Shown: positions 1-64,000 of the stretch, one piece after another | Layout: each line of letters starts with the position of its first letter | Numbering within the stretch: the first letter of the stretch is position 1 | Source: a bacterium | Lineage (GTDB): Bacteria > Patescibacteriota > Andersenbacteria > UBA10190 | Length of the DNA stretch: 64,000 nt | Direction: 5' to 3' | NCBI GenBank assembly: GCA_043811915.1 | Contig: JBDRMS010000001.1 | Span: 14,499-78,498 of the forward strand | Program-made: the position numbers and the translations under genes | The notes under the pieces: model-generated | What the model saw: the letters and a program-made list of their open reading frames with translations, nothing else | Databases searched by the model: none | Told to the model about the DNA's origin: nothing

Positions 1-242
1 ATACGAATAATGAAGCCGATTAAACGGGAGATTATGTTCCAGGTGAAGGCCAGGGTCAGTTTGCTTAGAGTGCCACCCTGGTAGGAAGCAGCGTCTTTGT
101 GCCAGTAGGCCAGTAAAGTGCGGAGCATGTACCTGACGGAGAAAAAGCGTAACAAGGCACGCTGCAGATTCCACATGGTTTGAAGAAGGAAGCGGGGGGC
201 CCACACATACTGCCAGTAGAAGTAGTCGGCAAGCATGTGCAT
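1..242 (-). CDS. Hypothetical protein, 5' fragment only (gene runs off the window start); hydrophobic N-terminus
   Basis: ATG at 242 (rc), open to position 1; MHMLADYFYWQYVWAPRFLL...; no SD seen; not in ORF track because truncated. Confidence 0.2.
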   Translation of the reverse strand, partial: MHMLADYFYWQYVWAPRFLLQTMWNLQRALLRFFSVRYMLRTLLAYWHKDAASYQGGTLSKLTLAFTWNIISRLIGFIIR

Positions 243-282
243 ATAATAGCACGTTCACCGACGGGGGCGTTTGTTTAAGTTG

Positions 283-687
283 TTATTTCAACTCAACTTT
301 GCCGCCGGCTTCTTCGAGTTTGCTTTTCATTTCTTCGGCTTCTTCTTTGGGCACGTTTTCTTTGATGGTAGTGGGTGCCTTGTCGACAAGATCCTTAGCA
401 TCTTTGAGGCCAAGATCAGTAACGACACGGACGGCTTTAATGACGGCTATCTTTTGGGGGCCGGCTTCGGTTAACTCCACTGTAAAAGAACTTTTTTCTT
501 TGGCGGCGGCAGCTTCTTCTCCCCCACCAGCGACGGCTGCGGCTACAGCAATAGGGGCTGCGGCGCTCACACCAAACTTGTCCTCCAGAACCTTTACCAG
601 CTCGGAGAGTTCAAGGACTGACATCTCTTCGATAGTTTTGATTAAATCTTTAAACTTTTTAGGAATCTCGGTTTTTTCTTTGGTCAT
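283..687 (-). CDS. rplL: 50S ribosomal protein L7/L12
   Basis: 134 aa; N-terminal dimerisation helix, Ala/Gly/Glu-rich hinge, C-terminal [19 protein letters not shown]...[20 protein letters not shown] typical of L7/L12. Confidence 0.95.
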
Positions 688-720
688 AGTTTTGATTAGT
701 AAATTAAGTAGTAAAGTAAA

Positions 721-1248
721 TTAAGTGTTTTGTTTTTGATCTGCAACAGCTTTCAGAATCTGAACTGTTTTGCGCTGGACACCGGATAATACTGTTACAA
801 AGCCGCGAGCGGGGCCGGCCATGACACTGGCTAGCTGGCCAAGTAGTTGCTGGCGAGAAGGTAATTTAGCGAGGGCGATGACTTCTGCCAGTGATAGAAT
901 GTTGCCTTCCAGGATACCGGCTAAGAAACGAATTTTTTCTTTGTGCTCCAAGGCAAACTCATTTAGAGTCTTAGCTGGGGCTACAGCATCATCACCCCAA
1001 ACAATAGCTACCTGGCCCTCCTGCTGCATTGGATCGAAGTCCAGTTTTAAATTACTCAAGGCAATCTTCAGGAGTCGTTTGGGGATAACGCGCATGCCGC
1101 CGCCGGCTTCGTACAGATTGCTGCGCAACTTTCCTACTTCTTCTACGTTGAGGTGGTCGAAATTTAAAAAAACCACCGACGCGGCTGACGCCATGTTGTT
1201 CTGGACCTCGCTTACACTTTGTTCTTTTTGTTGACGAGTTAGAGGCAT
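721..1248 (-). CDS. rplJ: 50S ribosomal protein L10
   Basis: Internal ATG at 1248 gives MPLTRQQKEQ... (176 aa) typical L10 start; immediately upstream of rplL; longer ORF-track start is an upstream extension. Confidence 0.9.
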   Translation of the reverse strand: MPLTRQQKEQSVSEVQNNMASAASVVFLNFDHLNVEEVGKLRSNLYEAGGGMRVIPKRLLKIALSNLKLDFDPMQQEGQVAIVWGDDAVAPAKTLNEFALEHKEKIRFLAGILEGNILSLAEVIALAKLPSRQQLLGQLASVMAGPARGFVTVLSGVQRKTVQILKAVADQKQNT

Positions 1249-1435
1249 AAAAAATCCGCGATCATCCGCGGACGTGAATACAGCTTTACGGGCTGGATCC
1301 TGGCGCGGTCTTAAGGCTGTGCCGCGGGTCTTCGGATGACTAATGTCTGTATGGCATAATACTTGGTTAAGTGCAATATTGACGTTTGGCTTTTTTTGTG
1401 CTAGTTTTAGTATCACTGTTCGTTTTACCCGCTAA
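1249..1435 (-). promoter_or_regulatory. Long (~190 nt) 5' leader of rplJ; candidate L10-leader autoregulatory RNA plus divergent promoter region
   Basis: Non-coding gap between rplJ start and divergent gene; length compatible with known L10 leaders; structure not verified. Confidence 0.25.
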
Positions 1436-1465
1436 TTGTCTGTGGGGAAGGAAAAGGAGAAAGTG

Positions 1466-1816
1466 ATGTATAGGCTGTTTGTTTATAGGGTTTTAGACGA
1501 GGATGGTGATTCACTCTCGGCGGAATTATCAGATCTTAGCCGGGGAGACTACGAGTCTAGGCGTCAGCCTGAAACAGATGAGCTTGAACTGGACTGTGAA
1601 TTAGGAAAGGACAATTGGGAATACGAGAACGAGATCCCGCTTGATTACTCCCCTGATGATTGTCAGGAGAGTGGGTATTTGGAGGCACTTGAGCTGATAC
1701 GAAGAATTGACCTAGCCAGCAGTGGCAACATTCCGATGGAATGTTTATTACTGGAAGTGGTCAAGCTCGCGTACACAGCCGGCGCCAGAGCAGAGAGGGA
1801 TAGGATAGCGAAGTAG
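1466..1816 (+). CDS. Hypothetical acidic protein
   Basis: ATG at 1466 preceded by AAGGAGAAAG SD (ORF-track start 1436 is a TTG); 116 aa, Asp/Glu-rich; followed by intrinsic terminator. Confidence 0.45.
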   Translation: MYRLFVYRVLDEDGDSLSAELSDLSRGDYESRRQPETDELELDCELGKDNWEYENEIPLDYSPDDCQESGYLEALELIRRIDLASSGNIPMECLLLEVVKLAYTAGARAERDRIAK

Positions 1817-1845
1817 AAAACAACTTACTACTTTGCTATTGTACA

Positions 1846-1878
1846 ATCCGCATTAAAATCTTTAGTGCGGATTTTTTA
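1846..1878. terminator. Rho-independent terminator hairpin (AATCCGCA..loop..TGCGGAT + TTTTT), between convergent genes
   Basis: 7-bp GC-containing stem, 13-nt loop, T5 run on + strand; A-run equivalent for minus strand weak. Confidence 0.55.
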
Positions 1879-2003
1879 TACCGCGGCGACTTTTTGCTCC
1901 AGAGTCCAGTTTATCAATCTTCTTTTCCAGGATATCAAACCTGGTATCAGTTTGCTCTCGCAGTAGATCCACCGATTCCCCTACCGCTTGGACTGTAGAT
2001 AGA

Positions 2004-3026
2004 CTATTTCAGGAATCTGGCTTTATTGGCGTTGTGTTCGTCCAGAGTGCGGGAGAATATAGTCTCGCCTTGAGGGGTGGAGAGATAATAATAATAATCT
2101 GATTTTTCCGGGCGCACGGCGGCAACAATGGCGCGCAGGCCCGGGTTGCTGATAGACCCGGGAGGCAGGCCGCGATATTTGCGCGTGTTATAGGGTGAAT
2201 CTATCTGTAAATCCTCCTGGGTGAGTGGTTTGTCCCATTTGTCCAAGGCGTAGCGCACGGTGGCGTCAGCGGCCAGACCCGTATTGTCGTCAAGACGTTG
2301 CCACAAGATACCGGAAACCAGAGTCATATCTTCAGCGCTTTGAACTTCGCGCTCAATAATACTGGCCATGATAATTACATCGTCTAGAGTGCGGCCATGT
2401 TCGATTGCCTGATTGCGCAATCCGGCAGAGAACTTGTCAGAAAAATTCGTCAACATGCGCCGGATGACGTCGGCCGGCGTATCATCAGCAAAAACGCGGT
2501 AGGTGTCGGGAAAAAGATAGCCCTCCAAATCGCGGCCAGGGGAAAGTTCAATAAGAAAAGTGTGTTCGTCTGAATGCAAGGCAGGCTGGGCAGCTTGGAT
2601 GAACTCCTGCTCCGTGCCTATGCCCTTGGCGGCGGTGCGAGCGGCTACTTGTTGTAAGGTGAAGCCTTCCGGATAAGTGATGGTCAGCTCGTCGGAAGAC
2701 ACGTCGCCGGTGGTGAAGCGTTGAATGACATCGGGTACGCGCTCTCCTTGAGTTAGCTGGTAAGTGCCGGCTTTGAGCTGGCTTGCGGCTTCACGTCGCC
2801 AGGCGTGGTAACGCCAGGGTATTGTCCGGGAGGTAAATTCTTCTTCTGCCAGCTGGCTCCAGACCTGCCTGGCCGCGCTGCCTTCTTTAATTGTCAGCTC
2901 GCCGCTGTGCTGAAGGCTGGCGGTGCCCCAAATGAGCCTGAAGATAATATAAAAAATAAGTGTGGTAAGCGAAAGCGCGCTAAGGCAGAAGATGATAAAC
3001 CGTCCGGGCTTCGCGATAGTGATCAT
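2004..3026 (-). CDS. mltG: Endolytic murein transglycosylase MltG (YceG-like)
   Basis: 340 aa, N-terminal TM helix, YceG family motifs (GYLFPDTY, PGSISNPG, conserved C-terminal region). Confidence 0.8.
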   Translation of the reverse strand: MITIAKPGRFIIFCLSALSLTTLIFYIIFRLIWGTASLQHSGELTIKEGSAARQVWSQLAEEEFTSRTIPWRYHAWRREAASQLKAGTYQLTQGERVPDVIQRFTTGDVSSDELTITYPEGFTLQQVAARTAAKGIGTEQEFIQAAQPALHSDEHTFLIELSPGRDLEGYLFPDTYRVFADDTPADVIRRMLTNFSDKFSAGLRNQAIEHGRTLDDVIIMASIIEREVQSAEDMTLVSGILWQRLDDNTGLAADATVRYALDKWDKPLTQEDLQIDSPYNTRKYRGLPPGSISNPGLRAIVAAVRPEKSDYYYYLSTPQGETIFSRTLDEHNANKARFLK

Positions 3027-4090
3027 AATACATCCGACTTTTTGTCTTTCTTGAGTTGTTCGACAACTTCTTTTACCTTGTGTGACTTCCCTTTGTTGGT
3101 AATCAGAATGGCATCATCGGTGACGACAACTATAGTATTCTTCACGCCGATTAGAGACACTGCTTTGCCGGTAGTGTTGTAAATATAGTTTTGCCGGGAG
3201 TCAATGTGGATATGGTGACCGCGTGGCATGTAATCGCCTTTTTGTCCGAAGACTCGTTCTACAATTTCCCAGTTGCCAACATCGCTCCAGCCATAGTCAC
3301 CGATGATGGCAATGATACGGGATGTTTTTTCAATCAGAGTGTATTCGATAGAAATTTTTGGAAAGGCACTATAGGCAGCGATGATTTTGGTTTCATTACC
3401 GGCAGCAAGGGCCTGGGCAAATTGTTCGATGGCGGGGGCAAGGTCGGGACTTTGTGCCTTAAGCTCTGACAGCAGGTAGGAGGGCCGGGTGGAGAAGTAA
3501 CCCAGATTCCAGAAATAGTTGCCGGCGACAACAAACTTCTCGGCTGTAGCCTTATCTGGCTTCTCTTTGAAACAGTTGATGCGGTACACGTTGCTGTAGT
3601 CATCAACTTTGTCTCCTGCTTCGATATAGCCCAGGGTTGTTTCGGGTGTGACAGGAACGTGTCCGACAATAATCAGAGAATCAGGATTGGCCTTTATTAA
3701 TCCCGGTATTTTTTTTAGATCGTTGATGAAAACGTCTTCGTTTGTGAACACGTGATCAGACCACATGAAAATAGTGGGCTCACTCCCCTGCCTTAAGTGC
3801 TCCAGGCGCAAAGTAATGGAAGCAAAGGCAGCGGTGGTATCTCGCTTTTCCGGTTCGCAAAAAATATGATCGGCCAAGACTTCAGGAAGAAGCTGCTTTA
3901 TTTTCCTCTGATAATCCCGGACGGTAGCGACATAAATATTGTTCTCCGGGGTGATGGTTCTAGCGCGATTAAAAGTGTCTTCCAACAGCGTTCGCCCGGT
4001 ACCCAAATCAAGGAACTGTTTGGGTTTACTCTGACGGGATAAGGGCCACAGACGCGTGCCTCCCCCACCGGCCATAATGACTATGTTCAT
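3023..4090 (-). CDS. manC: Mannose-1-phosphate guanylyltransferase (GDP-mannose pyrophosphorylase)
   Basis: MNIVIMAGGGGTRLWPLS nucleotidyltransferase signature; start taken at ATG 4090 (ORF-track start is an upstream extension); C-terminal cupin-like region. Confidence 0.75.
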   Translation of the reverse strand: MNIVIMAGGGGTRLWPLSRQSKPKQFLDLGTGRTLLEDTFNRARTITPENNIYVATVRDYQRKIKQLLPEVLADHIFCEPEKRDTTAAFASITLRLEHLRQGSEPTIFMWSDHVFTNEDVFINDLKKIPGLIKANPDSLIIVGHVPVTPETTLGYIEAGDKVDDYSNVYRINCFKEKPDKATAEKFVVAGNYFWNLGYFSTRPSYLLSELKAQSPDLAPAIEQFAQALAAGNETKIIAAYSAFPKISIEYTLIEKTSRIIAIIGDYGWSDVGNWEIVERVFGQKGDYMPRGHHIHIDSRQNYIYNTTGKAVSLIGVKNTIVVVTDDAILITNKGKSHKVKEVVEQLKKDKKSDVL

Positions 4091-4128
4091 GAGATGAAGG
4101 ATAAAGAATCGTGCATTAGGAATCAAGA

Positions 4129-5529
4129 ATGTATAATCCTGATATGGGTATTGCGGCAAAGTGTTTGCATGGAGCGCGGGTGTGTATAATCCCGCGGCCG
4201 GAGAATAATTTTAAGCCGTACGCTTTGCATCGCCGGCCACTGGCGGTGGTGGCGGGCATTTTGCTTTTAACAAAGATACTGGCACTGGGAGCGGTTGCTT
4301 TGATGCCGTTGCCGGCGGAGCTTTCGATTATTACATCGGCGCGCATAATAGAACTAACTAATAATAAGCGAGCCGAGGCGGGGTTAAATAGATTAACAGT
4401 AAACGCGGCTCTGACGGACGCGGCGCGACAAAAGGCGCAAAACATGCTGGATGAGGATTATTTTGCTCACATATCCCCTAGCGGAGTAACACCCTGGTTT
4501 TGGATGAATAAAGTAGGTTACAGCTACCAAGTGGCGGGAGAGAATCTGGCGATTGATTTTGTGGAGGCGGAAAGGGTGGTGGCGGCCTGGATGGCCAGTC
4601 CAACACACAAAGATAATATCATGCACCCTGATTATATTGAGGCAGGGGTGGCGGCATTGACGGGTGAATTTGAGGGTGGAACTTCAACAGTAGTGGTACA
4701 TATGTTTGGTTTGCCGCAGGGGGCGCAGGCCCCGACGCAAACGCCGGTGGCGAAAAAGCCGAAGGCGGCGGAGCCAACGGTGGCTCCGGCGATTACTGAA
4801 AAGATGCCGGCAGTGCCGAAAGTAACCCCGCTGAACAACGGCAGCATAATAAAGAACGAGCTGACGCTGCAATTGGAAGGAACTCCTGAAACAACGGTGA
4901 GTGTGCTAATAAACAATCAAGTGAGAGCAAAATATGTGCTTAGCGCGGTGGGCGTAGGTAAATTGACTGTGCAACTGGCGGATATACCGGATGGTGAAAT
5001 AGTCGTGAAGGCTATGGCGGAAAATACAGAAGGGGGACAGAGCGGTTTTTCGACTGTCCAGGCGTTTACCAAAGACACTCAAGGGCCCAAAATAGACAAG
5101 GAGGCGCTGATGTTTATTGCTTCGCCAGCCACGGATACACCAATCGCGCTATTGCAGGCACCAGAAGAGAGCTTTGCCTCCTTAAGCGTGATGGTCGGTG
5201 GCGAAAAAAAGGTTTACAAGCCACAGGAAGCGGTAGTGGTGCCGCTGGATGAAGTGGTGACATTTTCCCTGTCTGACGAGGTCGGCAATACCCAGGTCAT
5301 TGATAGTTTGGTTCTGGCTCCTGCTTTTTACACGGAGCGTGACCCGGTGTACGTCACCAGCACGGCCCGTTTCTCCGGTTTATCGCGACGAGTTAACCTG
5401 GTGATAATGGCAATTATGTTGATACTGCTTGCTCTGGCAATTGTTATTCGTATTAACATTCAGCATCCCCGCATGATTGCTCATGCTTCGCTGGTGGTGT
5501 TGTTGGCTCTGATTATTCTGTTCTTATAA
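4129..5529 (+). CDS. CAP/SCP (PR-1-like, YkwD-type) domain protein, membrane anchored, with extracellular C-terminal domain and C-terminal hydrophobic tail
   Basis: N-terminal TM, CAP motifs (YFAHISPSG, GENLA, WMASPTHKDNIM), Pro/Ala/Thr linker, C-terminal TM segments. Confidence 0.6.
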   Translation: MYNPDMGIAAKCLHGARVCIIPRPENNFKPYALHRRPLAVVAGILLLTKILALGAVALMPLPAELSIITSARIIELTNNKRAEAGLNRLTVNAALTDAARQKAQNMLDEDYFAHISPSGVTPWFWMNKVGYSYQVAGENLAIDFVEAERVVAAWMASPTHKDNIMHPDYIEAGVAALTGEFEGGTSTVVVHMFGLPQGAQAPTQTPVAKKPKAAEPTVAPAITEKMPAVPKVTPLNNGSIIKNELTLQLEGTPETTVSVLINNQVRAKYVLSAVGVGKLTVQLADIPDGEIVVKAMAENTEGGQSGFSTVQAFTKDTQGPKIDKEALMFIASPATDTPIALLQAPEESFASLSVMVGGEKKVYKPQEAVVVPLDEVVTFSLSDEVGNTQVIDSLVLAPAFYTERDPVYVTSTARFSGLSRRVNLVIMAIMLILLALAIVIRINIQHPRMIAHASLVVLLALIILFL

Positions 5530-5547
5530 TGTTCGCGTAACGTAATA

Positions 5548-5577
5548 TTGAGGAATTACGGCCTTTGGTGGTACAAT
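5548..5577 (+). promoter_or_regulatory. Sigma70-like promoter (TTGAGG -18 nt- TACAAT) for the histone-fold gene
   Basis: -35 at 5548-5553, 18-nt spacer, -10 at 5572-5577, about 48 nt upstream of ATG 5626; SD GAAGGAGGTGA. Confidence 0.35.
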
Positions 5578-5625
5578 CAGCCCGATGTGGATAATTACTA
5601 TGATTTCCGAAGGAGGTGAGCGAAT

Positions 5626-5814
5626 ATGAATGGTGAAGCTGGTGAAGTGTTGATTGTGGCCAGCAAAGTTCGTGGCTATCTGAAGGGGAAGGGCGTAAAG
5701 ATGTCAGGCGACTTGGTTGGTTCACTAAACACAAAGGTAAAAGCCCTTCTGGATGAGGCAGCAGGCCGTACGCGAGCTAACAAGCGCTCTACCGTTAAGC
5801 CGCAGGACGTCTAG
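5626..5814 (+). CDS. Histone-fold DNA-binding protein (bacterial histone, HBb/Bd0055-like singlet)
   Basis: 62 aa; strong SD; ...GRTRANKRSTVKPQDV resembles the histone H4/H3 C-terminal R-K-T-V..D-V motif; recalled overall similarity to Bdellovibrio Bd0055. Confidence 0.5.
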   Translation: MNGEAGEVLIVASKVRGYLKGKGVKMSGDLVGSLNTKVKALLDEAAGRTRANKRSTVKPQDV

Positions 5815-5881
5815 GAAACGATATTGTTTAACTTAAACCCACTCTTGCTTAAAGGGTGGGTTTGTGGTATAGAAAGAGGTT

Positions 5882-6556
5882 ATGAAATTGCGTATTATAT
5901 TGTCGGCCGGTTTACTAATTTTTGGGTGTATAACTTTGATACTGGTGTATTGGCCAGCCCTAGCGGGTGCTTTTAGTGAGTTGCCGAGCTATCAGCCGAA
6001 GTTACCTGTGGCGGAAGATCGGGAGGAGCCGTTTTACGACATTGAGATTGAGAAGTCTAACATCAAGACTTTGTATCCCCCGCTCACCAGCCCGATCGAT
6101 GTTGGTGAAGGTAACTGGATCAGAGTTCCGTCGATCGGCGTTAATGTGCCATTAGTGGAAAGCCTGTCGATGGATGACGAGGACGTGGTAAAGACTTTGG
6201 AGATGGGCGCGGCGTTGTATCCGAACGGCATAATGCCAGGACGGCTCGGTAATATATTTATTTCGGCTCACAGCACAGGCGAGCCGTGGAAGGGTAAGTA
6301 CCGGTTTGCCTTCATACATATAGATAAATTGCATGAGGGAAGTCTGCTGCACATTGATTACAGTAATACTCGCTACACGTATCGGGTGGTGAGTAAAGAT
6401 TTAGTGAAGCCGAATGATGAGACGCGAGTGATTTCCGGGCGGCCGGTGCCGACGGTGACTATTATGGCCTGCTGGCCGCTATGGTCGACGAGTCAAAGAA
6501 TGCTAGTGACGGGCGAGCTGACGAATATCACGAAGCTGACAAAGCAGCCTTCTTAA
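5882..6556 (+). CDS. Sortase family transpeptidase
   Basis: N-terminal TM; conserved His (ISAHS), catalytic Cys in TVTIMACWP (TLXTC-like), Arg downstream; SD AGAAAGAGG. Confidence 0.7.
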   Translation: MKLRIILSAGLLIFGCITLILVYWPALAGAFSELPSYQPKLPVAEDREEPFYDIEIEKSNIKTLYPPLTSPIDVGEGNWIRVPSIGVNVPLVESLSMDDEDVVKTLEMGAALYPNGIMPGRLGNIFISAHSTGEPWKGKYRFAFIHIDKLHEGSLLHIDYSNTRYTYRVVSKDLVKPNDETRVISGRPVPTVTIMACWPLWSTSQRMLVTGELTNITKLTKQPS

Positions 6557-7100
6557 TATATTCGCCAAATTTGCGGAAAGCCTGGCCACGTTGGGAAAAA
6601 GTGTTCTTTTTTTTGAGCGACATGCTGGAGATGGTTTTCTTTTCTCCCTGGGGAATAAATATTCTGTCATAAGGCATGAAGTTTTTGTCTTGGTCAAAAA
6701 CTTTTTCTGTTATCTTCCCTTTCATAATGCCGGTGAATAGTTGAGGTTTTTTGCCAGGCTGACAGAAGGCGGTCACTGTTTTGAAGTGGGCGCTTCTTTT
6801 TTTTCCTGCCAATAGTTTAAATATTCCTTCATAACCAAGTGAGTTAAAAATAAATTTGGATAGGGCGCCCGGGAAGTTTTGATAAGCGGCGAAAAAGAGA
6901 CCGGTGTCTTCTAGGATAATGGGCTTGTTTAATTTGTTGGCCAGCTTTTCAGCGGCGTCCATTGCTATTTCCTCAAGACTGTCATCGTGGTTTTCTTCAT
7001 ATTCCATGTCTAGATGTTCTAATTCAATAGGATAATCGACCAGAATGGCTTTAACTTCCTGAAACTTGTGTTTGTTGGTGGTAATAAAAGTGATTTTCAT
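6528..7100 (-). CDS. rdgB: Non-canonical purine NTP pyrophosphatase (RdgB/HAM1 ITPase)
   Basis: MKITFITTNKHKFQEVKAIL start, FIPQGEKKT, SHRG-like C-terminal motifs of Ham1 family; start at ATG 7100. Confidence 0.8.
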   Translation of the reverse strand: MKITFITTNKHKFQEVKAILVDYPIELEHLDMEYEENHDDSLEEIAMDAAEKLANKLNKPIILEDTGLFFAAYQNFPGALSKFIFNSLGYEGIFKLLAGKKRSAHFKTVTAFCQPGKKPQLFTGIMKGKITEKVFDQDKNFMPYDRIFIPQGEKKTISSMSLKKKNTFSQRGQAFRKFGEYIKKAALSAS

Positions 7101-7143
7101 GATATCAATATAATAATAATGCTTTTGATGCATTATATTAAAT

Positions 7144-7719
7144 ATGCAAAATGACGATAACTTATCGGCGCTGTCTTTTACACCCCGTTATGCTTTTCTG
7201 ACCAAGGGAATGGGCCGGGATAGACACAAACTAGCGTCTTTCGAGCAGGCGCTAAGAGGTGCCGGAGTAGAAAAACAGAATTTAGTGACGGTGTCGAGCA
7301 TATTCCCGCCGGGGTGTAAAATAGTATCCCGGGAAAAAGGCCTAAAGATGCTAAGCCCGGGGCAAATTACCTTTTGCGTGATGGCGCGGCAGGCTACTAA
7401 TGAGCCGTCGCGCTTGATTGTATCTTCAATCGGGCTGGCTATACCCAATGACCGGAGTCAGTATGGTTATTTAAGCGAACATCACGCTTTTGGCGAGACG
7501 GACGAGCGGGCCGGCGATCTGGCGGAGGACCTGGCGGCTAGTATGTTGGCTTCAACTCTTAATATTGAGTTCGATACGGAGAAAGCCTGGGACGAGAAGG
7601 AAGAGGTATTTAAACTGTCTAATAAGATTATTCGCACAACCAACATCACGCAGTCCGCTCAAGGACACAAAGATGGCTTGTGGACGTCGGTGTCGGCCCT
7701 GTGCGTACTGGTGCCATAA
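7144..7719 (+). CDS. pdaD: Pyruvoyl-dependent arginine decarboxylase (PdaD type)
   Basis: [14 protein letters not shown] matches the self-cleavage region ISSIMPPEAEIV of archaeal PdaD; overall colinear similarity to M. jannaschii PdaD from memory. Confidence 0.7.
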
Positions 7720-7720
7720 A

Positions 7721-9478
7721 ATGAAAGTTTTTAGGTTGTCGGGCGCCAACATTCTTGTATTCTTTTTCATCGTGGCGGTAGCGCTGGCTTTTAGCTGGCC
7801 TGTTTTGATGCGTTTGCCAAACACCGGTATATGGGACTGGTCGGAAGCGATGGCCCACTACGAGGCGGCTCGACTGACGATTTTCCAGTATGGACAATTT
7901 CCATTGTGGAACCCCTACATGTGCGGCGGCGGGCCGGCGCTGGCAAATCCGCAGACTTACTGGTTATCTTTGACTGGGGCACTGGCAATATTTATTGATC
8001 CTGTTATCGGCTCTAAGCTAGCTATCCCCATCTATCTTATTATTGGCGGAATTGGCATGTACTTTTGGGTACGTCAAGTAGGAGCCAGCCGCCTGGGCGC
8101 TTGTATGTCGATTCCTATATTCCTTACCAGTGGGTTTATGGCCACACATTTGTCGGCCGGTCAGTTTCTATGGCTTACACTAGCCTGGGTACCCTGGATT
8201 TTCTGGGGATATTGTAAGTCACGCAAGATGTGGTGGTGGCTGGTTTTAGCCGCTGCTTTCCTGACTATGATCGGTCTTGAAGGTCGCTCGTATTTGGTGC
8301 TATATGTGGCGATTGCTCTCATTAGCTACGCTATTATTAAAGATATTGTTACCAGAGGGAAAAGCCGGGCAATGCTCCGGGCCTTACTCCTGCTGGGAAT
8401 CGCTTTTGGCCTGGGGGCGTGGAAATTTGTGCCTGATCTTTTTTTTCTTTCTCAATCTTTAGACAAGTTGAGCAATACACAGATTATTCCAGTTAGGCTG
8501 TTTTTTGACATGTTCCTTTTGCGCGATGTTACACCGAATGCATTGTATTTCAGTAATTATCTATTGGAAAATGTGCCATGGTTTGAGTTCGGTTATTATG
8601 TTGGCATAGTGCCGTTGGTATTGGCTGTGATTGCTTTCATTACCCACTCGACCAGGAAGAAGATAGCGGCTTGGCTTAGTATACTGGTGACATTTGTTTA
8701 CGTGGTGTTGAGTGATCCGGCCCATAGCCTGATGGAGCATCTGCCGATAATAGATGAGTTGCGCAATCAACAACGGGCGGCCATTATGATTGTCTTTATT
8801 GTTGCCTTGTTTTCCGCCTTCGGGGTAGACGCATTCAAACAACTGTGGCCGCGGCGTTTAGTTAGGATACTGCCAATCCTGCAAGCGGCACTAGTGATAT
8901 ATGTTTTGGTGGATCTTTTAACCGTTACCTCCGGCGCGTTGGCGCAAGGTTTTGGTCAAGTGATTGAGGGAGACGGCGTGCCGCCGCCCGTGCTGTCCCT
9001 GATTACGCAAGGGACAGGCGCGGATGACCCCTGGTCCATGGTGAAGCAAAATAGAGGGGCGGCTGATTTCTGTCCCGCGATTCTTAGCGTTTGGTATAAC
9101 GAGAGAGAGGTGAGACCGGTCGGGGATGAAAAGTATCAAGGCGAAGTTTATCTGCAAGGTCCAGGGCAACTGAAGGATTTTCTGATCACACCGAACGAAA
9201 TTATAGCTGACGTGGCAGCACCGGCGGGTACTTTACTGGTTGTGAACCAAAACAGCAACCCGGGCTGGCATAGCAACGTGGGTAAAATTGTACGAGACGG
9301 CAGCTCCCTGCTGGCAGTTGATTTGCCGCCAGGCGAGCAGGAAGTTGTGCTGAACTATCTTCCGCCCGGTATAGGATATGGCTTGTTATTGACTATTTTA
9401 ACAATAGCGTCTGTAGGTATAATGTTACTATTTCGTCGTCGACGTTTTCTTCGAGGTGTGTATATAGACTTTGTTTAA
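7721..9478 (+). CDS. Polytopic integral membrane protein (about 11+ TM) with C-terminal extracytoplasmic domain; possible GT-C-like glycosyltransferase
   Basis: ATG at 7721 (ORF-track start 7490 overlaps pdaD); very hydrophobic N-terminal two-thirds, soluble C-terminal region then final TM. Confidence 0.5.
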   Translation: MKVFRLSGANILVFFFIVAVALAFSWPVLMRLPNTGIWDWSEAMAHYEAARLTIFQYGQFPLWNPYMCGGGPALANPQTYWLSLTGALAIFIDPVIGSKLAIPIYLIIGGIGMYFWVRQVGASRLGACMSIPIFLTSGFMATHLSAGQFLWLTLAWVPWIFWGYCKSRKMWWWLVLAAAFLTMIGLEGRSYLVLYVAIALISYAIIKDIVTRGKSRAMLRALLLLGIAFGLGAWKFVPDLFFLSQSLDKLSNTQIIPVRLFFDMFLLRDVTPNALYFSNYLLENVPWFEFGYYVGIVPLVLAVIAFITHSTRKKIAAWLSILVTFVYVVLSDPAHSLMEHLPIIDELRNQQRAAIMIVFIVALFSAFGVDAFKQLWPRRLVRILPILQAALVIYVLVDLLTVTSGALAQGFGQVIEGDGVPPPVLSLITQGTGADDPWSMVKQNRGAADFCPAILSVWYNEREVRPVGDEKYQGEVYLQGPGQLKDFLITPNEIIADVAAPAGTLLVVNQNSNPGWHSNVGKIVRDGSSLLAVDLPPGEQEVVLNYLPPGIGYGLLLTILTIASVGIMLLFRRRRFLRGVYIDFV

Positions 9479-9516
9479 TCCTTTCTAAATCCGCGGCTAA
9501 CAGGACCGGCTTAGAG

Positions 9517-9589
9517 CAGGGGTATCAGGACTCGAACCTGAAACGGCGGTTTTGGAGACCGCAATGATGGCCAATTTCACCATACCCCC
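9517..9589 (-). tRNA. tRNA-Trp (anticodon CCA)
   Basis: Manual cloverleaf: acceptor GGGGGTA/TACCCCT, anticodon loop CTCCAAA, T-loop TTCGAGT; no encoded CCA. Confidence 0.85.
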
Positions 9590-9613
9590 GTATTCAAAAG
9601 TATATCACTTCTT

Positions 9614-9778
9614 TTATTTTTTGCCTTTTTCGGCGTGCGCCTGGTGCTGGCGACACTTTTTGCAAAACTTTTTTAATTCCAATTTATGGCCGTCCTGGCG
9701 CCTTAAGTTGCGGCTGGTGTGGTAGTTGAACGACTTGCATTTGGTGCACTGAAGGCGAATCAAAGTATCTTGGCTCAT
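9614..9778 (-). CDS. rpmG: 50S ribosomal protein L33
   Basis: 54 aa MSQDTLIRLQCTKCKSFNYHTSRNLRRQDGHKLELKKFCKKCRQHQAHAEKGKK with two CxxC pairs; below ORF-track length cutoff. Confidence 0.85.
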   Translation of the reverse strand: MSQDTLIRLQCTKCKSFNYHTSRNLRRQDGHKLELKKFCKKCRQHQAHAEKGKK

Positions 9779-9820
9779 ATGGCTGTGAATATACGTTACG
9801 GGAGCGTTTTTGTCCAGAAA

Positions 9821-11287
9821 TTAATATTCTTCCTTGAGAATCCACTGTTCCAGTTTTTCTTCCCATTCATAGAGGCGCAGGGGTTTGGGTTCGGCCAGTC
9901 CCCCACCCTGGGTTTTTACCCATTCACCGGAAACTTCTTCAAAGTAAGCAGCGACAGACCACTCGGGATGAATGGCGTCTTTGACGGTAAGCAAGAGGCG
10001 CTTGCTAGTGCCGGTGCCGTCGCGATAGTCAACATACACAGTATTGGGTTTATCAGTGATGGTGAGACGTTTTTGTTGAACATTGGTTTGATGAACTATG
10101 TCGGATAATTTTTTCTCAATAAAGGCGGCTAACTGGTCATCGTCCAGTACTTGCATAAGGCCGGCGACACTGCCTGACTGATCGGCCTCCGCTTCAACAT
10201 GCACCAGGTGAGTCCGTTGACCAAAATCTGACACCTCATAATTCAGGTCAGCTATGTTGCCTCGTTCGATATTGAGAGCGAAGAGGCGGGTAGAGGTTTG
10301 TCTTAATTGGCTGGCAAAGATAGCAAAATTGTTTTGGTTATCGGTGTGGATTGATAAAAGCTTACCGGAATGTCGGGCGATTTGTTGCTGGGTTGATCCG
10401 TCAAACAGCCAAAAGGTAAAGTCCTGGCTTCCTTGAGTGACAAAAAGCAACTTGTTGTCATCCAGCCATTGCAAGTACGGCAAGCCGCCACGGACGACGA
10501 GGGTGAGGGGCGGCCGATCCTGGGAAGTGATAACCAGTTTGCTGCGGCCAAGAAAAGTGGGTTCGGTCAGGGCTAGTGATTGGCCGGTTAGGCTGATGTC
10601 CATAACGCCATGGTCGGCGATATCTTTTAATTTATCCCAGTCAAGCTCGCTGAAACGAAGAGCAATACCGGGAGGCTGGGTTGATATAACATTTAGTTTT
10701 CTATCATCGCCGACAAACCAAAGATGGCTGGATGCTTTATTCCAGCGAATCCTGGTGGCGATGCCGTTTTGAACCAGTTTTTCGGCCAACAGTTTTGTGC
10801 CACTCTGTTCGGCATCATAAACCCAAAGTTCAGTCAGTCGTTCCTCGGGCTGGTCAATATTATCCAACCAATAGGCAACCTTATTGTTATCGGGGCTGAT
10901 GATGAGATCCCGGAAAGCAATGAGCGGCGTCTTGTCTGCGATAACCTGGGACTGCCCGCTATTTATCCAGGTGCGATATAGGCTATCCTCGATGTAGTGA
11001 TACCAGGATTGACCATCGGTGACGGCGTTAGTCTTGTCGGAGGGAGGCGGAGTCAGGTTTTGACAATGTTGCTGATGACAGGAAACGAGACGGCGATCCG
11101 TGGCTTGCGTCTGAAGTAATACCACGTCAAAAGCCGGGGTAGCTTGTTGTGCAATGGGTTGGATTGTTGTTTCCGGTTGATTGTCAGGATTATTGGATTT
11201 AATACGGCGAGCAACAACAAAAAGTCCGGCAACTAATGTAACGAGAAGAACGCCCAAGAAAAGCGAGCGGCCGAGGCTGGAATTCAT
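9821..11287 (-). CDS. Membrane-anchored protein with beta-propeller-like (TolB/WD40-like) repeats
   Basis: Start taken at ATG 11287 or 11302 (ORF-track start 11389 overlaps tRNA-Thr); N-terminal TM LFLGVLLVTLVAGLFVV then large extracytoplasmic domain. Confidence 0.5.
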   Translation of the reverse strand: MNSSLGRSLFLGVLLVTLVAGLFVVARRIKSNNPDNQPETTIQPIAQQATPAFDVVLLQTQATDRRLVSCHQQHCQNLTPPPSDKTNAVTDGQSWYHYIEDSLYRTWINSGQSQVIADKTPLIAFRDLIISPDNNKVAYWLDNIDQPEERLTELWVYDAEQSGTKLLAEKLVQNGIATRIRWNKASSHLWFVGDDRKLNVISTQPPGIALRFSELDWDKLKDIADHGVMDISLTGQSLALTEPTFLGRSKLVITSQDRPPLTLVVRGGLPYLQWLDDNKLLFVTQGSQDFTFWLFDGSTQQQIARHSGKLLSIHTDNQNNFAIFASQLRQTSTRLFALNIERGNIADLNYEVSDFGQRTHLVHVEAEADQSGSVAGLMQVLDDDQLAAFIEKKLSDIVHQTNVQQKRLTITDKPNTVYVDYRDGTGTSKRLLLTVKDAIHPEWSVAAYFEEVSGEWVKTQGGGLAEPKPLRLYEWEEKLEQWILKEEY

Positions 11288-11308
11288 ACTTTCATTATAC
11301 ATTTGAGC

Positions 11309-11383
11309 TGGAGCCGACGGGGAGGATTGAACTCCCGACCTAATCCTTACCATGGATTCGCTCTGCCACTGAGCTACGTCGGC
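11309..11383 (-). tRNA. tRNA-Thr (anticodon GGT), CCA encoded
   Basis: Acceptor GCCGACG/CGTCGGC, anticodon loop ATGGTAA, T-loop TTCAATC, 3' CCA. Confidence 0.85.
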
Positions 11384-11399
11384 TGGCAATGGTGATAAA

Positions 11400-12539
11400 T
11401 TAACTTTTTGTTAGGAGATTGTCGAGCTCGGATTTTTTAGCAGCGACGTCTGGTTGAGCAAAATGGTCGCGAGCGGGCTTGAGAAGTTGGATTAATTCTT
11501 TGGCTGCGGCGGATTTGAGATCCATGGGATGGATGTCGCCGGCGGCGTAGGCCTGTTCAAGTTCCTGATATGAAGTAAATTCTGCTCCCCCGCCGTGTTC
11601 GGGCTTGCGCTCGATACAGAATGGCTTTTGCCTGTCCCAGAAAAGAATATGGCCTATCCAGTTGAGGATGGGATTAAATTTAATTTCTTTTTCCGGACAG
11701 AAAGCCTTGTTGATTTTGTGTTGAATTTCTTCTTTGGAATCGTGAACCCAAATAGCGGAATTGGGTTTCGACTTGCTCATTTTCATTTCCATAATGGCAT
11801 CACGCTGGTCTGTTCCTTCTGGAACGGGCCAGGTGACTGGCTTTTGCAAGCCTGTAAGGAGAGGATGATGTAGAGCTATTGGCTTGTCCTTATTGGTTAT
11901 TTTGTCACCAAAGAAAGTCTGTATGTTATCAGAGACATCTCTCATTATTACATGGGCCTTTCTTTGATCCATACCAGCATGCACAATATCAATATTTTGG
12001 TAAAAAATATCAGCTACCTGCATGGCAGGGTAGGATAATTTTGCCAAATCAATCTTTTCATCTTCTTTACGTCCCATGATTGTGATACTGCGTTTCATTC
12101 GTCCTAAGGTGACATTTTGACTTATTTTTACTACTAGGTCGCGATAGTACAACGTGTCTTTAGCATACCAGTCAGTGGCCAGGCGAAATTCCACCTGGTT
12201 AGGGTCAAGGCCAACGCATAGCATACTAGCCCTCATCGCCTCGGTAAAATAGCCTTTGCCTATTCTGGCGGCAGTTTCCCTTGTGCCATCAAGTTTATCG
12301 TTTATGGCCGTGTGCCAGTCGGCCAGCCAGACGGTACATTTGACGCCAAGATCAGTTAAGTCCTTCATCACCAGGGCGCTCATAATCCCCTGCCCCAGAT
12401 GAACATAACCGGAGATTTCGAAGCCGATGTAATGAGTTAGGATATCACTGGATGCAAGGCGCTGGCGAAATTCATCTTCGGTGATTATTTCGGCGCTATT
12501 TTTGACAAGGCGCTCAATAATTTTTTCCCGATCGGACAT
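11400..12539 (-). CDS. tyrS: Tyrosyl-tRNA synthetase, archaeal/eukaryotic type
   Basis: 379 aa from ATG 12539; HIGH-like THYIGFEISGYVHLGQG, KMSKS, YPAMQVADIFY, HPMDLKSAAAKELIQLLKPAR closely parallel M. jannaschii TyrRS (recalled). Confidence 0.85.
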   Translation of the reverse strand: MSDREKIIERLVKNSAEIITEDEFRQRLASSDILTHYIGFEISGYVHLGQGIMSALVMKDLTDLGVKCTVWLADWHTAINDKLDGTRETAARIGKGYFTEAMRASMLCVGLDPNQVEFRLATDWYAKDTLYYRDLVVKISQNVTLGRMKRSITIMGRKEDEKIDLAKLSYPAMQVADIFYQNIDIVHAGMDQRKAHVIMRDVSDNIQTFFGDKITNKDKPIALHHPLLTGLQKPVTWPVPEGTDQRDAIMEMKMSKSKPNSAIWVHDSKEEIQHKINKAFCPEKEIKFNPILNWIGHILFWDRQKPFCIERKPEHGGGAEFTSYQELEQAYAAGDIHPMDLKSAAAKELIQLLKPARDHFAQPDVAAKKSELDNLLTKS

Positions 12540-12603
12540 GTATGTAATATATTGGTTTATGGCAAGAAATAAAAATGCCCACTTGGAGTGGGCGGGAGAA
12601 GTT

Positions 12604-13035
12604 CTATGCGAGATCAAGATCAAACTGTACCTGACCCCAATCCTCTTCTGCGTCCGAGCCACGCACTCCGATGGGTACAACCAGAATTTCCTGGGGTGTG
12701 ACATTGGCAGCTTCAGCGGCGCTTAAGCGTACTAGTCTGTTGTTGTCGCCGATGGAAATGATTTTCCTTCGATAAACGGCTACATAGTGTCCACTCAAAC
12801 GTATAAACTCCTCGCTTTGCTGGGTCAAGTGACTGTGCAGCCAGGAAAGATCATCCTTTTTCCTTTCCTTGATTTGTTCATCTGGCGGTATAATTTCCAG
12901 GGCTGGTATCGAAGCGGCAGATGTCTTTTGCGGAGAGACAGTGATGTTGATCCGCAGACCAGATTCTTCGGCCAGGGCGATGAGAGCGGCACACAGCTTG
13001 ACCACCTTTTCAGTAGAGGATTTCTTTTTAGCCAC
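12604..13035 (-). CDS. Hypothetical protein with C-terminal DUF5678-like small domain
   Basis: GTG start with AAGGAG SD; C-terminal HYVAVYRRKIISIGDNNRL...EILVVPIG pattern. Confidence 0.4.
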   Translation of the reverse strand: MAKKKSSTEKVVKLCAALIALAEESGLRINITVSPQKTSAASIPALEIIPPDEQIKERKKDDLSWLHSHLTQQSEEFIRLSGHYVAVYRRKIISIGDNNRLVRLSAAEAANVTPQEILVVPIGVRGSDAEEDWGQVQFDLDLA

Positions 13036-13181
13036 GTCAATCTCCTTGAGTTAGGCAAGTTTGGGTATGGTAAATGAACAGTGAAACTGGAAGCGATACT
13101 AGCGTAGAAACCTGTTTTTGTCTAGTCGTTGCTTTTTCGGTATGCTTGTTGTATGGTGCTTTTTTGATAGACCATTGATAA

Positions 13182-13253
13182 GCCAGCTTAGCTCAGTGGC
13201 AGAGCAGGACTTTTGTAAAGTTCAGGCCGTCGGTTCGAATCCGACAGCTGGCT
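13182..13253 (+). tRNA. tRNA-Thr (anticodon TGT)
   Basis: Acceptor GCCAGCT/AGCTGGC, D-loop AGTGGCA, anticodon loop TTTGTAA, T-loop TTCGAAT. Confidence 0.85.
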
Positions 13254-13373
13254 CTGGAAGCAAATATATCCAGCGGTGGCCCCACGTCGCTAAAGCTATG
13301 CGGGGCAATTGCATTGGATTGATCTGAAGGCTAGTTTGTTCTTTCGTAGTTAAGATGCTAATCATTGTTTTTA

Positions 13374-13446
13374 CCAGCGGTGGCAGAACGGCTTATGCAA
13401 CGGTCTGTAAAACCGTACCAAGTAGGTTCAACTCCTACCCGCTGGA
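13374..13446 (+). tRNA. tRNA-Tyr (anticodon GTA), archaeal-like: C1:G72, 5-nt variable loop, A73
   Basis: Acceptor CCAGCGG/CCGCTGG, anticodon stem ACGGT/ACCGT with loop CTGTAAA, variable ACCAA, T-arm GTAGG-TTCAACT-CCTAC. Confidence 0.8.
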
Positions 13447-14943
13447 CCTAGATATTATTGCAGCTTCTACTTTTTCGCGTTTGGCTGAAACAGACGTAAA
13501 TATTTGCATGAGGAGGGAAATTTGGTGGTTCGACAAAGACTTGCCATCATATTCTATACCCGCAGGATAGAGAAAGTGTTCGAACCGCACCTTTTTACTT
13601 ACGTCTTTTAAATCTTCCCAACTTCTAAGAGGATTTTTTAGAGCTTCAAATGCGATTGTCACTATTTGCTCGAAGTCGTCTTGCTCTGACTGATGTTCGG
13701 ATTGTAATAACTCTAAAGCTTTAATCTTGCCTTTCAACTCTTTTACTTGAGCTATAAAGTCTTCATCAGTATACAAGTGCGGGTTTCGGCGTTTCTCTGT
13801 AAGTAAGTTAGCTTTTTCCTGCTGCAGATTGTCCAGCTCTCGACTCACGACCTTTTGGTCTTTACGATAGTCTTTCAGCCTCTCTTGCCAGCGCTCCAAT
13901 AGAATTTCTTTCATAATCGGGAACATGGATAGTTTTGGCTTAAGCTCTTTTAGCTTTCCTTTGAAGTCTGTTTCCATGTTGTCCTTCTTTGTGTTTTTAG
14001 CTAAAGGACATTTCGACGGATAACGATGGTGATAGTAGGGATGTCTTTCTCCGTTGCGGCTACGGGGGGAGGAAGCGGTTAGACGTTCACCGCAGAGTGA
14101 GCAATGGATTAAGCCGCGCAAAGGAAATAAGGGGTTAATAATGCTCCGGGTTGGCGAACTGTGAGCATTCTGCTCATTAATTGCCTGGCACCTATACCAT
14201 AAATCTTTGTTTACCAGTGGCTTGTGGTTGCCCCATATTTCCATGCCATAGGACTTCATTAAGCCCATGTAAAAAGAATTTTTGATGACGTGGTGGACAT
14301 TTTGCTCTCTGAGCTTACGTCCTTGTCTACTACGGTAGCCTCGACTGTTCATCCCATTAGCAATACGTTTGAAAGTCCAGCCATCAGCTCGTTTCTCAAA
14401 AGCCCATTTGATTATCGGAGACATCTCATTCAGAACCGCCCGGCTTCGCTTGTCTCTGCCCCGTACCATGTCATAGCCAGGTGGCGGGGTAGATACCCAA
14501 TATCCCTCACTGAATCGTGCCACCAGCCCATTACGGCACCGCTCACCGCGAATTAAGTTGTCGTATTCGGCAAACGCTCCTAACATGTTTCGCTGTAATT
14601 TACCGGCCGGAGTATCGTCCACATTCTCTGTGGCGGAACGCAGGCCAACTCCCGCCTCCTGAAGCGTCCTGATAGCGAAAAGCTGGTTCTCAAGGTTGCG
14701 GGATAGTCGGTCCACCTTGTAGACAACAATAGCCTTTATCTTGCTGTCCCCGACATATTCTAGGAGCTTTTGAAACTCCGGACGGTTTAGTGTCTTGGCT
14801 GACACCCCTTCCTCTCGAAACACTTTGGCTACGGTAAACCCTTCACGCCCAGCGTATTCCCGGCACTGTTTCTCTTGGGTGTCTAAGGATGTTCCATCTA
14901 CTTGTGACTGATCTGATACCCGGACATAAATAACACATTTCAT
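13435..14943 (-). CDS. Large serine recombinase (resolvase/invertase N-terminal domain + recombinase domain + zinc ribbon + coiled coil)
   Basis: VIYVRVSDQSQ...DGTSLDTQ catalytic-Ser N-terminus, VVYKVDRLSRN, CxxC zinc-ribbon (HCSLCGERL), C-terminal coiled-coil; 3' 12 nt overlap tRNA-Tyr. Confidence 0.85.
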   Translation of the reverse strand: MKCVIYVRVSDQSQVDGTSLDTQEKQCREYAGREGFTVAKVFREEGVSAKTLNRPEFQKLLEYVGDSKIKAIVVYKVDRLSRNLENQLFAIRTLQEAGVGLRSATENVDDTPAGKLQRNMLGAFAEYDNLIRGERCRNGLVARFSEGYWVSTPPPGYDMVRGRDKRSRAVLNEMSPIIKWAFEKRADGWTFKRIANGMNSRGYRSRQGRKLREQNVHHVIKNSFYMGLMKSYGMEIWGNHKPLVNKDLWYRCQAINEQNAHSSPTRSIINPLFPLRGLIHCSLCGERLTASSPRSRNGERHPYYHHRYPSKCPLAKNTKKDNMETDFKGKLKELKPKLSMFPIMKEILLERWQERLKDYRKDQKVVSRELDNLQQEKANLLTEKRRNPHLYTDEDFIAQVKELKGKIKALELLQSEHQSEQDDFEQIVTIAFEALKNPLRSWEDLKDVSKKVRFEHFLYPAGIEYDGKSLSNHQISLLMQIFTSVSAKREKVEAAIISRSSG

Positions 14944-14965
14944 ATTTTTATTATACTTTAATTTA

Positions 14966-16369
14966 CTAATGCGTCCTCACGTTCATCTTTTCCTCAGTTT
15001 GGCCAGTTTGGCCAGTTTTGAGGTCATGAACTGGTGTAACTGAGGAAACTGAGTCTTGGCTAAGTGTGTTATCTACCCCATATTGGACCGACAAACGCTT
15101 CACTTGTTTTGCATTCCAGGGAATAGCCGCAGAGCCATCTGATGTTTTCCAGTGAGCTGTAGCTTTTTCTCTAAGCCCTAGTGCAGTCAACATTGAGCCT
15201 ATTCTCTTGGGCGAATAGTGGTATTTTTCAGGGGTGCCATCGTTCATCTCCTCTGTAATTCTTTTCAACGATAACACACCATCAAATACTTCATTTTCTA
15301 GATGCAATAAAACTGCGACCAGTTTACCGGCTAGTGTTTCGGATCGGCGATACACTGCATCTTTCTCTAATGAGGAAATATATTCTAATGCCTTGACGTG
15401 TGACTCAGGCTTCATGGAAATGATTATTTGCATAAGAGGTCGCATAATATCACCTAATCGACGTTTAGTGGGTTTAGGTATATCTGGTAGTGGTGTATCC
15501 ATATTGGCTGCACGATAAGCTACTAGTCGCTCACGCATTGGTAGTCCATGCTCAGGTCGCACGTCGTCTTCAAATTCCCGCTCTGTATCCTGCATAATCA
15601 CAGTGACACATCTAGTGTCTAACACTTCATCAAGTTCTGTATTAGTAGCAATGACCGTCGGTCCAAATACTTGATAATACTTTGTGTCTTTAAAATCCCC
15701 ACGCTCAGGATTTAATACTCTCGGAACCTTGCCGCCTTTCTCAAAACGGTTCAAAAATAAATCAGTACAACCATTTTTTTCTACCACATCCAGGAATTTA
15801 CTTATATCAAAGAACAAACTTGCACTACATAGCTCAGCCATACGGAATATAAATGGCTCCCGGATGCTGACAATGTGCACTCCCCGATAAGCAGCGTAAA
15901 TCATGCCTTTGCCAGTTCTTGATTTTCCTCGCTCAGGCACAGCATAAAAAGCCATCTCTGGAGAATATTCAAATTCTTCTTGCCTATATGTGTGAATTGT
16001 CCATGCGGCAATTAGCAGATAAAGTGAATCAGGCAAGTCAGAAATATTGCGATGATACTCAACTACATCATCAAAAAGCTGCTCGTTAGTTTTTACTCCC
16101 AACTCTAGAAATTTACTGTATTCCTTTAGGACCTCCTCGTAGCGGGGTAGTTTCCATGGTAACTGGTCTATAGAAGGCGGATAGTGAATATTGTCACCAG
16201 CCCGATGGCTTTTTCTAACAATCAAATCCTGACCACTCTTAAGTAGGTAGTGTGGTTGATTTTTGTACTCGACAATATCTACTAGACCAGGAAGTACAGC
16301 CTTATATGACTTTTTATTTTGGCTAGAATGTTCTTTATCAACTAGCACTGCCTCTATGTCTTTATCCAT
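14966..16369 (-). CDS. P-loop NTPase, phage/plasmid replication-associated (primase-helicase/VapE-like), putative
   Basis: 467 aa; Walker A-like AVPERGKS; GGAGGA SD; translationally coupled to the upstream gene (8-nt overlap). Confidence 0.45.
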   Translation of the reverse strand: MDKDIEAVLVDKEHSSQNKKSYKAVLPGLVDIVEYKNQPHYLLKSGQDLIVRKSHRAGDNIHYPPSIDQLPWKLPRYEEVLKEYSKFLELGVKTNEQLFDDVVEYHRNISDLPDSLYLLIAAWTIHTYRQEEFEYSPEMAFYAVPERGKSRTGKGMIYAAYRGVHIVSIREPFIFRMAELCSASLFFDISKFLDVVEKNGCTDLFLNRFEKGGKVPRVLNPERGDFKDTKYYQVFGPTVIATNTELDEVLDTRCVTVIMQDTEREFEDDVRPEHGLPMRERLVAYRAANMDTPLPDIPKPTKRRLGDIMRPLMQIIISMKPESHVKALEYISSLEKDAVYRRSETLAGKLVAVLLHLENEVFDGVLSLKRITEEMNDGTPEKYHYSPKRIGSMLTALGLREKATAHWKTSDGSAAIPWNAKQVKRLSVQYGVDNTLSQDSVSSVTPVHDLKTGQTGQTEEKMNVRTH

Positions 16370-16835
16370 ATATTTCCTCCAATTTTCTTATTAGTCTTTT
16401 GCACCTATAGCGCTTGTATTTCTCAGCTTCCAACATCCGCTCATATAAGCCCCTACCAAAGCCGGATAAGTGCTTTGACTTAGTTAGAATTTTTTGAGTA
16501 TTGCTTGACCACTTCTTTGATAGCCAGTAGTCATTTGCAATGTGTTTTTGGGCTGCCTGAATCAGTGCCCTAGGCATTGCGTCAGGAGCTGGCCAACAGA
16601 CACGGGCTTTGTAGTCTTTGGTAATTCCTACAGTGATATCCGGGTGTATTTGCATAGCGATTGACACAGCACTCCAGTTGTTAGTTTTCTCGCAGCGTTT
16701 CTCAATAAGACCGGTTATGTACCTACACATACAACGATAATTGTCTTGTTTGTGTTTGGTTGCCCTGGTATTATTGTTTGTATAAGAGTGATTCCTAGTC
16801 GGGGTCACTTTTTTTGTTATTGAACTATTGCTCAT
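16362..16835 (-). CDS. Hypothetical basic, Cys-containing protein
   Basis: 157 aa, Lys/Arg-rich, CMCRY...C; overlaps downstream gene by 8 nt. Confidence 0.35.
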   Translation of the reverse strand: MSNSSITKKVTPTRNHSYTNNNTRATKHKQDNYRCMCRYITGLIEKRCEKTNNWSAVSIAMQIHPDITVGITKDYKARVCWPAPDAMPRALIQAAQKHIANDYWLSKKWSSNTQKILTKSKHLSGFGRGLYERMLEAEKYKRYRCKRLIRKLEEIYG

Positions 16836-16980
16836 GTGGTGTTTTCTCTCTTTCTTTCCAAGTAGATATCAATTACCAAATCAGCCAACTCATAGCACTG
16901 ACTAAGTAGGCTCGACAAGTCTTGGTCACTTATTTGTTGCTCCTCGCTGGGAAGCATAGCCCGGGCTTTTTCCAGAGTTA

Positions 16981-17235
16981 TCATAGACCCCGCTCTCTCA
17001 AACGGCTAAAAACTATGTCCTTGCATGTCCTTATGGCATCGCTGAAGTCCTTCGCGTTTACAATTGCTCTGCGAGTGTAGTAATCATTAGCAAGTGCCTT
17101 GCATGGGATGGCTTGGAATATAAAAACCACATCATGCCCATCCTTTTCAGTACCAAGAAAAGACTCGCTGTGCTTGGAATACAAAAAACTAGACTCGTAG
17201 AGATCCCTAGTTTTGTGGGTAGTAGTAATTTCCAT
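16981..17235 (-). CDS. Hypothetical protein
   Basis: 84-aa ORF in same orientation as neighbours; no recognisable motif. Confidence 0.3.
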   Translation of the reverse strand: MEITTTHKTRDLYESSFLYSKHSESFLGTEKDGHDVVFIFQAIPCKALANDYYTRRAIVNAKDFSDAIRTCKDIVFSRLRERGL

Positions 17236-17313
17236 ACCAAAAGTATCCTTAAGTTAAGGATTGCTTGATTATGCCTAGCTGTGAACGACACTAACTGATT
17301 TTACTTAGTGTTC

Positions 17314-18024
17314 CTATGACCGTTTGTGTTTTTTACGTGTACGATTGCGAATTTTTGAAACAATATCTGGATCGCACGCTTCTTGTGGGAATTCTTCTCT
17401 GGCAACTCGTGCAATTTCCTCATTAGTCACTTCTGGGTTCTCTCGGTCTATTTTTAATATATATGCGTTACGTTTAGCTCGAGGACTCTTCCTTGTCTTT
17501 TTCCAGTGCTTTGGTGGCATGAATCGTTGCCAGCCCATTATCAGCTTAAGATGTACTGAAATACAGTCTTTAATCTCATTACTTGAGGCGTCAGCTGCGA
17601 CTTGGATTTGGATCGGGAAGTTTTCGAGGTGAGATTTTAAACGATAATCATCGTCTTTCATATGTTGCGCGGCGATTTCATTTGCATATTCCATATAAGG
17701 AAATTCAACAATACACGCATCAAATATTGAATAATCCTTAACGTGACCATCCTGTATGAATTGAATTACTGGGCCATTAATCGGTAGTCCGTGCTCTTTA
17801 GCAAGTTCATAGATAATCTTCTCAATCTTATTGGTTATGCCCTTTTGTTCGATTATGAGTTTTTTAATGCCATTGACCCTGTCTATAAAGTCTGGATCGT
17901 TCATTAATTCCTCAAAATAGAGGCGTAGGTGTTCTTTCCTTTTTGATTCTCGAAAAACTGATTCCATAATCTCAATCTCAATAATCTTTACTTTACTATC
18001 ACCCCCTATTCGGGTGGTATGCAA
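17314..18024 (-). CDS. Hypothetical protein with basic C-terminal HTH-like region
   Basis: 236 aa; C-terminus KRNAYILKIDRENPEVTNEEIARVAREEF...KIRNRTRKKHKRS. Confidence 0.35.
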   Translation of the reverse strand: MHTTRIGGDSKVKIIEIEIMESVFRESKRKEHLRLYFEELMNDPDFIDRVNGIKKLIIEQKGITNKIEKIIYELAKEHGLPINGPVIQFIQDGHVKDYSIFDACIVEFPYMEYANEIAAQHMKDDDYRLKSHLENFPIQIQVAADASSNEIKDCISVHLKLIMGWQRFMPPKHWKKTRKSPRAKRNAYILKIDRENPEVTNEEIARVAREEFPQEACDPDIVSKIRNRTRKKHKRS

Positions 18025-18112
18025 ATAAATTGGACAAATTAGCTTTAATGGGGTACAACGTAGGCATAATTCACTAGCCTAAACTACGCCTTGGCGCAGC
18101 ATGGCATTAAAT

Positions 18113-18153
18113 CCTCAAGGATACTGAACCCATCGTTCAGCACTTCCTTGAGG
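18113..18153. repeat. Nested inverted repeat (outer CCTCAAGGA/TCCTTGAGG, inner CTGAAC-ccatc-GTTCAG)
   Basis: Perfect 9-bp outer stem and 6-bp inner stem read directly in the non-coding gap 18025-18248. Confidence 0.5.
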
Positions 18154-18248
18154 TCATATAGGGAAACCTATGTGGGTAATCGAAAGATTATCGCTGGCGG
18201 TGGGCTTTGTGTTTGCTGGCAGCCCGTAACTACCTTAATGCTCTAACT

Positions 18249-18725
18249 ATGATGATTTATAAGAATTTAATAAAAATAAGTTCAAGCATATTGTTGTCTC
18301 TTATTTTCATCGTTGCCTTAACGTTTGTGGCTGACGCAGGTCAAGGTTGTTGCTCTTGGCATGGCGGGCAGAGCTACTGTGATACATCGTCGGGCCGATG
18401 GGTATGCAATGATGGCACCTATAGTCCTAGTTGTATGTGCGCTGTTCCAAGACCAGTACCGCAGCCAATTGCTCAAGAAGCCTGTTCACCCTATTTATTT
18501 TGTCCCCCAAACTATCCATATACTTTACTGAATGGCGGAATGATATATAACTACCAAGTTCCGTATGTAGTTGAGTTTGTCTTTAACGATGTTTACGGAC
18601 ATAAACCAAACCAGGGAGAAAGTGCTTATTGGAAGCGTAGGTTGCGTACAGATAAAAGTACTGTCAGTGCCTTATTAAATACGATGCGCTACTGGAAAAG
18701 CAAAAAAAATTCACCGGTGTTATAA
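18249..18725 (+). CDS. Secreted Cys-rich protein with C-terminal DVYGHK...YWK.R.RTDK module
   Basis: ATG 18249 (ORF-track start is a TTG); signal peptide MMIYKNLIKISSSILLSLIFIVALTFVADA; about 9 Cys; C-terminal module shared with next gene. Confidence 0.5.
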   Translation: MMIYKNLIKISSSILLSLIFIVALTFVADAGQGCCSWHGGQSYCDTSSGRWVCNDGTYSPSCMCAVPRPVPQPIAQEACSPYLFCPPNYPYTLLNGGMIYNYQVPYVVEFVFNDVYGHKPNQGESAYWKRRLRTDKSTVSALLNTMRYWKSKKNSPVL

Positions 18726-18741
18726 TCTAATATAAATTGCT

Positions 18742-19458
18742 ATGAAAAAACTACTTATTATCGTTTTGGCAGGTTTGCTAATAGCCCCCTCGGCATATGC
18801 CGAGTTTAGAGTGCTGCCATTTTCTTATTCTACTCCATATATTCCTTATAACCCTACTCCAAGAATAGCACCCAGCGTAACGCTACCCCTTATTCCACCT
18901 CCTATTACAACAAAACCAGTCGCAAGAGTACCCGTAACTCCAGTGGACGTTACTCCTTTCGATGAAGCTAGGGCTAAGCTCTTTGCAGACTGGGCTGAAA
19001 CAAACAGAGTAAGTGCGGAACGTTGGGCTGAAAAAGATAGATTAGCGAAAGAACAGCAGGCTGCAAAAGTAGTTCCTGAAGTACCCAATTACTTAGTCCC
19101 TTGGGTAATAGGGCAGATATTCAGCGATGTATATGGACATAAAATAACTCCTTCAGAAAGCACCTACTGGAAAAATCGAATGCGTACGGATAAACCCACC
19201 ATTGCAAGTCTTCAAGGCGCAATGTATTGGCATAAATCTCATGGCTCAACTGGTGTAACTGTCTCTCAAGTTGCGGGAGCTACAATGAGCTCTACTGATT
19301 TAGTTGGCCAAATTAACTCTTTGTTCCGTTCTGTCTACGAACGTAACCCCTCTATATCTGAAAACAAATACTGGCTAACACGTATTGCAGATAAGCCTAC
19401 AGAGGAAATGATGCTTGGTGCAATGATATTTCATAAGTTAAATAACATTAGTCACTAA
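18742..19458 (+). CDS. Secreted Pro-rich protein with two copies of a ~45-aa module (DUF4214-like)
   Basis: Signal peptide MKKLLIIVLAGLLIAPSAYA; repeats IFSDVYGHKITPSESTYWKNRMRTDKPTIASLQGAMYWHKS and INSLFRSVYERNPSISENKYWLTRIADKPTEEMMLGAMIFHKL. Confidence 0.55.
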   Translation: MKKLLIIVLAGLLIAPSAYAEFRVLPFSYSTPYIPYNPTPRIAPSVTLPLIPPPITTKPVARVPVTPVDVTPFDEARAKLFADWAETNRVSAERWAEKDRLAKEQQAAKVVPEVPNYLVPWVIGQIFSDVYGHKITPSESTYWKNRMRTDKPTIASLQGAMYWHKSHGSTGVTVSQVAGATMSSTDLVGQINSLFRSVYERNPSISENKYWLTRIADKPTEEMMLGAMIFHKLNNISH

Positions 19459-19469
19459 GGGCAACAAAA

Positions 19470-19886
19470 TCACTTCTTAACATTTTGTTGCATCGCATTA
19501 AAAATATTTACTTGTGAAGACCCTTTATCAATGCCCAATAACCGCCCAAAAACAAGAAAATACTTAAATCTTGTAACGTAGTCCGGCACTTCCCTGTAAT
19601 AAACACTCTTTGTTGCTCCAAGCCCGTCTGAGAGAGCCCTCATATATGTTTCCGCAGTAAACCCCCCAACGGCCAAAAGGTCAGAAACACTAACTTTTGC
19701 TAACTGACGAGCACCTAATACCCTCGCAGACTGTTTTGTTACATGAGGATGAAGTTTTATATACGCTTTGCTGGCATTGCCTCCATTCTCAAACCACTCA
19801 TTAAAAAACAAGGCCAGCGCCTTATCATCTCGAAAGACTTCTGATAGGGTCCCCTGTGTTGGTTCTATCGCCTGAATATTGCCCAT
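19470..19886 (-). CDS. Phage terminase small subunit-like protein (Terminase_2-type HTH)
   Basis: ATG 19886 (ORF-track start is TTG); FFNEWFENGGNASKAYIKLHPHVTKQSARVLGARQL matches TerS N-terminal consensus (F..Y...GNat.A...AGYs.ktA...a.rLL); no large terminase nearby. Confidence 0.45.
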   Translation of the reverse strand: MGNIQAIEPTQGTLSEVFRDDKALALFFNEWFENGGNASKAYIKLHPHVTKQSARVLGARQLAKVSVSDLLAVGGFTAETYMRALSDGLGATKSVYYREVPDYVTRFKYFLVFGRLLGIDKGSSQVNIFNAMQQNVKK

Positions 19887-20129
19887 GTTTATATTTTGTC
19901 GAACATGAGGCTTGGTTTTCAACTCAGAGTCGCGTACCAGGTGTTCCAAACTTTAAGAAAAATCACAGCCGACTTACAACAACCACGCCAAAAGCACATA
20001 CTAAATAGTCATATTCCTATTCCAACAATCTCTTATCTGGTAACATAAACTTTCCTATCGCCGCCTCACAAGCAGCTTCATAGTTTTAATAGTTTTGACA
20101 CCAAGTGTTAAATCGTTACCACTATCCTC

Positions 20130-20333
20130 TTAACTGTTTTTGGCGTCCTCTTTCATTTGATTAGTTCCTTTACGCCAAAGATAGATGCCATTTATCACGA
20201 TCAATAAATAAATCAATGCACCGAAGATACTCCCTGAATCACTTTCGAAGGCACCAATAACACACCCAACAATCCCCAAGCCTCCAAGTACCACCATTGG
20301 CAACCCTACAATACGTCTCCAATTAGATTTCAT
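20130..20333 (-). CDS. Small membrane protein (2 TM)
   Basis: 67 aa, two hydrophobic helices, basic C-terminus. Confidence 0.3.
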   Translation of the reverse strand: MKSNWRRIVGLPMVVLGGLGIVGCVIGAFESDSGSIFGALIYLLIVINGIYLWRKGTNQMKEDAKNS

Positions 20334-20491
20334 GACATTACGGTAGCAGTCGCTTGATCAAGTTGCAACGATTACAAGCACAGCCGGGCTATAAGCCGCT
20401 GTTTGGGTTCGCCTTACAAGCAATCCATCTAACCCGTGTCGTTATTATCATTGCCTAGGATGTTTTCTAACTGCTAGACTTAATAAGGTTA

Positions 20492-21253
20492 ATGTCTATT
20501 GAAGATCACGTAGAAATCAAGCTTGATACCCTGAACGCAATATCTGCGCACGAGCATAAGCTAGTCGAAGCTGCACCTGAAAAGTATGGAGCTTATTGGG
20601 AGAATGCTGAGAAAAGTGTTATGGCGATTCAAACCTTTTCAGTGAAATATGAGCGAGAGGCTCTGGTCTCAATGTTTCTCCTGGTGGCAATGAATCAGTA
20701 TGCTTCCCTTGCTTTGTTGTCGGCTGCGAGAAAACATGCGGCGCAATCAGCGCTATGTTTTAGGTTTATGCTTGAAGCCGCAGTGCTTTCAGCGTATTCG
20801 CTTTTTGACGACCAAATGTCGCAGTTGTCTAAACCAGGTACCGCCCAATCTATAGTGGAGAAATTTATGAATCTTAAAGAATCGAAGAATATCAGAAAAA
20901 AAGCACATGCTTGGATTGAAGAAAGTTTTCCAACCCACTCTTCGCGTATCGAGGAGCTAAAAACAAAATATATAAACAAGATATATGCCCATGTAAATAT
21001 TCCTAACGTGATTTCTGCTGTACGCTCAGCTGAGAAGATTTCTGGTTCTTTGTTTTTCGACGCGGAGGATAGTTACGCAATAAAGCGATCTATGTGGGCT
21101 ATAACAGATGGCATTCTTTGCTCAATTGATTTAGTCTCAGCCTCATTCGCAAAAAGCAGTAAGGGGAAACTTGACCCGCGCGCACTTAGTAGGTTGTACA
21201 AAATCCAACAAGTCCACCTAAAGCTAAAAACGGAGTTGAAGAAAGGGCGATAA
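20492..21253 (+). CDS. Hypothetical all-alpha protein (unknown cargo)
   Basis: 253 aa ORF with ATG start; no motif recognised. Confidence 0.4.
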   Translation: MSIEDHVEIKLDTLNAISAHEHKLVEAAPEKYGAYWENAEKSVMAIQTFSVKYEREALVSMFLLVAMNQYASLALLSAARKHAAQSALCFRFMLEAAVLSAYSLFDDQMSQLSKPGTAQSIVEKFMNLKESKNIRKKAHAWIEESFPTHSSRIEELKTKYINKIYAHVNIPNVISAVRSAEKISGSLFFDAEDSYAIKRSMWAITDGILCSIDLVSASFAKSSKGKLDPRALSRLYKIQQVHLKLKTELKKGR

Positions 21254-21258
21254 GATGG

Positions 21259-21282
21259 TTTCAAACTCTTCCTACCTGCTGG
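21259..21282. repeat. Degenerate copy of tRNA-Tyr 3' end (candidate attR)
   Basis: TTCAAACTCTTCCTACCTGCTGG vs tRNA 3' GGTTCAACTCCTACCCGCTGG: 12/14 identical over the 3'-most 14 nt, partial match further 5' with indels. Confidence 0.3.
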
Positions 21283-21424
21283 GGTTGTAAGTAAAGCTAC
21301 GCGGGCTGAAATATCGCCGCCAGCGTCCTAACTTCTCCAAACAATTGGTCTATTATGCTATCTTTAGCGGTTCGACGTGATAATATAAGGGTGGACATTT
21401 TAAGGATTACAAATAATGGTGGCT

Positions 21425-21475
21425 GACCCCATTAACTGCCCCATTAACTGACCCATTAACTGACCCCATTAACCC
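21425..21475. repeat. Tandem repeat, 12-13 bp unit GACCCCATTAACT x4
   Basis: GACCCCATTAACT GCCCCATTAACT GACCCATTAACT GACCCCATTAACC read directly; 55-105 bp upstream of ORF 21531. Confidence 0.8.
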
Positions 21476-21530
21476 TAAAAACCGTACGGCAGTTGACAAG
21501 ATAAGGGGTTGTGTTGTATGTTCAGCGGTT

Positions 21531-21887
21531 ATGATTGAGAAACGTTCAATAGTACTGACCATCGTTGTTTTAGCCATGTTGTTTGCAGGTATGCTTTTGT
21601 ACTTGTTTACTTCCGGCGGGGGCTTGCCGCAAGCAAAAATTGCCATAAATCCTGAAGAGCCACAAGCAATGGAAGCAACGGACGCGCCGGAAGCGGAGAT
21701 AACGGCCGGGGTGACGGATGTGAGCGTAGTGAATGAAGCGAAGGATGAGGCTCTTGATGTATCACCAACTGCGGCCACGGGGGTAAAAGGCTATGTGATC
21801 ATGGCCGCGGGGCTGGCCGTGCTGATGGGGCTGATTGGTTTGATTACTGCCTGGCGGAAGTCTTCAGCTCGGCAAGTTGAGCTGTAA
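21531..21887 (+). CDS. Small acidic surface protein with N-terminal TM/signal and C-terminal sortase-like sorting signal (motif-hydrophobic-basic tail)
   Basis: C-terminus ...SPTAATGVKGYVIMAAGLAVLMGLIGLITAWRKSSARQVEL; competing minus-strand ORF 21407..21778 is low complexity. Confidence 0.4.
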   Translation: MIEKRSIVLTIVVLAMLFAGMLLYLFTSGGGLPQAKIAINPEEPQAMEATDAPEAEITAGVTDVSVVNEAKDEALDVSPTAATGVKGYVIMAAGLAVLMGLIGLITAWRKSSARQVEL

Positions 21888-22758
21888 GGGAATGTTGCAG
21901 AGGCAGGTTGTCCATGCGGCGAGCAATAGATAGTAGTCGTTTAATAATGACGACGTTGCTCGGGTCGGCGTCGTGAGCCTTTTTGAGTGCTTCCATGGCT
22001 TTGGTTAGCCTACCGGCCTTGTAGTTGGCGTAGCCCAGAGCGGCATAACACCCCTTGGTGTTTGGCTTAAGGCTAACTACTTGCTCAAACACTTCAGAGG
22101 CTTCACTCCAGTTATGGCGGCCCAGAGCGGCTTTGCCCAGCAGCATGTAGGCGTGCGTGTTCCTGGGATGCTTAGCCAGAAATGGAACCAGTGTTTTTTC
22201 GGCGCTTTGGTAACGACAAGCGCTTAGCTGCTGGCGGGCTGTATCGAGAGAAGTAGCTTTTGGTTTTTTGAAAAAAATCTTTTTGGCCAGGGTGGGTTTG
22301 GCGCTTGGTGTCAGGCTCACCGGCGGGGAGGAGACGGGCTTGGCAGAGACCGGTTTTTCTATCATGCGTAAGACCGGCCTGGTTTCTTTTGATGTAATTT
22401 TCTGGCTAATCTTCACCTGGCCGGCTTTCTCTTTAGCTTTATTGAGTGTGCGGCGAATTTTGGCCAGGTATTTGGTGGGTGGCTTGATAGTGGGAAGATT
22501 GCGCAGGGCAGCTATTTTTTCTTTAATTTGAAGTAGCAGCTGCTGGAGCGAGTGTCCAGCAACAGATAACCGATTTTTTATTACGTGAACACTTTTTTGA
22601 CTCGGTCCAAGTAACACGGCGAAGTCGCGAGTACTGGTGGTGCGGACGGCGGCGGCGAGATTTTGCCGATGCAACCTGGTCACTACTCGAGAAACAACGT
22701 AAATAGTCCCTCCGAGGGAGGCGAAGAATACCAGAGGAGGAAGGACATTGTATAGCAT
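21844..22758 (-). CDS. Membrane-anchored TPR-repeat protein
   Basis: ATG 22758 (GTG at 22764 alternative); N-terminal TM; C-terminal TPR-like helices (AYMLLGKAALGRHNWSEASEVFEQVVSLKPNTKGCYAALGYANYKAGRLTKAMEALKKA). Confidence 0.55.
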   Translation of the reverse strand: MLYNVLPPLVFFASLGGTIYVVSRVVTRLHRQNLAAAVRTTSTRDFAVLLGPSQKSVHVIKNRLSVAGHSLQQLLLQIKEKIAALRNLPTIKPPTKYLAKIRRTLNKAKEKAGQVKISQKITSKETRPVLRMIEKPVSAKPVSSPPVSLTPSAKPTLAKKIFFKKPKATSLDTARQQLSACRYQSAEKTLVPFLAKHPRNTHAYMLLGKAALGRHNWSEASEVFEQVVSLKPNTKGCYAALGYANYKAGRLTKAMEALKKAHDADPSNVVIIKRLLSIARRMDNLPLQHSLTAQLAELKTSARQ

Positions 22759-22839
22759 GCGCACTTGTTCACTGTCATCTTATCAAGAGTGAACTGCTCC
22801 GCCAAGAGGTTTAAGCGCGACTTATTAACAATTTTTCCC

Positions 22840-23424
22840 CTATATGGCTATACGAGTGAATTCGCCGATACTGATATTTTCGCCAAGTTCCTGAATAGCC
22901 TCTTTGATTAGATCTGCAACAGTTTTATTAGGATCTTTGACGAAGGGCTGGGTAAGCAAGGCTCTTTCGGAGCGGAACTTATTGAGTTTGCCGGCAACCA
23001 TTTTGATTTGAATCTCCTTCGGTTTGCCCGACTCTCTGGCTTGTTCTTCGGCGATGGCTTGTTCTTCGGCGATAGCTTGTTCAGAAATGTCATCGGGGCT
23101 AACGGCCACCGGGTCCATGGCGGCAATGTGCAGGGCAATACTATGAGCTAACTCCTGAAATTTACTGTTGCGGGCAACAAAGTCTGTTTCACACAAGAGT
23201 GTGACCAAAACGGCAATTTTACCGTTGCCGTGAGTATAGGAGGCGATTGTTCCTTCGCGGGTATCACGCTCGGCTTTTTTGGCAGCGCCGGCTATGCCCT
23301 TTTTTCGCAGGACAACAATAGCCTGTTCAATGTCGCCGTTGGTTTCCTGCAAGGCTTTCTGGCAGTCAACAATGCCGCAGCCGGTGCGGTTTCTTAATTC
23401 CTTAACTTGTTTTGGTCTAATCAT
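22840..23424 (-). CDS. tsf: Elongation factor Ts
   Basis: N-terminal UBA-like MIRPKQVKELRNRTGCGIVDCQKALQETNGDIEQAI; short-form EF-Ts. Confidence 0.9.
   Translation of the reverse strand: MIRPKQVKELRNRTGCGIVDCQKALQETNGDIEQAIVVLRKKGIAGAAKKAERDTREGTIASYTHGNGKIAVLVTLLCETDFVARNSKFQELAHSIALHIAAMDPVAVSPDDISEQAIAEEQAIAEEQARESGKPKEIQIKMVAGKLNKFRSERALLTQPFVKDPNKTVADLIKEAIQELGENISIGEFTRIAI
23040..23075. repeat. In-frame 18-bp tandem duplication inside tsf (encodes QAIAEE x2)
   Basis: CTTGTTCTTCGGCGATGG / CTTGTTCTTCGGCGATAG adjacent copies. Confidence 0.6.
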
Positions 23425-24128
23425 TTTGATGGGCGATTTTTAAGGATAGCTTTAGTTAACGTACCGACAATAAGATCTATGGAACGAATGGCGTCGTCAT
23501 TGGCCGGAATGGGATAATCGAGCAGTTCAGGGTCGGTGTTGGTGTCGGTAATACCAACAATCGGAATACCCACACGTTTAGCTTCACGCACGGCTAGTTT
23601 TTCATCATGAGCGCCAACGACGATAACGACGGCTGGCAGCTTGCGCAGATTTTTTATTCCTTCAAGAACCTCCTCCAGGCGTTCGATTTCCTTGGCATGG
23701 ACAGAGCGTTCTTTTTTGGTCATTTTTTCCATGGCCGGTGTTTCGGTCATGCCCTTGAGCTCATCCAGTTTTTCGATGCTTTTGAGGACGGTAGAAAAAT
23801 TAGTGAGCGTGCCGCCAAGCCAGCGCTGAGTAACATAGGGCTGGCCCACGCTTTCAGCGTACTTGCGGACAATGTCACGGGCCTGGCGCTTGGTGCCGAC
23901 AAAGAGAATTTCTTTATTAGCATCCTTGCTGACTTGATGAACAAATTCTACCGCTCTGGCCAGGGCGGTGTGGGTTTTTTCCAGGTCAATAATGGCCATG
24001 CGGTTGCGAAGCATGAAGACATAGCTGTCCATACGAGGGTTTTTCTTACTGCGTTCGTGACCGAAGTGAACCCCGGCTTCCAGCATGTCTATTAGCTTGG
24101 GAATTTGAACTGGTGTATTAGTGGCCAT
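23421..24128 (-). CDS. rpsB: 30S ribosomal protein S2
   Basis: MATNTPVQIPKLIDMLEAGVHFGHERSKKNPRM matches S2 N-terminus (AGVHFGHQTRRWNPKM); start at second in-frame ATG. Confidence 0.9.
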   Translation of the reverse strand: MATNTPVQIPKLIDMLEAGVHFGHERSKKNPRMDSYVFMLRNRMAIIDLEKTHTALARAVEFVHQVSKDANKEILFVGTKRQARDIVRKYAESVGQPYVTQRWLGGTLTNFSTVLKSIEKLDELKGMTETPAMEKMTKKERSVHAKEIERLEEVLEGIKNLRKLPAVVIVVGAHDEKLAVREAKRVGIPIVGITDTNTDPELLDYPIPANDDAIRSIDLIVGTLTKAILKNRPSK

Positions 24129-24191
24129 AATGAGGCATACCATAACCTAACTACTTGTAAAAAACAACTCTATTTACTATAATCAGCAGGC

Positions 24192-24467
24192 ATGAAAGCA
24201 AAAATACATCCTAAATACCACAAAAAGGCAAAAGCAGCGTGTTCCTGCGGCGTTAAGTTTGAAGTCGGCTCAACGGAAGAGAAGCTGGAAGTTGAAGTGT
24301 GCTCCAGTTGTCATCCTTTTTACACAGGCAAGCAAAAACTGGCTGACGTAGCAGGAAGAATAGACAAGTTCAAAAAACGCTTGTCTCAAGCCGAGAAGGC
24401 TGATAAAAATAAGAAGATAAAGAAAGAGCGAAAAAAAACCAGGAAGGATACTACCGTGAAGCTTTAG
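24192..24467 (+). CDS. rpmE: 50S ribosomal protein L31
   Basis: [28 protein letters not shown]...[13 protein letters not shown] matches L31 (CxxC...CxxCHPF). Confidence 0.9.
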
Positions 24468-24470
24468 CTG

Positions 24471-25550
24471 ATGAAGTTGCCGAGCGCTAAACAACTGGAA
24501 CAGGAGCTGGACCAGCTGGCGCAGCAGATGGCTGATCCGGCAGTAGCTAGGCAACCGGCTCGAATGCGAGAGCTGGCGAACGAGCATCGCCAAAAAAAAG
24601 AACTGTTTTTGTTAGTGGAGAAGCGTGAGGTGGTATTGAAAGAATTGGACGAGCTTGCTGAACTGGTAAAGTCGGAGCAGGCAGAGCTGCAAGATCTGGC
24701 ATGGCAGGATAAAGAACGGCTGGAGTTGGAGATGGCCAGACTCAATGAACAAATTGAGATAACCTTGACCCCGAGAGATCCGCGTGACGCACGTGACGTG
24801 ATGCTGGAAATACGGGCTGGAGCTGGCGGAGAAGAGGCGGCATTATTCGCCGCTGAATTATTTAGAGCATATAGCCGATATGCTGAAATCAGAGGCTGGC
24901 AAGTGCACACTATTAGCTCGACTGCCAGCGAGCAAGGCGGCTATAAGGAGATCGTGGCGGAAGTAAACGCTGCCCCACTTCGCCAAGGCTTCGCGGGGCA
25001 AACTTCAGGCCCTTTCGAGGTCCTGAAGTTTGAGAGGGGTGTACAACGGGTGCAGCGGGTGCCAGAGACAGAAAAGATGGGACGTATTCACACTTCCACG
25101 GTGACGGTGGCAGTGTTACCGCAGGCGAAGGAAGTAGATATTGAAGTGCGACCAGAGGATTTGCGTATTGATACTTACCGCGCCAGCGGCGCGGGCGGCC
25201 AGCATGTAAACAAGACCAGTTCAGCCGTGCGTATCACGCACTTGCCCACCAATACTGTGGTGGCGGTACAGGACGAGAGAAGCCAGCACAAAAATAGGTC
25301 CAAGGCTATGAGTGTACTGCGGACACGGTTATTGGACGCGCAGGAACGAGCGAGACATAGCGAGGAAGCCAGTGAGCGAAAGGCTCAAGTGGGTACGGGT
25401 GACAGGTCGGAAAAAATTCGAACTTACAACTACCCGCAGGATCGGATAACTGATCACAGAATAAAGAAGTCCTGGAGTAATATTTCGAAAGTTATGGAAG
25501 GGAACTTTGATAATATTTTTAATGATCTCAAAGAGAATAAGAAAGAATAA
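24471..25550 (+). CDS. prfA: Peptide chain release factor 1
   Basis: GGQ motif ([11 protein letters not shown]), P-x-T tripeptide (RVPETE), RF1-like N-terminus. Confidence 0.9.
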
Positions 25551-25557
25551 AGCCCAA

Positions 25558-26304
25558 ATGCCAAAATCCAAATGTTCAATCAAATCCCAAATCCAAAGGG
25601 CGCGACTACAGCTTGCTCAAGTCTCCGATGCGCCTGAATTGGATGCGACGTGGCTGATGTTGCATGTGCTGGGTCGAGATGAGTCGAGCTGGTTGCAGAT
25701 ACATGGGGAGAATAAATTAAACCCTGAAGAAGAGAGACAATATGCGGAATTGGTTAAACGAAGAAACACCGGGGAGCCACTGGCGTATATTCTGGGTTAT
25801 TGGGAGTTTTATGGACGCAAATTTTTGGTAAATAAAGATGTCCTAATCCCCCGCCCTTCTACCGAAAACCTGGTTGATGCCGTGTTGGCAAAATTACATA
25901 AAGGAATGGTTGTCGCCGACGTGGGAACAGGCAGCGGCTGCGTCATAATTACGCTCGCTTTGGAGCTCGCCAATTTTCAATTTTCAATTTTCAATTTTCA
26001 ATTGCTTGCGACTGACATATCCGACGCAGCATTAAAAATAGCAAAAGAGAATGCCGAATTGCATGGCGTGGCCGATAAAATTGAATTTATTCGAGGAGAT
26101 ATGATGGAAGCTCTAAAAAATATAAAGATAGATTTGATAGTGAGTAACCCGCCGTACGTCCCGACAAAAGAAATATTACCGTTTGAGCCGGCACTGGCGC
26201 TGAATGGCGGCAAGGATGGACAGTATTTTATCAGGCAAATAAAAGCCAGCGGCATTCCGGCGATAGTGGAAGGCATGGGCGGCAAAATTAATTTTTACAC
26301 TTAA
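25558..26304 (+). CDS. prmC: Release factor glutamine N5-methyltransferase
   Basis: LIVSNPPYVP (NPPY) motif, DVGTGSGCV SAM-binding motif; follows prfA. Confidence 0.85.
   Translation: MPKSKCSIKSQIQRARLQLAQVSDAPELDATWLMLHVLGRDESSWLQIHGENKLNPEEERQYAELVKRRNTGEPLAYILGYWEFYGRKFLVNKDVLIPRPSTENLVDAVLAKLHKGMVVADVGTGSGCVIITLALELANFQFSIFNFQLLATDISDAALKIAKENAELHGVADKIEFIRGDMMEALKNIKIDLIVSNPPYVPTKEILPFEPALALNGGKDGQYFIRQIKASGIPAIVEGMGGKINFYT
25971..26005. repeat. Heptanucleotide tandem repeat CAATTTT x4 plus partial fifth, inside prmC CDS
   Basis: caattttcaattttcaattttcaattttcaattgc; encodes ANFQFSIFNFQL insert between SAM motif and ATDIS. Confidence 0.8.
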
Positions 26305-26314
26305 AAAAGAAAAG

Positions 26315-26369
26315 GAGCGAGGGGAAGCGGGCAAAAAAATTTGGGTAAAATTTTTTTGCCCGCTCGCTC
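26315..26369. terminator. Long perfect hairpin (GAGCGAG..GCGGGCAAAAAAAT / ATTTTTTTGCCCGC..TCGCTC), likely bidirectional terminator between convergent genes
   Basis: 14-bp perfect inner stem with A/T tracts on both arms plus 6-bp outer stem. Confidence 0.6.
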
Positions 26370-26406
26370 AAATAACTCTTGGGAGGAAGAAAGCAGACAA
26401 AATTTT

Positions 26407-26682
26407 TTAGTGCGGCGGGTCTTCTGGCCAGTCGTCGAATCTTCTGTTGTCTTTACAGACTAGACAATTCCACGTTTGGATGTATTCCCTGAACTTTTCG
26501 TCAACTTCGGGGGGAATTTTCCACGACGATACCAAATTAGTGGGTCTCATGTTCGGCTGATGTCCCTCGAAGTATACTTTGCGCGTGCGACAGCCTAAAC
26601 AAACTTCGACAAGAATGATTTTCCGGCCTTGCAGTTCGGGCGGCAGGACGGACAGGGCAGCAGGCACTATACTAGTAGACAT
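26407..26682 (-). CDS. Hypothetical zinc-ribbon protein
   Basis: 91 aa; CLGC ... CLVC pairs; GGAAGGAG SD. Confidence 0.4.
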   Translation of the reverse strand: MSTSIVPAALSVLPPELQGRKIILVEVCLGCRTRKVYFEGHQPNMRPTNLVSSWKIPPEVDEKFREYIQTWNCLVCKDNRRFDDWPEDPPH

Positions 26683-26797
26683 TAGACTACTCCTTCCTTA
26701 GGTAGAATTGGTAAGGTGCAAAGAGGTACAAGCAAATTATGGAGAGCGTACTCCGGCGTCGGGATGGACGTCAAGCTCGGCCTGTGGATAAAAAAGA

Positions 26798-26974
26798 ATA
26801 CGCTGCGTTAGAATGGGGTGTCGTCACGTATACAACGTATTTTTTCTATTAACTCTCTTTTGGGAACAAAGATTTGGAGAGGATTAGTTATTAAATCCTC
26901 TATGGATGGCACCTCGCAGGAGACACGAAACTGTTCCATTTTAGCAACGACCTCTTCTGGTATTTCCAGGATGA
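26798..26974 (-). CDS. Small hypothetical protein (58 aa), possibly RHH-type DNA-binding
   Basis: MIKFILEIPEEVVAKMEQFRVSCEVPSIEDL...; AGGAGT SD; below ORF-track cutoff; competing + ORF 26818..27033 looks spurious. Confidence 0.3.
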
Positions 26975-27017
26975 ACTTGATCATTGATAGATACTCCTTA
27001 TTTTGTAAGGGACTGTG

Positions 27018-27746
27018 TTATTTTTTGTCTTGAGTGGCGGATTCTTGCTTGCCTGTGGCTTGGTCTGACGAGGCTTTTTTAGTTTCTTCTCCTTCTTCTG
27101 TTTCTTCGCCTTCGCCAGCCTCTTCTTCTTTGACACCTTCGACACCTTGAACGTCTTCTGTTACCTCTTCGGCCAATTCGGCTTCCAGCTCTTCTTCGGT
27201 GCGAGGCGGCTGGACGAGAGCAATTACTTCTTCTGGTTCGTGTAGTAGCTCTACTCCCATAGGCAGCTTAAGATCGGCGACACGAATAGGCTCTTCGAAA
27301 GCTTTGAGAACAGAAATATCTATTTTTATGTCGTGAGGCAGGTCCTGGGGCAGAGCTTCCAGTTCAAGCTCGTCCAGATTGCGCACCAGCACTCCGCCTT
27401 GATCTTTAACGGCAGGAGATTCGCCGACGAAGTTCAAAGGCACGTGAGCAGTAATTTTTTCGTCCAAGCGTACCTGATAAAAATCAACATGGAGCAGCTT
27501 GCTTTTAACGGGGTGAACCTGTACTTCGCGAACCAGAACGGTGTGCTTGGTGGTGCCAAGCGATAGGTTAATGAGTGATGTGTGGCCGGCTTCTTTCAGA
27601 ACTTTGGTAAAAGCCTTTCGTTCTACCTGGAGAGCCTGGCTTTTGATGCCATGGCCATACAACACAGCCGGGACGATGTCCTGGTTACGTAGAGCATTTG
27701 ATTTACCCTGACGAGCGGTAACTTTCAGTTGAAACTGTTGCGCCAT
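27018..27746 (-). CDS. rplY: 50S ribosomal protein L25 (general stress protein Ctc form) with acidic C-terminal tail
   Basis: MAQQFQLKVTARQGKSNALRNQDIVPAVLYGHG N-terminus typical of L25/Ctc. Confidence 0.85.
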   Translation of the reverse strand: MAQQFQLKVTARQGKSNALRNQDIVPAVLYGHGIKSQALQVERKAFTKVLKEAGHTSLINLSLGTTKHTVLVREVQVHPVKSKLLHVDFYQVRLDEKITAHVPLNFVGESPAVKDQGGVLVRNLDELELEALPQDLPHDIKIDISVLKAFEEPIRVADLKLPMGVELLHEPEEVIALVQPPRTEEELEAELAEEVTEDVQGVEGVKEEEAGEGEETEEGEETKKASSDQATGKQESATQDKK

Positions 27747-27768
27747 AATCTATGGCGTATACCGTAAG

Positions 27769-28101
27769 TTACTTCTTGGATTTAGTCAATTCTTTTACGG
27801 CCTTGCGCTGATTTTTTTCCAGGAGTTCATATATGGCCAGAAATTCGTCGCTGGAAATGTCCTCTCCACCCATAAAGTGTTTTGTATCTTCTATAGTCAT
27901 GTCGGTGACGAGTCCCAGACTTACGATGCCAAGACCAGACATAGCAACAATAGCAATAATAGAACTTTCACATTCGGAACAGGTAATATAAACCATAGTG
28001 GCTTCATTCTCTTCACCAATAACCTGGGCACCGTCGAGATCATACTCGGCGCTGCAGAAGGGGCAGCGAGTGACCAAATGCATGCTTTCATCGAACACCA
28101 T
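27769..28101 (-). CDS. Zinc-ribbon plus TM hypothetical protein
   Basis: ATG 28101; CPFC...CSEC; central hydrophobic segment. Confidence 0.4.
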   Translation of the reverse strand: MVFDESMHLVTRCPFCSAEYDLDGAQVIGEENEATMVYITCSECESSIIAIVAMSGLGIVSLGLVTDMTIEDTKHFMGGEDISSDEFLAIYELLEKNQRKAVKELTKSKK

Positions 28102-28155
28102 GATACTTTGTATGGTAACTCGAAATAATAAAATTGTCAAACACGGTTTTGAACA

Positions 28156-29274
28156 CTAAAAATGTGCAATCTCTTCGGGAGGTTGGCGCACCCACTTGTT
28201 GTATAAATGCACTGACTGAACAATGGCTAATAGAATAATGGTGCTAATAAGGTTTGATCCTCCGTAACTTAACAGAGGTAGTGGAATACCGGTGACTGGA
28301 AGTAATCCCATATTCATACCGGCACTAACAAAAAAACTAAGCAGGAGAAGAGAAAAAACTCCCACGGCCAGGTATTGGCCAAATGGATCGCGAGTTATGC
28401 GAGCTATTTGTATTATCCGCCTTAAGAGAAGGACATAAAGAACCACAACCAGAGCGACGCCGACGAAGCCGAGCTCCTCGCCAATGCTGGCCAGTATAAA
28501 ATCGGTATGCTGCTCAGGAAGAAATTTAAGTTGTGACTGTGGGCCGTGGCCTAAACCACGGCCGAAAAAATGTCCGGATCCTAGTGCAACAATTGACTGA
28601 ACAACATTATAACCAGCGCCTAAGGGATCACTGGCTGGATCGAGAAAAATAATGAGTCGAGCTTTTTGATAGGCAGCGAAAAGCCATTGCCAGGCGGCTA
28701 GAAAGCCGAAAAAGCCGAATAGTCCCAGTAAAGCGATAATGCGCCAGGAAGTACCGACAAAGACAACAATAGCGGCCCAGACAAGGATCATAAGAGTAGC
28801 CACGCCAATATCGGGCTCAAGGGCTATTAGTAATACAGTCAAACCAGCTAGCAGCGCGCTGCTAACCAGCGTAGTCGGATTGGTAGGATAGCGCCGGGCA
28901 AACAACCAGGCCAGAATAATAATTAGAGCGATTTTCATGAACTCTGATGGCTGCATTTGCATACCCATAAATTCAAGTCTGGAGGTGGTGCCGCGAATGA
29001 CGAGTCCAGTTTGGGAAACAATAATCAAACCCGCCAGCCCCACTGCATAAATGATGACGGCGTAACGGCGAAGAAAGTGATAAGGGAATATACTAATAAC
29101 GACGTAAGCAATAATGCCAAGGCAAAAAGATGCTAGTTGGCGTAAGAAACGGGGTGATAAAAGCTGATCATCTGGCCCGGTACTGAGTAGCATAGTTAGC
29201 CCAAAAACAACCAAAAGAAAAGCAGCACCAGTTAAAATCCAGTCAAAGGAAATAACAATTTCTCTAAAACGCAT
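28156..29274 (-). CDS. SEDS-family peptidoglycan glycosyltransferase (RodA/FtsW)
   Basis: about 10 TM; conserved GSGHFFGRGLGHGPQSQLKFLPEQHTDFILASIGEELGFVG. Confidence 0.8.
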   Translation of the reverse strand: MRFREIVISFDWILTGAAFLLVVFGLTMLLSTGPDDQLLSPRFLRQLASFCLGIIAYVVISIFPYHFLRRYAVIIYAVGLAGLIIVSQTGLVIRGTTSRLEFMGMQMQPSEFMKIALIIILAWLFARRYPTNPTTLVSSALLAGLTVLLIALEPDIGVATLMILVWAAIVVFVGTSWRIIALLGLFGFFGFLAAWQWLFAAYQKARLIIFLDPASDPLGAGYNVVQSIVALGSGHFFGRGLGHGPQSQLKFLPEQHTDFILASIGEELGFVGVALVVVLYVLLLRRIIQIARITRDPFGQYLAVGVFSLLLLSFFVSAGMNMGLLPVTGIPLPLLSYGGSNLISTIILLAIVQSVHLYNKWVRQPPEEIAHF

Positions 29275-29275
29275 A

Positions 29276-30046
29276 TTACCTCAGCAGGCCGGGGTCGCCA
29301 GTCACATTTAAAATGTTGTCCTCCTTAAAGACATTGGTGGCAGGCAACACAATGACACGCTGGGTGGGCGTAGTTGGAGCTGGCCACTCGATAGTGAATT
29401 CGCGCTGCTGCCCGACATTGAATTCGCCAATAAACGTTTTACCAATGCCAACTACTTTATCTTCAGCGTCAAAGGCCACGCCGGTGATGTCAACATGACG
29501 CCAGCTAAGCGCGCCGGTATTGGTAACAATGCCTTTTTGTATTTCAACCTGTTTGTCACCTAGAGGGCGAGTAGTCCGGCCGCGCAGGAAGGAGTTGAAA
29601 GTGGGTGGGGAAATTGAAACAGGTACAGCAGCAAAAACAGGCTGCTCCGGGGTTTCAATGGCTACACGCGCTACAGGAGAAGAAGTAACGATTTCGAGCT
29701 GAGCCAGATAATTAAGGCTGCCGGGTAAAAGGTAAGTTGTTTCTTTTATACGATTAAGCTCACGGCCTGCTTCGTCATACAAGACAAAGATTATAGTATA
29801 TTCCGGGATGCCGGCGCGGGGATTAGGGTTACGCACGCGGGCCACTATATCTACACTGTCGTCGTGAGACACAGTGTCTATGCTTTCTATGACAACAGAC
29901 TCAGGTTGAACCAATTGGCCTGGTCCGGTGGATCTATGTAAAAACGGCAGTCTGGGGACAATAAAGACAGCCAGGACAACAAAAATAATGCTCAGAAAGA
30001 CTAGCGCATAAGTGGTCTTTTTCACGGTGCGGCGTAGGCTCAACAT
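29276..30046 (-). CDS. Membrane-anchored hypothetical protein upstream of SEDS gene
   Basis: N-terminal TM then 220-aa extracytoplasmic domain; 1-nt gap to rodA/ftsW. Confidence 0.45.
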   Translation of the reverse strand: MLSLRRTVKKTTYALVFLSIIFVVLAVFIVPRLPFLHRSTGPGQLVQPESVVIESIDTVSHDDSVDIVARVRNPNPRAGIPEYTIIFVLYDEAGRELNRIKETTYLLPGSLNYLAQLEIVTSSPVARVAIETPEQPVFAAVPVSISPPTFNSFLRGRTTRPLGDKQVEIQKGIVTNTGALSWRHVDITGVAFDAEDKVVGIGKTFIGEFNVGQQREFTIEWPAPTTPTQRVIVLPATNVFKEDNILNVTGDPGLLR

Positions 30047-30062
30047 GAATATATTGTAACCC

Positions 30063-30087
30063 GTAACTAGTAACTAGTAACTAGTAA
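30063..30087. repeat. Tandem heptamer GTAACTA x3 (plus partial)
   Basis: gtaactagtaactagtaactagtaa directly read, 10 bp upstream of a TGTATAAT -10-like box. Confidence 0.7.
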
Positions 30088-30096
30088 TTTTTGTGG

Positions 30097-30104
30097 TGTA
30101 TAAT
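30097..30104 (+). promoter_or_regulatory. Extended -10-like element TGTATAAT upstream of dnaE
   Basis: 17 nt upstream of dnaE ATG 30121; no clear -35. Confidence 0.3.
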
Positions 30105-30120
30105 GGTGGGCTAAGGTTTT

Positions 30121-33100
30121 ATGTCAGATTTTACTCATCTTCACGTTCATTCCCATTATTCCCTGCTGGACGGACTGGGCAAGATTGAACTGTTGTTAGA
30201 ACGGGTTAAGGAGCTGGGTATGGACAGTTTAGCTTTAACGGATCACGGGGTTATGTATGGGGTAATCGACTTTGTACGTACGGCACAAAATATGGATATT
30301 AAGCCGATTATTGGAATGGAGGCGTATTTAGCGCCGGAAGGGCATAAGCTTAAGCGAGGCAGAGTTGATGCGAGCGCGCGCCACTTAACTTTACTGGCAC
30401 AGAACAACGAAGGCTACCAGAACCTGATTAACCTGACGACGGCGGCGCATCTGGAGGGCTATTACTATAAACCCAGGATTGATTATGACCTTTTGTCTGA
30501 ACATGGGGAGGGTTTGATAGTGTTGTCCGGCTGCTTGAATGGCGATATTGCCAGAGCTATTGCGGAACACCGACGTGATGAGGCAGATCAATTAATACGC
30601 TGGCATTTGGACGTGTTTGGTCGGGAGCGCTTTTACCTGGAGGTACAAAGTCATGTAACGATTAACGAGCAAAAAGTAGTGAACGAGGCACTGATTGACT
30701 TCAGCAAAAAATATAAGCTGGGGCTGGTAGCCACGGCGGACACACACTATATACATGCCGATGATGCTGAAGCCCAGGATGTACTGTTGTGTGTACAAAC
30801 AGGCAAGGTAGTACAGGACAAAGACCGCATGTGCATGCTGGGAGAAGATTTTTCCTTAAAATCTCCGAAAGAGATGCGGGAAATATGGAAAGGGCACCCG
30901 TCGGCCATTGAGAATACTCAAAAAATTTCTGCCATGTGCCAGGTGAACCTTGAGTTCGGCTCAAGTAAGTTGCCGCATTATCCCCTGCCCAGGGGGATAA
31001 GTGCCAACAATGCCCTGCGAGGAATGTGCGAACAACGTCTGCTGGAGTGCTATCAAAAGGACGACCAACGCCAGGCGGCGCAGCGACGCCTTGATTATGA
31101 ACTAGGCGTAATAACCAAAACAGGCTTTGCTTCGTACTTTCTAATCGTGGCTGATTTTGTCAATGAGGCCAAGAAGCGCGGCATTCTAGTGGGTCCGGGT
31201 CGAGGCAGTGCCGCAGGTAGCATAGTATCGTATCTGACAAATATTACTGGCTTAGATCCTCTGCATTACAATTTATTGTTCGAGCGCTTCTTGAACCCGG
31301 AACGTGTGTCTATGCCTGATATCGACCTTGATTTTGCTGATGATCGCCGGGACGAAGTAATAGATTATGTACGGGAAAAGTATGGTAACCAGCACGTAGC
31401 CCAAATTATTACATTCGGGACTATGGCGGCGCGGGCGGCGGTGCGCGACGCGGGTCGCGCGCTGGGCTTCCCTTATGTATTTTGCGACCGGGTGGCCAAG
31501 TCTGTTCCTCCTTTTCTGACCTTCGAGCAAGCATTGGATCAGTCGGGAGAGTTGCGCGAAATGTATGACGAAGATCCCCAAGCCAAACGCTTAATTGATA
31601 CAGCACGAAAATTGGAAGGAGTGTGCCGTCATGCTTCTACTCATGCCGCTGGAGTGGTAATCACGGAGGAGCCATTGATAAAACATGTGCCATTGCAATT
31701 GGCCAGCACCAGTAAAGACCAAGGGGACGTCGTGGTTACTCAATACGCAATGAACGACGTGGAAGCCCTGGGTTTGCTGAAGATGGATTTTCTGGGACTG
31801 AAGAACTTGACTATTATCCAAGATACAATAGATAGAATTAGAGCCAGACATGACAAGAAAATTGATATTAATAACTTGCCCTTGGATGATGAAGCAACCT
31901 ATCAATTACTGAAGGAAGGAAAAACCACGGGAGTATTTCAATTGGAATCGGCTGGCATGAAGCGCTGGCTCAAAGAGCTTAAGCCGACGGAGTTTGAGGA
32001 CATTATCTCGATGGTAGCCTTGTACCGGCCTGGGCCGATGGATTCTATTCCGGATTTTGTGGCAGCCAAACACGGGCGCCGGGATATTACTTACTTACAT
32101 CCAATCTTGAAACCAATCCTGGAAAAGACCTACGGCGTAATTGTCACGCAGGACCAGGTACTGCAGATAGCGAGAGAGTTTGCCGGTTTTACGTATGGCG
32201 AGGCAGATATTTTGCGCAAGGCAGTGGGAAAGAAAATAAAAAAACTTTTGGCAGAACAACGGGAAAAATTCGTACACGGAGCGGCGAGTAATAAAAAAAT
32301 AGATAAAAAAACTGCAGTAAGAGTGTGGGACTTTATTGAGCCATTTGCACGTTATGGATTTAATCGAGCTCACGCGGCTTGTTATGCCATGATTGCGTAT
32401 CAAACGGCATATTTGAAAGCTAAGCACCCGGCCGAATTTATGGCAGCGCTGTTGACCAGCGACGAAGGCAACGTAGACCGGCAAGCTATTGAGGTGGCCG
32501 AGGCTTTAAGTTTAAATTTGAAGGTACTGCCCCCTGATGTTAACGAAAGTGATCATAATTTTACGGTGGTGACGGTGGACGGGGAAGAAGTTATTAGATT
32601 TGGACTGGGGGCGATAAAGAATGTCGGCGAAGGCGTAGTGACGGCTTTAGTGGAAGAGCGGGAGGAGAATGGAAAGTATACGGATTTGTTGGATGTGTTC
32701 CGTCGGGCAAATTCAAAAGACTTTAATCGCAAATCAGTGGAAAGCTTAATCCGGGCCGGTGCCTTTGATTGTCTGGCGGAACGTAATTATTTATTGGAAA
32801 ATCTGGAAAAGTTATTGAATTTTAACCGTTCCCTGCACCGAAAAATTGATGCTGGCCAGCAAGGTTTGTTTGGTAACTCCAGCACGCCATTGTCCCCGCC
32901 TAGAATTTCGCTTGATGAGGTGCCAGCGGCAAGTCAGGATGAATGTCTGGCCTGGGAAAAAGAGCTACTGGGATTGTATATATCTGATCACCCTTTAAAA
33001 AATCTGGCTGGTGATCTGCAGGACGTGGCCACCCCGCTGGCGGAGCTTACTGTATTGTCCACAGCAGGAGAAGCGGCAAGGGTCAGGGTGGCTGGCATTA

Positions 33101-33636
33101 TTACCCGCATAACAAGAATTACCACTAAGCGTCAGCAGCAAATGATGTTTGTACAACTGGAGGATATGGCTGGCAAGGTTGAGGTGCTGGTTTTCCCGAC
33201 GCTGCTGGAAAAAACAGAGGATTTGTGGGTAGACGGTGTTAAGGTTCTGGTCGAAGGAAAAATATCAGATAAGGAAGGCGAAGTAAAGGTGCTGGCGGAT
33301 GCCGTTTGGGTAATTGAAGCCACATCGTTGGCAGCGACGGTTAAATCCTTGCCACCGTTAAAAAATGGTTATCAACCGGCCAAGCCTTCTTCTGAATCTG
33401 CCCGGCGGATGGTTATTCGCCTGCAAAATACTTTGCCAAAGGACGCTTTGCATAAATTGCGTCAAGTGCTGACAGAATATAATAAAGGAAAAGAGGGCAA
33501 CATGTTAGTTGAACTGCAAGTTCAACGCAACGGTGGCTTTGATACAATAGCAACTAATTTTTGCTTACCGCGGGATACAGCGGTGGCAGACTTGTTGGAG
33601 GAGATAGTGGGTCAACAGGCATTGGATTACAGATAG
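30121..33636 (+). CDS. dnaE: DNA polymerase III alpha subunit
   Basis: 1171 aa; PHP domain start MSDFTHLHVHSHYSLLDG; polymerase core motifs; OB-fold C-terminus. Confidence 0.95.
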   Translation: MSDFTHLHVHSHYSLLDGLGKIELLLERVKELGMDSLALTDHGVMYGVIDFVRTAQNMDIKPIIGMEAYLAPEGHKLKRGRVDASARHLTLLAQNNEGYQNLINLTTAAHLEGYYYKPRIDYDLLSEHGEGLIVLSGCLNGDIARAIAEHRRDEADQLIRWHLDVFGRERFYLEVQSHVTINEQKVVNEALIDFSKKYKLGLVATADTHYIHADDAEAQDVLLCVQTGKVVQDKDRMCMLGEDFSLKSPKEMREIWKGHPSAIENTQKISAMCQVNLEFGSSKLPHYPLPRGISANNALRGMCEQRLLECYQKDDQRQAAQRRLDYELGVITKTGFASYFLIVADFVNEAKKRGILVGPGRGSAAGSIVSYLTNITGLDPLHYNLLFERFLNPERVSMPDIDLDFADDRRDEVIDYVREKYGNQHVAQIITFGTMAARAAVRDAGRALGFPYVFCDRVAKSVPPFLTFEQALDQSGELREMYDEDPQAKRLIDTARKLEGVCRHASTHAAGVVITEEPLIKHVPLQLASTSKDQGDVVVTQYAMNDVEALGLLKMDFLGLKNLTIIQDTIDRIRARHDKKIDINNLPLDDEATYQLLKEGKTTGVFQLESAGMKRWLKELKPTEFEDIISMVALYRPGPMDSIPDFVAAKHGRRDITYLHPILKPILEKTYGVIVTQDQVLQIAREFAGFTYGEADILRKAVGKKIKKLLAEQREKFVHGAASNKKIDKKTAVRVWDFIEPFARYGFNRAHAACYAMIAYQTAYLKAKHPAEFMAALLTSDEGNVDRQAIEVAEALSLNLKVLPPDVNESDHNFTVVTVDGEEVIRFGLGAIKNVGEGVVTALVEEREENGKYTDLLDVFRRANSKDFNRKSVESLIRAGAFDCLAERNYLLENLEKLLNFNRSLHRKIDAGQQGLFGNSSTPLSPPRISLDEVPAASQDECLAWEKELLGLYISDHPLKNLAGDLQDVATPLAELTVLSTAGEAARVRVAGIITRITRITTKRQQQMMFVQLEDMAGKVEVLVFPTLLEKTEDLWVDGVKVLVEGKISDKEGEVKVLADAVWVIEATSLAATVKSLPPLKNGYQPAKPSSESARRMVIRLQNTLPKDALHKLRQVLTEYNKGKEGNMLVELQVQRNGGFDTIATNFCLPRDTAVADLLEEIVGQQALDYR

Positions 33637-33639
33637 TCT

Positions 33640-34773
33640 ATGCAGATTATCGTTCCGCGTCGTTCTATTTTGTTTTTGGCCGTATTGATTTCGGCCATTA
33701 TTGTCATGGGTTTGGCTTATGTTTATTTGCCACAAGCGCACATCACAGTAAGCCCCCTGGTTAAGAGCCGAACAATAGACCAGGAAATTATTTTATCCAG
33801 TTCAGCGAATGAACCTGATTTTGTGCACTTCATTTTACCAACTAAGGTGGTGCACAGAGAGGTAAAAGAGAGTCAGTTGTTTGAACAATCTACCACAAAT
33901 AAATTTGAGGACTTTGCGCGCGGAGAGGTGATCTTGTTTAACAGTCAGGAAGATGAACAACGTCTGCTGCCAAAAACGCATTTGCGGCATGAGGAAAGCG
34001 GTGTTTTCTTTTTGACCGATGCAGCCGTTGTCATACCACCACAAGGAGAAATAAAAGTAACGGTAACAGCCAGGGAAAAAGGTGAGACGGGTAACGTTGC
34101 GGCAGGTCGATGGCTGGTTGATAAATTACCGGCCAGTTTGCAAAGCCGCGTTTATGGAGAAAGTTCGGTGCCTTTTGGCGGAGGAATGGCGGCAGAGACC
34201 CCGTTGACGGAGGCGGAGTTAGAGCAAGCAAAAGAGAAGATACTGGCAGGCGCCCGGAGTCGCCTGGCAGGAGAGTTAACGGTGGCAGCGGGCGGGGCGC
34301 ACATTAGAGATGATCTTGTTTTGTATAGTGATGAGGTTACCGAGGCGTCGGTGGAGACCGGCAGCCGGGCCAGTCAATTTACGGTGACAACTTCTATGGC
34401 AGCCCGCGCTTTCCTGGTGGATGAAAATGATCTTTTAAGCTTGACTTTGCTTACTTTGCGCCAATCGGCCGGAGCAGAAGAGGAATTTATTGCTTTTGCG
34501 CCCGATTCTTTTAAGGTTGTAATTCAGCGCAGCGACTTTGAGCGTGGTGAGGCAGTGGTACTGGGAACGTTAACGGGCTCTTTTGCCAGTAAAATAGGGT
34601 CAGCGGTGTTTGGTGGTGAAAACCTGGCCGGCTTGGGTGAGAGTGAAGTTAGAGAAGTGTTACAGCGACAAACGGGGATTGGTGAAGTTAAAGTGAATTT
34701 TTCCCCTTTCTGGGTGCGGACAGTGCCGGCTAGAAAGGGAGCGGTAGAAATTTCAGCAACTAGTAATCAGTAA
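33640..34773 (+). CDS. Membrane-anchored hypothetical protein
   Basis: N-terminal TM LFLAVLISAIIVMGLAYVYL; 377 aa; 3 nt after dnaE stop. Confidence 0.5.
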   Translation: MQIIVPRRSILFLAVLISAIIVMGLAYVYLPQAHITVSPLVKSRTIDQEIILSSSANEPDFVHFILPTKVVHREVKESQLFEQSTTNKFEDFARGEVILFNSQEDEQRLLPKTHLRHEESGVFFLTDAAVVIPPQGEIKVTVTAREKGETGNVAAGRWLVDKLPASLQSRVYGESSVPFGGGMAAETPLTEAELEQAKEKILAGARSRLAGELTVAAGGAHIRDDLVLYSDEVTEASVETGSRASQFTVTTSMAARAFLVDENDLLSLTLLTLRQSAGAEEEFIAFAPDSFKVVIQRSDFERGEAVVLGTLTGSFASKIGSAVFGGENLAGLGESEVREVLQRQTGIGEVKVNFSPFWVRTVPARKGAVEISATSNQ

Positions 34774-34802
34774 CCGGTAATGTGCTAAGATACGGTTAGT
34801 GT

Positions 34803-36545
34803 ATGTCTGAAGAGATTAGCAAGAATAAACTGGAGGCGATGCGCCATACGGCGGCGCATGTGCTGGCAGCGGCTTCGCAGCAGTTGAAACCGGAAACGCG
34901 GTTGGGAGTAGGGCCATGTACGGAAACTGGATTTTTCCATGATATTGACGTGGACGATAATTGGACAGCGGAGGATTTGCCGACGCTGCAGAAAAAGATG
35001 GAGGAGATAAAGAAGATGGACTTGCCGATTAAGCAACGGGAGGTGAGAAAGGACGAAGCGCGAGAGTTGTTTAAAAACGATTCTTTTAAGCTGGGGCTAA
35101 TTGACGAAATTAAAGGAGACAAAGTCGGCGTGTCAGACATGGGTGAAGGATTCTTTGTCACGTTGTGTGAGGGTGATCATGCTAAGTCGACGGGTGATAT
35201 CGGGCATTTTAAATTGACGCACTTATCGGGAGTGTACTGGCGAGGCGATGAGAAAAAGCCGCAGTTGCAACGCATATTCGGCGTGCAGGCACCGACTAAA
35301 AAAGAACTGGACGAGTATTTAGAATTATTGACAGAGGCGAAAAAGAGAGATCATCGCAAGTTGGGGAAAAAGCTGGATTTGTTTACATTCTCTCCCCTGG
35401 TGGGGGCCGGGCTGCCGTTGTTTACGCCGCGGGGAACGATAATTGGGTACGAACTTGAAGATTTTTTGCAATCAATCCAGGAACCATTTGGTTATCAGCC
35501 GGTGTTTATACCGCATATTACGAAAAGGGCGCTATATGAAAAATCCGGCCACTGGGACAAATTTCATGAAGATTTATTCCATGTTAAAAGCAAGAGCGGC
35601 GATGATTTTGTGTTGAAGCCAATGAATTGTCCGCACCACACGCAAATTTATGCGGCGCGCAGGCGAAGTTATAAGGATTTGCCGCTGCGCTACTCGGAGG
35701 TGACGACGGTCTATCGCGATGAGCAAGCGGGAGAGTTGCAGGGACTGACGAGGGTACGAGCCATTACACAGGACGATGCGCATGTCTTTTGCCGACCAGG
35801 CCAGATCGAACAAGAGGTGGACGGCGTGCTGGATATTTTCGACCAGTTTTATAAAGTATTTGATTTTAAGCTGGCGCCGCGCTTGTCACTGCGCGACCCT
35901 AATCAGCCGCAAAAATACCTGGGAGATGATAAAGTCTGGCAACGATCGGAGAGTGTTTTAAGAAAATTGATTAAAAAGCGCAAGATGAATGTTATAGAGC
36001 AAGAGGGCGAAGCGGCCTTCTACGGACCAAAAATTGATTTCATAGCGACGGACGCCTTAAAACGCGAGTGGCAGCTGGCGACAATACAGCTTGATTTCAA
36101 TATGCCGACTCGCTTTAGTCTTACATTTACGGATGCCGACGGTAAAGAACAGACGCCGGTGATGATTCACCGGGCGGTGATGGGGGCTTTGGAGAGATTT
36201 ATGGCCATATTGCTGGAGCATTACGCCGGCGCGCTGCCGCTGTGGCTGTCCCCTACTCAAGCTGTAGTACTGCCCATTTCTGATGATCAAAATGAATACG
36301 CGTACAGGATATTAGAGGATTTAAAGAAGAATAATATTCGGGCAGAAGTTGATGAGCGAAGTGAAAGTATAGGAAAAAAGATTCGTGAGGCGGAAATTAT
36401 GAAAGTGCCGGTAATGTTGATTGTGGGAAAAAAAGAGGTGGAAAAAAGCGAGGTGTCGGTGCGAGACAGAGACGGCGATAAGGGTTCGGTAGCTTTGGAC
36501 AAGGCTATAAAGGATATTGCCCAAAAGATTGACAAGAAAAGTTAG
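34803..36545 (+). CDS. thrS: Threonyl-tRNA synthetase (short form lacking TGS domain)
   Basis: HTAAHVLAAA (SAD HxxxH), class II motifs, anticodon-binding C-terminus. Confidence 0.9.
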   Translation: MSEEISKNKLEAMRHTAAHVLAAASQQLKPETRLGVGPCTETGFFHDIDVDDNWTAEDLPTLQKKMEEIKKMDLPIKQREVRKDEARELFKNDSFKLGLIDEIKGDKVGVSDMGEGFFVTLCEGDHAKSTGDIGHFKLTHLSGVYWRGDEKKPQLQRIFGVQAPTKKELDEYLELLTEAKKRDHRKLGKKLDLFTFSPLVGAGLPLFTPRGTIIGYELEDFLQSIQEPFGYQPVFIPHITKRALYEKSGHWDKFHEDLFHVKSKSGDDFVLKPMNCPHHTQIYAARRRSYKDLPLRYSEVTTVYRDEQAGELQGLTRVRAITQDDAHVFCRPGQIEQEVDGVLDIFDQFYKVFDFKLAPRLSLRDPNQPQKYLGDDKVWQRSESVLRKLIKKRKMNVIEQEGEAAFYGPKIDFIATDALKREWQLATIQLDFNMPTRFSLTFTDADGKEQTPVMIHRAVMGALERFMAILLEHYAGALPLWLSPTQAVVLPISDDQNEYAYRILEDLKKNNIRAEVDERSESIGKKIREAEIMKVPVMLIVGKKEVEKSEVSVRDRDGDKGSVALDKAIKDIAQKIDKKS

Positions 36546-37159
36546 AACTTGAGGGGGATTTTTGAGACTTCGGGTTCGGATTCGTCTTTGGTGCCGGCGA
36601 CGGATTCTTCTTCTTCCAGCTTGAGATCACCAATTTGTTTTTCCAGGGACTCGGTAAGACGGACAAATTCCCTTTGCACGTTGTCATATTCCTTGTGCAG
36701 TTCCTGAAGCTGGCCCAGGGTTTGCTGGGCCAGTTTAAATGATTCTTCTGATTTCTGCTTAAGGCTGGCGACAACTTCGACGGGCGCTTCTTCGGCACGA
36801 GTGCGTACTTGTTCCAGGCTGTCTATTAGCAATTCAGCTTGAGGTAGAAAAGTTTCCGGTTTGCTCTTGGGATCGTTGAGAAGTTCTCTTAAGCGGGTAG
36901 CGTCATTTGATACATACAGAAGGGATATTTCGAGACGTTTTTCTTTATCCTGAATTACAAACTGCTCGCCCTTGCGTTTTAGGCGCACGGCGTAGGTGCG
37001 GCCTTTCTCCAGGGCGCTTTTATCTTTAAATAATGAGGATGCCTTGTCTGGAATGCTGGAAAAGTTTTCCGGGTTTATTTTAACTTCAATGACATCCCCG
37101 ATCACGGCGGCAATAATAGCCAAGCCTACGAAGATGGATACGATTTTTATTTTCGGCAT
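36542..37159 (-). CDS. Membrane-anchored coiled-coil hypothetical protein
   Basis: N-terminal TM IVSIFVGLAIIAAVIG; charged helical remainder. Confidence 0.4.
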   Translation of the reverse strand: MPKIKIVSIFVGLAIIAAVIGDVIEVKINPENFSSIPDKASSLFKDKSALEKGRTYAVRLKRKGEQFVIQDKEKRLEISLLYVSNDATRLRELLNDPKSKPETFLPQAELLIDSLEQVRTRAEEAPVEVVASLKQKSEESFKLAQQTLGQLQELHKEYDNVQREFVRLTESLEKQIGDLKLEEEESVAGTKDESEPEVSKIPLKF

Positions 37160-37179
37160 ATTATATATGATTATACCCT

Positions 37180-38046
37180 ATGATTGTAATTTTAGGGCCA
37201 ACGGCCTCGGGAAAAACTGATTTGGGTATTAAACTGGCTAAAGAGAGGAATGGGGCGGTTATTTCGGCGGATTCGCGTCAGTTGTACAAGGGAATGAATA
37301 TTGGGACAGCCAAGCCAGAATTAAATAATTCAAGTGCGGACGGCGTTGAACATTATGGTTTTGATATGCGCGAGCCGGATAACCTGATAACACTGGCGGA
37401 ATGGCAGCGAGAGGCATTTGCCATGATTGATGACGTCATCGCCCGGAATATGACCCCCCTGCTAGTGGGCGGCACTATGTTGTACATAGACAGCGTGGTG
37501 GATAACTATGATATTCCGGCGGTGGGGCCGAATAAGCAACTGCGGCGGAAGCTGGAAAAAAAGCCGGCTGATGAATTGTACGAGGAGTTGTTAAGAAAGG
37601 ATCCGGCGGCTAAAATTTTTATTGAACCGGGTAATAAGCGACGGATAATAAGGGCGCTGGAAGTTATCGAGGCAACAGGGAATCCGTTTTCGGAGCAGCG
37701 GAAAAAGCGCGAGCCGCGTTATGATGTGGAGATGGTCGGCCTTTTTCCTGGCTGGGATAAATTGCGAGATAGAATAACGAAGCGGGCCCGACAAATGCTT
37801 GAGGCTGGCCTGATCGATGAAACGAGGCGACTGCAGGAAAAATATGGGAAAGATTTATCTTTATTGCAGACTATGAACTACAAACAAGCGGCAGCTGTGT
37901 TGGAAAACAAAATGACGGAACAGGAGGCAGTTGAAGAGATGATAAAAGTGAATATGCGTTATGCGAGGCGGCAAATGAGCTGGTGGCGGAGGCGGAAAGA
38001 TATCAGATGGTTTACCAATTCGAAATCTGTTTTTTCAGAATATTAA
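37180..38046 (+). CDS. miaA: tRNA dimethylallyltransferase
   Basis: P-loop VILGPTASGKT, SADSRQLYKGMNIGTAKP, MiaA core. Confidence 0.9.
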   Translation: MIVILGPTASGKTDLGIKLAKERNGAVISADSRQLYKGMNIGTAKPELNNSSADGVEHYGFDMREPDNLITLAEWQREAFAMIDDVIARNMTPLLVGGTMLYIDSVVDNYDIPAVGPNKQLRRKLEKKPADELYEELLRKDPAAKIFIEPGNKRRIIRALEVIEATGNPFSEQRKKREPRYDVEMVGLFPGWDKLRDRITKRARQMLEAGLIDETRRLQEKYGKDLSLLQTMNYKQAAAVLENKMTEQEAVEEMIKVNMRYARRQMSWWRRRKDIRWFTNSKSVFSEY

Positions 38047-39442
38047 TGACAAGTCCGGGGTTGGCTTTGCCTTTTGTTTTCTGCATGACCTGGCCCACCA
38101 GGAATTGAAGGGCGGATTTTTTGCCGGCCTTAACTTTAGCGACAACTTCTTCGTTCTCGTTTATGACTTCCTGAATGATTTTTTCCAAGTCATTTTTATT
38201 ACTCACTTGTTCAAGTCCGAGATTTTGTAATATGTGATCGGGGTCGCCGCCGGTTTTTTGCATTTCGGCCAGCACCGGCGACAGAGCGTTTTTGTTCATC
38301 CTGCCCTGATGTAACAGGACGATGACTTCAGCAAAATTGACCGGGGTGATTTTACGGCCGGGCCGGTAGCGCAAAATAACGTTAGCGGCCGTTTTGACTA
38401 ATGACTTTAGGTCTTTGGGATCAATATCCGTCTGTTCGTTGTCCAGCTGCTGCAACTCGGATGCGGTGTTTTCAAAAAAGTCGGCCAGGGCAGGGCTGTC
38501 GGCCAGCAGCCTGGCGTGCTGCCGGGATATGTCGTGCTGTCGCAAAAGCCGCTCCCGTTTGTCGTGAGGAAGTTCGGGCAGATCAATTTTTATTTGTTCT
38601 AAATACTTGGAAGTAAAAACAAAAGGCGGAATATCAGGTTCCGGGAAATAGCGATAGTCGGCGGCCTCTTCCTTGCTGCGTTGTTCGGTTGTTTTGCCGG
38701 TATCGGCATTGAACCCGCGAGTGGATTGCTGGTCTGGTATTTTGTTGTCCTGGAATAGTTTTGTCTGGCGTTTAATTTCGTACTTCAGAGCCCGCTCGAC
38801 ATTGCGAAATGAGTTAAGATTTTTTATCTCCGTTTTGGGGTTGAGCTTTTTACTCCCCTGTTCCCGCAGGGAAATGTTGGTATCACAGCGCAATTGTCCT
38901 TTTTCCATGTCGGCAGCGGAAATTTCTAATGTGCGCGTAATCCTCTGTAGCTCCTGGAGAAAGGCTTTGGCCTGTGAGGGTGAATTAATGTCCGGCTCGG
39001 TGACTATTTCCATGAGCGGAGTACCAGCGCGATTGTAGTCAACCAGGGTGTAGTTGGCTTTGGGAGTGTGTATATTCTTGGCGGCATCTTCTTCTAAATG
39101 GATGCGGGTGATGCCAACATCAAGTAATAAGCCACGCCCGCAAAAGGGTTGATCGTATTGGCTGATCTGGTAGCCCTTGGGCAGGTCGGGATAGAAGTAA
39201 CTTTTGCGATCAAATTTACTTGTCTTGGCTAAATCGCAGCCAAGAGCGGCGCCGGCTAATTGCGTCCACTCAATGGCTTGTATATTCGGCACGGGCAGGG
39301 TGCCTGGATAGCCCAGACAAATGGGACAAATGGCGGAGTTGGGCTCAACATCACCGAAGATATTGGGACAACTGCAAAACATCTTACTTTTTGTTTTGAG
39401 CTGGACGTGGATTTCCAGACCAATGACTGCTTCCAGTTGCAT
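38012..39442 (-). CDS. gatB: Asp/Glu-tRNA(Asn/Gln) amidotransferase subunit B
   Basis: MQLEAVIGLEIHVQLKT...FCSCPN N-terminus and GatB/YqeY C-terminus. Confidence 0.9.
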   Translation of the reverse strand: MQLEAVIGLEIHVQLKTKSKMFCSCPNIFGDVEPNSAICPICLGYPGTLPVPNIQAIEWTQLAGAALGCDLAKTSKFDRKSYFYPDLPKGYQISQYDQPFCGRGLLLDVGITRIHLEEDAAKNIHTPKANYTLVDYNRAGTPLMEIVTEPDINSPSQAKAFLQELQRITRTLEISAADMEKGQLRCDTNISLREQGSKKLNPKTEIKNLNSFRNVERALKYEIKRQTKLFQDNKIPDQQSTRGFNADTGKTTEQRSKEEAADYRYFPEPDIPPFVFTSKYLEQIKIDLPELPHDKRERLLRQHDISRQHARLLADSPALADFFENTASELQQLDNEQTDIDPKDLKSLVKTAANVILRYRPGRKITPVNFAEVIVLLHQGRMNKNALSPVLAEMQKTGGDPDHILQNLGLEQVSNKNDLEKIIQEVINENEEVVAKVKAGKKSALQFLVGQVMQKTKGKANPGLVINILKKQISNW

Positions 39443-39481
39443 ATAATGGAAGACTAGCTAATAGTGAGATTAAGGACAATC

Positions 39482-40054
39482 ATGATTTTATCTGATCGGG
39501 ACATTAGAGCAGCTTTGCGGGAGGGGCAGATAGTAGTAACACCCAAACCAGACTTGAAGAAGCAGCTGGGCAGTTCCAGTCTGGATTTGAGGCTGGGTAG
39601 CGAGTTTCGGGTTTTTAAACACCGTAAGCAGCCTTTTGTTGATCCTTTTGATGAGCGGACGACCAAAGGGATGACGGAGCAGGTTAAAGTGACCAGGAAA
39701 GAGCCATATATTATTCACCCTAACGAATTCGTTCTGGCTTCCACGCTGGAGTGGGTGGAATGGTCTGATAATCTGGCTGCCCGAGTAGACGGACGCAGTA
39801 GTCTGGGCAGACTGGGTTTAGTCATTCATTCCACGGCTGGTCATATTGATGCCGGTTGGCGGGGAGTGCTGACTTTGGAGTTGCGCAACATTGGCATGGT
39901 ACCGATATTGTTGTACCCGCGAATGCGGATTTGCCAGCTTATTTTTGAGTGCCTGTCCTCGCCGGCGGAGCAGCCATACACGAAGAAGCCGGGGGCCAAG
40001 TATCACAGCCAGATGGCGTCTGCCGAGACGGCTATAGCGAGAGAAAAATTATGA
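39482..40054 (+). CDS. dcd: dCTP deaminase
   Basis: MILSDRDIRAAL start; trimeric dUTPase-like fold motifs (GRSSLGRLGL). Confidence 0.85.
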   Translation: MILSDRDIRAALREGQIVVTPKPDLKKQLGSSSLDLRLGSEFRVFKHRKQPFVDPFDERTTKGMTEQVKVTRKEPYIIHPNEFVLASTLEWVEWSDNLAARVDGRSSLGRLGLVIHSTAGHIDAGWRGVLTLELRNIGMVPILLYPRMRICQLIFECLSSPAEQPYTKKPGAKYHSQMASAETAIAREKL

Positions 40055-40473
40055 TTTTGTTCAAAGTCAAAAAACTTTCACCAGACGCGAGACTGCCGAC
40101 CAAGGAAAATCCGGCTGACGCGGGGGTAGATATTTATACGAATGAATCATATACATTACAGCCGGGTGAGCGACATATGTTTTCCACAGGCATGGCTGTT
40201 GAATTTCCAGAAGGATACGTGGCGCTGTTTTGGGATCGGTCGGGCCTGGGCAGCAAGGGCATTCACCGGCTGGCGGGAGTTGTTGACAGCGGGTACCGCG
40301 GAGAGTGGAAGGTAGTGTTGCTCAACACAACGGACGAATCCTACGAGGTGAAGAAGGGCGACAAGATAGTACAATGTTTATTGCAGAAGTTTGAGCCGGT
40401 GAAGATTGAGGAAGTGGAGGTTTTAAGCGAGACGGCACGGGCCGAAGCCGGCTTCGGCAGCTCGGGGAGATAG
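40051..40473 (+). CDS. dut: dUTP diphosphatase
   Basis: ATG overlaps dcd stop (ATGA); dUTPase motifs AGVDI, GVVDSGYRGE, RAEAGFGSSG. Confidence 0.85.
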   Translation: MILFKVKKLSPDARLPTKENPADAGVDIYTNESYTLQPGERHMFSTGMAVEFPEGYVALFWDRSGLGSKGIHRLAGVVDSGYRGEWKVVLLNTTDESYEVKKGDKIVQCLLQKFEPVKIEEVEVLSETARAEAGFGSSGR

Positions 40474-40479
40474 CCAGGC

Positions 40480-41079
40480 TTAAGGTGAGGGTGAGGGCTC
40501 AGAAAATACACAAAATTCGCCGCCGGGGGGAGGAGGAATGATCGTAGGAATGACAGAGGGGTTTGGGCTGGGTAGAACGCAAACAGTTGGTTCAGGAACA
40601 CCACCACCAGTGGTCCCCCAGCTTGTTGAATCGGACAAGAGCACACAGGGACCAAGGGGCCCGGAACAGGCAGCGCTTTGCTTATACTCCCCGGATTGAT
40701 CTATACAAATATAGTCTCCGCTACTGGGTAGCCGCGCTGAGGCGCAGAACTTATCCCAGAGTCCATATACCCAGAAAAGTGAAGACATCTCATTTAAGTC
40801 GCTGGCGATAACTTGAGCTTCTTTCAGGACACGCTGGCCACATAATGAAAATCCTCCACTGCCAAAGCAATAGCCGATGTCGGAATATCCTCCGGAATTT
40901 TTCCAGGCAACTTCGGCCAATGAGCGTATCTGACCCAGGTCTGATTTAACACGAGCATCCTTGGCTTTTTCGCGAGCGTTACCCAGGGCGACCAGCACCA
41001 AAGCAGCCAGAACGCCGATGATGGCGACGACGACGAGCAGTTCGATCAGGGTGAAGCCAGTGGGTTTTTTGTATCTCAT
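40480..41079 (-). CDS. Type IV pilin/pseudopilin-like protein (Cys- and Pro-rich C-terminus)
   Basis: Prepilin leader ...KPTG|[18 protein letters not shown] with E+5; ATG 41079. Confidence 0.7.
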
Positions 41080-41097
41080 TCCATGATTATACAACAC

Positions 41098-41751
41098 TTA
41101 AAGGGGCAGAAGAAGCGGCTGAATATGCCGCCAGATTTCGTGGTGAATATCCTCGATAGAACGTTGCTGTCCCCTATCGTTGACGCTGCTGATAACAACC
41201 CAGCCGTCTTCTTTGGCGATTCTTAGATAACTGGTGCGAAAGGTGGTAAGTTTCTGCTTGTTTTCGTGATAATCTTTCTTTTTGTTGGCCAAATGCTTTA
41301 GTGAAATTTCAACAGGCGTGTCCAGAAAAATGACAAGATCTGGCTTGATTAGGCCTGGTTTGCCTTTCAGACACAGCCACTTGATCCAGCTAATCATTTT
41401 TTGCCTGTTTTTCCCCGTTAATCCGGCTGTTTGGTAGGCAATGGTACTGGTGTAAAAACGGTCACTGACGACAACGGGACGGCCGGTCTTTTTGTTTAGG
41501 TGGTTTTGTATGTCTTCGGCGCGGGAAAAAAAATCTTGAATGTATAACAGGGCTTGCTCTCGTTTGGAAAAAGGATATTTGTTTTTGAGGTGAAGAAATT
41601 TGTCGTAGATAAGCCGCCCCGTGGCACGATCTTCATGAGGAAAATGAAGTTGCAGGACATTATATTTCCTGCCGCGCAAGCGGCGAACCAGAACGTCGGT
41701 CTGTGTTTGACTGCCGCCGGCGTCTAGAGCTTCGATGACAATAAATGGCAT
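41098..41751 (-). CDS. Thymidylate kinase-family paralog with degenerate P-loop (no Lys)
   Basis: FIVIEALDAGGSQTQ in place of GxDGxGKsT; retains DRFYTSTIAYQ and LID-like region. Confidence 0.6.
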   Translation of the reverse strand: MPFIVIEALDAGGSQTQTDVLVRRLRGRKYNVLQLHFPHEDRATGRLIYDKFLHLKNKYPFSKREQALLYIQDFFSRAEDIQNHLNKKTGRPVVVSDRFYTSTIAYQTAGLTGKNRQKMISWIKWLCLKGKPGLIKPDLVIFLDTPVEISLKHLANKKKDYHENKQKLTTFRTSYLRIAKEDGWVVISSVNDRGQQRSIEDIHHEIWRHIQPLLLPL

Positions 41752-41753
41752 AG

Positions 41754-42449
41754 CTAGTTATTGTCGGCCAGGGCGGGAAATTTTTCCAGCAGGCCAGTCC
41801 AGATCAGTTCGGCGGTGTCGTTTATGCCGAGCAAGCTATTGCCAATAGCGCATTTTATGCGCAGGTAGTGGCCGGGGTTGCTTTGGCACAGCAGATCATA
41901 TTCGTTATACAAGCGTTGTTGCACTTTTATGTGGTCGGTGTATTCATCTTTGTCGTTCAGTTTTTCTTTGCGCTTTTCAAGCAGGGTGGTAGAAATTTGA
42001 GGCGGTACATCGAGAAAGATTGATATATTTTCCAGGGGCATGCCGTTGTCCTCATATTCTGTTTTTCTAACTGCCTGGTAAATATCTGGTCGTTCGAGGT
42101 CAGGGTCTTCAGACAGGGCTTCAATGACTATAAAAGCAAGACTGCTGGGAACATAGCGATCGTAAATAATAATGTCTCCTTTGTTTAAAGCATTAATCAC
42201 TTCTTCCCTGTGTTCGGCGCGGTTGGCGGAGAAGTATTTTAATTTTTCCAACCATGGCGTGCTGGCCCAGTCCCCTATTTTATTCTGCAGGCGTTTTTTT
42301 AATACCCGGCCGGACCTGGTTTGATAATCCGGGGTGGCGAAGCGATAGACGTGGCGACCATGAGACAGCAGGCGCTTGGTTAATAGCCGAGATTGTGTCT
42401 CTTTGCCCGAAGAATCGGTACCGTCGAATGAGATGAGAAGACCACTCAT
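41754..42449 (-). CDS. tmk: Thymidylate kinase
   Basis: ATG 42449 overlaps rplA stop (ATGA); LISFDGTDSSGKETQ P-loop, DRYVPSS motif. Confidence 0.75.
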   Translation of the reverse strand: MSGLLISFDGTDSSGKETQSRLLTKRLLSHGRHVYRFATPDYQTRSGRVLKKRLQNKIGDWASTPWLEKLKYFSANRAEHREEVINALNKGDIIIYDRYVPSSLAFIVIEALSEDPDLERPDIYQAVRKTEYEDNGMPLENISIFLDVPPQISTTLLEKRKEKLNDKDEYTDHIKVQQRLYNEYDLLCQSNPGHYLRIKCAIGNSLLGINDTAELIWTGLLEKFPALADNN

Positions 42450-43120
42450 GCCGTAAGGCGGATTGCCGGGCTCATGGTGCTGGTGAGTGAGATGGTGCGG
42501 ATGAATTCTCCCTTGGCGGCGGCAGGACGGGCACCGGTCACGGCTTTGATAAACTCTCGGGCGTTGGCAATGATTTTGTCTTGTTCCCAACTGATTTTGC
42601 CTACGGCAGCATGGATATTGCCTTGTTGGTCCATCTTAAATGAGACCTGGCCGGACTGAAGAGCTTTAACAACACTGGCCGGGTTTGGAGTCACGGTGCC
42701 CGTTTTAGGATTGGGCATCAATCCCTTAGGTCCTAATATTTTGGCCGCCTTGGCAATGCGCGGCATCATGTCTGGCGTAGCGATGGTAATGTCTGCGTCC
42801 AGTGACCCATCTTTTACGATCTGATCGATTAATTCCTGTCCGCCGGAAACAGCACCTGACTGGGCCATTTCTTTTTGCAATTCGGCATTATCAGTGAAGA
42901 CAACGATGCTTTGCTGTTTGACGGCACCAGCTGGCAGCCTTACTGTTCCTCGCACCATCTGATCTGATTTAGATGGGTTGATACCTAAAAGAATGTGTAC
43001 TTCAATAGTTTCGTCAAAGCTGGAACGAGCATTTTCTTTGAGAAAGGCTACGGCAGTTGAAATATCAACTGGTTCTGCCGGGACTTTTTGCTTGATAGCC
43101 TGATAAGTTTTGCTTCTCAT
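42446..43120 (-). CDS. rplA: 50S ribosomal protein L1
   Basis: L1 family (VHILLGINPSKSDQMVRG, GPKGLMPNPKTGTVT); ATG 43120 (GTG 43123 alternative). Confidence 0.9.
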   Translation of the reverse strand: MRSKTYQAIKQKVPAEPVDISTAVAFLKENARSSFDETIEVHILLGINPSKSDQMVRGTVRLPAGAVKQQSIVVFTDNAELQKEMAQSGAVSGGQELIDQIVKDGSLDADITIATPDMMPRIAKAAKILGPKGLMPNPKTGTVTPNPASVVKALQSGQVSFKMDQQGNIHAAVGKISWEQDKIIANAREFIKAVTGARPAAAKGEFIRTISLTSTMSPAIRLTA

Positions 43121-43539
43121 CACTTAATTGTTATCCCCATTGAACGTGCAGTGCCTTCAATAATTTTCACGGCGGCGTCTATGCCGCGAGCAGACAAGTC
43201 GGTCATTTTGCGCTCGGCAATTTCTTTTACCTGCTCGCGCGTTACGGTGCCTACCTTGGCTGTATTTGGCGTGCCAGAACCCTTGCCAACTTTAGCGGCC
43301 TTTTTTAGCAGTTCAGCGGCCGGCGGTGTTTTAAGCTTAAGCGACATGGAACGATCTTCATAAATAGTGACTTCGACGGGGATAACGTCACCGACCATAT
43401 TTTTAGTCATGTCGTTAAACTGGCTGACGAAACTTTGGATGTCTACTCCATGCTGTCCCAGAGCAGGACCAATGGGAGGGGCAGGAGTAGCCTTGCCGGC
43501 GGGAGCCTGGATTTTTAATTTTGTAAGTATTTCTGGCAT
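43120..43539 (-). CDS. rplK: 50S ribosomal protein L11
   Basis: [26 protein letters not shown] typical L11. Confidence 0.9.
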
Positions 43540-43544
43540 AGTGT

Positions 43545-44078
43545 TTAAGCTTCTTTGTGAACTTGCAGGAAGTCAAGTTCAACGGGTGTTTCTCTACCAA
43601 AGACGTTCACCAGTACTTTAATAGTTCCTTTGGCCTCGTTAACTTCGGATACCTTGCCTTCAAAATCCTTGAAGGGGCCATCGGTAATTTTAACGGCGTC
43701 ACCTTCTTTGACATCAATTTTGTATTTGGGGTCTTCCTCGCCCATACGCTTGAGCAGCCGGTCAACTTCTTCCTGGGAAACAGGGGTGGGAGTGGTGCCG
43801 GAGCCGACGAAACCGGTAACGTTGGGGGTGTTGCGGACAACATACCAGGAATCTTCAGTGACGATCATTTCTACTAAAACATAACCGGGGAAGAGACGCT
43901 CTTCAATGGTTTGACGCTTGCCGTGCTTAACACGAATCTTTTTCTCGCGCGGGACAATGACCTGCAGGATTTTGTCTTCCATGCCCATAGACTCAGTGCG
44001 CTGCTTGAGATTGCGAGTCACATTATCTTCATATCCGGAGTAGGTATGCAGGACATACCAGTGGGCTTTGGCGCTCAT
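43545..44078 (-). CDS. nusG: Transcription antitermination factor NusG
   Basis: [14 protein letters not shown] start and C-terminal KOW ([18 protein letters not shown]). Confidence 0.9.
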
Positions 44079-44299
44079 ATAACTCTTTCTAAAGAGAGAC
44101 TAAACAGGTAATCAACACCGCCGATAACAAAGCCGGTGATCAGGCAGGCTATAATAACAATAACGGTGTAGCGAAGCGTGGTTTGGCGGCTGGGCCAGGA
44201 AACTTTCTTCAGCTCATCACGCGCTTCCCTGATAAAATTTGTGACCATACCGGGAAATCGCGAGAGTCTGGAGAGTGAAATTTTGTTTTTCTTTGCCAT
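44075..44299 (-). CDS. secE: Preprotein translocase subunit SecE
   Basis: 74 aa; REARDELKKVSWPSRQ then single TM; upstream of nusG. Confidence 0.85.
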   Translation of the reverse strand: MAKKNKISLSRLSRFPGMVTNFIREARDELKKVSWPSRQTTLRYTVIVIIACLITGFVIGGVDYLFSLSLERVI

Positions 44300-44349
44300 T
44301 ATGTCTTTTCCTTGTGAGTCTAAAAAAGACCTCGGGGGCCTCTGACGGA

Positions 44350-44378
44350 ATGGTAGCTGTCTTGATATTAAATGTCAA
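44350..44378 (-). promoter_or_regulatory. Candidate sigma70-like promoter for secE-nusG-rplKA (TTGACA -17- TACCAT on minus strand)
   Basis: rc of 44373-44378 = TTGACA, rc of 44350-44355 = TACCAT, 17-nt spacer, about 45 nt upstream of secE ATG. Confidence 0.3.
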
Positions 44379-44382
44379 ATTT

Positions 44383-46338
<1,956 letters not shown>

Positions 46339-46435
46339 TTATTAAGAGAAAAAGGAGCGGAGTTAGCCACCCTTTCCTTGGCTATAATTCTATCACAAAA
46401 TAGGCGAAAATAGAAGTTGCTAAAGGGGGATTTTG

Positions 46436-48790
46436 CTATCTTAATTGAGTGTCTAATTCTGCCTGTAAGGCGGCTACAATTTTGTTATGAATTTGGCCAA
46501 TTTCGGCGTCGGTGAGCGTCTTGTCTGGTGACTGGTAGGTAAGGTGAAAAGCCAGGCTTTTTTTAGTCTCATCGGATGGCTGGTATTCATCAAACAGGTC
46601 GACATCAACTACCAGTTGGCCGCCGGCGCGTTCTATTATTTCCTGAACTTGCTCAATCGCAATATTCTGGTCTACGAGGATAGATAAATCACGATAGATG
46701 GCAGGATATTTGGGAAGTGGCGTGAATTGAGTGAGGCTTGCCTCTTCCGACTGAAGATCAGCTAGCGAGTAAATTGCGACAGGGGACGGCCGGTCTACCT
46801 GTCGTAGTAATTCATCCAGGTTTATTTCAAAACCGTGAACGGGCAGGTGATACTTGAGCGCTGAGGTTATTTCGGGTGTTACGACGTCAGTAAGACTAAG
46901 AGAATCCAAGCCCAAGGTTTGGGCAATAATGCTGCCTGTATCTGATAGGCTAGGTGTTGACCCGACAATAACGGCGGCCAAGTGCAAATTTTCATCAACT
47001 CCGGGGATTCTGTTCCCCACCCCGGATTTATAGACATGGCCTATTTCAAACAGGGATGATTCTTTGCGTCCGGCGTGCCGGTGGAAGGCATCGCGATTGG
47101 TGGCGAGATTTTTGAGCAGGCCGGGCAGCAGGCTAAGACGAAGATTGCTCATGTCTGGTGATACTGGATTAATGAGAGATAAGAATTCTTTGCCTGCCAA
47201 ATTAGCCAGAGCAGTATATTGCTTAGGCTCAAAAGAATAGTTGAAGGTTTCTGTTAAGCCTAATTGCACAAGGGTATCTCGTACTACCTCGATCCAGTAA
47301 ATACGGTCCGGGATTGGTCGCGCTGCTACGTTAGCAGCCGTTGGAGAGGAAATTATGTTAGTAAGACCAATGACGCGAATTACTTCTTCCACTAAATCAT
47401 GTTCGCCGGAAATGTCGAGACGGTCGGTGGGGGCAGTTACTTGCCATGGTTCTTTTTTGTCGTCAACTATGAAGCGCAGATCTGTTAGTATTTGTCTGGA
47501 TTGTTCGGCGGTAGCAATGTCGGAGCCGGCCATTTTATTGACATGATGAGGGCGAAATTCAAATAGTCGAGGCGGACGAACGGCCGGGTGAGAATCGATA
47601 ACACCGGTTAGGGAGGCCCCGGCATGTTCCTGCAGGAGGCCGACGGCGCGCCTGGCGGCGTCGGTGACCAGGTTGATGTCAAGGTTTTTGCTGAAACGAA
47701 CAGATGCTTCGGTCAAAAGGGAAAGGCGGCGAGAGGTCTCCTGAACGGAAAAGGCGTTGAAGGAAGCCACCTCAAGAAAAATGTTTCTGGTGGTGCTGGA
47801 AATACTGCTGTCTATTCCTCCCATAACACCGGCAATGGCAACCGGCTTGTTGTCGCTGGTGATGACGATATCCTGTTCGGTCAGCTCCTGTTCTGTCTCA
47901 TCCAGCATAACAAGTCTTTCTCCGGCTTTGGCCAGTCGAGTGCCAATGGTTTTGCCGGGTAACCTGTCAGTATCAAAGGCGTGTGCAGGATTGCCAAGTT
48001 CAAACGTAACGTAGTTGGTAATATCGACCAGGTTGTTTAACGGCTTACCGCCGGCGGCAAGCAGGCGAGCCTGCAGCCACAGTGGCGAGGGGCGCACTGA
48101 AACTTCCTGCAGGATGGCGCCGAGATATCGTGGAGTTTTAGCTGTATCTTCAATTGTTATTGAGAATCCATCTATTGTTTTCCGGGGTGATGGCAGATCA
48201 GTAAGTGACGGCTCTAAAATTTCCAGTTTGAGCAGGGCGGATAGTTCGCGGGCAATACCGCGATGGCTTAAGCAGTCGTGAGCACGATTAGGGGTTATGT
48301 CGGCATCGAGAACAGTATCAACTGGCACGTGGTCAGCTAGTTGTGTCCCCAGGGGCGTGTCGTCCGGCAAAATCCATATACCACCGTGTTCTTTGGGGTG
48401 CAGCCCCAGCTCGCGTAGAGAGTTTATCGTGCCGGGACTTTTTTCTCCGCGAATAGTAACTTCTTTGACGGTAAACTTGTTGTTGTTTTTATCTTTAAGT
48501 CTGGTCCCCGGCGGCGAGTATGGAACGACTTGCCCTACGGCAATATTGTCGGCGCCGCAAACAATAATTATTTCCCGCTGACCGTCGGTTATGGTGGCCA
48601 GGCGGAGGCGGTCGGCATTGGGGTGCGGCTCTATTTTAGTTATTTTAACGACGACGACGCCCGGCGGCACAGCAAACTGGCCGGCTACTTCTGTCTCGAA
48701 ACTGTGCATAGTCAAAATTTCTGCTGCCTCTTCTGGAGAAATAGTGAGATCAGGTAAAAATTCCTTTAACCAGTTATATGAAATTTTCAT
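46436..48790 (-). CDS. pheT: Phenylalanyl-tRNA synthetase beta subunit
   Basis: MKISYNWLKEFLPDL start, tRNA-binding, B3/4 and B5 domains; 784 aa. Confidence 0.9.
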   Translation of the reverse strand: MKISYNWLKEFLPDLTISPEEAAEILTMHSFETEVAGQFAVPPGVVVVKITKIEPHPNADRLRLATITDGQREIIIVCGADNIAVGQVVPYSPPGTRLKDKNNNKFTVKEVTIRGEKSPGTINSLRELGLHPKEHGGIWILPDDTPLGTQLADHVPVDTVLDADITPNRAHDCLSHRGIARELSALLKLEILEPSLTDLPSPRKTIDGFSITIEDTAKTPRYLGAILQEVSVRPSPLWLQARLLAAGGKPLNNLVDITNYVTFELGNPAHAFDTDRLPGKTIGTRLAKAGERLVMLDETEQELTEQDIVITSDNKPVAIAGVMGGIDSSISSTTRNIFLEVASFNAFSVQETSRRLSLLTEASVRFSKNLDINLVTDAARRAVGLLQEHAGASLTGVIDSHPAVRPPRLFEFRPHHVNKMAGSDIATAEQSRQILTDLRFIVDDKKEPWQVTAPTDRLDISGEHDLVEEVIRVIGLTNIISSPTAANVAARPIPDRIYWIEVVRDTLVQLGLTETFNYSFEPKQYTALANLAGKEFLSLINPVSPDMSNLRLSLLPGLLKNLATNRDAFHRHAGRKESSLFEIGHVYKSGVGNRIPGVDENLHLAAVIVGSTPSLSDTGSIIAQTLGLDSLSLTDVVTPEITSALKYHLPVHGFEINLDELLRQVDRPSPVAIYSLADLQSEEASLTQFTPLPKYPAIYRDLSILVDQNIAIEQVQEIIERAGGQLVVDVDLFDEYQPSDETKKSLAFHLTYQSPDKTLTDAEIGQIHNKIVAALQAELDTQLR

Positions 48791-49824
48791 GAGAATTGTG
48801 TTAAGAGACGAATGTCACCCGACCAGAAGAGACGAATGTCATCGATGCCGTGCTGGAGCATAACTATGCGGTCAATGGATTGCCCGAAAGCAAAGCCCTG
48901 ATATTTTTTGGGATTTACGTTCATGTTTTTGAGCACGTTAGGGTGAACCATGCCGGCTCCCATAACTTCAACCCAGCCGGTATTCTTGCAGGCACGGCAA
49001 CCTGCGGCTCGACAGAAAGTGCAGCTAATGTCTACTTCGAATCCAGGCTCTACGAAAGGAAAGTATGCCGGACGCAATCTAGTACTTACCTGCTTTTGAA
49101 AAAAGACTTTGTAAAATGTTTCAATTGTTCCTTTAAAATCTGCGATGGATATGTTGTCTCCAACTACTAGTCCTTCGAATTGGTAAAATGTTGTTTCGTG
49201 CGTGGCGTCAGTACGCTCGGCACGAAATACTCGTCCTGGCGACAATATCCGAAATGGCGGAATTAGATCATTCTCGAGTACGGCGCGAAGTTGAACGGGC
49301 GAGGTGTGGGTGCGCAGAACAAGGTTTTGTGCTTCGCCTTGTTCCTGTATGTAGAAAGTATCTGTTTCTGCCCGAGCCGGGTGTTCAAAAGGAATATTTA
49401 ACTGATCAAAGTTATATCGCGCTTCTTCGACTTCCGGTCCTTCCACAACCAGGAAGCCCATAGCTGAAAAAATTTGCTGGATGCGACGGGTGGCTAAAGT
49501 GAAAGGGTGAAGGTGGCCAATTAGCGGTTGGGCCGGGGAGAGGCCGGAGGGAGCAAAATCCGGTATTGCTGATTTAATTTTTTTTCTTTTTACCTGGTGA
49601 AGCCGCTCGAGTTTTTGGCGTAAAGCGTTACCTTGTTTGCCTATCACGCGTTTCTCTGCCAGAGAAAGGTACTTAATTTCTCTTAATAATTTGGGGATGG
49701 CCCCCTTGCGGCCGAGATAGTCGACACGCCATTGCTCGAGAGTGGTGGGATTTTTAACTTGCTCCAGCTCGAAAGTGGCTTGGCGGCTAAGCTCTGCTAG
49801 TTGTGCGGCGAGTGGCGCGATCAT
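48787..49824 (-). CDS. pheS: Phenylalanyl-tRNA synthetase alpha subunit
   Basis: ATG 49824 (MIAPLAAQLAELS...); class II motifs; stop overlaps pheT start; ORF-track start is a 66-aa upstream extension. Confidence 0.9.
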   Translation of the reverse strand: MIAPLAAQLAELSRQATFELEQVKNPTTLEQWRVDYLGRKGAIPKLLREIKYLSLAEKRVIGKQGNALRQKLERLHQVKRKKIKSAIPDFAPSGLSPAQPLIGHLHPFTLATRRIQQIFSAMGFLVVEGPEVEEARYNFDQLNIPFEHPARAETDTFYIQEQGEAQNLVLRTHTSPVQLRAVLENDLIPPFRILSPGRVFRAERTDATHETTFYQFEGLVVGDNISIADFKGTIETFYKVFFQKQVSTRLRPAYFPFVEPGFEVDISCTFCRAAGCRACKNTGWVEVMGAGMVHPNVLKNMNVNPKKYQGFAFGQSIDRIVMLQHGIDDIRLFWSGDIRLLTQFS

Positions 49825-50188
49825 AGCCAAGAAATATAAACTCAATAAAAATAAATATGGCAATGGCAAGCAGGGCCAGCCACCACCGGTAGAAATGCAG
49901 CAGTTGCAATAATAGTAGCAAATCCAGAAAAAGACCGAGTAGTATTCCCTGGCGCAGACTGGTTCTGACGGCGTAAGCGGAGAGCTGCCTGGGAGCGAAC
50001 AGGTGGCGGATGACATAACCAACCAGCCCGGCAGTGCTAGCGGCAGCCAGAAAGAGGGCTAAAAAGAAGAGCAGGAAACCAATTGTTCCAGCTTGCACGG
50101 GATCGAGAAATTTAATAATGGCTACCCAGATTGTCCATGAGACGATGGCGGCAACTAGCGAGCCTACGATAAAAACATGTACGGTCAT
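49787..50188 (-). CDS. Small integral membrane protein (4 TM)
   Basis: ATG 50188 just downstream of tRNA-Asp; consistently hydrophobic; 38-nt out-of-frame overlap with pheS. Confidence 0.35.
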   Translation of the reverse strand: MTVHVFIVGSLVAAIVSWTIWVAIIKFLDPVQAGTIGFLLFFLALFLAAASTAGLVGYVIRHLFAPRQLSAYAVRTSLRQGILLGLFLDLLLLLQLLHFYRWWLALLAIAIFIFIEFIFLGYDRATRRTTSRA

Positions 50189-50298
50189 AGCCACCAGGCG
50201 ATAGCCCAAAGCAGGGCGGCAATGATAGCGAGCCTGAACCAGGGAACCTGTTCGACGGAAGAGTCTTCTATTTCGTAGGGTTGAGACATGGGAAAAGG

Positions 50299-50370
50299 CG
50301 GACCTGACGAGAGTCGAACTCGCTCTACAAGCTTGACAAGCTTGTGTGCTAACCGTTACACCACAGGTCC
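50299..50370 (-). tRNA. tRNA-Asp (anticodon GTC)
   Basis: Acceptor GGACCTG/CAGGTCC, anticodon loop TTGTCAA, T-loop TTCGACT. Confidence 0.85.
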
Positions 50371-50473
50371 TTAACCTTTGCTGCACTGTATGCGTAGGAT
50401 ATTGAAAATCCGGGCTTTTGTCTATATGTTAATGGCAGCTGGCGGGCTTGCCCGCCGAAGCTTTAGCGAAGAA

Positions 50474-50547
50474 GGCGGGGTAGCTCAGCTGGCAAGAGCG
50501 CGGGACTCATAAGCCCGAGGTCGGGAGTTCGAGCCTCCCCCCCGCTA
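50474..50547 (+). tRNA. tRNA-Met-type (anticodon CAT; elongator Met or Ile-lysidine), canonical loops
   Basis: Acceptor GGCGGGG/CCCCGCT (G1:U72), D-loop AGCTGGCAA, anticodon loop CTCATAA, T-loop TTCGAGC, A73. Confidence 0.8.
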
Positions 50548-50568
50548 CGAACAAAAAACATGAGAATG

Positions 50569-50595
50569 AACAATCCCGCCTGAAGCGGGATTGTT
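50569..50595 (+). terminator. Hairpin AACAATCCCGC-ctgaa-GCGGGATTGTT after tRNA-Met (not followed by a T-run)
   Basis: 11-bp perfect stem read directly. Confidence 0.3.
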
Positions 50596-50772
50596 AAGCC
50601 CTCTAATGAAAGAGAAAGGCCTTGTGTGACACAGTAGGTCTTCTGACTAAGGAGTTTGGTCTGTTTTATACTCCCCCCACTGGTCTACTTATAGCATCGC
50701 AACCTGGTAGATATTGCGCAATACTTCTTGCCAAGCATTTTGTTAAAAAAATGTGACAGTTTTTGCTAGTAG

Positions 50773-50801
50773 TTGCAAAAGCAGTAAATTTGTGTATATA
50801 C
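50773..50801 (+). promoter_or_regulatory. Sigma70-like promoter TTGCAA -17- ATATAC with TG extension, directly upstream of the second CAT tRNA
   Basis: -35 50773-50778; TGTATATAC at 50793-50801; tRNA 5' end at 50814. Confidence 0.4.
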
Positions 50802-50813
50802 TGTGGGACGTAA

Positions 50814-50885
50814 CGCCGGGTGGAGAAGTAGTATCTCGCGTGGCTCATAACCACGAAATCGCTGGTGCAATTCCAGCCCCGGCTA
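50814..50885 (+). tRNA. CAT-anticodon tRNA or tRNA-like gene, initiator-like (C1 unpaired with U72, A11:U24) but with non-canonical D-loop (no GG) and T-loop TGCAATT
   Basis: Acceptor CGCCGGG/CCCGGCT, D-stem GAGA/TCTC, anticodon stem CGTGG/CCACG loop CTCATAA, T-stem GCTGG/CCAGC. Confidence 0.5.
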
Positions 50886-50890
50886 CGTGT

Positions 50891-51900
50891 ATGGATGGCA
50901 CGGCTCGCTTTTTTTGTGTTGTTTTTTTGGTGGCACTATTTATGCAGGGTATACTGTGGTGGTCTGTCGACTTTGTTGATGAATCATTCTGGCTGAAAAA
51001 GATAGATTTCCTGAAAGAAGATATATTCAGCGCATCGTTGGCTTTCAATGCGAAGCGGCACGCCGCACACCCCGGTACGCTGATTCTGTTGCCAGCGGCT
51101 ATGATGTCGAGAGTTGGGTTGACAACGGCCGATAGCCTGAGACTAGCGGTGACGTTGATAAACGCAGTGGCTATAACAGCTATGGTGACAATGGCCCGGC
51201 AGTTGCGTCCAGGAAGTCCCTGGTGGTTTGGGGCGGCCGGCACTGTAAGGAAAAACATCAAGCCGCGTTTTTGTTGGCAATTTTACTTGGAGTTATGGCA
51301 GCAACCCGTTTACACATAGCGCTGTTGCTGGCTACACCAGTACTGGGAATATTAGCTTACAAGGACGGTCTTAGACAATCGGTGTTAGTTGGCTTGGGCG
51401 CTCTGACAACAGCATCGGCCCTGATTCCATTTATGTTGCTGTCTCCGGTGGTATTCGTGCAAACAGCAGTGGTAAACCAGTTTGTGTACTTTACAGACCA
51501 AACAATTTATCTGGCTGAAACATCCCGGTTATCTTTTGGGGAGTTGGTGACATCATCGCCGTTGGCGGCCTTCTCTTTACTTTTAGCTGTGACTGGCCTG
51601 ATGTGGAAAAATTGCTCTCCCCTGCCTCGTTTCTTTGTAATCACTTTACTGGCTGGAACGATTGTCGTACTGGGTGTTTTTGGGATGTCCAACATGCAAT
51701 CTTATCGTTATGTGTTTCCGGTGATTATGGTGTGGGAAATTTTGCTGCCTTTTTTTGTTTTGCATTTAATGAGCTTCGTTCGCTGGCCTGCCTTTGTTTC
51801 TTTAAATATGGCGAAGGCGGCTGTGATATTACTACTGTCCGGGACGTATATGGCGTTGTTAGTGTATTCGTTATTACTACCCGAACCGGTTTATATTTAA
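50891..51900 (+). pseudogene. Polytopic membrane protein (GT-C-like, DE motif VDFVDESFW) apparently split between two reading frames at an A5 tract near 51251; alternatively two overlapping genes
   Basis: Frame A 50891-51319 and frame B (open from 51142 to 51900) are both hydrophobic; hydrophobicity switches from A to B near 51245-51258. Confidence 0.3.
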
Positions 51901-51903
51901 CTT

Positions 51904-53499
51904 ATGAACACTCTACCGCGACCTCGTCCTCTACTGGTTGTCATCCTGGATGGTTGGGGTTTAAACAGTGAGGAGCAAGGAAATGCGATTGCTGCTGCTA
52001 AAACACCGACGATGGATAATTTGGCGCGTTATTTTCCGACCACGGCGGTGGCGGCAGCGGGACTGGAAGTGGGTTTGCCTCCGGGGCAGTGTGGCAACTC
52101 AGAGACGGGTCACCGTAACATCGGGGCGGGGAGGGTGGAATACCAGATTCTGACGGCTATAGACAGGGCCATTGCTGACAGTTCTTTTGAGACTAATCCA
52201 GTTTTAATTGGTGCAATCGAGCACACGCGGCATTATAAGAGCAGTTTACATTTGATGGGTTTGGTTTCCCGTGGCGGAGTGCACTCTCATTTCGATCATT
52301 TACTAGCCTTATTGCGAATGGCAGCGGGGCGAAATTTACGCGAGCGAGTTTATGTTCATATGTTTACGGACGGACGGGATGCCCCGCAACAAAGCGCCTT
52401 AGGCTATGCTGAAAGCCTTGAAGAAGCAATGGGTAAATATGGTTTGGGGACGATAGCTTCAGTAACTGGCCGCTTCTACGCTATGGATCGCAACCGGAAC
52501 TGGGAGCGAACGCAGACTACTTATGACATGTTAACAGGTGGCAAACGACCACCTGGATCATCTTCGGCTAAGCAAGCGATAGAGCGGGCTTATAACAACA
52601 GGACGTACGACGAAATGATTCCTCCTACGGTAATCACTCGCGGAGGGGCTCCACTGGCCAGTGTGACTTCTGATGACGCGGTTATTTTCTTTAATTTCAG
52701 GCCGGATCGGGCACGACAATTAACACGGGCTTTTGTGTCTCCACATCAAATGTCATGGCCGACAGTGAAGTTGGAAAATGTGTATTTTAGCACGCTGGCC
52801 AAGTACGACATTAGGCTTAAAGCCAAGGCAGCTTTCGTGGAGGAGGTGGCGGAGTACCCGCTAGCGCGAGTTATTGCGGAGGGGAACTTGAAACAATTAC
52901 ATATTGCCGAGACAGAAAAATATGCTCACATAACATATTATTTAAACGTAGGGCACGAGAAGCCGTTTCCGGGTGAAGAGAGAGTATTGATGCGCTCGTC
53001 GGGAGTGCGCAACTTTGCCGAAAATCCACAGATGGAAGCGAAAAGAATTACGGAACGTGTATTAGTGGAAATGAAGAGTGGCAAGTACGACGTATATTTT
53101 ATTAATTATGCTAACGCCGATATGGCGGGGCACACGGGAGATTTTGAAGCAACTAGACAGGCATGTCAATTTGTGGATGAAAGTGTGGGGCAGTTGCAGA
53201 CGGCGGTACTATCTGCCGGTGGGGCAATGGTGGTAACGGCGGATCACGGCAGCGCGGAAGAGTTGCTAGTGTCGGTTACTCACGAAAAGCGCCCGGAGCA
53301 TACAAGCAACCCGGTACCGTTTCATTATGTACGGGGGGAACTTAAGCGAACAACCGCGAAAAGCGATAGCGAGATGGAGACTTTTTTGAAACAGCCAGTG
53401 GGGGTGCTGGCCGATGTGGCGCCAACAATACTGGATATACTGCGTTTAGACAAGCCGGCGAGCATGACAGGAGTATCATTGCTAGGTTCCCTGCAATAA
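51904..53499 (+). CDS. gpmI: 2,3-bisphosphoglycerate-independent phosphoglycerate mutase
   Basis: LLVVILDGWG N-terminus and iPGM metal-binding motifs (TADHG, MAGHTGD). Confidence 0.9.
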   Translation: MNTLPRPRPLLVVILDGWGLNSEEQGNAIAAAKTPTMDNLARYFPTTAVAAAGLEVGLPPGQCGNSETGHRNIGAGRVEYQILTAIDRAIADSSFETNPVLIGAIEHTRHYKSSLHLMGLVSRGGVHSHFDHLLALLRMAAGRNLRERVYVHMFTDGRDAPQQSALGYAESLEEAMGKYGLGTIASVTGRFYAMDRNRNWERTQTTYDMLTGGKRPPGSSSAKQAIERAYNNRTYDEMIPPTVITRGGAPLASVTSDDAVIFFNFRPDRARQLTRAFVSPHQMSWPTVKLENVYFSTLAKYDIRLKAKAAFVEEVAEYPLARVIAEGNLKQLHIAETEKYAHITYYLNVGHEKPFPGEERVLMRSSGVRNFAENPQMEAKRITERVLVEMKSGKYDVYFINYANADMAGHTGDFEATRQACQFVDESVGQLQTAVLSAGGAMVVTADHGSAEELLVSVTHEKRPEHTSNPVPFHYVRGELKRTTAKSDSEMETFLKQPVGVLADVAPTILDILRLDKPASMTGVSLLGSLQ

Positions 53500-54813
53500 C
53501 GGTGTTTTTTTGTACCACTGCTGGCTCTGCTCGTAGGCATGCGCCACTCGAAAGAGGCGCTCTTCCTGGAATGATGGTGCGGTGAGTTGAAGACCGACAG
53601 GGAGTTTATTACTAAAACCACATGGTATTGATATGGCGGGGATGCCAGCTACGTTTTGCGGGCATGTTAATGCGTCAGATAAATACATGGACAGAGGGTC
53701 TGACTTTGATCCGATAGGAAAAGCTATTTCAGGAGTAGTGGGACTGGCGATAACATCAACATTTTTAAAGGCGGCATCGAATTCACGCCGGATAAGAGTG
53801 CGTAATTTACTGGCTTGCTGGTACCAGGCGTGATAGTAGCCGGCGGACAGAGCGTAGGTGCCCATGAGGATGGCGCGCTTAACTTCCGGTCCAAAACCAC
53901 GACCTCGGGCTTCCATGTAGCGTTCTAAAAGAGTAGCCGTTTCCAGGTCCATGCGACCATAGCGCAAGGCGTCGTAGCGAGCCAGGTTGGTGGAGGCTTC
54001 TGATTTGGCGATTAAGAAGTAAGTGGGAATAGCAACGTTGGTTAAGGGCAAAGATATTTCAATTAAGCTGGCGCCTAGTTTTTTAAGCTGCTGTGTCGCG
54101 TCCAGAACAGTGCGCCCCACTTCTTTATCTATCCCCTCGCCGAAATACTCTTTAGGTAAGCCAATGCGCAGGCCTTTTATTTCTTTGCCACACACTTTTG
54201 TATAGTCTGGCACTGGCCTGGGGTCACTAGTAGCGTCGCGAGGGTCGTGACCGGCAATTATTTTAAGCAGCCGGGCCACCTCTTTAACGGTGCGGGCTAT
54301 CGGGCCTACCTGGTCCAGGCTACTGCCGTATGCGATTACTCCAAAACGGCTAACACGGCCATAAGTTGGTTTGAGACCGACCACACCGCAAAAGCTGGCA
54401 GGTTGGCGGATGGAGCCGCCGGTTTCGGTGCCAAGCGCTGCCGGTACGGCACCGCAGGCGACGACGGCCGTAGAACCACCACTACTACCACCGGCTACGC
54501 GACTTAGGTCCCAGGGATTTTTAGTGACGCCGCAAGCGGAATATTCAGTGCTGGAGCCCATGGCGAACTCGTCCAGGTTGGTTTTGCCGATAATAATGGC
54601 GCCGGCTTTTTTGAGTTTGGTGATAACAGTGGCTTCAAAAGGAGAACGGAATTTTTGTAGCAGGCGGGAAGCGGCGGTAGTGTGACCTTCTATTGTACAA
54701 ATAACGTCTTTAACGGCTACGGGCCAACCTGCGCGGGAAGCCTGGTCATAAAAAATTTCAAGAAAGGCGTTGAGGTGCGGCTGCCACTGGTCGATTTTTT
54801 TAAAAGACGGCAT
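53482..54813 (-). CDS. gatA: Glutamyl-tRNA(Gln) amidotransferase subunit A
   Basis: Amidase signature GGSSGGSTAVVACG...GTETGGSIRQPA. Confidence 0.9.
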   Translation of the reverse strand: MPSFKKIDQWQPHLNAFLEIFYDQASRAGWPVAVKDVICTIEGHTTAASRLLQKFRSPFEATVITKLKKAGAIIIGKTNLDEFAMGSSTEYSACGVTKNPWDLSRVAGGSSGGSTAVVACGAVPAALGTETGGSIRQPASFCGVVGLKPTYGRVSRFGVIAYGSSLDQVGPIARTVKEVARLLKIIAGHDPRDATSDPRPVPDYTKVCGKEIKGLRIGLPKEYFGEGIDKEVGRTVLDATQQLKKLGASLIEISLPLTNVAIPTYFLIAKSEASTNLARYDALRYGRMDLETATLLERYMEARGRGFGPEVKRAILMGTYALSAGYYHAWYQQASKLRTLIRREFDAAFKNVDVIASPTTPEIAFPIGSKSDPLSMYLSDALTCPQNVAGIPAISIPCGFSNKLPVGLQLTAPSFQEERLFRVAHAYEQSQQWYKKTPLLQGT

Positions 54814-55093
54814 GAACTTGAATATGTTTCTTCCTGGTGGCGGGAGCGGCCTTAATTAGGACTGCGCAGCTGCACAGATCTTCGTTCACGGCTTCGTCGG
54901 CGCGCGTAATATTAGTCAGGCCGGTGGCGTTGTCGTAAGTGGGCACATCTTCGGTATCGATATTCTGAATAGTGGCGAAATGATTCAGGATATTAGTCAG
55001 GTCCCGGGTGGCATTCACTATTTCGTCATTAGTCAGCTGCAAGCGGCTTAAAGCTGCCATACGCTCGACGATTTTTTTATTTACATTACTCAC
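54800..55093 (-). CDS. gatC: Glutamyl-tRNA(Gln) amidotransferase subunit C
   Basis: 97 aa; GTG start overlapping ligA stop; VERMAALSRLQLTNDE typical GatC. Confidence 0.75.
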   Translation of the reverse strand: MSNVNKKIVERMAALSRLQLTNDEIVNATRDLTNILNHFATIQNIDTEDVPTYDNATGLTNITRADEAVNEDLCSCAVLIKAAPATRKKHIQVHAVF

Positions 55094-57072
55094 TAGCTTA
55101 GCATCTTTTTAAATTGCTCTGGTGTCAATGTTTTTAGAGCCAGGGCCAGAGCTTTTTTCTCTTTGCCGCCGGCTTCCTCGCCAATGACAACATAGTCAAC
55201 TTTTTTTCCAACACTGGAGGCGACTTTGCCACCCAGAGATTTCACGCGTTGCCCCGCTTCTTCCCTGGTGAGATCGGGCAAGGAGCCGGTGAAAACAAAT
55301 GTTTTGCCTTGCAGGGGTCCGGAGGATGCAGGAGAGATAATATCAATGCCGACAGACTGATATTTCCTGATAAGTTCTCTGGCGTGTTGATCCTGAAAGA
55401 AGTTGATTATGCCTCGGGCAACTTTACCGCCGATCCCGGCAACTGATTGTAGGTCCTCGGGGCTTGCTTGGGATAAGTTTTGTAGCGTTTTGAATTCTCG
55501 AGCTAAATCCTGTGCAGTGACAATGCCGACTTGAGGAATACTCAAGGCAACGAGAAAACGGGACAAGGTGATTTTTTTATGAGCTTGAATTTCCTCCACC
55601 AGTTTATTGGCTGATACCTCTGCAAAGCGTTCAAGGGGAGTAAGATCTCCCGCTTGTAAGTGCCAAATATCGGGAGCGTCTTCGATAAGGTTAGCTATGA
55701 GGAGTTGTTCAACTATTTTGTCGCCCAGCCCGTCAACATCGAAGCCGCTTTGCCTAATGGCTTGGAGAATGCGCTCCCGTTGGCGAGGGAAACATTGTTT
55801 GTTGGTGCAGCGAACTACTATACCAGCTTCATCCTGGTGGACTGGCGAGTGGCAAGCGGGGCACTGCCTTGGCATCGAGAAAGATTTGGTACCCGGCGGG
55901 CGCAGTTTGGGCAAAACTTTGACGACTTCGGGAATAATGTCGCCGGCCTTGCGCACGATAACAGTGTCCCCTACCCTGACATCTTTGCGTTTTATTTCGT
56001 CGGCGTTGTGTAAGGTGGCGCGCGACACAGTGCTGCCGGCAACCGAGACGGGTTTGAGATGAGCCACTGGCGTTAAAGATCCCGTGCGTCCTACCTGCAC
56101 GACTATTTTTTCTACTATGGTAGTAGCTTCTTCAGCGGCAAACTTGAAGGCAATGGAGGCACGGGGTGCCTTACCAACAACACCCAAGCGCCTGACACTG
56201 ATTAGCTGGTTAATTTTTATTACGGCGCCGTCGGCCAGGAAGGCGTAGCTGGCTCTTCTGGTTTCTTCTTTTTGCAGGTATTGCCAAACCTGGTCCAGGC
56301 TGGCAAAAAACCTGGCGCCTGGAGGTACGGGAAACCCCAGTTCCTGCAATCTGGCATGCTCCTGCTGTCTGGTTTTTACAGGTAAGCCGTCCGTTATTTC
56401 CCAGGCGAAAAAGCGCAAGGGGCGGCTGGCTGCTATGCGAGGATTAAGCTGGCGAATAGAACCGGCGGCAATGTTGCGAGGGTTGGCAAACAGAGCCTGT
56501 TCCTCTTTTTTGCGGACGGCATTCATTTTATCGAAGTCTTTTTTGAGAATGTAGACCTCTCCGCGAACCTCTACGCGGCCGGATATTTTTTTGGCCAGAT
56601 TAAGGGGGATGGCTTCGATAGTGCGAATGTTGTGAGTAACATCCTCCCCTACCGTGCCATTACCACGAGTGACACCTCGTTTGAGCTGGCCATTCTCGTA
56701 AATTAACGACAGAGCGACACCATCTATTTTTAGTTCAACAAAATAGGCAAAGTCTTCGGGAAGAATTTTTTTATTACGCTCTTCCCACTGCATTAAATCA
56801 TCTTTACTGAAAGCGTCCTGGAGAGAAAGCATGCGCGTGGCATGGCGCACTTGTTTAAACTTGGGCAAGGGCTGACCGCCGACTCTTTGCGTAGGTGAGT
56901 TTGATGTTATTAGATCAGGAAATTGTTGTTCCAGATTAGTCAATTCTTTTTTGAGGCTGTCAAGAGCGGAGTCAGAAATCTCCTGCTTGTCTTTGACGTG
57001 ATATAGGTAGCGGTGATGTTCTATTTCATCACGAAGCTTATTTATGCGTACTTTCGCCTGCTTTTTAGTCAT
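55093..57072 (-). CDS. ligA: NAD-dependent DNA ligase
   Basis: KxDG adenylation motif (ELKIDGVALS), OB, Zn finger (CPACHSP), HhH and BRCT domains; 659 aa. Confidence 0.95.
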   Translation of the reverse strand: MTKKQAKVRINKLRDEIEHHRYLYHVKDKQEISDSALDSLKKELTNLEQQFPDLITSNSPTQRVGGQPLPKFKQVRHATRMLSLQDAFSKDDLMQWEERNKKILPEDFAYFVELKIDGVALSLIYENGQLKRGVTRGNGTVGEDVTHNIRTIEAIPLNLAKKISGRVEVRGEVYILKKDFDKMNAVRKKEEQALFANPRNIAAGSIRQLNPRIAASRPLRFFAWEITDGLPVKTRQQEHARLQELGFPVPPGARFFASLDQVWQYLQKEETRRASYAFLADGAVIKINQLISVRRLGVVGKAPRASIAFKFAAEEATTIVEKIVVQVGRTGSLTPVAHLKPVSVAGSTVSRATLHNADEIKRKDVRVGDTVIVRKAGDIIPEVVKVLPKLRPPGTKSFSMPRQCPACHSPVHQDEAGIVVRCTNKQCFPRQRERILQAIRQSGFDVDGLGDKIVEQLLIANLIEDAPDIWHLQAGDLTPLERFAEVSANKLVEEIQAHKKITLSRFLVALSIPQVGIVTAQDLAREFKTLQNLSQASPEDLQSVAGIGGKVARGIINFFQDQHARELIRKYQSVGIDIISPASSGPLQGKTFVFTGSLPDLTREEAGQRVKSLGGKVASSVGKKVDYVVIGEEAGGKEKKALALALKTLTPEQFKKMLS

Positions 57073-57099
57073 ACAAATAGCTTAGCTCAAAAGCCGCGC

Positions 57100-57122
57100 T
57101 TTCTAAACCTTAGCTTTAGAAA
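57100..57122. repeat. Left hairpin repeat TTTCTAAA-CCTTAGC-TTTAGAAA
   Basis: 8-bp stem, 7-nt loop; between ligA start and transposase stop. Confidence 0.6.
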
Positions 57123-57138
57123 TGCCTCTATAGCTTCT

Positions 57139-57792
57139 CTAGTCCTCATAATCTACGAGTAAGTGTTTAATATCTGTCAGTGAGCGCGCATAATCCGCCT
57201 CGTCAGTAATAAATTTTTTATATTCTTCAGGCTTCATTATATTGTGAAGTAGTGATGTATGACACGTAGTTGCTGGCTGTTTATCTAAGTATTCTGGCAA
57301 GGAATACCAGTTATACTTGAGAGGGTTATTTGTGATATGAGCTACGTAAGGATTGAGATGAATATAGCGACTGACGTGAAGCAGTTGATTGTCCCCATCA
57401 ACTAATATTGCCCTAAATGGGTTGACGAATAATGAGCCGGAACGTTCCTCGCTCATATTAAAATACTTGGCATAGCTGGTTAGTAACTTATGCATGTACT
57501 GCGATGTGCCGTTAGTAATATTTTCTCTTATCAACAGATGGATATGATTCGGCATTAAACAATAGCAAAATAAATCAACTAATCCTGTCCCTTCTTTTGT
57601 TCTCTCTGACTCCTGCTTGTATTTTTGCGCCATCGAGAAGCTTCTTACAATATCCTGTGGTAAATAATGAACCAGTAACTTCATAAATCGTTGCCGGTCT
57701 CTGTCATCTCGAAAAATATCTCTCTGCTCTACGCCACGAGTGCATATGTGGTATACCTCCCCAGGGGCTAGATTATAATAACGATAGCTCAT
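57139..57792 (-). CDS. IS200-like / REP-associated tyrosine (Y1, HuH) transposase
   Basis: YHICTRGVEQRDIFRDDRDRQRF, HuH motif CLMPNHIHLLI, RYIHLNPYVAHI with catalytic Tyr region. Confidence 0.75.
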   Translation of the reverse strand: MSYRYYNLAPGEVYHICTRGVEQRDIFRDDRDRQRFMKLLVHYLPQDIVRSFSMAQKYKQESERTKEGTGLVDLFCYCLMPNHIHLLIRENITNGTSQYMHKLLTSYAKYFNMSEERSGSLFVNPFRAILVDGDNQLLHVSRYIHLNPYVAHITNNPLKYNWYSLPEYLDKQPATTCHTSLLHNIMKPEEYKKFITDEADYARSLTDIKHLLVDYED

Positions 57793-57821
57793 ATATTGCC
57801 ATTATACGGCTTGTAGCACTA

Positions 57822-57843
57822 TTTCTAAAGCTAAGGTTTAGAA
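57822..57843. repeat. Right hairpin repeat TTTCTAAA-GCTAAGG-TTTAGAA
   Basis: Reverse complement of the left repeat including the loop. Confidence 0.6.
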
Positions 57844-57860
57844 TTTTAGGATTTTAGAAA

Positions 57861-58763
57861 TTAAATGATGATGTTTAATATCGCTTGAGGTAATTCGGGG
57901 ATGAGAATGAAAAGAATAGCCACCCCGGCCAGGAAGGGGCCGAAGGGAACGGGAGTTTTCATGTTGGCGCGGCCAGTGAGGAGGAGAAAGGCACCGACTG
58001 CCCCGCCGGAAATAAAAGCAGGGAAGAGCAGCGTGATAGTACCGATTGGTCCAAACAACGCGCCTAGAGGAAGCATGAGTTTGACGTCGCCCAGGCCGAT
58101 GCCGCGGCCGCGGGTGATAAGCCAGAGAAACGCCAGGACCCCGGAGCCGATGGTCATACCCAGCAGGGCAGTAATTAGGCTATAAGCTGTGGGCTGTAGG
58201 CTGTAGTTTATAAAGAGAGATAACACTACAACCACGGCCAGGATGATGATAAAAATATCTGGCAGGAGCATAGTGCGCAGATCAATGACGAAAAGGATAA
58301 TCAGTAAGGCAATGCTGATAAGGCTTAAAACTGCGATAGCGAAAGCGGCTGATGTTGCAGGCAGAGGAGTGAACAAAATTAAAGTGAAGACACCTATGGC
58401 CAGTTCTAAGAGCGGGTATTGCAAGGATATTTGGTTATGGCAAGTGCGGCAGCGGCCACGCAGGAAGATGAAAGACAAAATAGGAATAAGCTCCGGCCAG
58501 GCTAATTTTTTGTGACAGAAGGGACAATGTGAGCGGCCGCGCAAAATGCCGGCCTCCTCCCAGCCTTCGCCAGAGGCTTCGGCGGGCAAGGCAACCCTTG
58601 GTGTTTTTCCGTTAACACCAAGGGTTTTCCCGGCGCCTGTTTTCCCGGCCGACGACGACGCTTGACTGGCTTGCTTTACACTTTTGTTGCGCAATATGAC
58701 GACATTCAAAAAGCTGCCCAGGGCAGCACCAAAAATAAAAGCAAAAATTGCGCTTAGGGGCAT
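57861..58763 (-). CDS. pilD: Type IV prepilin peptidase (A24 family)
   Basis: ATG 58763 (ORF-track start is TTG); N-terminal CxxC...CxxC zinc region, polytopic peptidase core with conserved Asp residues. Confidence 0.8.
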   Translation of the reverse strand: MPLSAIFAFIFGAALGSFLNVVILRNKSVKQASQASSSAGKTGAGKTLGVNGKTPRVALPAEASGEGWEEAGILRGRSHCPFCHKKLAWPELIPILSFIFLRGRCRTCHNQISLQYPLLELAIGVFTLILFTPLPATSAAFAIAVLSLISIALLIILFVIDLRTMLLPDIFIIILAVVVVLSLFINYSLQPTAYSLITALLGMTIGSGVLAFLWLITRGRGIGLGDVKLMLPLGALFGPIGTITLLFPAFISGGAVGAFLLLTGRANMKTPVPFGPFLAGVAILFILIPELPQAILNIII

Positions 58764-59185
58764 ATGAAAGGAGCTTCTTCCGGACAAGGACCGGAAGAAA
58801 TTTTGAACTCAACGCTAGCGTCGGCGCAGTAATATTTGTTGGGATTGCTTTTAAAGGGCGCGCTGACGCAGTACTGCTGTACTTCGCTGTCACGAATAAT
58901 TATATTTTCACCGGCTATACCGACTTCCTGAATGTCACTGGTTAATATATTCAGGCTGGTCTGGATGCTGGCGTCACTGGACCAGTTAAGAAAGCTGCCG
59001 TTTTGACCGTTGTACACTATTTCGGCCAGCCAGCGCATTTGCCGAACGTCGTTGCGGACGCGGGCGTCGTCGGCTTTGTCCCGACCGTTTTTAGCGGCGG
59101 CAAAAACGAGCGAGGTGAGGATGCCGATGATAGCTATAACAACTAGAAGTTCTATTAGGGTAAACCCGTTAGAAACGATCTTCAT
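58754..59185 (-). CDS. Type IV pilin
   Basis: Leader MKIVSNG|[16 protein letters not shown] with E+5; C-terminal Cys pair. Confidence 0.75.
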   Translation of the reverse strand: MKIVSNGFTLIELLVVIAIIGILTSLVFAAAKNGRDKADDARVRNDVRQMRWLAEIVYNGQNGSFLNWSSDASIQTSLNILTSDIQEVGIAGENIIIRDSEVQQYCVSAPFKSNPNKYYCADASVEFKISSGPCPEEAPFICP

Positions 59186-59284
59186 ATCTAATGCTGATTA
59201 TCATATCACACAAGATATATATTGTTATTAAAACAAAACGCTCCCTGCTAAAACAGGTGAGCGTTTTACATCCCGGATTAAACC

Positions 59285-59746
59285 TTATGGCCCACAAACT
59301 CCAGCTGCACATGTGCCAGCCGAACTTTCTTTAGTAACGCCTGTACTGTCAACACAGATTTCATTTCCGTTTAACATTGTGGCCATGACACAGAATGCTG
59401 AAGTAGTGCTGGTGGCGGTAATGGCGGCACTTGCATTAGCGTCAATTATGTCGGTTCGCAACGTGGAGACTGAAGAAGAAGTGGCTGCGTCACCACAGTC
59501 AAGTGTTGTTGGAGCTGAGAAGCAATCCTGAACGCTAGGGTCAGTGCCTGTTGCTCCATAACTGGAACCACCGGTGTCGTAGATAATCTCGGCCAAGGTG
59601 CGTAGTTGCCCTATGTCGGCTTTGACACGCGCGTCATTGGCTTTGTCACGGGCATTGCCCAAAGCAACAAGGACCAGGGCGGCGAGGATGCCGATAATGG
59701 CGATAACAACCAGCAACTCAATTAGGGTAAAACCTTTACTCTTCAT
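59285..59746 (-). CDS. Type IV pilin
   Basis: Leader MKSKG|[18 protein letters not shown]; strong SD GGAGGTGA; C-terminal Cys pairs. Confidence 0.75.
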   Translation of the reverse strand: MKSKGFTLIELLVVIAIIGILAALVLVALGNARDKANDARVKADIGQLRTLAEIIYDTGGSSYGATGTDPSVQDCFSAPTTLDCGDAATSSSVSTLRTDIIDANASAAITATSTTSAFCVMATMLNGNEICVDSTGVTKESSAGTCAAGVCGP

Positions 59747-59833
59747 ATATCCTCACCTCCTCTCACAATGTAAATATGTCTATTTTTCCACATACGACCT
59801 GTAAATTAGTGTAACACAGATAAAAGAAGAGTG

Positions 59834-60892
59834 TTATGGCGGCGAGGTAAAGTAGGGAGCGGCAGCTTCTCTGGAAATCAGGCCGGAGTCGATTAGTGAT
59901 TGCAGACTGGCATCGAGCGTTTGCATGCCAAGTTCCGAGCTGGTTTGAATGATACCAAGAATCTGATGAATATTATCTTCGCGAATGGTGGTGCGAATAG
60001 CGGGACTGGCCAGCATGATCTCGACCGCGGGCACCCGACCACTCTCCTTTTGAGGCAGCAGACGCTGGGAAATAACGCCGGACAGGGCTGCAGACAGTTG
60101 AGAGCGAATTTGTGACTGTTGACCGGCCGGGAACGAGTCAATAATGCGTTCCACGGTTTGGGCAGCATCGTTAGTGTGCAGGGTCGAAAAAACCAGGTGC
60201 CCGGTTTCGGCTAGGGTCATAGCGGCAGACATGGATTCAGGCTCGCGCAGCTCGCCAATTAAAATGATGTTGGGGTCCTGGCGCAAAGTGGATTTTATGG
60301 CTTCAAGAAAAGAAGGAGCGTCGCGTCCGATCTCCCGCTGATCAATAATAGACATGCTGTCTTTGAACTGATATTCAATCGGGTCTTCGATAGTAATGAT
60401 GTGTTCGCGGCGATATTGATTGATGTGATTTATCAGGGCAGCCAGAGTGGTTGATTTACCGTGACCGGCCGGGCCGACAGCTAAAACAAATCCCTGCTTT
60501 AGTTCAGCAAATTGCAAAATGTGGGCGGGAAGATTGAGCTCCTCGATGCTGCGAATATTGCTGGGTATCAGCCGCAGGGCGGCGGACAGTCCGCCGGTGC
60601 GGAAAAAAACATTGATTCGAAAGCGAGCACCATCGGGCAGAGAGTAAGAAAAGTCTGTTTGCTGCTTTTGAGATAATTGCCGATCGGCTCGCTCGTTGGC
60701 GCCAATCAGCTTTTTGATCATGTCCTGGGTTTCTACCTCCGTAAGTAGCTGTTCGCCGACGGGCCCGAGCTTTCCGTCGATGCGGAAAAACGGCGGCCGG
60801 TCAGGCGAAATGTGCACATCAGAAGCACCAGCTTCTTTAGCTTCCCGCAACAGGTCGTCTATCCGGCGATGAGGGGCGGCTTCCTTTGGCAT
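59834..60892 (-). CDS. pilT: Type IV pilus retraction ATPase PilT
   Basis: Walker A VGPAGHGKSTT, Asp box, Walker B, His box; 352 aa (PilT/PilU size). Confidence 0.85.
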   Translation of the reverse strand: MPKEAAPHRRIDDLLREAKEAGASDVHISPDRPPFFRIDGKLGPVGEQLLTEVETQDMIKKLIGANERADRQLSQKQQTDFSYSLPDGARFRINVFFRTGGLSAALRLIPSNIRSIEELNLPAHILQFAELKQGFVLAVGPAGHGKSTTLAALINHINQYRREHIITIEDPIEYQFKDSMSIIDQREIGRDAPSFLEAIKSTLRQDPNIILIGELREPESMSAAMTLAETGHLVFSTLHTNDAAQTVERIIDSFPAGQQSQIRSQLSAALSGVISQRLLPQKESGRVPAVEIMLASPAIRTTIREDNIHQILGIIQTSSELGMQTLDASLQSLIDSGLISREAAAPYFTSPP

Positions 60893-61293
60893 TATTTCCT
60901 GTTTTTGGCGGCAAGTACTTTGGCTATCTTGTCGACCACTTCGGTAGGAGTGTAATGAGCTTTAATTATGTAATCGTCGGCGCCTAGTTGTATGCCACGC
61001 TCTACATCCGGTTTTTGGCCAAGATTAGTGAGAAGGATGACGGGGATGTTTTTAGTGCGATCGCTGGAGCGCAAATTCTCAAGGATTTCAAAACCGTCGC
61101 GTTTGGGCAAAACAATGTCTAATAGAACAAGGTCTGGTAGAGGATCCTGCTCCAGACGCTGGCCGGCAGTCTCGCCATTATCGATGACCTCAACGGCATA
61201 ACCAAGATTGGTTAACTTTGTCTCATACATGCCGGAGATGAAAGAGTCGTCTTCGACCAAAAGGATGGAGATATTCTTTTTGTCTTCTGTCAT
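60892..61293 (-). CDS. Stand-alone response-regulator receiver domain (CheY-like)
   Basis: ILLVEDD, phospho-acceptor Asp in LVLLDIVLP, conserved T and K (ILLTNLG...IIKAHYTP). Confidence 0.8.
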   Translation of the reverse strand: MTEDKKNISILLVEDDSFISGMYETKLTNLGYAVEVIDNGETAGQRLEQDPLPDLVLLDIVLPKRDGFEILENLRSSDRTKNIPVILLTNLGQKPDVERGIQLGADDYIIKAHYTPTEVVDKIAKVLAAKNRK

Positions 61294-61315
61294 GTGTTTA
61301 TATTAGCATATATTG

Positions 61316-63037
61316 TCAGGAGGTGGCACTGATTACGTCCCGATAGCTAACCAGGCCAGCCAGGGCTTTGAGTAGGCCGTCCTGGCGCAGAGAAAGGTGG
61401 CCTTTGCGGCGAATAAGAGGTACGAGACTGGCACAGTCGTCTTTGTTGGCAATGGCGGTGCGCAGTTCCTGGAAAACAGGGACTACTTCGAAGAGGCCAA
61501 TTTGCCCTTGAGTTTTGCGCTCGTGGCAGGCGGGACAGCCGGCACTGCTGGAAAAGGAAAGTTTACGGGGCAGGCGAAGTTCATCGCGAGTGGCTTTGGA
61601 GATATTTTTTAGTTCGGCCTGAATTTCCAGCTTTAACTCGCGGGGAATAGGCTCGGGGAGAGCACATGCCTGGCATAGTTTAGGTACCAGGCGTTGGGCA
61701 ACCAGCAAACGCAGGCTGGAGGCAACAAGATGGGAGCCAAGGTCAAGATTAATCAAGTGTGAAATAGTGCTAATAGCATCGGAAGCGTGGCAGGTGGAAA
61801 GAATAAGGTGGTTGGCCGCGGCCTTAACGACCAGCCCCGCAGTGGCACTGTCAAAAAGTTTACTAACCATGATGATGTCGATATCTTGTTGTAATAAGTT
61901 TTGCAGAACCACGGTTGCAGTTAACCCCTGTGCTGACTGGAGTTGAGTTTGATTAATGCCTGATATCTCGTATTCGACAGGGTCTTCAAGAGTGGCGATG
62001 TTGACGTCGGACTTGTTGAGAAGAGACAGAGCGGTAAATAAGAAGGTTGCTTTACCGGAGCCGGCCGGACCGGCAACAATAATCAAGCCATCGCGAGCTG
62101 ATAAATGTTTTTTGACCAGATCCAGTTGTGTATTGGAAAGACCCAGTTCGCTTAGAGTAGGGGCTGGTTTGGAGATATCGATAAGGCGCAGGGTGACTCT
62201 TTCCCCGGCTACGGTGGGCATAAAAGAGGCGTGGATACTGTATGATTGACCGTCGATGGGTAGAACAAAGCGTCCTTGTTGAGGCAGGTTAGATTGACTG
62301 ACGCGGACGTTGGACAAAATTTTAATGCGGGAAGTAATAGCAGGCAGCGACTCCATAGGCAGCAACAAGGTAGTGGAGAGTTGATGATCAATACGGTAGC
62401 GAACACGAAATTCTTTGTTGCCGGGCTCAATGTGAACGTCGGAGGCTAGGCCCTCTATGGCCAAACGGATGATGACGGCCACAATTTTGTTGATAGGGGC
62501 GCTGACCAGGACATCGTGAAGCTTGTCTTTGTCTCTGGGTACGTTTTCTGCCCGAAGTACTTCCTGCCCAAAGTCGCGTAAGGTTTGTTTGATGTTGTTT
62601 TGGGATGGCGCTCGCAGTACTGCCTCAATATTTTCCGGTGAAGCGCAGTATAGTTCTGGAATAAGAGAGCGCCTGCTGGCGATAAAGCGTACGGCTTCCA
62701 GGACCTGATAATCATCGGGTGAGGCCATAGCGACTTGTAATTTGCCGTTTTGTTGTCCAAAAGCAACAAACTGGTAAGTAGTGGCCGCACGCTGCGAAAT
62801 ACCACTCATGGCTGTATCGTCGATCTCAACTACTTTAAGGTCAACATAGGGCACACCGAGAAAAGCGGCTTTGAGCTGGGCTAATGGTTCAGGGAAAACA
62901 AGCTTTTCGGCGCGGATTACCTCTTCGAGAGTTTTTTTCTGTTCAATGGCGAGGCGCTGGACGTGTTCAAGCTGGGCGGGCTTGAGTAAGCCATGCTCTA
63001 GCAACAATTCTTCGAAGTTTGGTTTTTGCCGGGACAT
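61316..63037 (-). CDS. pilB: Type IV pilus assembly ATPase PilB (GspE family)
   Basis: N-terminal T2SE_N domain, Walker A GPAGSGKAT, tetracysteine (CQAC...CPAC); 573 aa. Confidence 0.85.
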   Translation of the reverse strand: MSRQKPNFEELLLEHGLLKPAQLEHVQRLAIEQKKTLEEVIRAEKLVFPEPLAQLKAAFLGVPYVDLKVVEIDDTAMSGISQRAATTYQFVAFGQQNGKLQVAMASPDDYQVLEAVRFIASRRSLIPELYCASPENIEAVLRAPSQNNIKQTLRDFGQEVLRAENVPRDKDKLHDVLVSAPINKIVAVIIRLAIEGLASDVHIEPGNKEFRVRYRIDHQLSTTLLLPMESLPAITSRIKILSNVRVSQSNLPQQGRFVLPIDGQSYSIHASFMPTVAGERVTLRLIDISKPAPTLSELGLSNTQLDLVKKHLSARDGLIIVAGPAGSGKATFLFTALSLLNKSDVNIATLEDPVEYEISGINQTQLQSAQGLTATVVLQNLLQQDIDIIMVSKLFDSATAGLVVKAAANHLILSTCHASDAISTISHLINLDLGSHLVASSLRLLVAQRLVPKLCQACALPEPIPRELKLEIQAELKNISKATRDELRLPRKLSFSSSAGCPACHERKTQGQIGLFEVVPVFQELRTAIANKDDCASLVPLIRRKGHLSLRQDGLLKALAGLVSYRDVISATS

Positions 63038-63052
63038 ATATTAGCTATTATA

Positions 63053-63901
63053 CTACAGCACGGATAATTTACTGCGAGCTAAACCGACAGCGACGGCTAA
63101 CAGCGGACCCAAATTAACTAACTTCCCTTCCAACCCTTCCTGGAAGGACAAAGATTGCCAGGGGTTGCTGATGGATGGCTGGTGTCCAAATTGTTTTATC
63201 CAGCGGTTTTTAAATGAGGCCAGGTTTATCCCCCCGCCAACCAGTATGGTTTTGGTTACGCGTAAGCCAGCAGCAATATGTTCAACTTCCTGAAAAAGGG
63301 AGTCAATAGATTGAGAGCCACCTGGAATAGTGCTTGAAGAGCAGGGAAAACCATGTTTGATGAGATGCAATGTTGTTTCCTGCCCGCCAATATTGCAAAA
63401 AATGGTGTTTTGTCCGGTATTTATCGTGTGTGTGCGCATAAGCGAAAAAATTTCTGCTTCGGTACCGACCAACTTGAGACCGAGACGTTCGGCCAGGCGG
63501 CGATATTGGGCAATGACTGTCTTGGCGGTGGCGACCAGATAAACACCATCCGGCTGTTTGTACCAGGCGAGCTCGACGTCATCAAGGGACAAAGGTACTA
63601 CCTCGCGGGCTTTGAATTTTACGGCGGCAGCCAGTTCATCCTCCGGCAAATCGGGCAAAGTAAGTTTGACACAAAAAATTGCCTTGTTAGGTAAAGATAT
63701 AATCAGATCATCAGCCGAAGTCTGGGCTGCTTCCAGCATGCGGGAAATGATGGCGCCGGTTTTGATTGATCGGGTCCGTGGAGCGTAGGCATAAGTGGAA
63801 AGCTCGTGTCTTTTACCACGATCAAGAAGCTCGACGAGCTTAATGTTAGTAGTTCCAATATCGAGCCCCAGATAGGCTCGAGGAATTCCAAGGAGAGCCA
63901 T
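63053..63901 (-). CDS. pilM: Type IV pilus assembly protein PilM (actin-like ATPase fold)
   Basis: LGLDIGTTNIKLVEL N-terminal phosphate-1 motif; AAGGAG SD; 282 aa. Confidence 0.8.
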   Translation of the reverse strand: MALLGIPRAYLGLDIGTTNIKLVELLDRGKRHELSTYAYAPRTRSIKTGAIISRMLEAAQTSADDLIISLPNKAIFCVKLTLPDLPEDELAAAVKFKAREVVPLSLDDVELAWYKQPDGVYLVATAKTVIAQYRRLAERLGLKLVGTEAEIFSLMRTHTINTGQNTIFCNIGGQETTLHLIKHGFPCSSSTIPGGSQSIDSLFQEVEHIAAGLRVTKTILVGGGINLASFKNRWIKQFGHQPSISNPWQSLSFQEGLEGKLVNLGPLLAVAVGLARSKLSVL

Positions 63902-64000
63902 ATGATTAAAGTGTTGCCTACTTTATCTTAAGTAGTGTACCATAGAGTTGCTATGGGAATAGTTTGGGTAATATTAGCTGTTGTAGTGGTGATTGCCGCG

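Follow-up and report, generated by a model that had tools for sequence, protein, structure and literature searches.

A probable face-to-face, HLp-like histone gene and its conserved locus in Andersenbacteria

The gene examined here occupies positions 5626-5814 of a 64-kb window, the window being the whole stretch of DNA that was analysed. It is read on the plus strand, begins with ATG and encodes 62 amino acids, an exact match to the sequence quoted in an earlier note on this DNA. The neighbours are those that the note had named. Upstream lies a gene for a CAP-domain surface protein (4129-5529; PF00188, E=5e-15), whose product is a membrane-anchored protein of 466 aa, and downstream lies a sortase gene (5882-6556; PF04203, E=7e-17). 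The intergenic spacers measure 96 nt between the CAP gene and the histone and 67 nt between the histone and the sortase. A serine-recombinase island is found at 13.4-18 kb of the window, 8 kb from the histone gene, which lies outside it. The features of the locus, in order, are given below.

5548..5553, plus strand: -35-like hexamer TTGAGG, from a promoter scan; orthologous loci have TTGAG or TTGTG at this position, followed by an 18-nt spacer
5569..5577, plus strand: extended -10 box TGGTACAAT, from the same scan; TGnTAnAnT is kept in nearly all 24 Andersenbacteria loci
5578..5594, plus strand: leader motif CAGCCCG-ATGTGGATAA, directly after the -10 box
5585..5629, plus strand: candidate leader mini-ORF MWIITMISEGGERI followed by a stop codon; it runs through the Shine-Dalgarno sequence and ends at a TGA that shares bases with the histone ATG
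5610..5619, plus strand: Shine-Dalgarno sequence AAGGAGGTGA, ending 6 nt before the ATG
5626..5814, plus strand: histone coding sequence, 62 aa, pI 10.1, net charge +6, with alpha1 at residues 12-20, alpha2 at 30-51 and alpha3 at 59-61
5831..5868, plus strand: terminator-like hairpin of 16 pairs with a 5-nt loop and no long U run

Window coordinate 5548 is thus the first base of the promoter-like site and lies upstream of the ORF itself. The 62-residue ORF is a real and strongly conserved gene, and a chance ORF is excluded. Its homologues in a 90%-clustered protein collection number 336 at E<=1e-3, most of them 58-62 aa long. A profile built from 57 homologues recovered 1706 clusters (50% identity) at E<=1e-3, with 264 at E<=1e-10, and a scan of one genome per species gave 536 encoding loci. 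Purifying selection on the gene is strong. Compared with the closest orthologue (locus L001, 87% amino acid identity), it carries 29.5 synonymous and 9.5 non-synonymous differences, and dN/dS is ~0.05 with synonymous sites near saturation. In comparisons with more divergent orthologues, synonymous sites have reached saturation and pN ranges from 0.1 to 0.24. The encoded protein is basic, with 12 K+R vs 6 D+E and a pI of 10.1.

The earlier note had taken this protein for a stand-alone histone-fold singlet, and the structural comparison bears this out. An AlphaFold2 model, computed from the 57-sequence alignment with a mean pLDDT of 88.3, predicts an alpha1-L1-alpha2-L2 arrangement followed by an alpha3 of 3 residues (59-61), with alpha1 spanning residues 12-20 and alpha2 spanning residues 30-51 (22 residues). 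This is the short-long-short pattern of three helices, and on the model the product is a histone-fold singlet. When the model was searched with Foldseek against the PDB, the top match was HLp of Leptospira (TM 0.80-0.88, rmsd 1.6 A, 55% identity), followed by the archaeal HTkC, by HBb, and then by a long run of eukaryotic H4 and other histone-fold chains; of the 50 PDB matches listed, nearly every one is a histone or another histone-fold protein. The search led neither to a non-histone fold nor to an unrelated family, the two outcomes that would have spoken against the claim.

Sequence comparison points the same way. With phmmer, the best PDB match was HLp of Leptospira perolatii (9QT0), with E=8.7e-15 and 31 identities across 55 residues aligned without gaps, whereas HBb/Bd0055 (8CMP, 8FVX) reached only E=0.02-0.06 and archaeal HTkC (9F2C) E=0.024. 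The likeness to Bdellovibrio Bd0055 proposed in the earlier note is therefore real but distant, and the true close relative is HLp (E=9e-15). The C-terminal motif likewise needs partial correction. The R-x-T-V and D-V elements are present, but the stretch reads K-R-S-T-V-K-P-Q-D-V, so that the motif is R-S-T-V and not R-(K/R)-T-V; by the model and the literature it belongs to loop L2 and the RD clamp, and not to helix alpha3 as claimed. Curated profiles gave no placement: a Pfam search of the 62-aa protein at E<=10, which included DUF1931 and PF00125-type profiles, returned no match, and an NCBIfam search at E<=1 returned no usable one. The silence of the PF00125 and DUF1931 profiles, which the earlier note had put forward as a check, is thus not evidence against a histone. 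The family placement accordingly draws on pairwise sequence comparison, structural likeness and published definitions.

These definitions are specific enough to be applied residue by residue. Schwab et al. 2024 describe the alpha3-truncated prokaryotic histones as having an alpha3 of 3-4 residues and an alpha2 shorter than that of nucleosomal histones, and they divide the alpha3 histones into several categories, including the face-to-face (FtF) histones, the bacterial dimer histones and the phage histones. FtF histones form stable homotetramers across two interfaces of the alpha2 C-terminal part, L2 and alpha3, with R48 and N52 as conserved contact residues, and bacterial dimer histones, such as HBb, lack both residues. 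HLp is a stable tetramer in which R49, S52 and N53 of one chain meet R55, T61 and F63 of another, and its RD clamp is formed by R55 and D62 (PMC12701072). The numbering of that paper equals the numbering of our protein plus one, as verified on seven hydrophobic-core residues of the alignment, which is gap-free through alpha2. HLp R49, N53 and R55 thus correspond to R48, N52 and R54 here, and the clamp R55-D62 corresponds to R54-D61.

Set against these descriptions, the predicted helices (alpha3 of 3 residues, alpha2 of 22) place the protein in the alpha3-truncated class. The residues that mark FtF histones, R48 and N52 together with R54, are all present, and R48, N52, R54 and D61 are invariant both in the alignment of 57 homologues and in 80 genomic loci. 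The L2 motif R54-S55-T56-V57 and D61 are also in place, with R54, T56 and D61 invariant across the 57 homologues. By sequence the protein groups with the FtF histones as well, given its E-value of 8.7e-15 to HLp vs 0.02-0.06 to HBb and its nearest non-CPR relatives in the Planctomycetota. The archaeal nucleosomal class (HMf/HTk, PF00808) does not accommodate it, with an alpha3 of 3 residues vs the ~10 that make up a four-helix-bundle tetramer interface in that class, and no CBFD_NFYB_HMF match. Nor does the DUF1931 pseudodimer family (PF09123), which was considered and set aside: the protein is a single 62-aa fold, and the Pfam profile found no match even at E<=10. We conclude that the protein is probably a bacterial face-to-face, alpha3-truncated histone, related to Leptospira HLp at the level of an orthologue, from an Andersenbacteria-type member of the Patescibacteria (CPR), and that it would form a tetramer.

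The main competing view is that the histone works like HBb/Bd0055, forming stable dimers which bend DNA or coat it end-on, with no wrapping tetramer. The two proteins share fold and length, and HBb supplies the fourth to sixth structural matches. Moreover, our protein matches HLp at only three of its six tetramer-interface positions, the changed ones being S52->A51, T61->Q60 and F63->V62; of these, Q60 is itself near-invariant among the histone homologues. We nevertheless hold this view to be improbable, as the protein resembles HBb only marginally in sequence (E=0.02-0.06 vs 9e-15 for HLp), and R48 and N52, which are absent from the dimer class, are invariant here, whereas HBb has S at position 48 and D at position 52. 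As a class assignment, the Bd0055 bacterial dimer was rejected on these two residues and on the sequence distances. The DNA-binding surface is also largely that of HLp. The backbone contacts reported for HLp are A13, S14, K15, K17, K21, T27, G29, T56 and T57 (PMC12701072), and six of the nine are identical in our protein (A13, S14, K15, K21, G29 and T57 in HLp numbering); among the remaining ones, K17->R16 and T56->S55 are conservative and T27->M26 is changed.

The inheritance of the gene adds a further dimension to this assignment. The 25 closest histone loci come from MAGs labelled Candidatus Andersenbacteria or bearing placeholder CPR labels, and NCBI taxonomy places Andersenbacteria within the Parcubacteria group of Patescibacteria. 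The next relatives, at 53-64% identity, are mostly Planctomycetota (Phycisphaerae, Sedimentisphaerales, Pirellulales), a phylum named in the literature as bearing FtF histones, and HLp is 62-66% identical to these Planctomycetota relatives. The histone has a constant position in 24 Andersenbacteria loci, in the order rplL, rplJ, further genes, yceG (mltG-like), NTP-transferase, CAP protein, histone and sortase, often with Ham1, rpmG and tyrS downstream of the sortase; four of the 24, on short or rearranged contigs (L001, L002, L006 and L033), show a partial order or differ on one side. Measured against the window, the flanking proteins of these 24 loci are 27-69% identical and the histone is 58-87% identical, which is comparable to ribosomal protein L7/L12. 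None of the Andersenbacteria neighbours stands alongside the non-CPR histones. A neighbour-joining tree rooted on HBb united the window and the 24 syntenic Andersenbacteria loci in a clade of 25 tips, and one rooted on partial HTkC left the CPR clade unresolved with the non-syntenic L015 outside it; both were built from 58 residues and are weak evidence either way. Taken together, these observations indicate that the Andersenbacteria histone is a conserved gene inherited vertically within the lineage.

The constancy of the slot between the CAP-domain protein and the sortase, kept in 24 genomes, could be read in another way, namely that a histone-fold protein has been recruited to a non-chromatin role, as a specific regulator or adaptor tied to these surface genes. 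The literature does caution that prokaryotic histone-fold proteins need not all be global organisers. Against this reading, the synteny extends to rplL, rplJ, yceG and the NTP-transferase, which are unrelated housekeeping genes, so that it appears to reflect the gene order of the lineage rather than a functional module. The close Planctomycetota relatives share none of the neighbours, the histone has a promoter-like site and a terminator hairpin of its own, and the DNA-contact residues of HLp are conserved. We therefore consider a role of this kind very unlikely. Still less credence, indeed hardly any, is due to the suggestion that the histone is borne by a mobile element or phage, or is a chance ORF or a contaminant. 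The alpha3 family does include a phage histone category, and a serine-recombinase island lies 8 kb away, but that island (13.4-18 kb) excludes the histone gene, a PHROGs search gave no meaningful match to the histone (E=0.36), dN/dS is ~0.05, and the chromosomal slot near ribosomal-protein genes is fixed across the lineage. Both a mobile element and a functional module with the surface proteins thus fit poorly with the synteny and the inheritance pattern.

The signals around the gene are as conserved as its position. The promoter-like site TTGAGG-18 nt-TACAAT at 5548-5577 scores 9/12 and carries a TG extension. Within the Shine-Dalgarno region, GGAGGTGA at 5612-5619 stands 6 nt upstream of the histone ATG, and AAGGAGGTG is invariant in the orthologous histone leaders. 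Across the 64 kb of the window, five sites match [AG]GGAGG-N4-10-ATG ahead of an ORF of 50 codons or more, and the only true gene starts among these are the histone and the major pilin. Both the promoter and the Shine-Dalgarno sequence had been proposed in the earlier note, and they were found at 5548-5577 and 5610-5619, conserved across orthologous loci. Beyond the stop codon, the hairpin has a folding energy of -20.7 kcal/mol in a 74-nt fold (z = -3.5), with 0 of 200 shuffles as stable. A strong hairpin lies just past the stop codon in each orthologous locus that was folded; its sequence differs, and a U run follows it in most. A simple consensus terminator scan found nothing at the histone, where the hairpin was detected by folding and comparison. 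With promoter boxes, Shine-Dalgarno sequence and hairpin all conserved in the orthologous loci, the proposal of an independent transcription unit with signals for strong expression gains good sequence support: the gene appears to be monocistronic, with its own sigma-70-type extended -10 promoter, a perfect Shine-Dalgarno sequence and a terminator hairpin. The signals suggest that expression may be high and constitutive.

The leader between promoter and gene contains a further conserved element. Transcription probably starts at G5584 or A5585, and the consensus of the histone leaders after the -10 box is (C)AGGyCG-ATGTGGAWAA, in which GATGTGGA does not vary among the 17 motif-bearing orthologous leaders that were aligned. 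The window has three exact copies of the 10-mer: one stands in the histone leader, another falls within an ORF for a membrane protein, and the third belongs to the leader of the gene for the major type IV pilin, which was identified by PF07963 N_methyl. The closest metagenomic relatives of the pilin have the same CAGGTCGT-ATGTGGATAA leader. Only exact matches are informative, as ATGTGGAWAA with one mismatch is not enriched in the window (13 found vs 8.8 expected). RNAalifold predicted no pairs on the aligned histone leaders.

This motif opens a candidate mini-ORF that begins MW(I/K), reads the GGA GGT of the Shine-Dalgarno sequence as Gly-Gly, and ends with a TGA that overlaps the main ATG or lies a few nt beyond it. 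Of the 21 histone leaders that carry the motif, 18 keep it open and in frame, at ATG-to-SD spacings of 27, 30 and 36 nt. The pilin leader of the window has it too, as do four pilin relatives (L081, L082, L087 and L089; ATG-to-SD 33 and 24 nt, translated by hand), and among other SD-start sites used as a control it occurs in one of seven. A 9-codon uORF from 5600, considered as a separate element, was dropped, being the 3' portion of the longer mini-ORF that opens at 5585. The distance from the end of the -10 box to the mini-ORF ATG is 7 nt in the histone leaders and 13-14 nt in the pilin leaders; at 7 nt, the histone mini-ORF would be leaderless or nearly so. It is possible that the mini-ORF serves as a translationally coupled leader of the histone and the pilin, for which the pattern of reading frames is suggestive only. 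Alternatively, the motif may be an operator or a 5'-end element common to two structural genes with very high expression.

By analogy with HLp, a working mechanism can be proposed for the FtF histone. Two chains would pair by the histone-fold handshake around a hydrophobic core of V15, L19, L34, V38, L41 and V62, and two such dimers would then join face to face through R48, N52 and R54 to give a rigid tetramer encircled by positive charge. This assembly would bind the DNA backbone with no sequence preference, through the alpha1 N-terminus (A12-S13-K14, R16, K20) and the L1 and L2 loops (G28, S55, T56). In HLp, ~60 bp of DNA wraps the tetramer (PMC12701072). If the same length were wrapped or bridged here, the small chromosome would be compacted, and the protein would localise to the nucleoid as an abundant organiser of it. 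Indirect support for such a nucleoid-associated role comes from the pI of 10.1, the retained HLp contacts to DNA, the perfect Shine-Dalgarno sequence and the conservation of promoter and terminator.

Leptospira is reported to be without HU. Using approximate sequences of E. coli HupA and IhfA and of B. subtilis HBsu as tblastn queries, we found nothing credible in the 64-kb window (best E=0.47), nor in the 811 kb of fetched histone loci, all of which represent one small genomic region. The most far-reaching interpretation joins these strands. It holds that the FtF histone belongs to the fixed core genes of Andersenbacteria, is inherited vertically and acts as their main chromatin protein, possibly replacing HU, and that it is expressed via an undescribed leader common to the major type IV pilin, in which a leaderless or near-leaderless MW... 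mini-ORF at ATGTGGAWAA is translated through the Shine-Dalgarno sequence and ends on the main start codon. As a whole, this interpretation is doubtful and we offer it as tentative. Were it true, these ultra-small episymbiotic bacteria would have a histone-based nucleoid, and translational coupling through the mini-ORF would allow a very high output.

Recognition of bacterial histones dates only from 2023-2025, and we know of their experimental study in just two lineages, Bdellovibrio and Leptospira. The earlier note had thought a histone in a small-genome bacterium notable in itself. This holds in part only, as histones of this very lineage had entered a published survey: Supplementary Table 1 of Hocher et al. 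2023 (PMC10627809) holds two Andersenbacteria singlet histones, OGY33174.1 among them, as well as one histone labelled "Patescibacteria group" and one from Candidatus Peribacter riflensis. In the main texts covered by our literature search, histones are not linked to Patescibacteria or Andersenbacteria and CPR nucleoid proteins are not discussed; these texts likewise hold no discussion of the subfamily, synteny or expression signals of the catalogued Andersenbacteria histones, and the supplements of Schwab et al. 2024 that were searched hold no entries for histones from either group. The literature therefore already covers this family, with its structure and mechanism, and even includes members from Andersenbacteria. 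New here are the probable assignment to the FtF type, the synteny across the lineage, the strength of purifying selection and the conservation of the expression signals.

The locus leaves the picture of what such histones are unchanged. Its value lies in the fixed position, the strong purifying selection and the signals for strong expression, by which the FtF type, if rightly assigned, is seen to be stably inherited in a CPR lineage. By analogy, histone-based chromatin might thereby be extended to reduced-genome, episymbiotic bacteria, whose nucleoid biology is essentially uncharted. The set of loci also provides compact, well-conserved sequences for biochemistry.

Among the systems described so far, the closest is HLp of Leptospira perolatii (9QT0/9QT1/9QT2; Nat Commun 2025, PMC12701072), with its L. 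interrogans orthologue LA_2458. HLp and our protein have in common the length class, the single domain, the fold, the truncated alpha3, the RD clamp, the R/N/R residues and most of the DNA contacts. They differ in phylum (Spirochaetota for HLp, Patescibacteria here), in the L1 loop (K-G-F-M-T-S-G-D in HLp, K-G-V-K-M-S-G-D here) and at the C-terminus, where R-P-T-D-F is replaced by K-P-Q-D-V (T61, F63 -> Q60, V62). The contexts also differ, as hlp adjoins smc and map in Leptospira while our gene is flanked by those for the CAP protein and the sortase. The tetramer and the wrapping of DNA are experimental for HLp, and for the Andersenbacteria protein they are projected from it.

HBb/Bd0055 of Bdellovibrio bacteriovorus (8CMP, 8FVX, 9EZZ, 9F0E) is likewise a histone-fold singlet with a short alpha2 and alpha3, and it shares the S-K at the alpha1 N-terminus, the R-x-T-V of loop L2 and the RD clamp. 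It differs in its identity to our protein of ~30%, in having S/D for R48/N52, and in being a dimer that bends DNA. HTkC of Thermococcus kodakarensis (9F2C), the third-best structural match (TM 0.76-0.81), has equivalents of R48 and R54 and, according to the literature, the FtF tetramer architecture, but it is archaeal, is 29% identical and carries E at the position of N52. The DUF1931 pseudodimers of Aquifex (Aq_328, 1R4V) and Thermus (1WWI) have the histone fold as our protein does; DUF1931 histones consist of two fused folds and lack the DNA-binding residues (PMC12701072), and the automatic label given to HLp by its PDB depositors is "DUF1931 domain-containing protein". The Andersenbacteria and Patescibacteria singlet histones listed by Hocher et al. 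2023 (OGY33174.1, PIT98311.1 and UBA6539 among them; PMC10627809) were catalogued only and belong to the same orthologous group as our gene. OGY33174.1 comes from the genome that also supplied our locus L007; the histone of that locus shares 72% identity with the one described here and occupies the same syntenic slot.

A sequence motif, cAGGyCG(n)ATGTGGAWAA, is common to the leaders of the histone gene and the major pilin gene, where it lies just 3' of the -10 box. The comparison covered histone leaders from the homologous loci L001-L079 and pilin leaders from L081, L082, L083, L087 and L089. In the window, the two motif regions are:

5578-5629, plus strand, shared leader motif region of the histone
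59743-59800, minus strand, shared leader motif region of the major pilin

The ATG of the motif opens an ORF of 13-17 codons with the N-terminus MW(I/K), which runs across the Shine-Dalgarno (SD) sequence and stops on the main start codon or just 3' of it. Of 21 histone leaders, 18 keep this mini-ORF open and in frame, as does the pilin leader of the window; hand translation gave the same result for the relatives L081, L082, L087 and L089. In the pilin leader L083, the motif ATG is replaced by CTG. No conserved RNA structure was predicted in the leader. The mini-ORF could encode a translationally coupled leader peptide, or the motif could be an operator common to both genes.

The same two genes also stand out in their ribosome-binding sites. 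The whole window was scanned for perfect SDs, defined as [AG]GGAGG-N4-10-ATG where the ATG opens an ORF of 50 codons or more. Such sites are rare (5 in 64 kb), and just two of them, at the histone and at the major pilin, are genuine gene starts. For most genes in the window, the ribosome-binding signals seem to be weaker or absent.

The type IV pilus cluster occupies 57861-63901 on the minus strand, and a third pilin-like gene lies elsewhere:

58754-59185, minus strand, pilin gene with N-terminal methylation motif, adjacent to the next
59285-59746, minus strand, pilin gene with N-terminal methylation motif
59834-60892, minus strand, PilT-like T2SSE ATPase
61316-63037, minus strand, PilB-like T2SSE ATPase with an MshEN domain
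40480-41097, minus strand, third pilin-like gene

Judged by N-terminal sequence only, one further ORF of the cluster resembles a response regulator and another looks PilM-like. In more distant pilin-relative loci obtained by metagenome scan (L095, L097, L102, L103, L105, L106 and L110), a GC-rich hairpin, GAGAGGGTGGCGATATGGCCATGCCACTCTCTC, is conserved some 40-80 nt 5' of the pilin start codon. These leaders are AT-rich apart from the hairpin and carry no SD, and the hairpin may be a leader RNA element.

Two further regions involve tRNA genes:

9821-11389, minus strand, 522-aa ORF (longest reading)
11312-11383, minus strand, tRNA gene
13182-13253, tRNA gene
13374-13446, tRNA gene
13435-14943, minus strand, large serine recombinase (Resolvase, Recombinase and Zn-ribbon domains)
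18076-18192, plus strand, LOOT RNA (RF03000, 78 bits)

In its longest reading, the 522-aa ORF shares its 5' part with the first tRNA gene, and the real start must therefore be downstream. The conserved product has no Pfam match, and its orthologues keep their position in the Andersenbacteria loci at 32-35% identity. The stretch 13182-18192 has the appearance of an integrated element. The serine recombinase adjoins the other two tRNA genes, a series of minus-strand ORFs without Pfam match continues beyond the recombinase to about 18.0 kb, and the LOOT RNA sits at the far edge.

The histone is present in one copy in each Andersenbacteria locus, and two paralogues (L035 and L039) occur on a single contig of Sedimentisphaerales, Planctomycetota (JBEKGR010000002.1), at a distance of about 7 kb from each other. 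The family also includes natural tandem doublets (P0121, P0123 and P0125), with two FtF-like folds per chain of 120-140 aa. In two other members, P0112 and P0120, the N-terminus forms a lysine-rich tail (MAKKKAAKKKATKKKGAKK...), which brings to mind the tails of eukaryotic histones or H1-like tails.

Follow-up and report, generated by a model that had tools for sequence, protein, structure and literature searches.

An archaeal-type tyrosyl-tRNA synthetase gene linked to a C1:G72 tRNA-Tyr gene in a bacterium of or near Candidatus Andersenbacteria

Bacterial tRNA-Tyr carries a G1:C72 first pair and a long variable arm (V-arm), which is bound by the S4-like domain of bacterial tyrosyl-tRNA synthetase (TyrRS). 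The divide between this type and the C1:G72 tRNA-Tyr without a V-arm was long regarded as a hard barrier, with Bacteria on one side and Archaea/Eukarya on the other, and genetic code expansion with the orthogonal M. jannaschii pair depends on it. An archaea/eukarya-type TyrRS together with a C1-G72 tRNA-Tyr was described in CPR bacteria by Mukai, Reynolds, Crnkovic and Soll in 2017 (Life 7:8; PMC5370408). The legend of its TyrRS tree names five bacterial groups, Andersenbacteria among them, and C1-G72 tRNA-Tyr variants lacking the V-arm are reported from CPR. The archaeal-type Tyr pair in Andersenbacteria is already known since 2017 (PMC5370408). Natural bacteria with a switched Tyr system indicate that the barrier is crossable, and since this point was made in 2017, the locus described here is one further example. 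What it adds at the level of the locus is that the genes for the enzyme and the tRNA are linked and that the body of the tRNA looks bacterial, both of which could help to order the events of such a switch.

The DNA analysed here (the window, 64 kb in all) comes from a bacterium that, judged from its sequence, very probably decodes Tyr by the archaeal identity rule, using a transferred archaeal TyrRS and a C1:G72 tRNA-Tyr that is probably a remodelled bacterial gene. The relevant features are as follows.

9517..9589, minus strand: tRNA-Trp(CCA), with G73, a bacterial-type discriminator
11309..11383, minus strand: tRNA-Thr(GGU), thrT-like, directly downstream of tyrS; a second remnant of the ancestral cluster of tRNA genes
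11400..12539, minus strand: tyrS, encoding an archaeal/eukaryal-type tyrosyl-tRNA synthetase of 379 aa; the stop codon lies within these coordinates
12604..13035, minus strand: conserved hypothetical ORF, 143 aa, between tRNA-Thr(UGU) and tyrS, on the tyrS strand
13182..13254, plus strand: tRNA-Thr(UGU), tandem partner 120 nt upstream of tRNA-Tyr; thrU-tyrU-like
13374..13446, plus strand: tRNA-Tyr(GUA), class I, with C1:G72, A73 and ACCAA as its 5-nt variable loop

The open reading frame list had given tyrS as 11400-12704 (-), 434 aa, begun at a far-upstream ATG. The true start is the ATG at 12539 (MSDREKIIERL...), giving a product of 379 aa that agrees with the N-termini of relatives and with the deposited protein P0001 (379 aa, 100% identity). 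This product is an archaeal/eukaryal-type TyrRS. It scored 377.7 bits against NCBIfam NF006330 (PRK08560; cut-off 220) over profile positions 3-334 of 342, and 76.2 bits, below the cut-off of 113.8, against the bacterial tyrS model TIGR00234, which matches the bacterial outgroup TyrRS (400-418 aa) end to end. Pfam (E ≤ 0.01) returned PF00579 as the sole domain (residues 34-354), and no S4-like C-terminal domain was found at that threshold. The best neighbour in the PDB was 2cyc (1e-103), followed by 7fg6 and 2cya; archaeal and eukaryal TyrRS structures matched at 1e-103 to 1e-18, and bacterial chains matched weakly (~5e-6 for 6bqy, 4e-4 for 1h3e).

For the phylogeny, a bootstrapped neighbour-joining (NJ) tree was constructed from 39 sequences (343 columns) with genuine bacterial TyrRS (321-417 bits against TIGR00234) as the outgroup, which split off at 100%. 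The 15 TyrRS with bacterial hosts formed a single clade (100% bootstrap), and this clade grouped with 2cyc, 7fg6, a Methanomicrobia MAG and Pace-/Woesearchaeota MAGs at 83%. The bacterial-host clade nests within archaeal TyrRS, far from bacterial TyrS. The description of the enzyme in the first-pass annotation, as archaeal-type and colinear with archaeal TyrRS, is thus upheld by the HMM cut-offs, the solved-structure neighbours and the rooted tree; the four motifs it quoted are all present in the translation, and the position inside a bacterial clade that it had named as counter-evidence did not occur in the sense meant. As an NJ tree with sparse archaeal sampling, the analysis does not fix the donor lineage. 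The family scores and the tree do show that the TyrRS derives from an archaeal enzyme, gained by lateral transfer in the ancestor of the bacterial clade.

The roles of Arg132, Arg174 and Lys175 of M. jannaschii TyrRS in reading C1-G72 have been described (PMC1934993). The window residues R150, R193 and K194 align with these positions, at which none of the 15 clade members deviates. In the same alignment, bacterial-type TyrRS have S or E at the Arg132 position and F at the Lys175 position. D340 of the window enzyme aligns with M. jannaschii D286, and its KMSKS motif occupies residues 253-257. The alignment thus shows that the TyrRS, without an S4-like domain, keeps the Arg/Arg/Lys trio and the Asp aligned with Asp286; going by the complexes of the M. 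jannaschii and yeast enzymes, from which we infer the function of these residues, the trio would read C1 and G72.

The tRNA-Tyr(gta) gene was located by ARAGORN at 13374-13448 (+) and by Rfam RF00005 at 13374-13446 (56.5 bits). It reads CCAGCGG UG GCAG AACGGCUU AUGC A ACGGU CUGUAAA ACCGU ACCAA GUAGG UUCAACU CCUAC CCGCUGG A, with a D-arm, GGCAGAACGGCUUAUGC, of three Watson-Crick pairs plus G13/A22, and the gene does not encode CCA (ACC is followed by T). The C1:G72 pair, A73 and 5-nt loop claimed earlier were borne out by direct reading and by the Rfam alignment. They match, as had also been claimed, the archaeal/eukaryal tRNA-Tyr identity set of A73, C1-G72 and G34 U35 A36 (PMC9976931), and the long variable arm is absent. 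The combination of C1:G72, A73 and GUA with the absence of that arm suggests that the tRNA-Tyr of the Thr(UGU)-Tyr tandem would be the cognate substrate of the TyrRS. Two details of the first-pass annotation need narrowing. Its statement that this is the only tRNA-Tyr is correct among the 7 tRNAs found by ARAGORN and holds for the 64-kb span only. The distance of two kb is right when counted from the far end of tyrS but not from the start codon, which lies 835 nt away, the tRNA gene being upstream on the opposite strand (divergent).

The conservation of the tRNA goes beyond chance: in an alignment of 13 related tRNA-Tyr genes, every cell of the cloverleaf stems is paired (100%), and 10/20 pairs show compensatory changes. 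Pairs 1:72 (C:G in 13/13 aligned genes) and 2:71 are invariant, and 3:70, 5:68 and 7:66 vary. Variable loops in the relatives are 4-5 nt long, and the genes, CCA excluded, span 71-73 nt.

The Thr(UGU)-Tyr(GUA) tandem corresponds to the thrU-tyrU arrangement of the E. coli thrU-tyrU-glyT-thrT-tufB cluster, so the tandem had rightly been called bacterial in style. The position of tRNA-Thr(GGU) downstream of tyrS is kept in 13/16 related loci. In 13 relatives, a class I C1:G72 tRNA-Tyr lies 0.1-1.7 kb from the equivalent tyrS, and across the clade the two genes are linked within the old Thr-Tyr-Thr tRNA cluster. At gathering score, tRNA was the only Rfam family in or near the tyrS-tRNA-Tyr stretch, and therefore no T-box or other known leader is present upstream of tyrS. 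A serine-integrase element of ~8.4 kb with a LOOT RNA adjoins the tRNA-Tyr gene. A search for an att site at the far end of the element, where the tRNA-Tyr 3' end would recur as a direct repeat, found none at ≤3 mismatches, and the repeats in 13000-26000 are short (14-25 nt, two or three copies) and do not involve the tRNA-Tyr end.

The 143-aa ORF between tRNA-Thr(UGU) and tyrS was considered as a partner of TyrRS, by analogy with ORF1 of TrpRS-A, and set aside, as nothing tied it to the Tyr system: it has no Pfam or PHROG match and 4 database homologues, and a terminator-like hairpin (12577-12593) parts it from tyrS. Homologues occupy the same position in the loci of 7 relatives. Its AF2 model has a pLDDT of 62, and Foldseek against the PDB gave nothing below E = 1.

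The tRNA-Tyr is most likely a resident bacterial gene remodelled in place, in which the 1:72 pair would have been flipped and the V-arm deleted; the sole basis for this is the gene position and the class II-like D-arm. The D-arm of the clade is of the type GCCGARCGG...AGGC, with a 3-bp stem and G13/A22, and resembles that of V-arm-bearing G1:C72 bacterial tRNA-Tyr. Identity reaches 19/19 between L005 and L040, a match that is partly by construction, since the pattern used to fetch the V-arm-bearing comparators had come from the clade (DPANN tRNA-Tyr were absent from the comparison). The D-arm of M. jannaschii tRNA-Tyr, GUUCAGCCUGGUAGAAC, is unlike that of the clade (PMC6337575); D-arm identity, at 11.7/20 with E. 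coli tyrU and 10.4/20 with M. jannaschii, is alone not discriminating.

Alternatively, the tRNA-Tyr could have been imported together with tyrS from the archaeal donor, displacing the resident gene, with no remodelling of a class II gene. We consider this unlikely, though it has to be taken seriously: the tRNA carries all the archaeal hallmarks (C1:G72, A73, short variable loop), its linkage to tyrS is clade-wide, and cognate tRNA genes are said in PMC5370408 to show 'bacterial or archaeal origins'. Against import, the Thr(UGU)-Tyr tandem that houses the gene is bacterial, no tRNA-Tyr was found near tyrS in any of 16 archaeal tyrS loci, and the D-arm matches the V-arm-bearing bacterial genes and differs from that of M. 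jannaschii. Intermediates described from other CPR groups in PMC5370408, with C1-G72 but still with a V-arm, also argue against it.

Building on remodelling in place, we tentatively hypothesize a fuller scenario, which we regard as possible but somewhat short of probable. In the Andersenbacteria lineage, the archaeal tyrS would have entered the ancestral thrU-tyrU-thrT cluster and stayed within 0.1-1.7 kb of tRNA-Tyr throughout the clade despite local inversions and insertions, forming an 'identity module'. The tRNA-Tyr would then be a resident bacterial gene converted in nature from class II to class I, with the V-arm deleted, the first pair flipped and the class II-type D-arm kept.

The first-pass annotation had also proposed that enzyme and substrate were replaced together. 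This stands for the 64-kb window, in which a six-frame hmmsearch, run with a TyrRS profile that combined archaeal and bacterial sequences, gave no second TyrRS-like ORF (next-best E = 0.35). For the genome beyond it, we infer that there is no bacterial pair because the C1:G72 gene fills the canonical tRNA-Tyr locus. It is very unlikely that the archaeal-type pair is an accessory to a bacterial TyrS/TyrZ and a G1:C72 long-V-arm tRNA-Tyr encoded elsewhere. Such an arrangement has a Trp precedent in Ca. Beckwithbacteria, where an operon of TrpRS-A and tRNA-Trp(A73) stands beside the bacterial pair according to PMC5370408; moreover, only 64 kb of the genome was inspected, and a bacterial TyrRS is retained in other Patescibacteria (L033). 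However, the canonical thrU-tyrU position holds the C1:G72 gene, as does the neighbourhood of tyrS in the 13 relatives. There is no second class Ic synthetase or tRNA-Tyr in the window, and no second tRNA-Tyr was found in up to 21 kb around the tyrS of each relative. In PMC5370408, a coexisting bacterial pair is mentioned for Trp only and not for Tyr.

The host is a member of the Patescibacteria/CPR, either within Candidatus Andersenbacteria or close to it. The locus is flanked by bacterial genes (prfA, prmC, rpsB, tsf, a sortase and a YceG/MltG-like gene), and the window contains an initiator tRNA with C1xA72. By the tRNA-Trp identity table of PMC9976931, G73 in the tRNA-Trp(CCA) gene is of bacterial type, and this context shows that the Tyr system alone has switched. 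The TyrRS is 60-76% identical to those of Andersenbacteria/Patescibacteria MAGs, and a gene order of ~20 kb is common to the window, L008 and L009 (the last an Andersenbacteria MAG); with gene order shared in this way, the contig is no assembly chimera. CPR and DPANN co-occur and their bins can cross-contaminate (a caveat raised in PMC5370408), which raises the concern that mis-assembly or mis-binning placed a piece of archaeal (DPANN) DNA in a bacterial contig. Synteny effectively refutes this: tyrS lies between bacterial tRNA and housekeeping genes on a single contig, its arrangement recurs in at least 14 independent assemblies from different studies, and GC content is even across the gene.

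In comparison with bacterial TyrS/TyrZ, the window TyrRS shares the class Ic Rossmann-fold core (PF00579), the amino acid and the anticodon, but is only 21-23% identical, falls under the TIGR00234 cut-off and has no S4-like domain. Its tRNA likewise differs from bacterial class II tRNA-Tyr, both in its first pair (C1:G72, not G1:C72) and in lacking the long variable arm. With the P. horikoshii-type TyrRS (PDB 2cyc), the enzyme is colinear over residues 5-362 (1e-103, 46.6% identity), and with M. jannaschii TyrRS (complex PDB 1j1u) it shares 37.9% identity. The equivalents of M. jannaschii Y32, Q155, D158 and Q173, which we take to be the tyrosine-pocket residues, are conserved in it, as are KMSKS, R132/R174/K175 and D286. 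It differs from both archaeal enzymes in that its host is a bacterium; in addition, M. jannaschii F261 is replaced by His in 13/15 clade members, and part of the clade (the 355-aa forms) lacks an insertion before KMSKS, unlike archaeal TyrRS.

The closest described case is that of Mukai et al. 2017 (PMC5370408). Its text makes no mention of the linkage of tyrS and tRNA-Tyr in a Thr-Tyr-Thr cluster, of a bacterial class II-like D-arm, of a serine-integrase element with LOOT RNA by tRNA-Tyr or of a resident tRNA-Tyr converted from class II to class I. The window has the system described there, in which a CPR bacterium combines an archaea/eukarya-type TyrRS with a C1-G72 tRNA-Tyr, with one difference: many of the CPR C1-G72 tRNA-Tyr genes it reports keep the V-arm, whereas the V-arm is absent in 14/14 intact genes of the present clade, that of the window included.

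The tyrosyl-tRNA synthetase (TyrRS) of this genome is of the archaeal/eukaryal type, and its gene lies close to a tRNA-Tyr(GUA) gene with a C1:G72 first pair. The ORF list places tyrS at 11400-12704 (minus strand), starting at a far-upstream ATG. The true start is the ATG at 12539 (MSDREKIIERL...), for a product of 379 amino acids. The deposited sequence ('MAG: tyrosine--tRNA ligase [bacterium]'), 100% identical to the window TyrRS, has the same length, and the N-termini of all relatives agree. The enzyme scored 377.7 bits with NCBIfam model NF006330 (PRK08560, cut-off 220) versus 76.2 bits with the bacterial tyrS model TIGR00234, under the cut-off of 113.8. A Pfam search returned the class Ic catalytic domain PF00579 as the sole domain, and no S4-like C-terminal domain. 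The top matches among solved structures were archaeal TyrRS chains (2cyc, 1e-103; 7fg6, 5e-90; 2cya, 5e-76), followed by the TyrRS of eukaryotes and of M. jannaschii, with bacterial chains reaching only ~5e-6 (6bqy) and ~4e-4 (1h3e). The model scores and archaeal PDB neighbours bear out the first-pass annotation, which had called the enzyme archaeal-type from the sequence alone.

A locus scan with one genome per species gave 37 loci. Sixteen belong to Andersenbacteria and other Patescibacteria MAGs, with TyrRS at 60-70% identity. Another 16 encode archaeal-type TyrRS at 31-48% identity, 15 of them in archaeal MAGs (Pacearchaeota, Woesearchaeota, Nanoarchaeota, Methanomicrobia, Cenarchaeum, Methanosarcinales, ANME-1 and Altiarchaeales) and one, L026, labelled Gammaproteobacteria. 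The other five encode bacterial-type TyrRS; the two that were scanned (L033 and L034) scored 321 and 417 bits with TIGR00234. In a neighbour-joining tree (343 columns, 200 bootstraps), 15 bacterial-host TyrRS formed a single clade with 100% bootstrap. As expected from the first-pass annotation, this clade grouped with archaeal sequences (2cyc, 7fg6, a Methanomicrobia MAG, and Pace- and Woesearchaeota MAGs; 83%), and the bacterial-type outgroup split off at 100%. Pairwise identity of the window TyrRS is 46.6% with 2cyc, 46-47% with the two DPANN sequences and 21-23% with bacterial TyrRS. Tree and identities agree with one archaeal-to-bacterial transfer in the clade ancestor, for which the light sampling and neighbour-joining method name no donor.

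The residues that read the tRNA and bind tyrosine were compared with the M. jannaschii TyrRS (reference sequence identical to PDB 1j1u over all 306 residues). In that enzyme Asp286 reads G34, and Y32, Q155, D158 and Q173 make up the tyrosine pocket. In the alignment, Asp286 corresponds to window D340, conserved in 15/15 clade members, and the four pocket residues and the KMSKS motif are likewise present in the window enzyme and 15/15 members. Arg132, Arg174 and Lys175 correspond to window R150, R193 and K194, again kept in 15/15 members, whereas genuine bacterial TyrRS have Phe at the Lys175 position and Ser or Glu at that of Arg132. In the tRNA complex of M. jannaschii TyrRS, these three residues touch C1 and G72 (Tsunoda et al. 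2007, PMC1934993).

ARAGORN found seven tRNA genes in the window, 7/7 of which are matched by the Rfam tRNA model. Those around tyrS are listed with the neighbouring features.

Features around tyrS and tRNA-Tyr
9516-9589, minus strand, tRNA-Trp(CCA) (ARAGORN)
11309-11383, minus strand, tRNA-Thr(GGT) (ARAGORN)
12604-13035, minus strand, hypothetical protein ORF (143 aa) between tRNA-Thr(UGU) and tyrS, directly upstream of tyrS
13182-13254, plus strand, tRNA-Thr(TGT) (ARAGORN)
13374-13448, plus strand, tRNA-Tyr(GTA) (ARAGORN)
13374-13446, plus strand, tRNA-Tyr (Rfam tRNA model, 56.5 bits)
13435-14943, minus strand, large serine integrase gene (Pfam Resolvase, Recombinase, Zn_ribbon_recom; phrog_95 'integrase', 5e-90)
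18076-18192, plus strand, LOOT RNA (RF03000; 78.1 bits, gathering score 46.4, full-length match)
21423-21472, iteron-like tandem repeats CTGACCCCATTAA (3-4 copies, 12-13 nt spacing)

Read against the Rfam model, the tRNA-Tyr is CCAGCGG-UG-GCAG-AACGGCUU-AUGC-A-ACGGU-CUGUAAA-ACCGU-ACCAA-GUAGG-UUCAACU-CCUAC-CCGCUGG-A. It has C1:G72, A73, anticodon GUA and a 5-base variable loop, exactly as first described. The archaeal identity is confined to the tyrosine system within the window: the tRNA-Trp (9517-9589, minus strand) carries G73, the bacterial discriminator, and a tRNA-Met (50814-50885, plus strand) has the C1xA72 mismatch of the bacterial initiator type.

The proximity of the two genes extends across the clade. 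In 14/14 related loci with sequence upstream of tyrS, a tRNA-Tyr(GTA) lies 0.1-1.7 kb from tyrS on the opposite strand; 0/16 loci with archaeal-type tyrS outside the clade have a tRNA-Tyr nearby. Thirteen of the 14 have CC..GG acceptor ends (C1:G72, C2:G71), A73 and a 4-5 nt variable loop; the remaining one (L004) is aberrant. An alignment of 13 genes (the window's and 12 relatives') showed cloverleaf pairing in 100% of cells and compensatory changes in 10 of 20 pairs, a covariation reached by no shuffle; pairs 1:72 and 2:71 are invariant, and 3:70, 5:68 and 7:66 vary. The aligned tRNA-Tyr are thus functional, selected genes in which C:G is the fixed first pair. In about half of the relatives (L001, L002, L003, L004, L006, L007 and L014) the tRNA-Thr(UGU) points the opposite way to tRNA-Tyr, unlike in the window, L005 and L008-L013; the Thr-Tyr tandem is therefore not clade-wide, while the tyrS/tRNA-Tyr proximity is. 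This preserved synthetase/tRNA linkage is a modest lead.

The gene order is prmC-prfA / rpsB-tsf-TPR / tRNA-Tyr / tRNA-Thr(UGU) / tyrS / tRNA-Thr(GGU) / beta-propeller-like ORF / tRNA-Trp / ... / sortase / CAP / NTP-transferase / yceG. Bacterial families make up both flanks: YceG/MltG, nucleotidyl transferase and sortase on one, and EF-Ts, ribosomal protein S2, a release factor (PCRF/RF-1 domains) and PrmC on the other. The order from prmC to yceG is shared over ~20 kb with L008, from a 698-kb contig, and in parts with L009, L013 and others. The contig is no chimera, and its host is bacterial. The 143-aa ORF is kept upstream of tyrS in seven relatives (31-60% identity), with a terminator-like hairpin (12577-12593) between the two genes in the window; it has no Pfam family, PHROG family or PDB fold match, and its AF2 model is of low confidence.

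Between the 3' end of tRNA-Tyr and the TPR gene at 21844 lies a strain-specific insert of ~8.4 kb (13435-21843), with a GC content of 0.40-0.45 against ~0.48 and a reversed GC skew. The last codons of its integrase gene overlap the 3' acceptor strand of tRNA-Tyr. Seven further ORFs gave no convincing family match, a search for an att repeat found none, and no counterpart was found in the relatives' loci. The insert is read as a probable integrated mobile element or the remnant of a prophage. The LOOT RNA, an orphan RNA motif thereby placed in a probable mobile element of Patescibacteria (CPR), lies 15 nt upstream of an ORF on the same strand (18207-18725). The iteron-like repeats, near the far end just ahead of the TPR gene, may serve as a site of replication or recombination. 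In L004 (1-610 of Patescibacteria MAG JACZRJ010000138.1), the 5' part of tRNA-Tyr is near-identical to the window's; the gene departs directly after the T stem (CCTAC|CGATAGTACCA), its acceptor stem is no longer cleanly paired, and five tRNAs (Ala, Thr, Glu, Pro, Leu) follow downstream. Here a second insertion, different from the first, seems to have struck the same spot, and the divergence and tRNA array suggest that the tRNA-Tyr 3' end is a recurrent insertion site.

The tRNA-Tyr gene could have been imported from archaea, or a resident bacterial class II gene could have been remodelled by deletion of its long variable arm (V-arm) and a flip of 1:72. The D-arm of the clade tRNA-Tyr (GCCGARCGGYYRAGGC or GCAGARCGGCUKAUGC) has three Watson-Crick pairs, with G13 opposite A22; that of M. 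jannaschii is GUUCAGCCUGGUAGAAC (PMC6337575 Table 1). Identity to the E. coli versus the M. jannaschii D-arm (11.7 vs 10.4 of 20), with M. jannaschii as the one archaeal comparator, is non-discriminating. A pattern search with the clade D-arm and anticodon arm and a forced long variable region, which comparators match by construction, retrieved four metagenomic tRNA-Tyr (L039-L042), all with G1:C72 and V-arms of 13-17 nt; their D-arms are almost identical to those of the clade, a likeness that is partly built in. The D-arm of L005 is identical (19/19) to that of L040, itself retrieved by the clade-derived pattern. The four metagenomic genes sit in dense tRNA arrays (Tyr-His-Leu-Leu...). As the first-pass annotation had remarked, the window's Thr(TGT)-Tyr tandem is bacterial in style: E. 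coli thrU-tyrU-glyT-thrT-tufB has Thr(UGU)-Tyr(GUA) and then Thr(GGU), a set matched at the Andersenbacteria locus, which looks like an old thrU-tyrU-type cluster with tyrS inserted and partly inverted. Likeness of the D-arm to V-arm-bearing G1:C72 tRNA-Tyr and the cluster position favour remodelling of the resident gene over import. This apparent class II to class I (short variable loop) conversion is a modest lead.

The archaeal-type tyrosine pair is confirmed, and its interpretation as a joint exchange is supported, with the exception of the genome-wide absence of a bacterial pair. A full-text search of a literature library found one paper on such a system in CPR and no further one there. 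In its text (figures aside), we found no mention of the tyrS/tRNA-Tyr linkage inside a Thr-Tyr-Thr cluster ('adjacent' has 0 occurrences, and 'operon' is used for the Trp system alone) or of the D-arm argument. That text reports that C1-G72 tRNA-Tyr and TyrRS genes of archaea/eukarya type occur jointly in Parcubacteria, Microgenomates, Dojkabacteria and Katanobacteria, with the V-arm kept in many and absent from some, and infers several independent transfers out of archaea (Mukai, Reynolds, Crnkovic, Soll 2017, Life 7:8; PMC5370408). Candidatus Andersenbacteria is a member of the Parcubacteria group of Patescibacteria, and the legend of the TyrRS tree in that paper names it among five major bacterial groups; the finding is thus correct yet, going by that legend, already known for the same lineage.

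Follow-up and report, generated by a model that had tools for sequence, protein, structure and literature searches.

A 7.95-kb integrative element at tRNA-Tyr of a probable CPR bacterium, with a recombinase gene split by integration and a LOOT RNA

PLEs integrate by a large serine recombinase (LSR), encode their own replication initiator and lack capsid genes. The element described here, found in a 64-kb window (the whole stretch of DNA analysed, to which all coordinates refer), also integrates by an LSR and carries no capsid genes. It is 7.95 kb long and lies at a tRNA gene, whereas PLEs are ~18 kb, target repeat elements and carry specific anti-ICP1 genes. Scans of the element against Pfam, PHROGs, NCBIfam and PADLOC gave no PLE-specific homologues. 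SCC elements (e.g. SCCmec) lack packaging genes and encode both an LSR and a Cch helicase. Unlike the element, they reside in rlmH, span 20–60 kb and carry resistance cargo, and the element LSR falls far short of the Ccr equivalog cutoffs (151 vs 900 bits). We know of no SCC element with a split recombinase gene. PICIs and SaPIs have tyrosine integrases, a Stl/AlpA-type control module, a size of 10–15 kb and capsid-redirecting genes. None of these was found in the element, which has a serine recombinase and is below PICI size, so the PICI membership proposed in the preliminary description is not supported.

VEIMEs (virion-encapsidated integrative mobile elements), which are marine phage satellites (Eppley et al. 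2022, PMC9618062), are also among the closest systems, especially their serine-recombinase-rich module 3; the same paper treats PLEs as the standard for satellites that use a serine recombinase. Like the element, VEIMEs are small and capsid-free, with an integrase, primase/helicase-type replication genes and many unassigned ORFs, and some carry a lone small-terminase homologue (PMC9618062). They are defined by concatemers inside virions and live in marine plankton rather than in CPR, whereas the element is known here from sequence alone (PMC9618062 for VEIMEs). The split recombinase gene, LOOT RNA and DUF4214 payload belong to the element and are not mentioned in the parts of the VEIME paper that were consulted (PMC9618062).

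Boundaries and integration site

The element occupies window positions 13448–21396 (7,949 bp) and is bounded by two TGGAC cores. Its features and target are as follows.

13374–13448, plus strand: tRNA-Tyr (GTA), the integration target (ARAGORN; Rfam tRNA 56.5 bits)
13443–13447, no strand: attL core TGGAC (identical 5 bp at 21392–21396)
13448–14943, minus strand: LSR, main coding part (Pfam, PHROGs, NCBIfam)
14966–16369, minus strand: MCM/Cch/SaPI-Rep-like AAA+ replicative helicase, 467 aa (P-loop AVPERGKSRTGKG; fold comparison)
16362–16835, minus strand: 157-aa protein (L001 homologue, 55%)
16832–16984, minus strand: 50-aa protein (conserved in L001, 55%, and L169, 53%)
16981–17235, minus strand: 84-aa protein (position matches the HTH_17 gene of L169)
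17314–18024, minus strand: 236-aa (or 217-aa) protein, first gene of the leftward operon
18076–18192, plus strand: LOOT RNA (Rfam RF03000), full length, 78 bits (78.1), E 5e-13
18207–18725, plus strand: exported protein with signal/anchor sequence, Cys-rich domain and one DUF4214-like module (sequence comparison)
18742–19458, plus strand: exported protein with signal peptide, Pro-rich region and two DUF4214-like modules (weak DUF4214 Pfam match)
19470–19949, minus strand: TerS-like protein, 138–159 aa (remote Terminase_2 relative)
20130–20333, minus strand: small membrane protein, 55–67 aa, cargo (sequence; database scans)
20492–21253, plus strand: 253-aa protein, cargo (no database match)
21297–21396, minus strand: 3' segment of the recombinase gene cut off by integration (32 codons and a stop); P' arm of attP
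21392–21396, no strand: attR core TGGAC, true right end of the element (Logan contig breaks; L001 similarity limit)

The left end adjoins tRNA-Tyr, as described before. The right end had been placed near a degenerate tRNA copy (~21260–21284, ending at 21282); the true end is TGGAC at 21392–21396, and the related island L001 resembles the window no further than 21396. The L001 island is itself bounded on each side by a GTCCA core, and L169 and L176 by GTCC. The attL core consists of the three final acceptor-stem bases, the discriminator A and a C. GC content is 0.39–0.43 with negative skew inside the block, against 0.47–0.49 with positive skew in the flanks, which are made up of housekeeping genes.

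An independent assembly of the same sample (Logan contigs, SRR27458547) contains the island as a separate 8,004-bp contig (L007, window 13418–21421) that terminates 30 bp (k-1) outside the attL core. The right flank is contig L006 (21392–25997), which overlaps L007 by exactly 30 bp beginning at 21392. Overlaps of this length (k-1) agree with a bubble in the graph in which occupied and empty sites have TGGAC alone in common. A bubble from the circular form alone was rejected because the overlaps do not fit it. A co-occurring species with the same tRNA 30-mer can also break the unitig on the left, but a shared 30-mer cannot explain the right-hand break. From the break positions we infer an empty site of this exact element, with predicted attB junction CTCCTACCCGCTGGACATTTTAAGGATTAC and predicted attP junction ATAATATAAGGGTGGACCTAGATATTATTGC.

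The site is polymorphic among relatives. In L107 the gene order is kept to either side (TyrRS, o143, tRNA-Tyr ... TPR, tsf, rpsB, rpmE, prfA) but the LSR and helicase are missing, whereas L001, L169 and L176 are related islands at the same tRNA with other cargo. In L157, compared at the 3' end, an LSR 57% identical lies directly at tRNA-Tyr. Together these results support the view that the block is a real, mobile, discrete and foreign element, site-specifically integrated at tRNA-Tyr.

The tRNA-Tyr pairs C1 with G72 and is without a long variable arm, and the host combines it with an archaeal-type TyrRS. Among bacteria this trait has been reported for CPR only (PMC5370408). The host is a probable CPR bacterium, and the syntenic hosts of related elements have the trait in common.

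Integration splits the recombinase gene

In SSV1-type archaeal integrases and in mycobacteriophages BPs and Brujita (integration-dependent immunity), attP lies inside the element's own coding sequence. These systems use tyrosine recombinases; the SSV1 integrase is split near its N-terminus, and BPs truncates its repressor. The element is alike in that attP lies within coding sequence and integration changes the protein made, and differs in that the protein affected is a serine recombinase, which is deprived of ~30 conserved C-terminal residues. Such an arrangement is a built-in readout of the element's own state. The preliminary description mentioned neither this split gene nor the LOOT RNA.

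In the integrated form the LSR coding sequence (13435–14943, minus strand) encodes 502 aa. Its final 12–14 nt overlap the tRNA, as previously reported, with the stop codon (13435–13437) inside the tRNA. The protein matches Pfam Resolvase (3.8e-36), Recombinase (1.9e-17) and Zn_ribbon_recom, PHROGs integrase phrog_95 (5e-90) and a CcrB-like NCBIfam model (3.5e-44, under the family cutoff). The gene crosses attP. When the two element ends are joined, an ORF of 531 aa with a conserved tail results, and the detached tail is in frame with 13448–14943 in this circular form only. The same split was found in three related islands, L001, L169 and L176, whose joined ORFs, all in frame, encode 531, 537 and 532 aa, respectively. 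The tail of L169 is the same as that in the window. Homologous tails uninterrupted from the gene are found in P0278 and P0288, on the circular contigs L166 and L167.

Comparison of the 32 tail codons with those of L001 revealed 12 identical codons, 14 synonymous changes and 6 non-synonymous changes, just 2 of the last falling in the final 26 codons. Because the tail is conserved in frame with mostly synonymous changes, the detached tail is under purifying selection. The tail presumably has a function.

The att sites have a clear anatomy. ATAATAT and ATATTAT flank the core in exact register. In three islands the motif GTYGAACC is placed at +16 of the tRNA half-site and at +21 of the attP half-site, which is the 5-bp shift reported for LSR zinc-ribbon motifs (PMC3783163). 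The crossover dinucleotide is likely GG within TGGAC. The LSR would recombine the pseudo-palindromic attP with the tRNA-Tyr 3' end by crossover inside the common TGGAC, leaving tRNA-Tyr intact. With attP inside the recombinase 3' end, integration detaches the 32 final codons and leaves a 502-aa protein ending in tRNA-antisense codons. Excision to a circle would restore the 531-aa recombinase with its conserved tail RRTAKDSIIDQLFGEVRTLAAIFQPA, so the two states of the element would have different recombinase isoforms.

LOOT RNA, replication genes and cargo

The inverted repeat at 18113–18153, previously read as cruciform-capable, is the central hairpin of a LOOT RNA (Rfam RF03000; Weinberg et al. 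2017) situated 5' of the exported-protein genes. The window copy is well over the gathering score and shows strong covariation. Among eight mobile-element copies, 88.9% of cells pair, compared with 30–41% when the pairing is slid, and 24/34 pairs show compensatory changes. All eight copies examined lie in a mobile-element or phage-like region, 6/8 of them in an LSR-bearing element; of the others, L174 has a tyrosine-integrase fragment and L005 a weak, unconfirmed LSR-like match. Rfam classes LOOT as an sRNA gene, whereas here every copy (8/8) directly precedes, in the same orientation, a gene whose product is exported or membrane-anchored, suggesting that it may act as a 5' leader.

The two downstream products carry signal peptides and a repeated module, as described earlier. 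This DUF4214-like module is common to the window, L001, L005, L166 and L169, and the L166 homologue scores 28.7 bits against DUF4214, over the Pfam cutoff. LOOT with its exported DUF4214-repeat proteins is the most conserved payload of the family. The divergent unit headed by this structured RNA is predicted to express them.

The P-loop replication-type protein reported earlier has the fold of the SaPI Rep and SCCmec Cch helicases. It has no primase domain, and neither a primase gene nor an origin of replication was identified in the element. The small ORFs of 157, 50 and 84 aa were recovered as well, together with one of 236 aa. The 157-aa protein resembles, at its C-terminus, the DnaG-Zn-ribbon protein of L169, and is probably a replication accessory protein. 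Because it occupies the position of an excisionase/AlpA-like gene (HTH_17) in L169, the 84-aa protein is a candidate directionality factor or regulator. Replication modules swap among relatives: some have the MCM-like helicase, others DnaG-Zn-ribbon plus a 447-aa protein or D5_N/DUF5906. The circle may be replicated with the help of the element's helicase. The helicase family has one match in IMG/VR and none among 50,697 phage and 72,556 plasmid records.

The preliminary description had named a TerS homolog. Its Pfam match is sub-threshold (19.1 bits vs a cutoff of 26.1) and covers the HTH only, so family-level and structural evidence is needed to back the identity. The protein is supported as a genuine remote Terminase_2 relative, and only its N-terminal HTH DNA-binding domain is confidently TerS-like. 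Its closest homologue is in L008, another LSR island adjoining a tRNA, and L001 carries a different Terminase_2 gene (33.7 bits). Neither Pfam nor the family HMM detected a TerS-like gene in the complete spans of L166, L169 and L176, close relatives with LOOT and LSR, or in the partial L005; TerS is thus not a core gene.

The two cargo ORFs right of the TerS-like gene were present as reported. The 236-aa and 253-aa proteins matched nothing in Pfam, PHROGs, NCBIfam or PADLOC. No capsid, portal, large-terminase, repressor or defence genes were found in the element. The first three, whose lack in the block was noted in the earlier account, are absent from the entire 64-kb window; anti-phage cargo, which that account called frequent in satellites, was not detected by PADLOC.

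Persistence and transfer

Related elements form a family of small (6.8–9.9 kb) elements, mainly at tRNA-Tyr. Two contigs have terminal overlaps of 141 bp and 30 bp, which point to circles of 13.4 kb (L167) and 6.83 kb (L166), respectively. The LSR gene is whole in both, and circular forms were seen only for these relatives, with LSRs 45–55% identical to that of the window. We consider it probable that the element is an integrative, self-replicating episome and a member of this family. Its architecture is PLE/VEIME/PICI-like and satellite status is plausible. The earlier satellite proposal is supported as to a discrete foreign element at tRNA-Tyr, and is not supported as to PICI identity. The favoured route between cells, in which the TerS-like protein would direct packaging into helper-phage capsids as in a PLE/VEIME-type satellite, is the weakest step of the scheme.

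A true phage satellite (PICI, PLE or VEIME type) would be excised and replicated on induction by a phage of the same host, and its TerS-like protein would redirect the helper large terminase to place element DNA, probably as concatemers, in helper capsids. This tentative reading draws on the combination of integrase, SaPI-Rep-like helicase and lone TerS-like gene without structural genes. Different Terminase_2-type genes at the same end of two related islands suggest selection for function, and LOOT also lies beside TerL/TerS genes in L119 and in L174, an inovirus-like IMG/VR contig. Serine recombinases occur in PLEs and module-3 VEIMEs, and VEIMEs lack capsid genes and in some cases have TerS (PMC9618062). 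The patchy occurrence and sub-threshold, HTH-limited match of the TerS-like gene argue against it, as does near absence of the element from IMG/VR. No Stl, AlpA, Cpm, Ppi, Rpp, Sid or Psu homologue was found in the element, and no helper phage, pac site or capsid-interference gene was identified.

Somewhat unlikely is a phage-independent integrative plasmid that moves by natural transformation, vesicles or cell contact and whose TerS-like protein is merely an HTH regulator or an excision or partition factor. The circular relatives, the plasmid-like interchange of replication modules and the position of TerS outside the core gene set agree with it, as do the PilB/ComGA-like pilus ATPase encoded by the host and the packaging-free pairing of LSR and Cch helicase in SCC elements. 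No partition, mobilisation, relaxase or conjugation genes were detected, however.

A tiny autonomous temperate virus without a tail, perhaps membrane-containing or filamentous, is improbable. The exported DUF4214 proteins and small membrane protein would be its virion or egress components, consistent with the conservation of signal-peptide/membrane proteins behind LOOT. In L174, LOOT precedes a gene for a 907-aa secreted protein, and that contig encodes a Zot-like ATPase and many small membrane proteins. The window element, in contrast, has no capsid, Zot-type ATPase, packaging ATPase or rolling-circle Rep protein, the 6.8-kb circular relative carries still fewer genes, and to our knowledge DUF4214 is not a virion domain.

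A decayed prophage remnant or fixed island that has lost mobility, which would account for the missing structural genes and the truncation of the integrated recombinase relative to the circular form, is very improbable because no ORF is disrupted, purifying selection acts in frame on the detached tail, breaks in the assembly graph coincide exactly with the att cores, related circles exist, and site occupancy and cargo differ among relatives.

Contents and boundaries of the island

Annotation of the ORFs to the right of tRNA-Tyr gave the same gene layout as the preliminary description. The large serine recombinase (LSR) and an MCM/Cch/SaPI-Rep-like P-loop protein (the helicase) lie nearest the tRNA.

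Features of the tRNA-Tyr island (window coordinates, strand, feature)
13374-13448, +, tRNA-Tyr(GTA), by ARAGORN and Rfam
13435-14943, -, serine recombinase, 502 aa
14966-16369, -, P-loop protein (helicase), 467 aa
right of the P-loop gene, -, small ORFs of 157, 50, 84 and 236 aa
18207-18725, +, signal-peptide protein
18742-19458, +, signal-peptide protein
19470-19949, -, TerS-like ORF, 159 aa
20130-20333, -, small membrane protein
20492-21253, +, 253-aa ORF

Composition sets this block apart. GC is 0.39-0.43 with negative GC skew over 13-21 kb, versus 0.47-0.49 with positive skew in both flanks. The chromosome in the remainder of the window carries housekeeping genes (TyrRS, tsf, rpsB, rpmE, prfA, dnaE, thrS, gatB, gyrB, pheT, ligA and pilB). 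Capsid, portal, large terminase and tail/lysis genes were not found in the island with Pfam or PHROGs. The flanks in the window are also devoid of phage structural genes, and no complete prophage was found in or beside the island. Anti-phage cargo, as satellites often carry, was not detected, PADLOC matching no defence system among the cargo ORFs. Elsewhere in the window GC falls locally to 0.40 at 57001-58000, around a 217-aa ORF (57139-57792, -), which could be another small foreign insertion.

The ends of the element were located from an independent assembly and from homology. The Logan assembly of run SRR27458547 also contains the identical helicase protein. In it the island forms its own contig (L007, 8,004 bp, 100% identical to window 13418-21421) and the right flank another (L006, window 21392-25997), with an overlap of exactly 30 bp between them. 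Logan contigs derive from a de Bruijn graph with k=31, so k-1 is 30 bp. The sequence TGGAC occupies 13443-13447, the final tRNA bases, and is repeated at 21392-21396. Coexisting occupied and empty sites sharing TGGAC alone would give an island unitig of 13418-21421 and a right-flank unitig starting at 21392, which matches the observation. An occupied site together with an excised circle only would predict breaks at 13443 and 21396, and those breaks are absent. From the contig ends we infer a probable polymorphism between presence and absence of the element, or some other variant of this junction, the crossover lying within TGGAC.

When the window was compared by blastn with L001, a related element (JGI Ga0118719_1001935), similarity covered 13374-16610 and then 21304-21396 only, ending at the right-hand core. 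L001 carries the same core at both ends, as GTCCA on its strand (positions 3359 and 12923). With the right core at 21396, the element is 13448-21396, or 7,949 bp. The right end had been placed at a degenerate tRNA copy near 21260-21284; this lies 110 nt inside the element, and the assembly breaks and the homology both end elsewhere. A direct-repeat search yielded no att candidates, as is expected for a serine recombinase. Beyond the element, a 12-13-nt unit (CCCCATTAACTGA) occurs in four tandem copies at 21423-21472, 27 nt past attR and upstream of a 118-aa membrane-protein gene.

The reconstructed attP is pseudo-palindromic, with ATAATAT and ATATTAT in exact register about the core and the symmetry centre at the GG of TGGAC. 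The motif GTYGAACC is found 21 nt from the core start in the attP half-site and 16 nt from it in the tRNA (attB) half-site, in the window, L001 and the related element L169. This offset is the same 5-bp inward shift as that of the zinc-ribbon-domain motif in attB of an A118-family integrase (PMC3783163). The 5-bp shared core (TGGAC), the pseudo-palindromic attP and the 5-bp-shifted outer motif are together those of serine-integrase att sites. The predicted empty-site attB junction is ...GGTTCAACTCCTACCCGCTGGACATTTTAAGGATTACAAATAATGG and the predicted circular-form attP junction is ...GTGATAATATAAGGGTGGACCTAGATATTATTGCAGC. The locus thus supplies base-pair-resolved attP and attB for a serine integrase that targets the conserved tRNA-Tyr end.

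The recombinase gene and its tail

The LSR has the domains of a large serine recombinase, with Pfam scores of 124.8 bits for Resolvase and 63.8 bits for Recombinase; Zn_ribbon_recom (22.2 bits) is slightly below its cutoff. In PHROGs it is a phrog_95 integrase (5e-90). The integrated LSR ORF crosses attL and stops within the tRNA antisense strand (...SRSSG*). When 13448 is joined to 21396, as in a circle, the ORF continues in frame to 531 aa with the added tail STLILSRRTAKDSIIDQLFGEVRTLAAIFQPA. The joined ORF of L001 is likewise 531 aa. Among the 32 tail codons compared between the window and L001, 12 are unchanged, 14 have synonymous and 6 non-synonymous differences, and only two of the non-synonymous changes fall in the final 26 codons. 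This synonymous excess shows purifying selection on the tail reading frame. The joined ORF is 537 aa in L169 (C-terminus ...PRRTDKISLLDQLFGEVRTLAAIFQPA) and 532 aa in L176, a related element with the tail located 8.4 kb upstream from the start of its LSR.

The 531-aa LSR was then used as a query against the protein database. Two proteins have homologous tails contiguous with the LSR gene, P0278 (...SLQSLFGEIFELAAIR) and P0288 (...NQLITEIQRFAGVYDRSLIRAIS). The contigs that carry them have overlapping ends, by 141 bp for P0278 (L167, a MEGAHIT k141 contig of 13,578 bp) and by 30 bp for P0288 (L166, a Logan contig of 6,860 bp), indicating that both contigs are assembled circles. In P0288 the sequence departs from that of P0286, P0287 and P0289, its integrated relatives, precisely at the core, following ...SHLV. 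Many other LSR relatives terminate in tRNA-antisense peptides (...GIEP...). Both states of this LSR family are therefore present in public data.

According to Pfam, the 502-aa truncated LSR retains its catalytic, recombinase and zinc-ribbon/coiled-coil regions. We infer that the tail brings a state-dependent change in LSR activity, stability or partner binding. An integrase coding sequence rearranged by its own reaction would be a compact sensor of the integrated versus the free state, and we know of no comparable self-rearranged integrase gene among serine recombinases.

Six or more further helicase-LSR loci, from other phyla, also have an LSR ORF that enters an antisense tRNA (Glu, Gly, Met, Val or Leu); such loci in GTDB genomes, including Andersenbacteria and Daviesbacteria, are L057, L078, L039, L036, L073 and L038. 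Judging from these overlaps, attP within the integrase 3' end may be widespread, far past the tRNA-Tyr subfamily. BLAST searches with the tail peptide in the more distant helicase-LSR loci returned noise only and located no tails, so the split is demonstrated for the tRNA-Tyr/LOOT subfamily and the two circular relatives only. Integration also creates an ATG at the attR junction (21396-21398, -), in frame with the detached tail and potentially opening a 33-aa peptide (MSTLILSRRTAKD...). This ATG is absent from L001 and is probably fortuitous.

LOOT RNA and exported-protein genes

The island had been described as carrying a cruciform-capable inverted repeat. This repeat belongs to a LOOT RNA (Rfam RF03000) that is full length at 18076-18192 and scores 78.1 bits, the gathering score of the family being 46.4 bits. 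Further copies occur in L001, L169, L176, two further relatives (L005 and the circular 6.83-kb contig L166), the tRNA-Tyr island contigs L111/L119 and one IMG/VR contig, L174. In an alignment of eight copies 88.9% of cells pair, compared with 30-41% when the partners are slid, and compensatory changes occur in 24 of the 34 pairs.

Each copy is followed closely, in the same orientation, by a gene whose product has a signal peptide or a membrane anchor. A DUF4214-like module is encoded by this gene or the next gene of the unit in the window, L001, L005, L166 and L169. The orphan RNA thus gains a genomic context, in mobile elements and directly 5' of exported-protein genes. Another 80 helicase-family loci lack LOOT; the RNA and the helicase thus need not occur together. 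The features that recur in the subfamily are the split LSR, LOOT and exported, mostly DUF4214-type, protein genes, and its replication and TerS modules are interchangeable.

Two LOOT carriers have other surroundings. L119/L111 (JGI Ga0315284_10000279 and Ga0315288_10001058) is an island at tRNA-Tyr, 12 kb or longer, with a distant LSR, a large terminase (Terminase_6C), an HTH TerS-like gene, two DNA methylases and a type ISP restriction enzyme; its LOOT is 5' of the gene for a membrane-anchored, tRNA_anti-like OB-fold protein. L174 (IMGVR_UViG_2711768262_000001, LOOT at 1843-1957) is the only true IMG/VR copy in the pattern scan. There LOOT precedes a gene encoding 907 aa with a signal peptide, and the block around it is inovirus-like, with a Zot-like P-loop protein, many small membrane proteins and a tyrosine-integrase fragment.

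Site occupancy, host and element class

JGI metagenome contigs were scanned for the tRNA-Tyr 3' end, giving 76 loci. One contig, L107, is syntenic with the window on the left (TyrRS, 65% identical; a 143-aa ORF; tRNA-Tyr) and on the right (TPR protein, 53%; tsf, rpsB, rpmE, prfA). It is without recombinase and helicase, and about 6 kb of unrelated genes separate its two syntenic sides. Related LSRs lie directly at tRNA-Tyr in L001 (77%), L169 (85%), L157 (57%, partial) and L176 (46%), and the cargo differs among the L001, L169 and L176 islands. Since several more distant LSRs are also found within 0.5-2.5 kb of the same tRNA end, the site is a hotspot. The same genes in the same place in all relatives would have argued against a mobile island; instead, relatives differ at tRNA-Tyr (L107, L001, L169 and L176). 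In the JGI metagenomes no same-species contig with an empty site was found, only more distant relatives.

Two further observations were made at this locus. The neighbouring tRNA-Thr(TGT) is co-stranded with tRNA-Tyr in the window (13182-13254) and in L176 (11614-11688), and on the opposite strand in L001 (13273-13345), a minor inversion adjoining the integration hotspot. The L176 island (ENA ERZ27336832 NODE_4, 541 kb; about 1603-11513) is 9.9 kb long with a split LSR and LOOT. Among its cargo are a Peptidase_C14 (caspase-like) protein of 587 aa and, next to it, one of 584 aa; the pair could serve in defence or abortive infection.

Little is charted of the mobile elements in CPR/Patescibacteria, and very few genetic tools exist for these organisms. 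An archaeal-type TyrRS (PRK08560; 11400-12704, -) adjoins the tRNA-Tyr, which has C1-G72 and no long variable arm, and the related islands L001 and L176 have this TyrRS/tRNA cluster beside them as well. The genome also has bacterial tsf and prfA. Reports of this archaeal-type TyrRS and C1-G72 tRNA-Tyr identity set in bacteria are confined to CPR (Mukai et al. 2017, PMC5370408), and the host is likely a CPR bacterium. Because syntenic hosts share this trait, the integrase is a possible tool for CPR organisms.

Overall, the element is an integrative and replicative episome made mobile by its serine integrase. Like PICIs and SaPIs, it has its own replication initiator/helicase. Neither the helicase nor the LSR as a single-protein query matched anything in IMG/VR, where a profile scan gave one locus. 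The helicase had no tblastn match in 50,697 phage and 72,556 plasmid records, and a sequence-profile search of PDB with it returned nothing.

The TerS-like protein matches Pfam Terminase_2 at 19.1 bits only, below the gathering threshold and over the HTH region. An exhaustive HMMER search gave 286 relatives, and 41 of the 150 tested match Terminase_2 (best 1.7e-10). A three-sequence alignment as PDB profile query found nothing, and the family profile reached SF6/SPP1-type TerS structures at an E of about 4e-4. In BFVD the named matches are mostly small terminases, all weak. Its nearest homologue is in L008, another LSR island beside a tRNA, and L001 has a different Terminase_2 gene (33.7 bits). 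The TerS homologue of the preliminary description is thus probably a genuine but remote relative. The gene was not detected in L005, L166, L169 or L176, and we conclude that it is accessory and not part of the core.

Assignment to known classes was considered next. SCC elements, staphylococcal LSR elements, are among the closest in architecture in combining an LSR with a Cch helicase, but the window LSR scores 151 bits against a CcrB cutoff of 900 and targets tRNA-Tyr, not rlmH. PICIs resemble the element in Rep fold and lone TerS, and site-specific integration itself is present. The PICI-like classification nevertheless fails on integrase type (serine, not tyrosine), control module and size. 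No HTH repressor or AlpA was matched in the window ORFs with Pfam or PHROGs (most also with NCBIfam and PADLOC), searches that very divergent regulators could escape; the relative L169 carries an HTH_17 gene. Among satellites the closest architecture is that of PLE and module-3 VEIMEs, both serine-recombinase elements (PMC9618062); VEIMEs are defined by their occurrence as concatemers in virions.

Satellite behaviour would be the most attractive transfer route, on the basis of an accessory, remotely TerS-like gene. That gene, not detected in several close relatives, is the only candidate for packaging hijack, and no helper phage is present in the window. A phage-independent integrative plasmid is nearly as likely. 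If the satellite reading is true, phage parasitism reaches ultra-small symbiotic bacteria. We consider the split integrase gene and the LOOT linkage to be new. A far broader proposal is that the element and its relatives are the first CPR/Patescibacteria phage satellites, with a new state switch (a tailed LSR made from the circle only, and a tail-less chromosomal isoform of different activity, stability or partner binding) and with LOOT as a dedicated mobile-element RNA, common to helper viruses, that controls export-protein expression or acts in replication/packaging. This full combination we regard as unlikely.

A circular 13.4-kb contig, L167 (ENA ERZ27252253 k141_4173358), encodes an LSR that is 55% identical to that of the window and has its tail intact. 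It also encodes a D5_N/DUF5906 primase-helicase, DUF5681, a beta-helix tailspike-like protein and two large unknown proteins. It lacks LOOT and could represent a miniature phage or a satellite of larger size.
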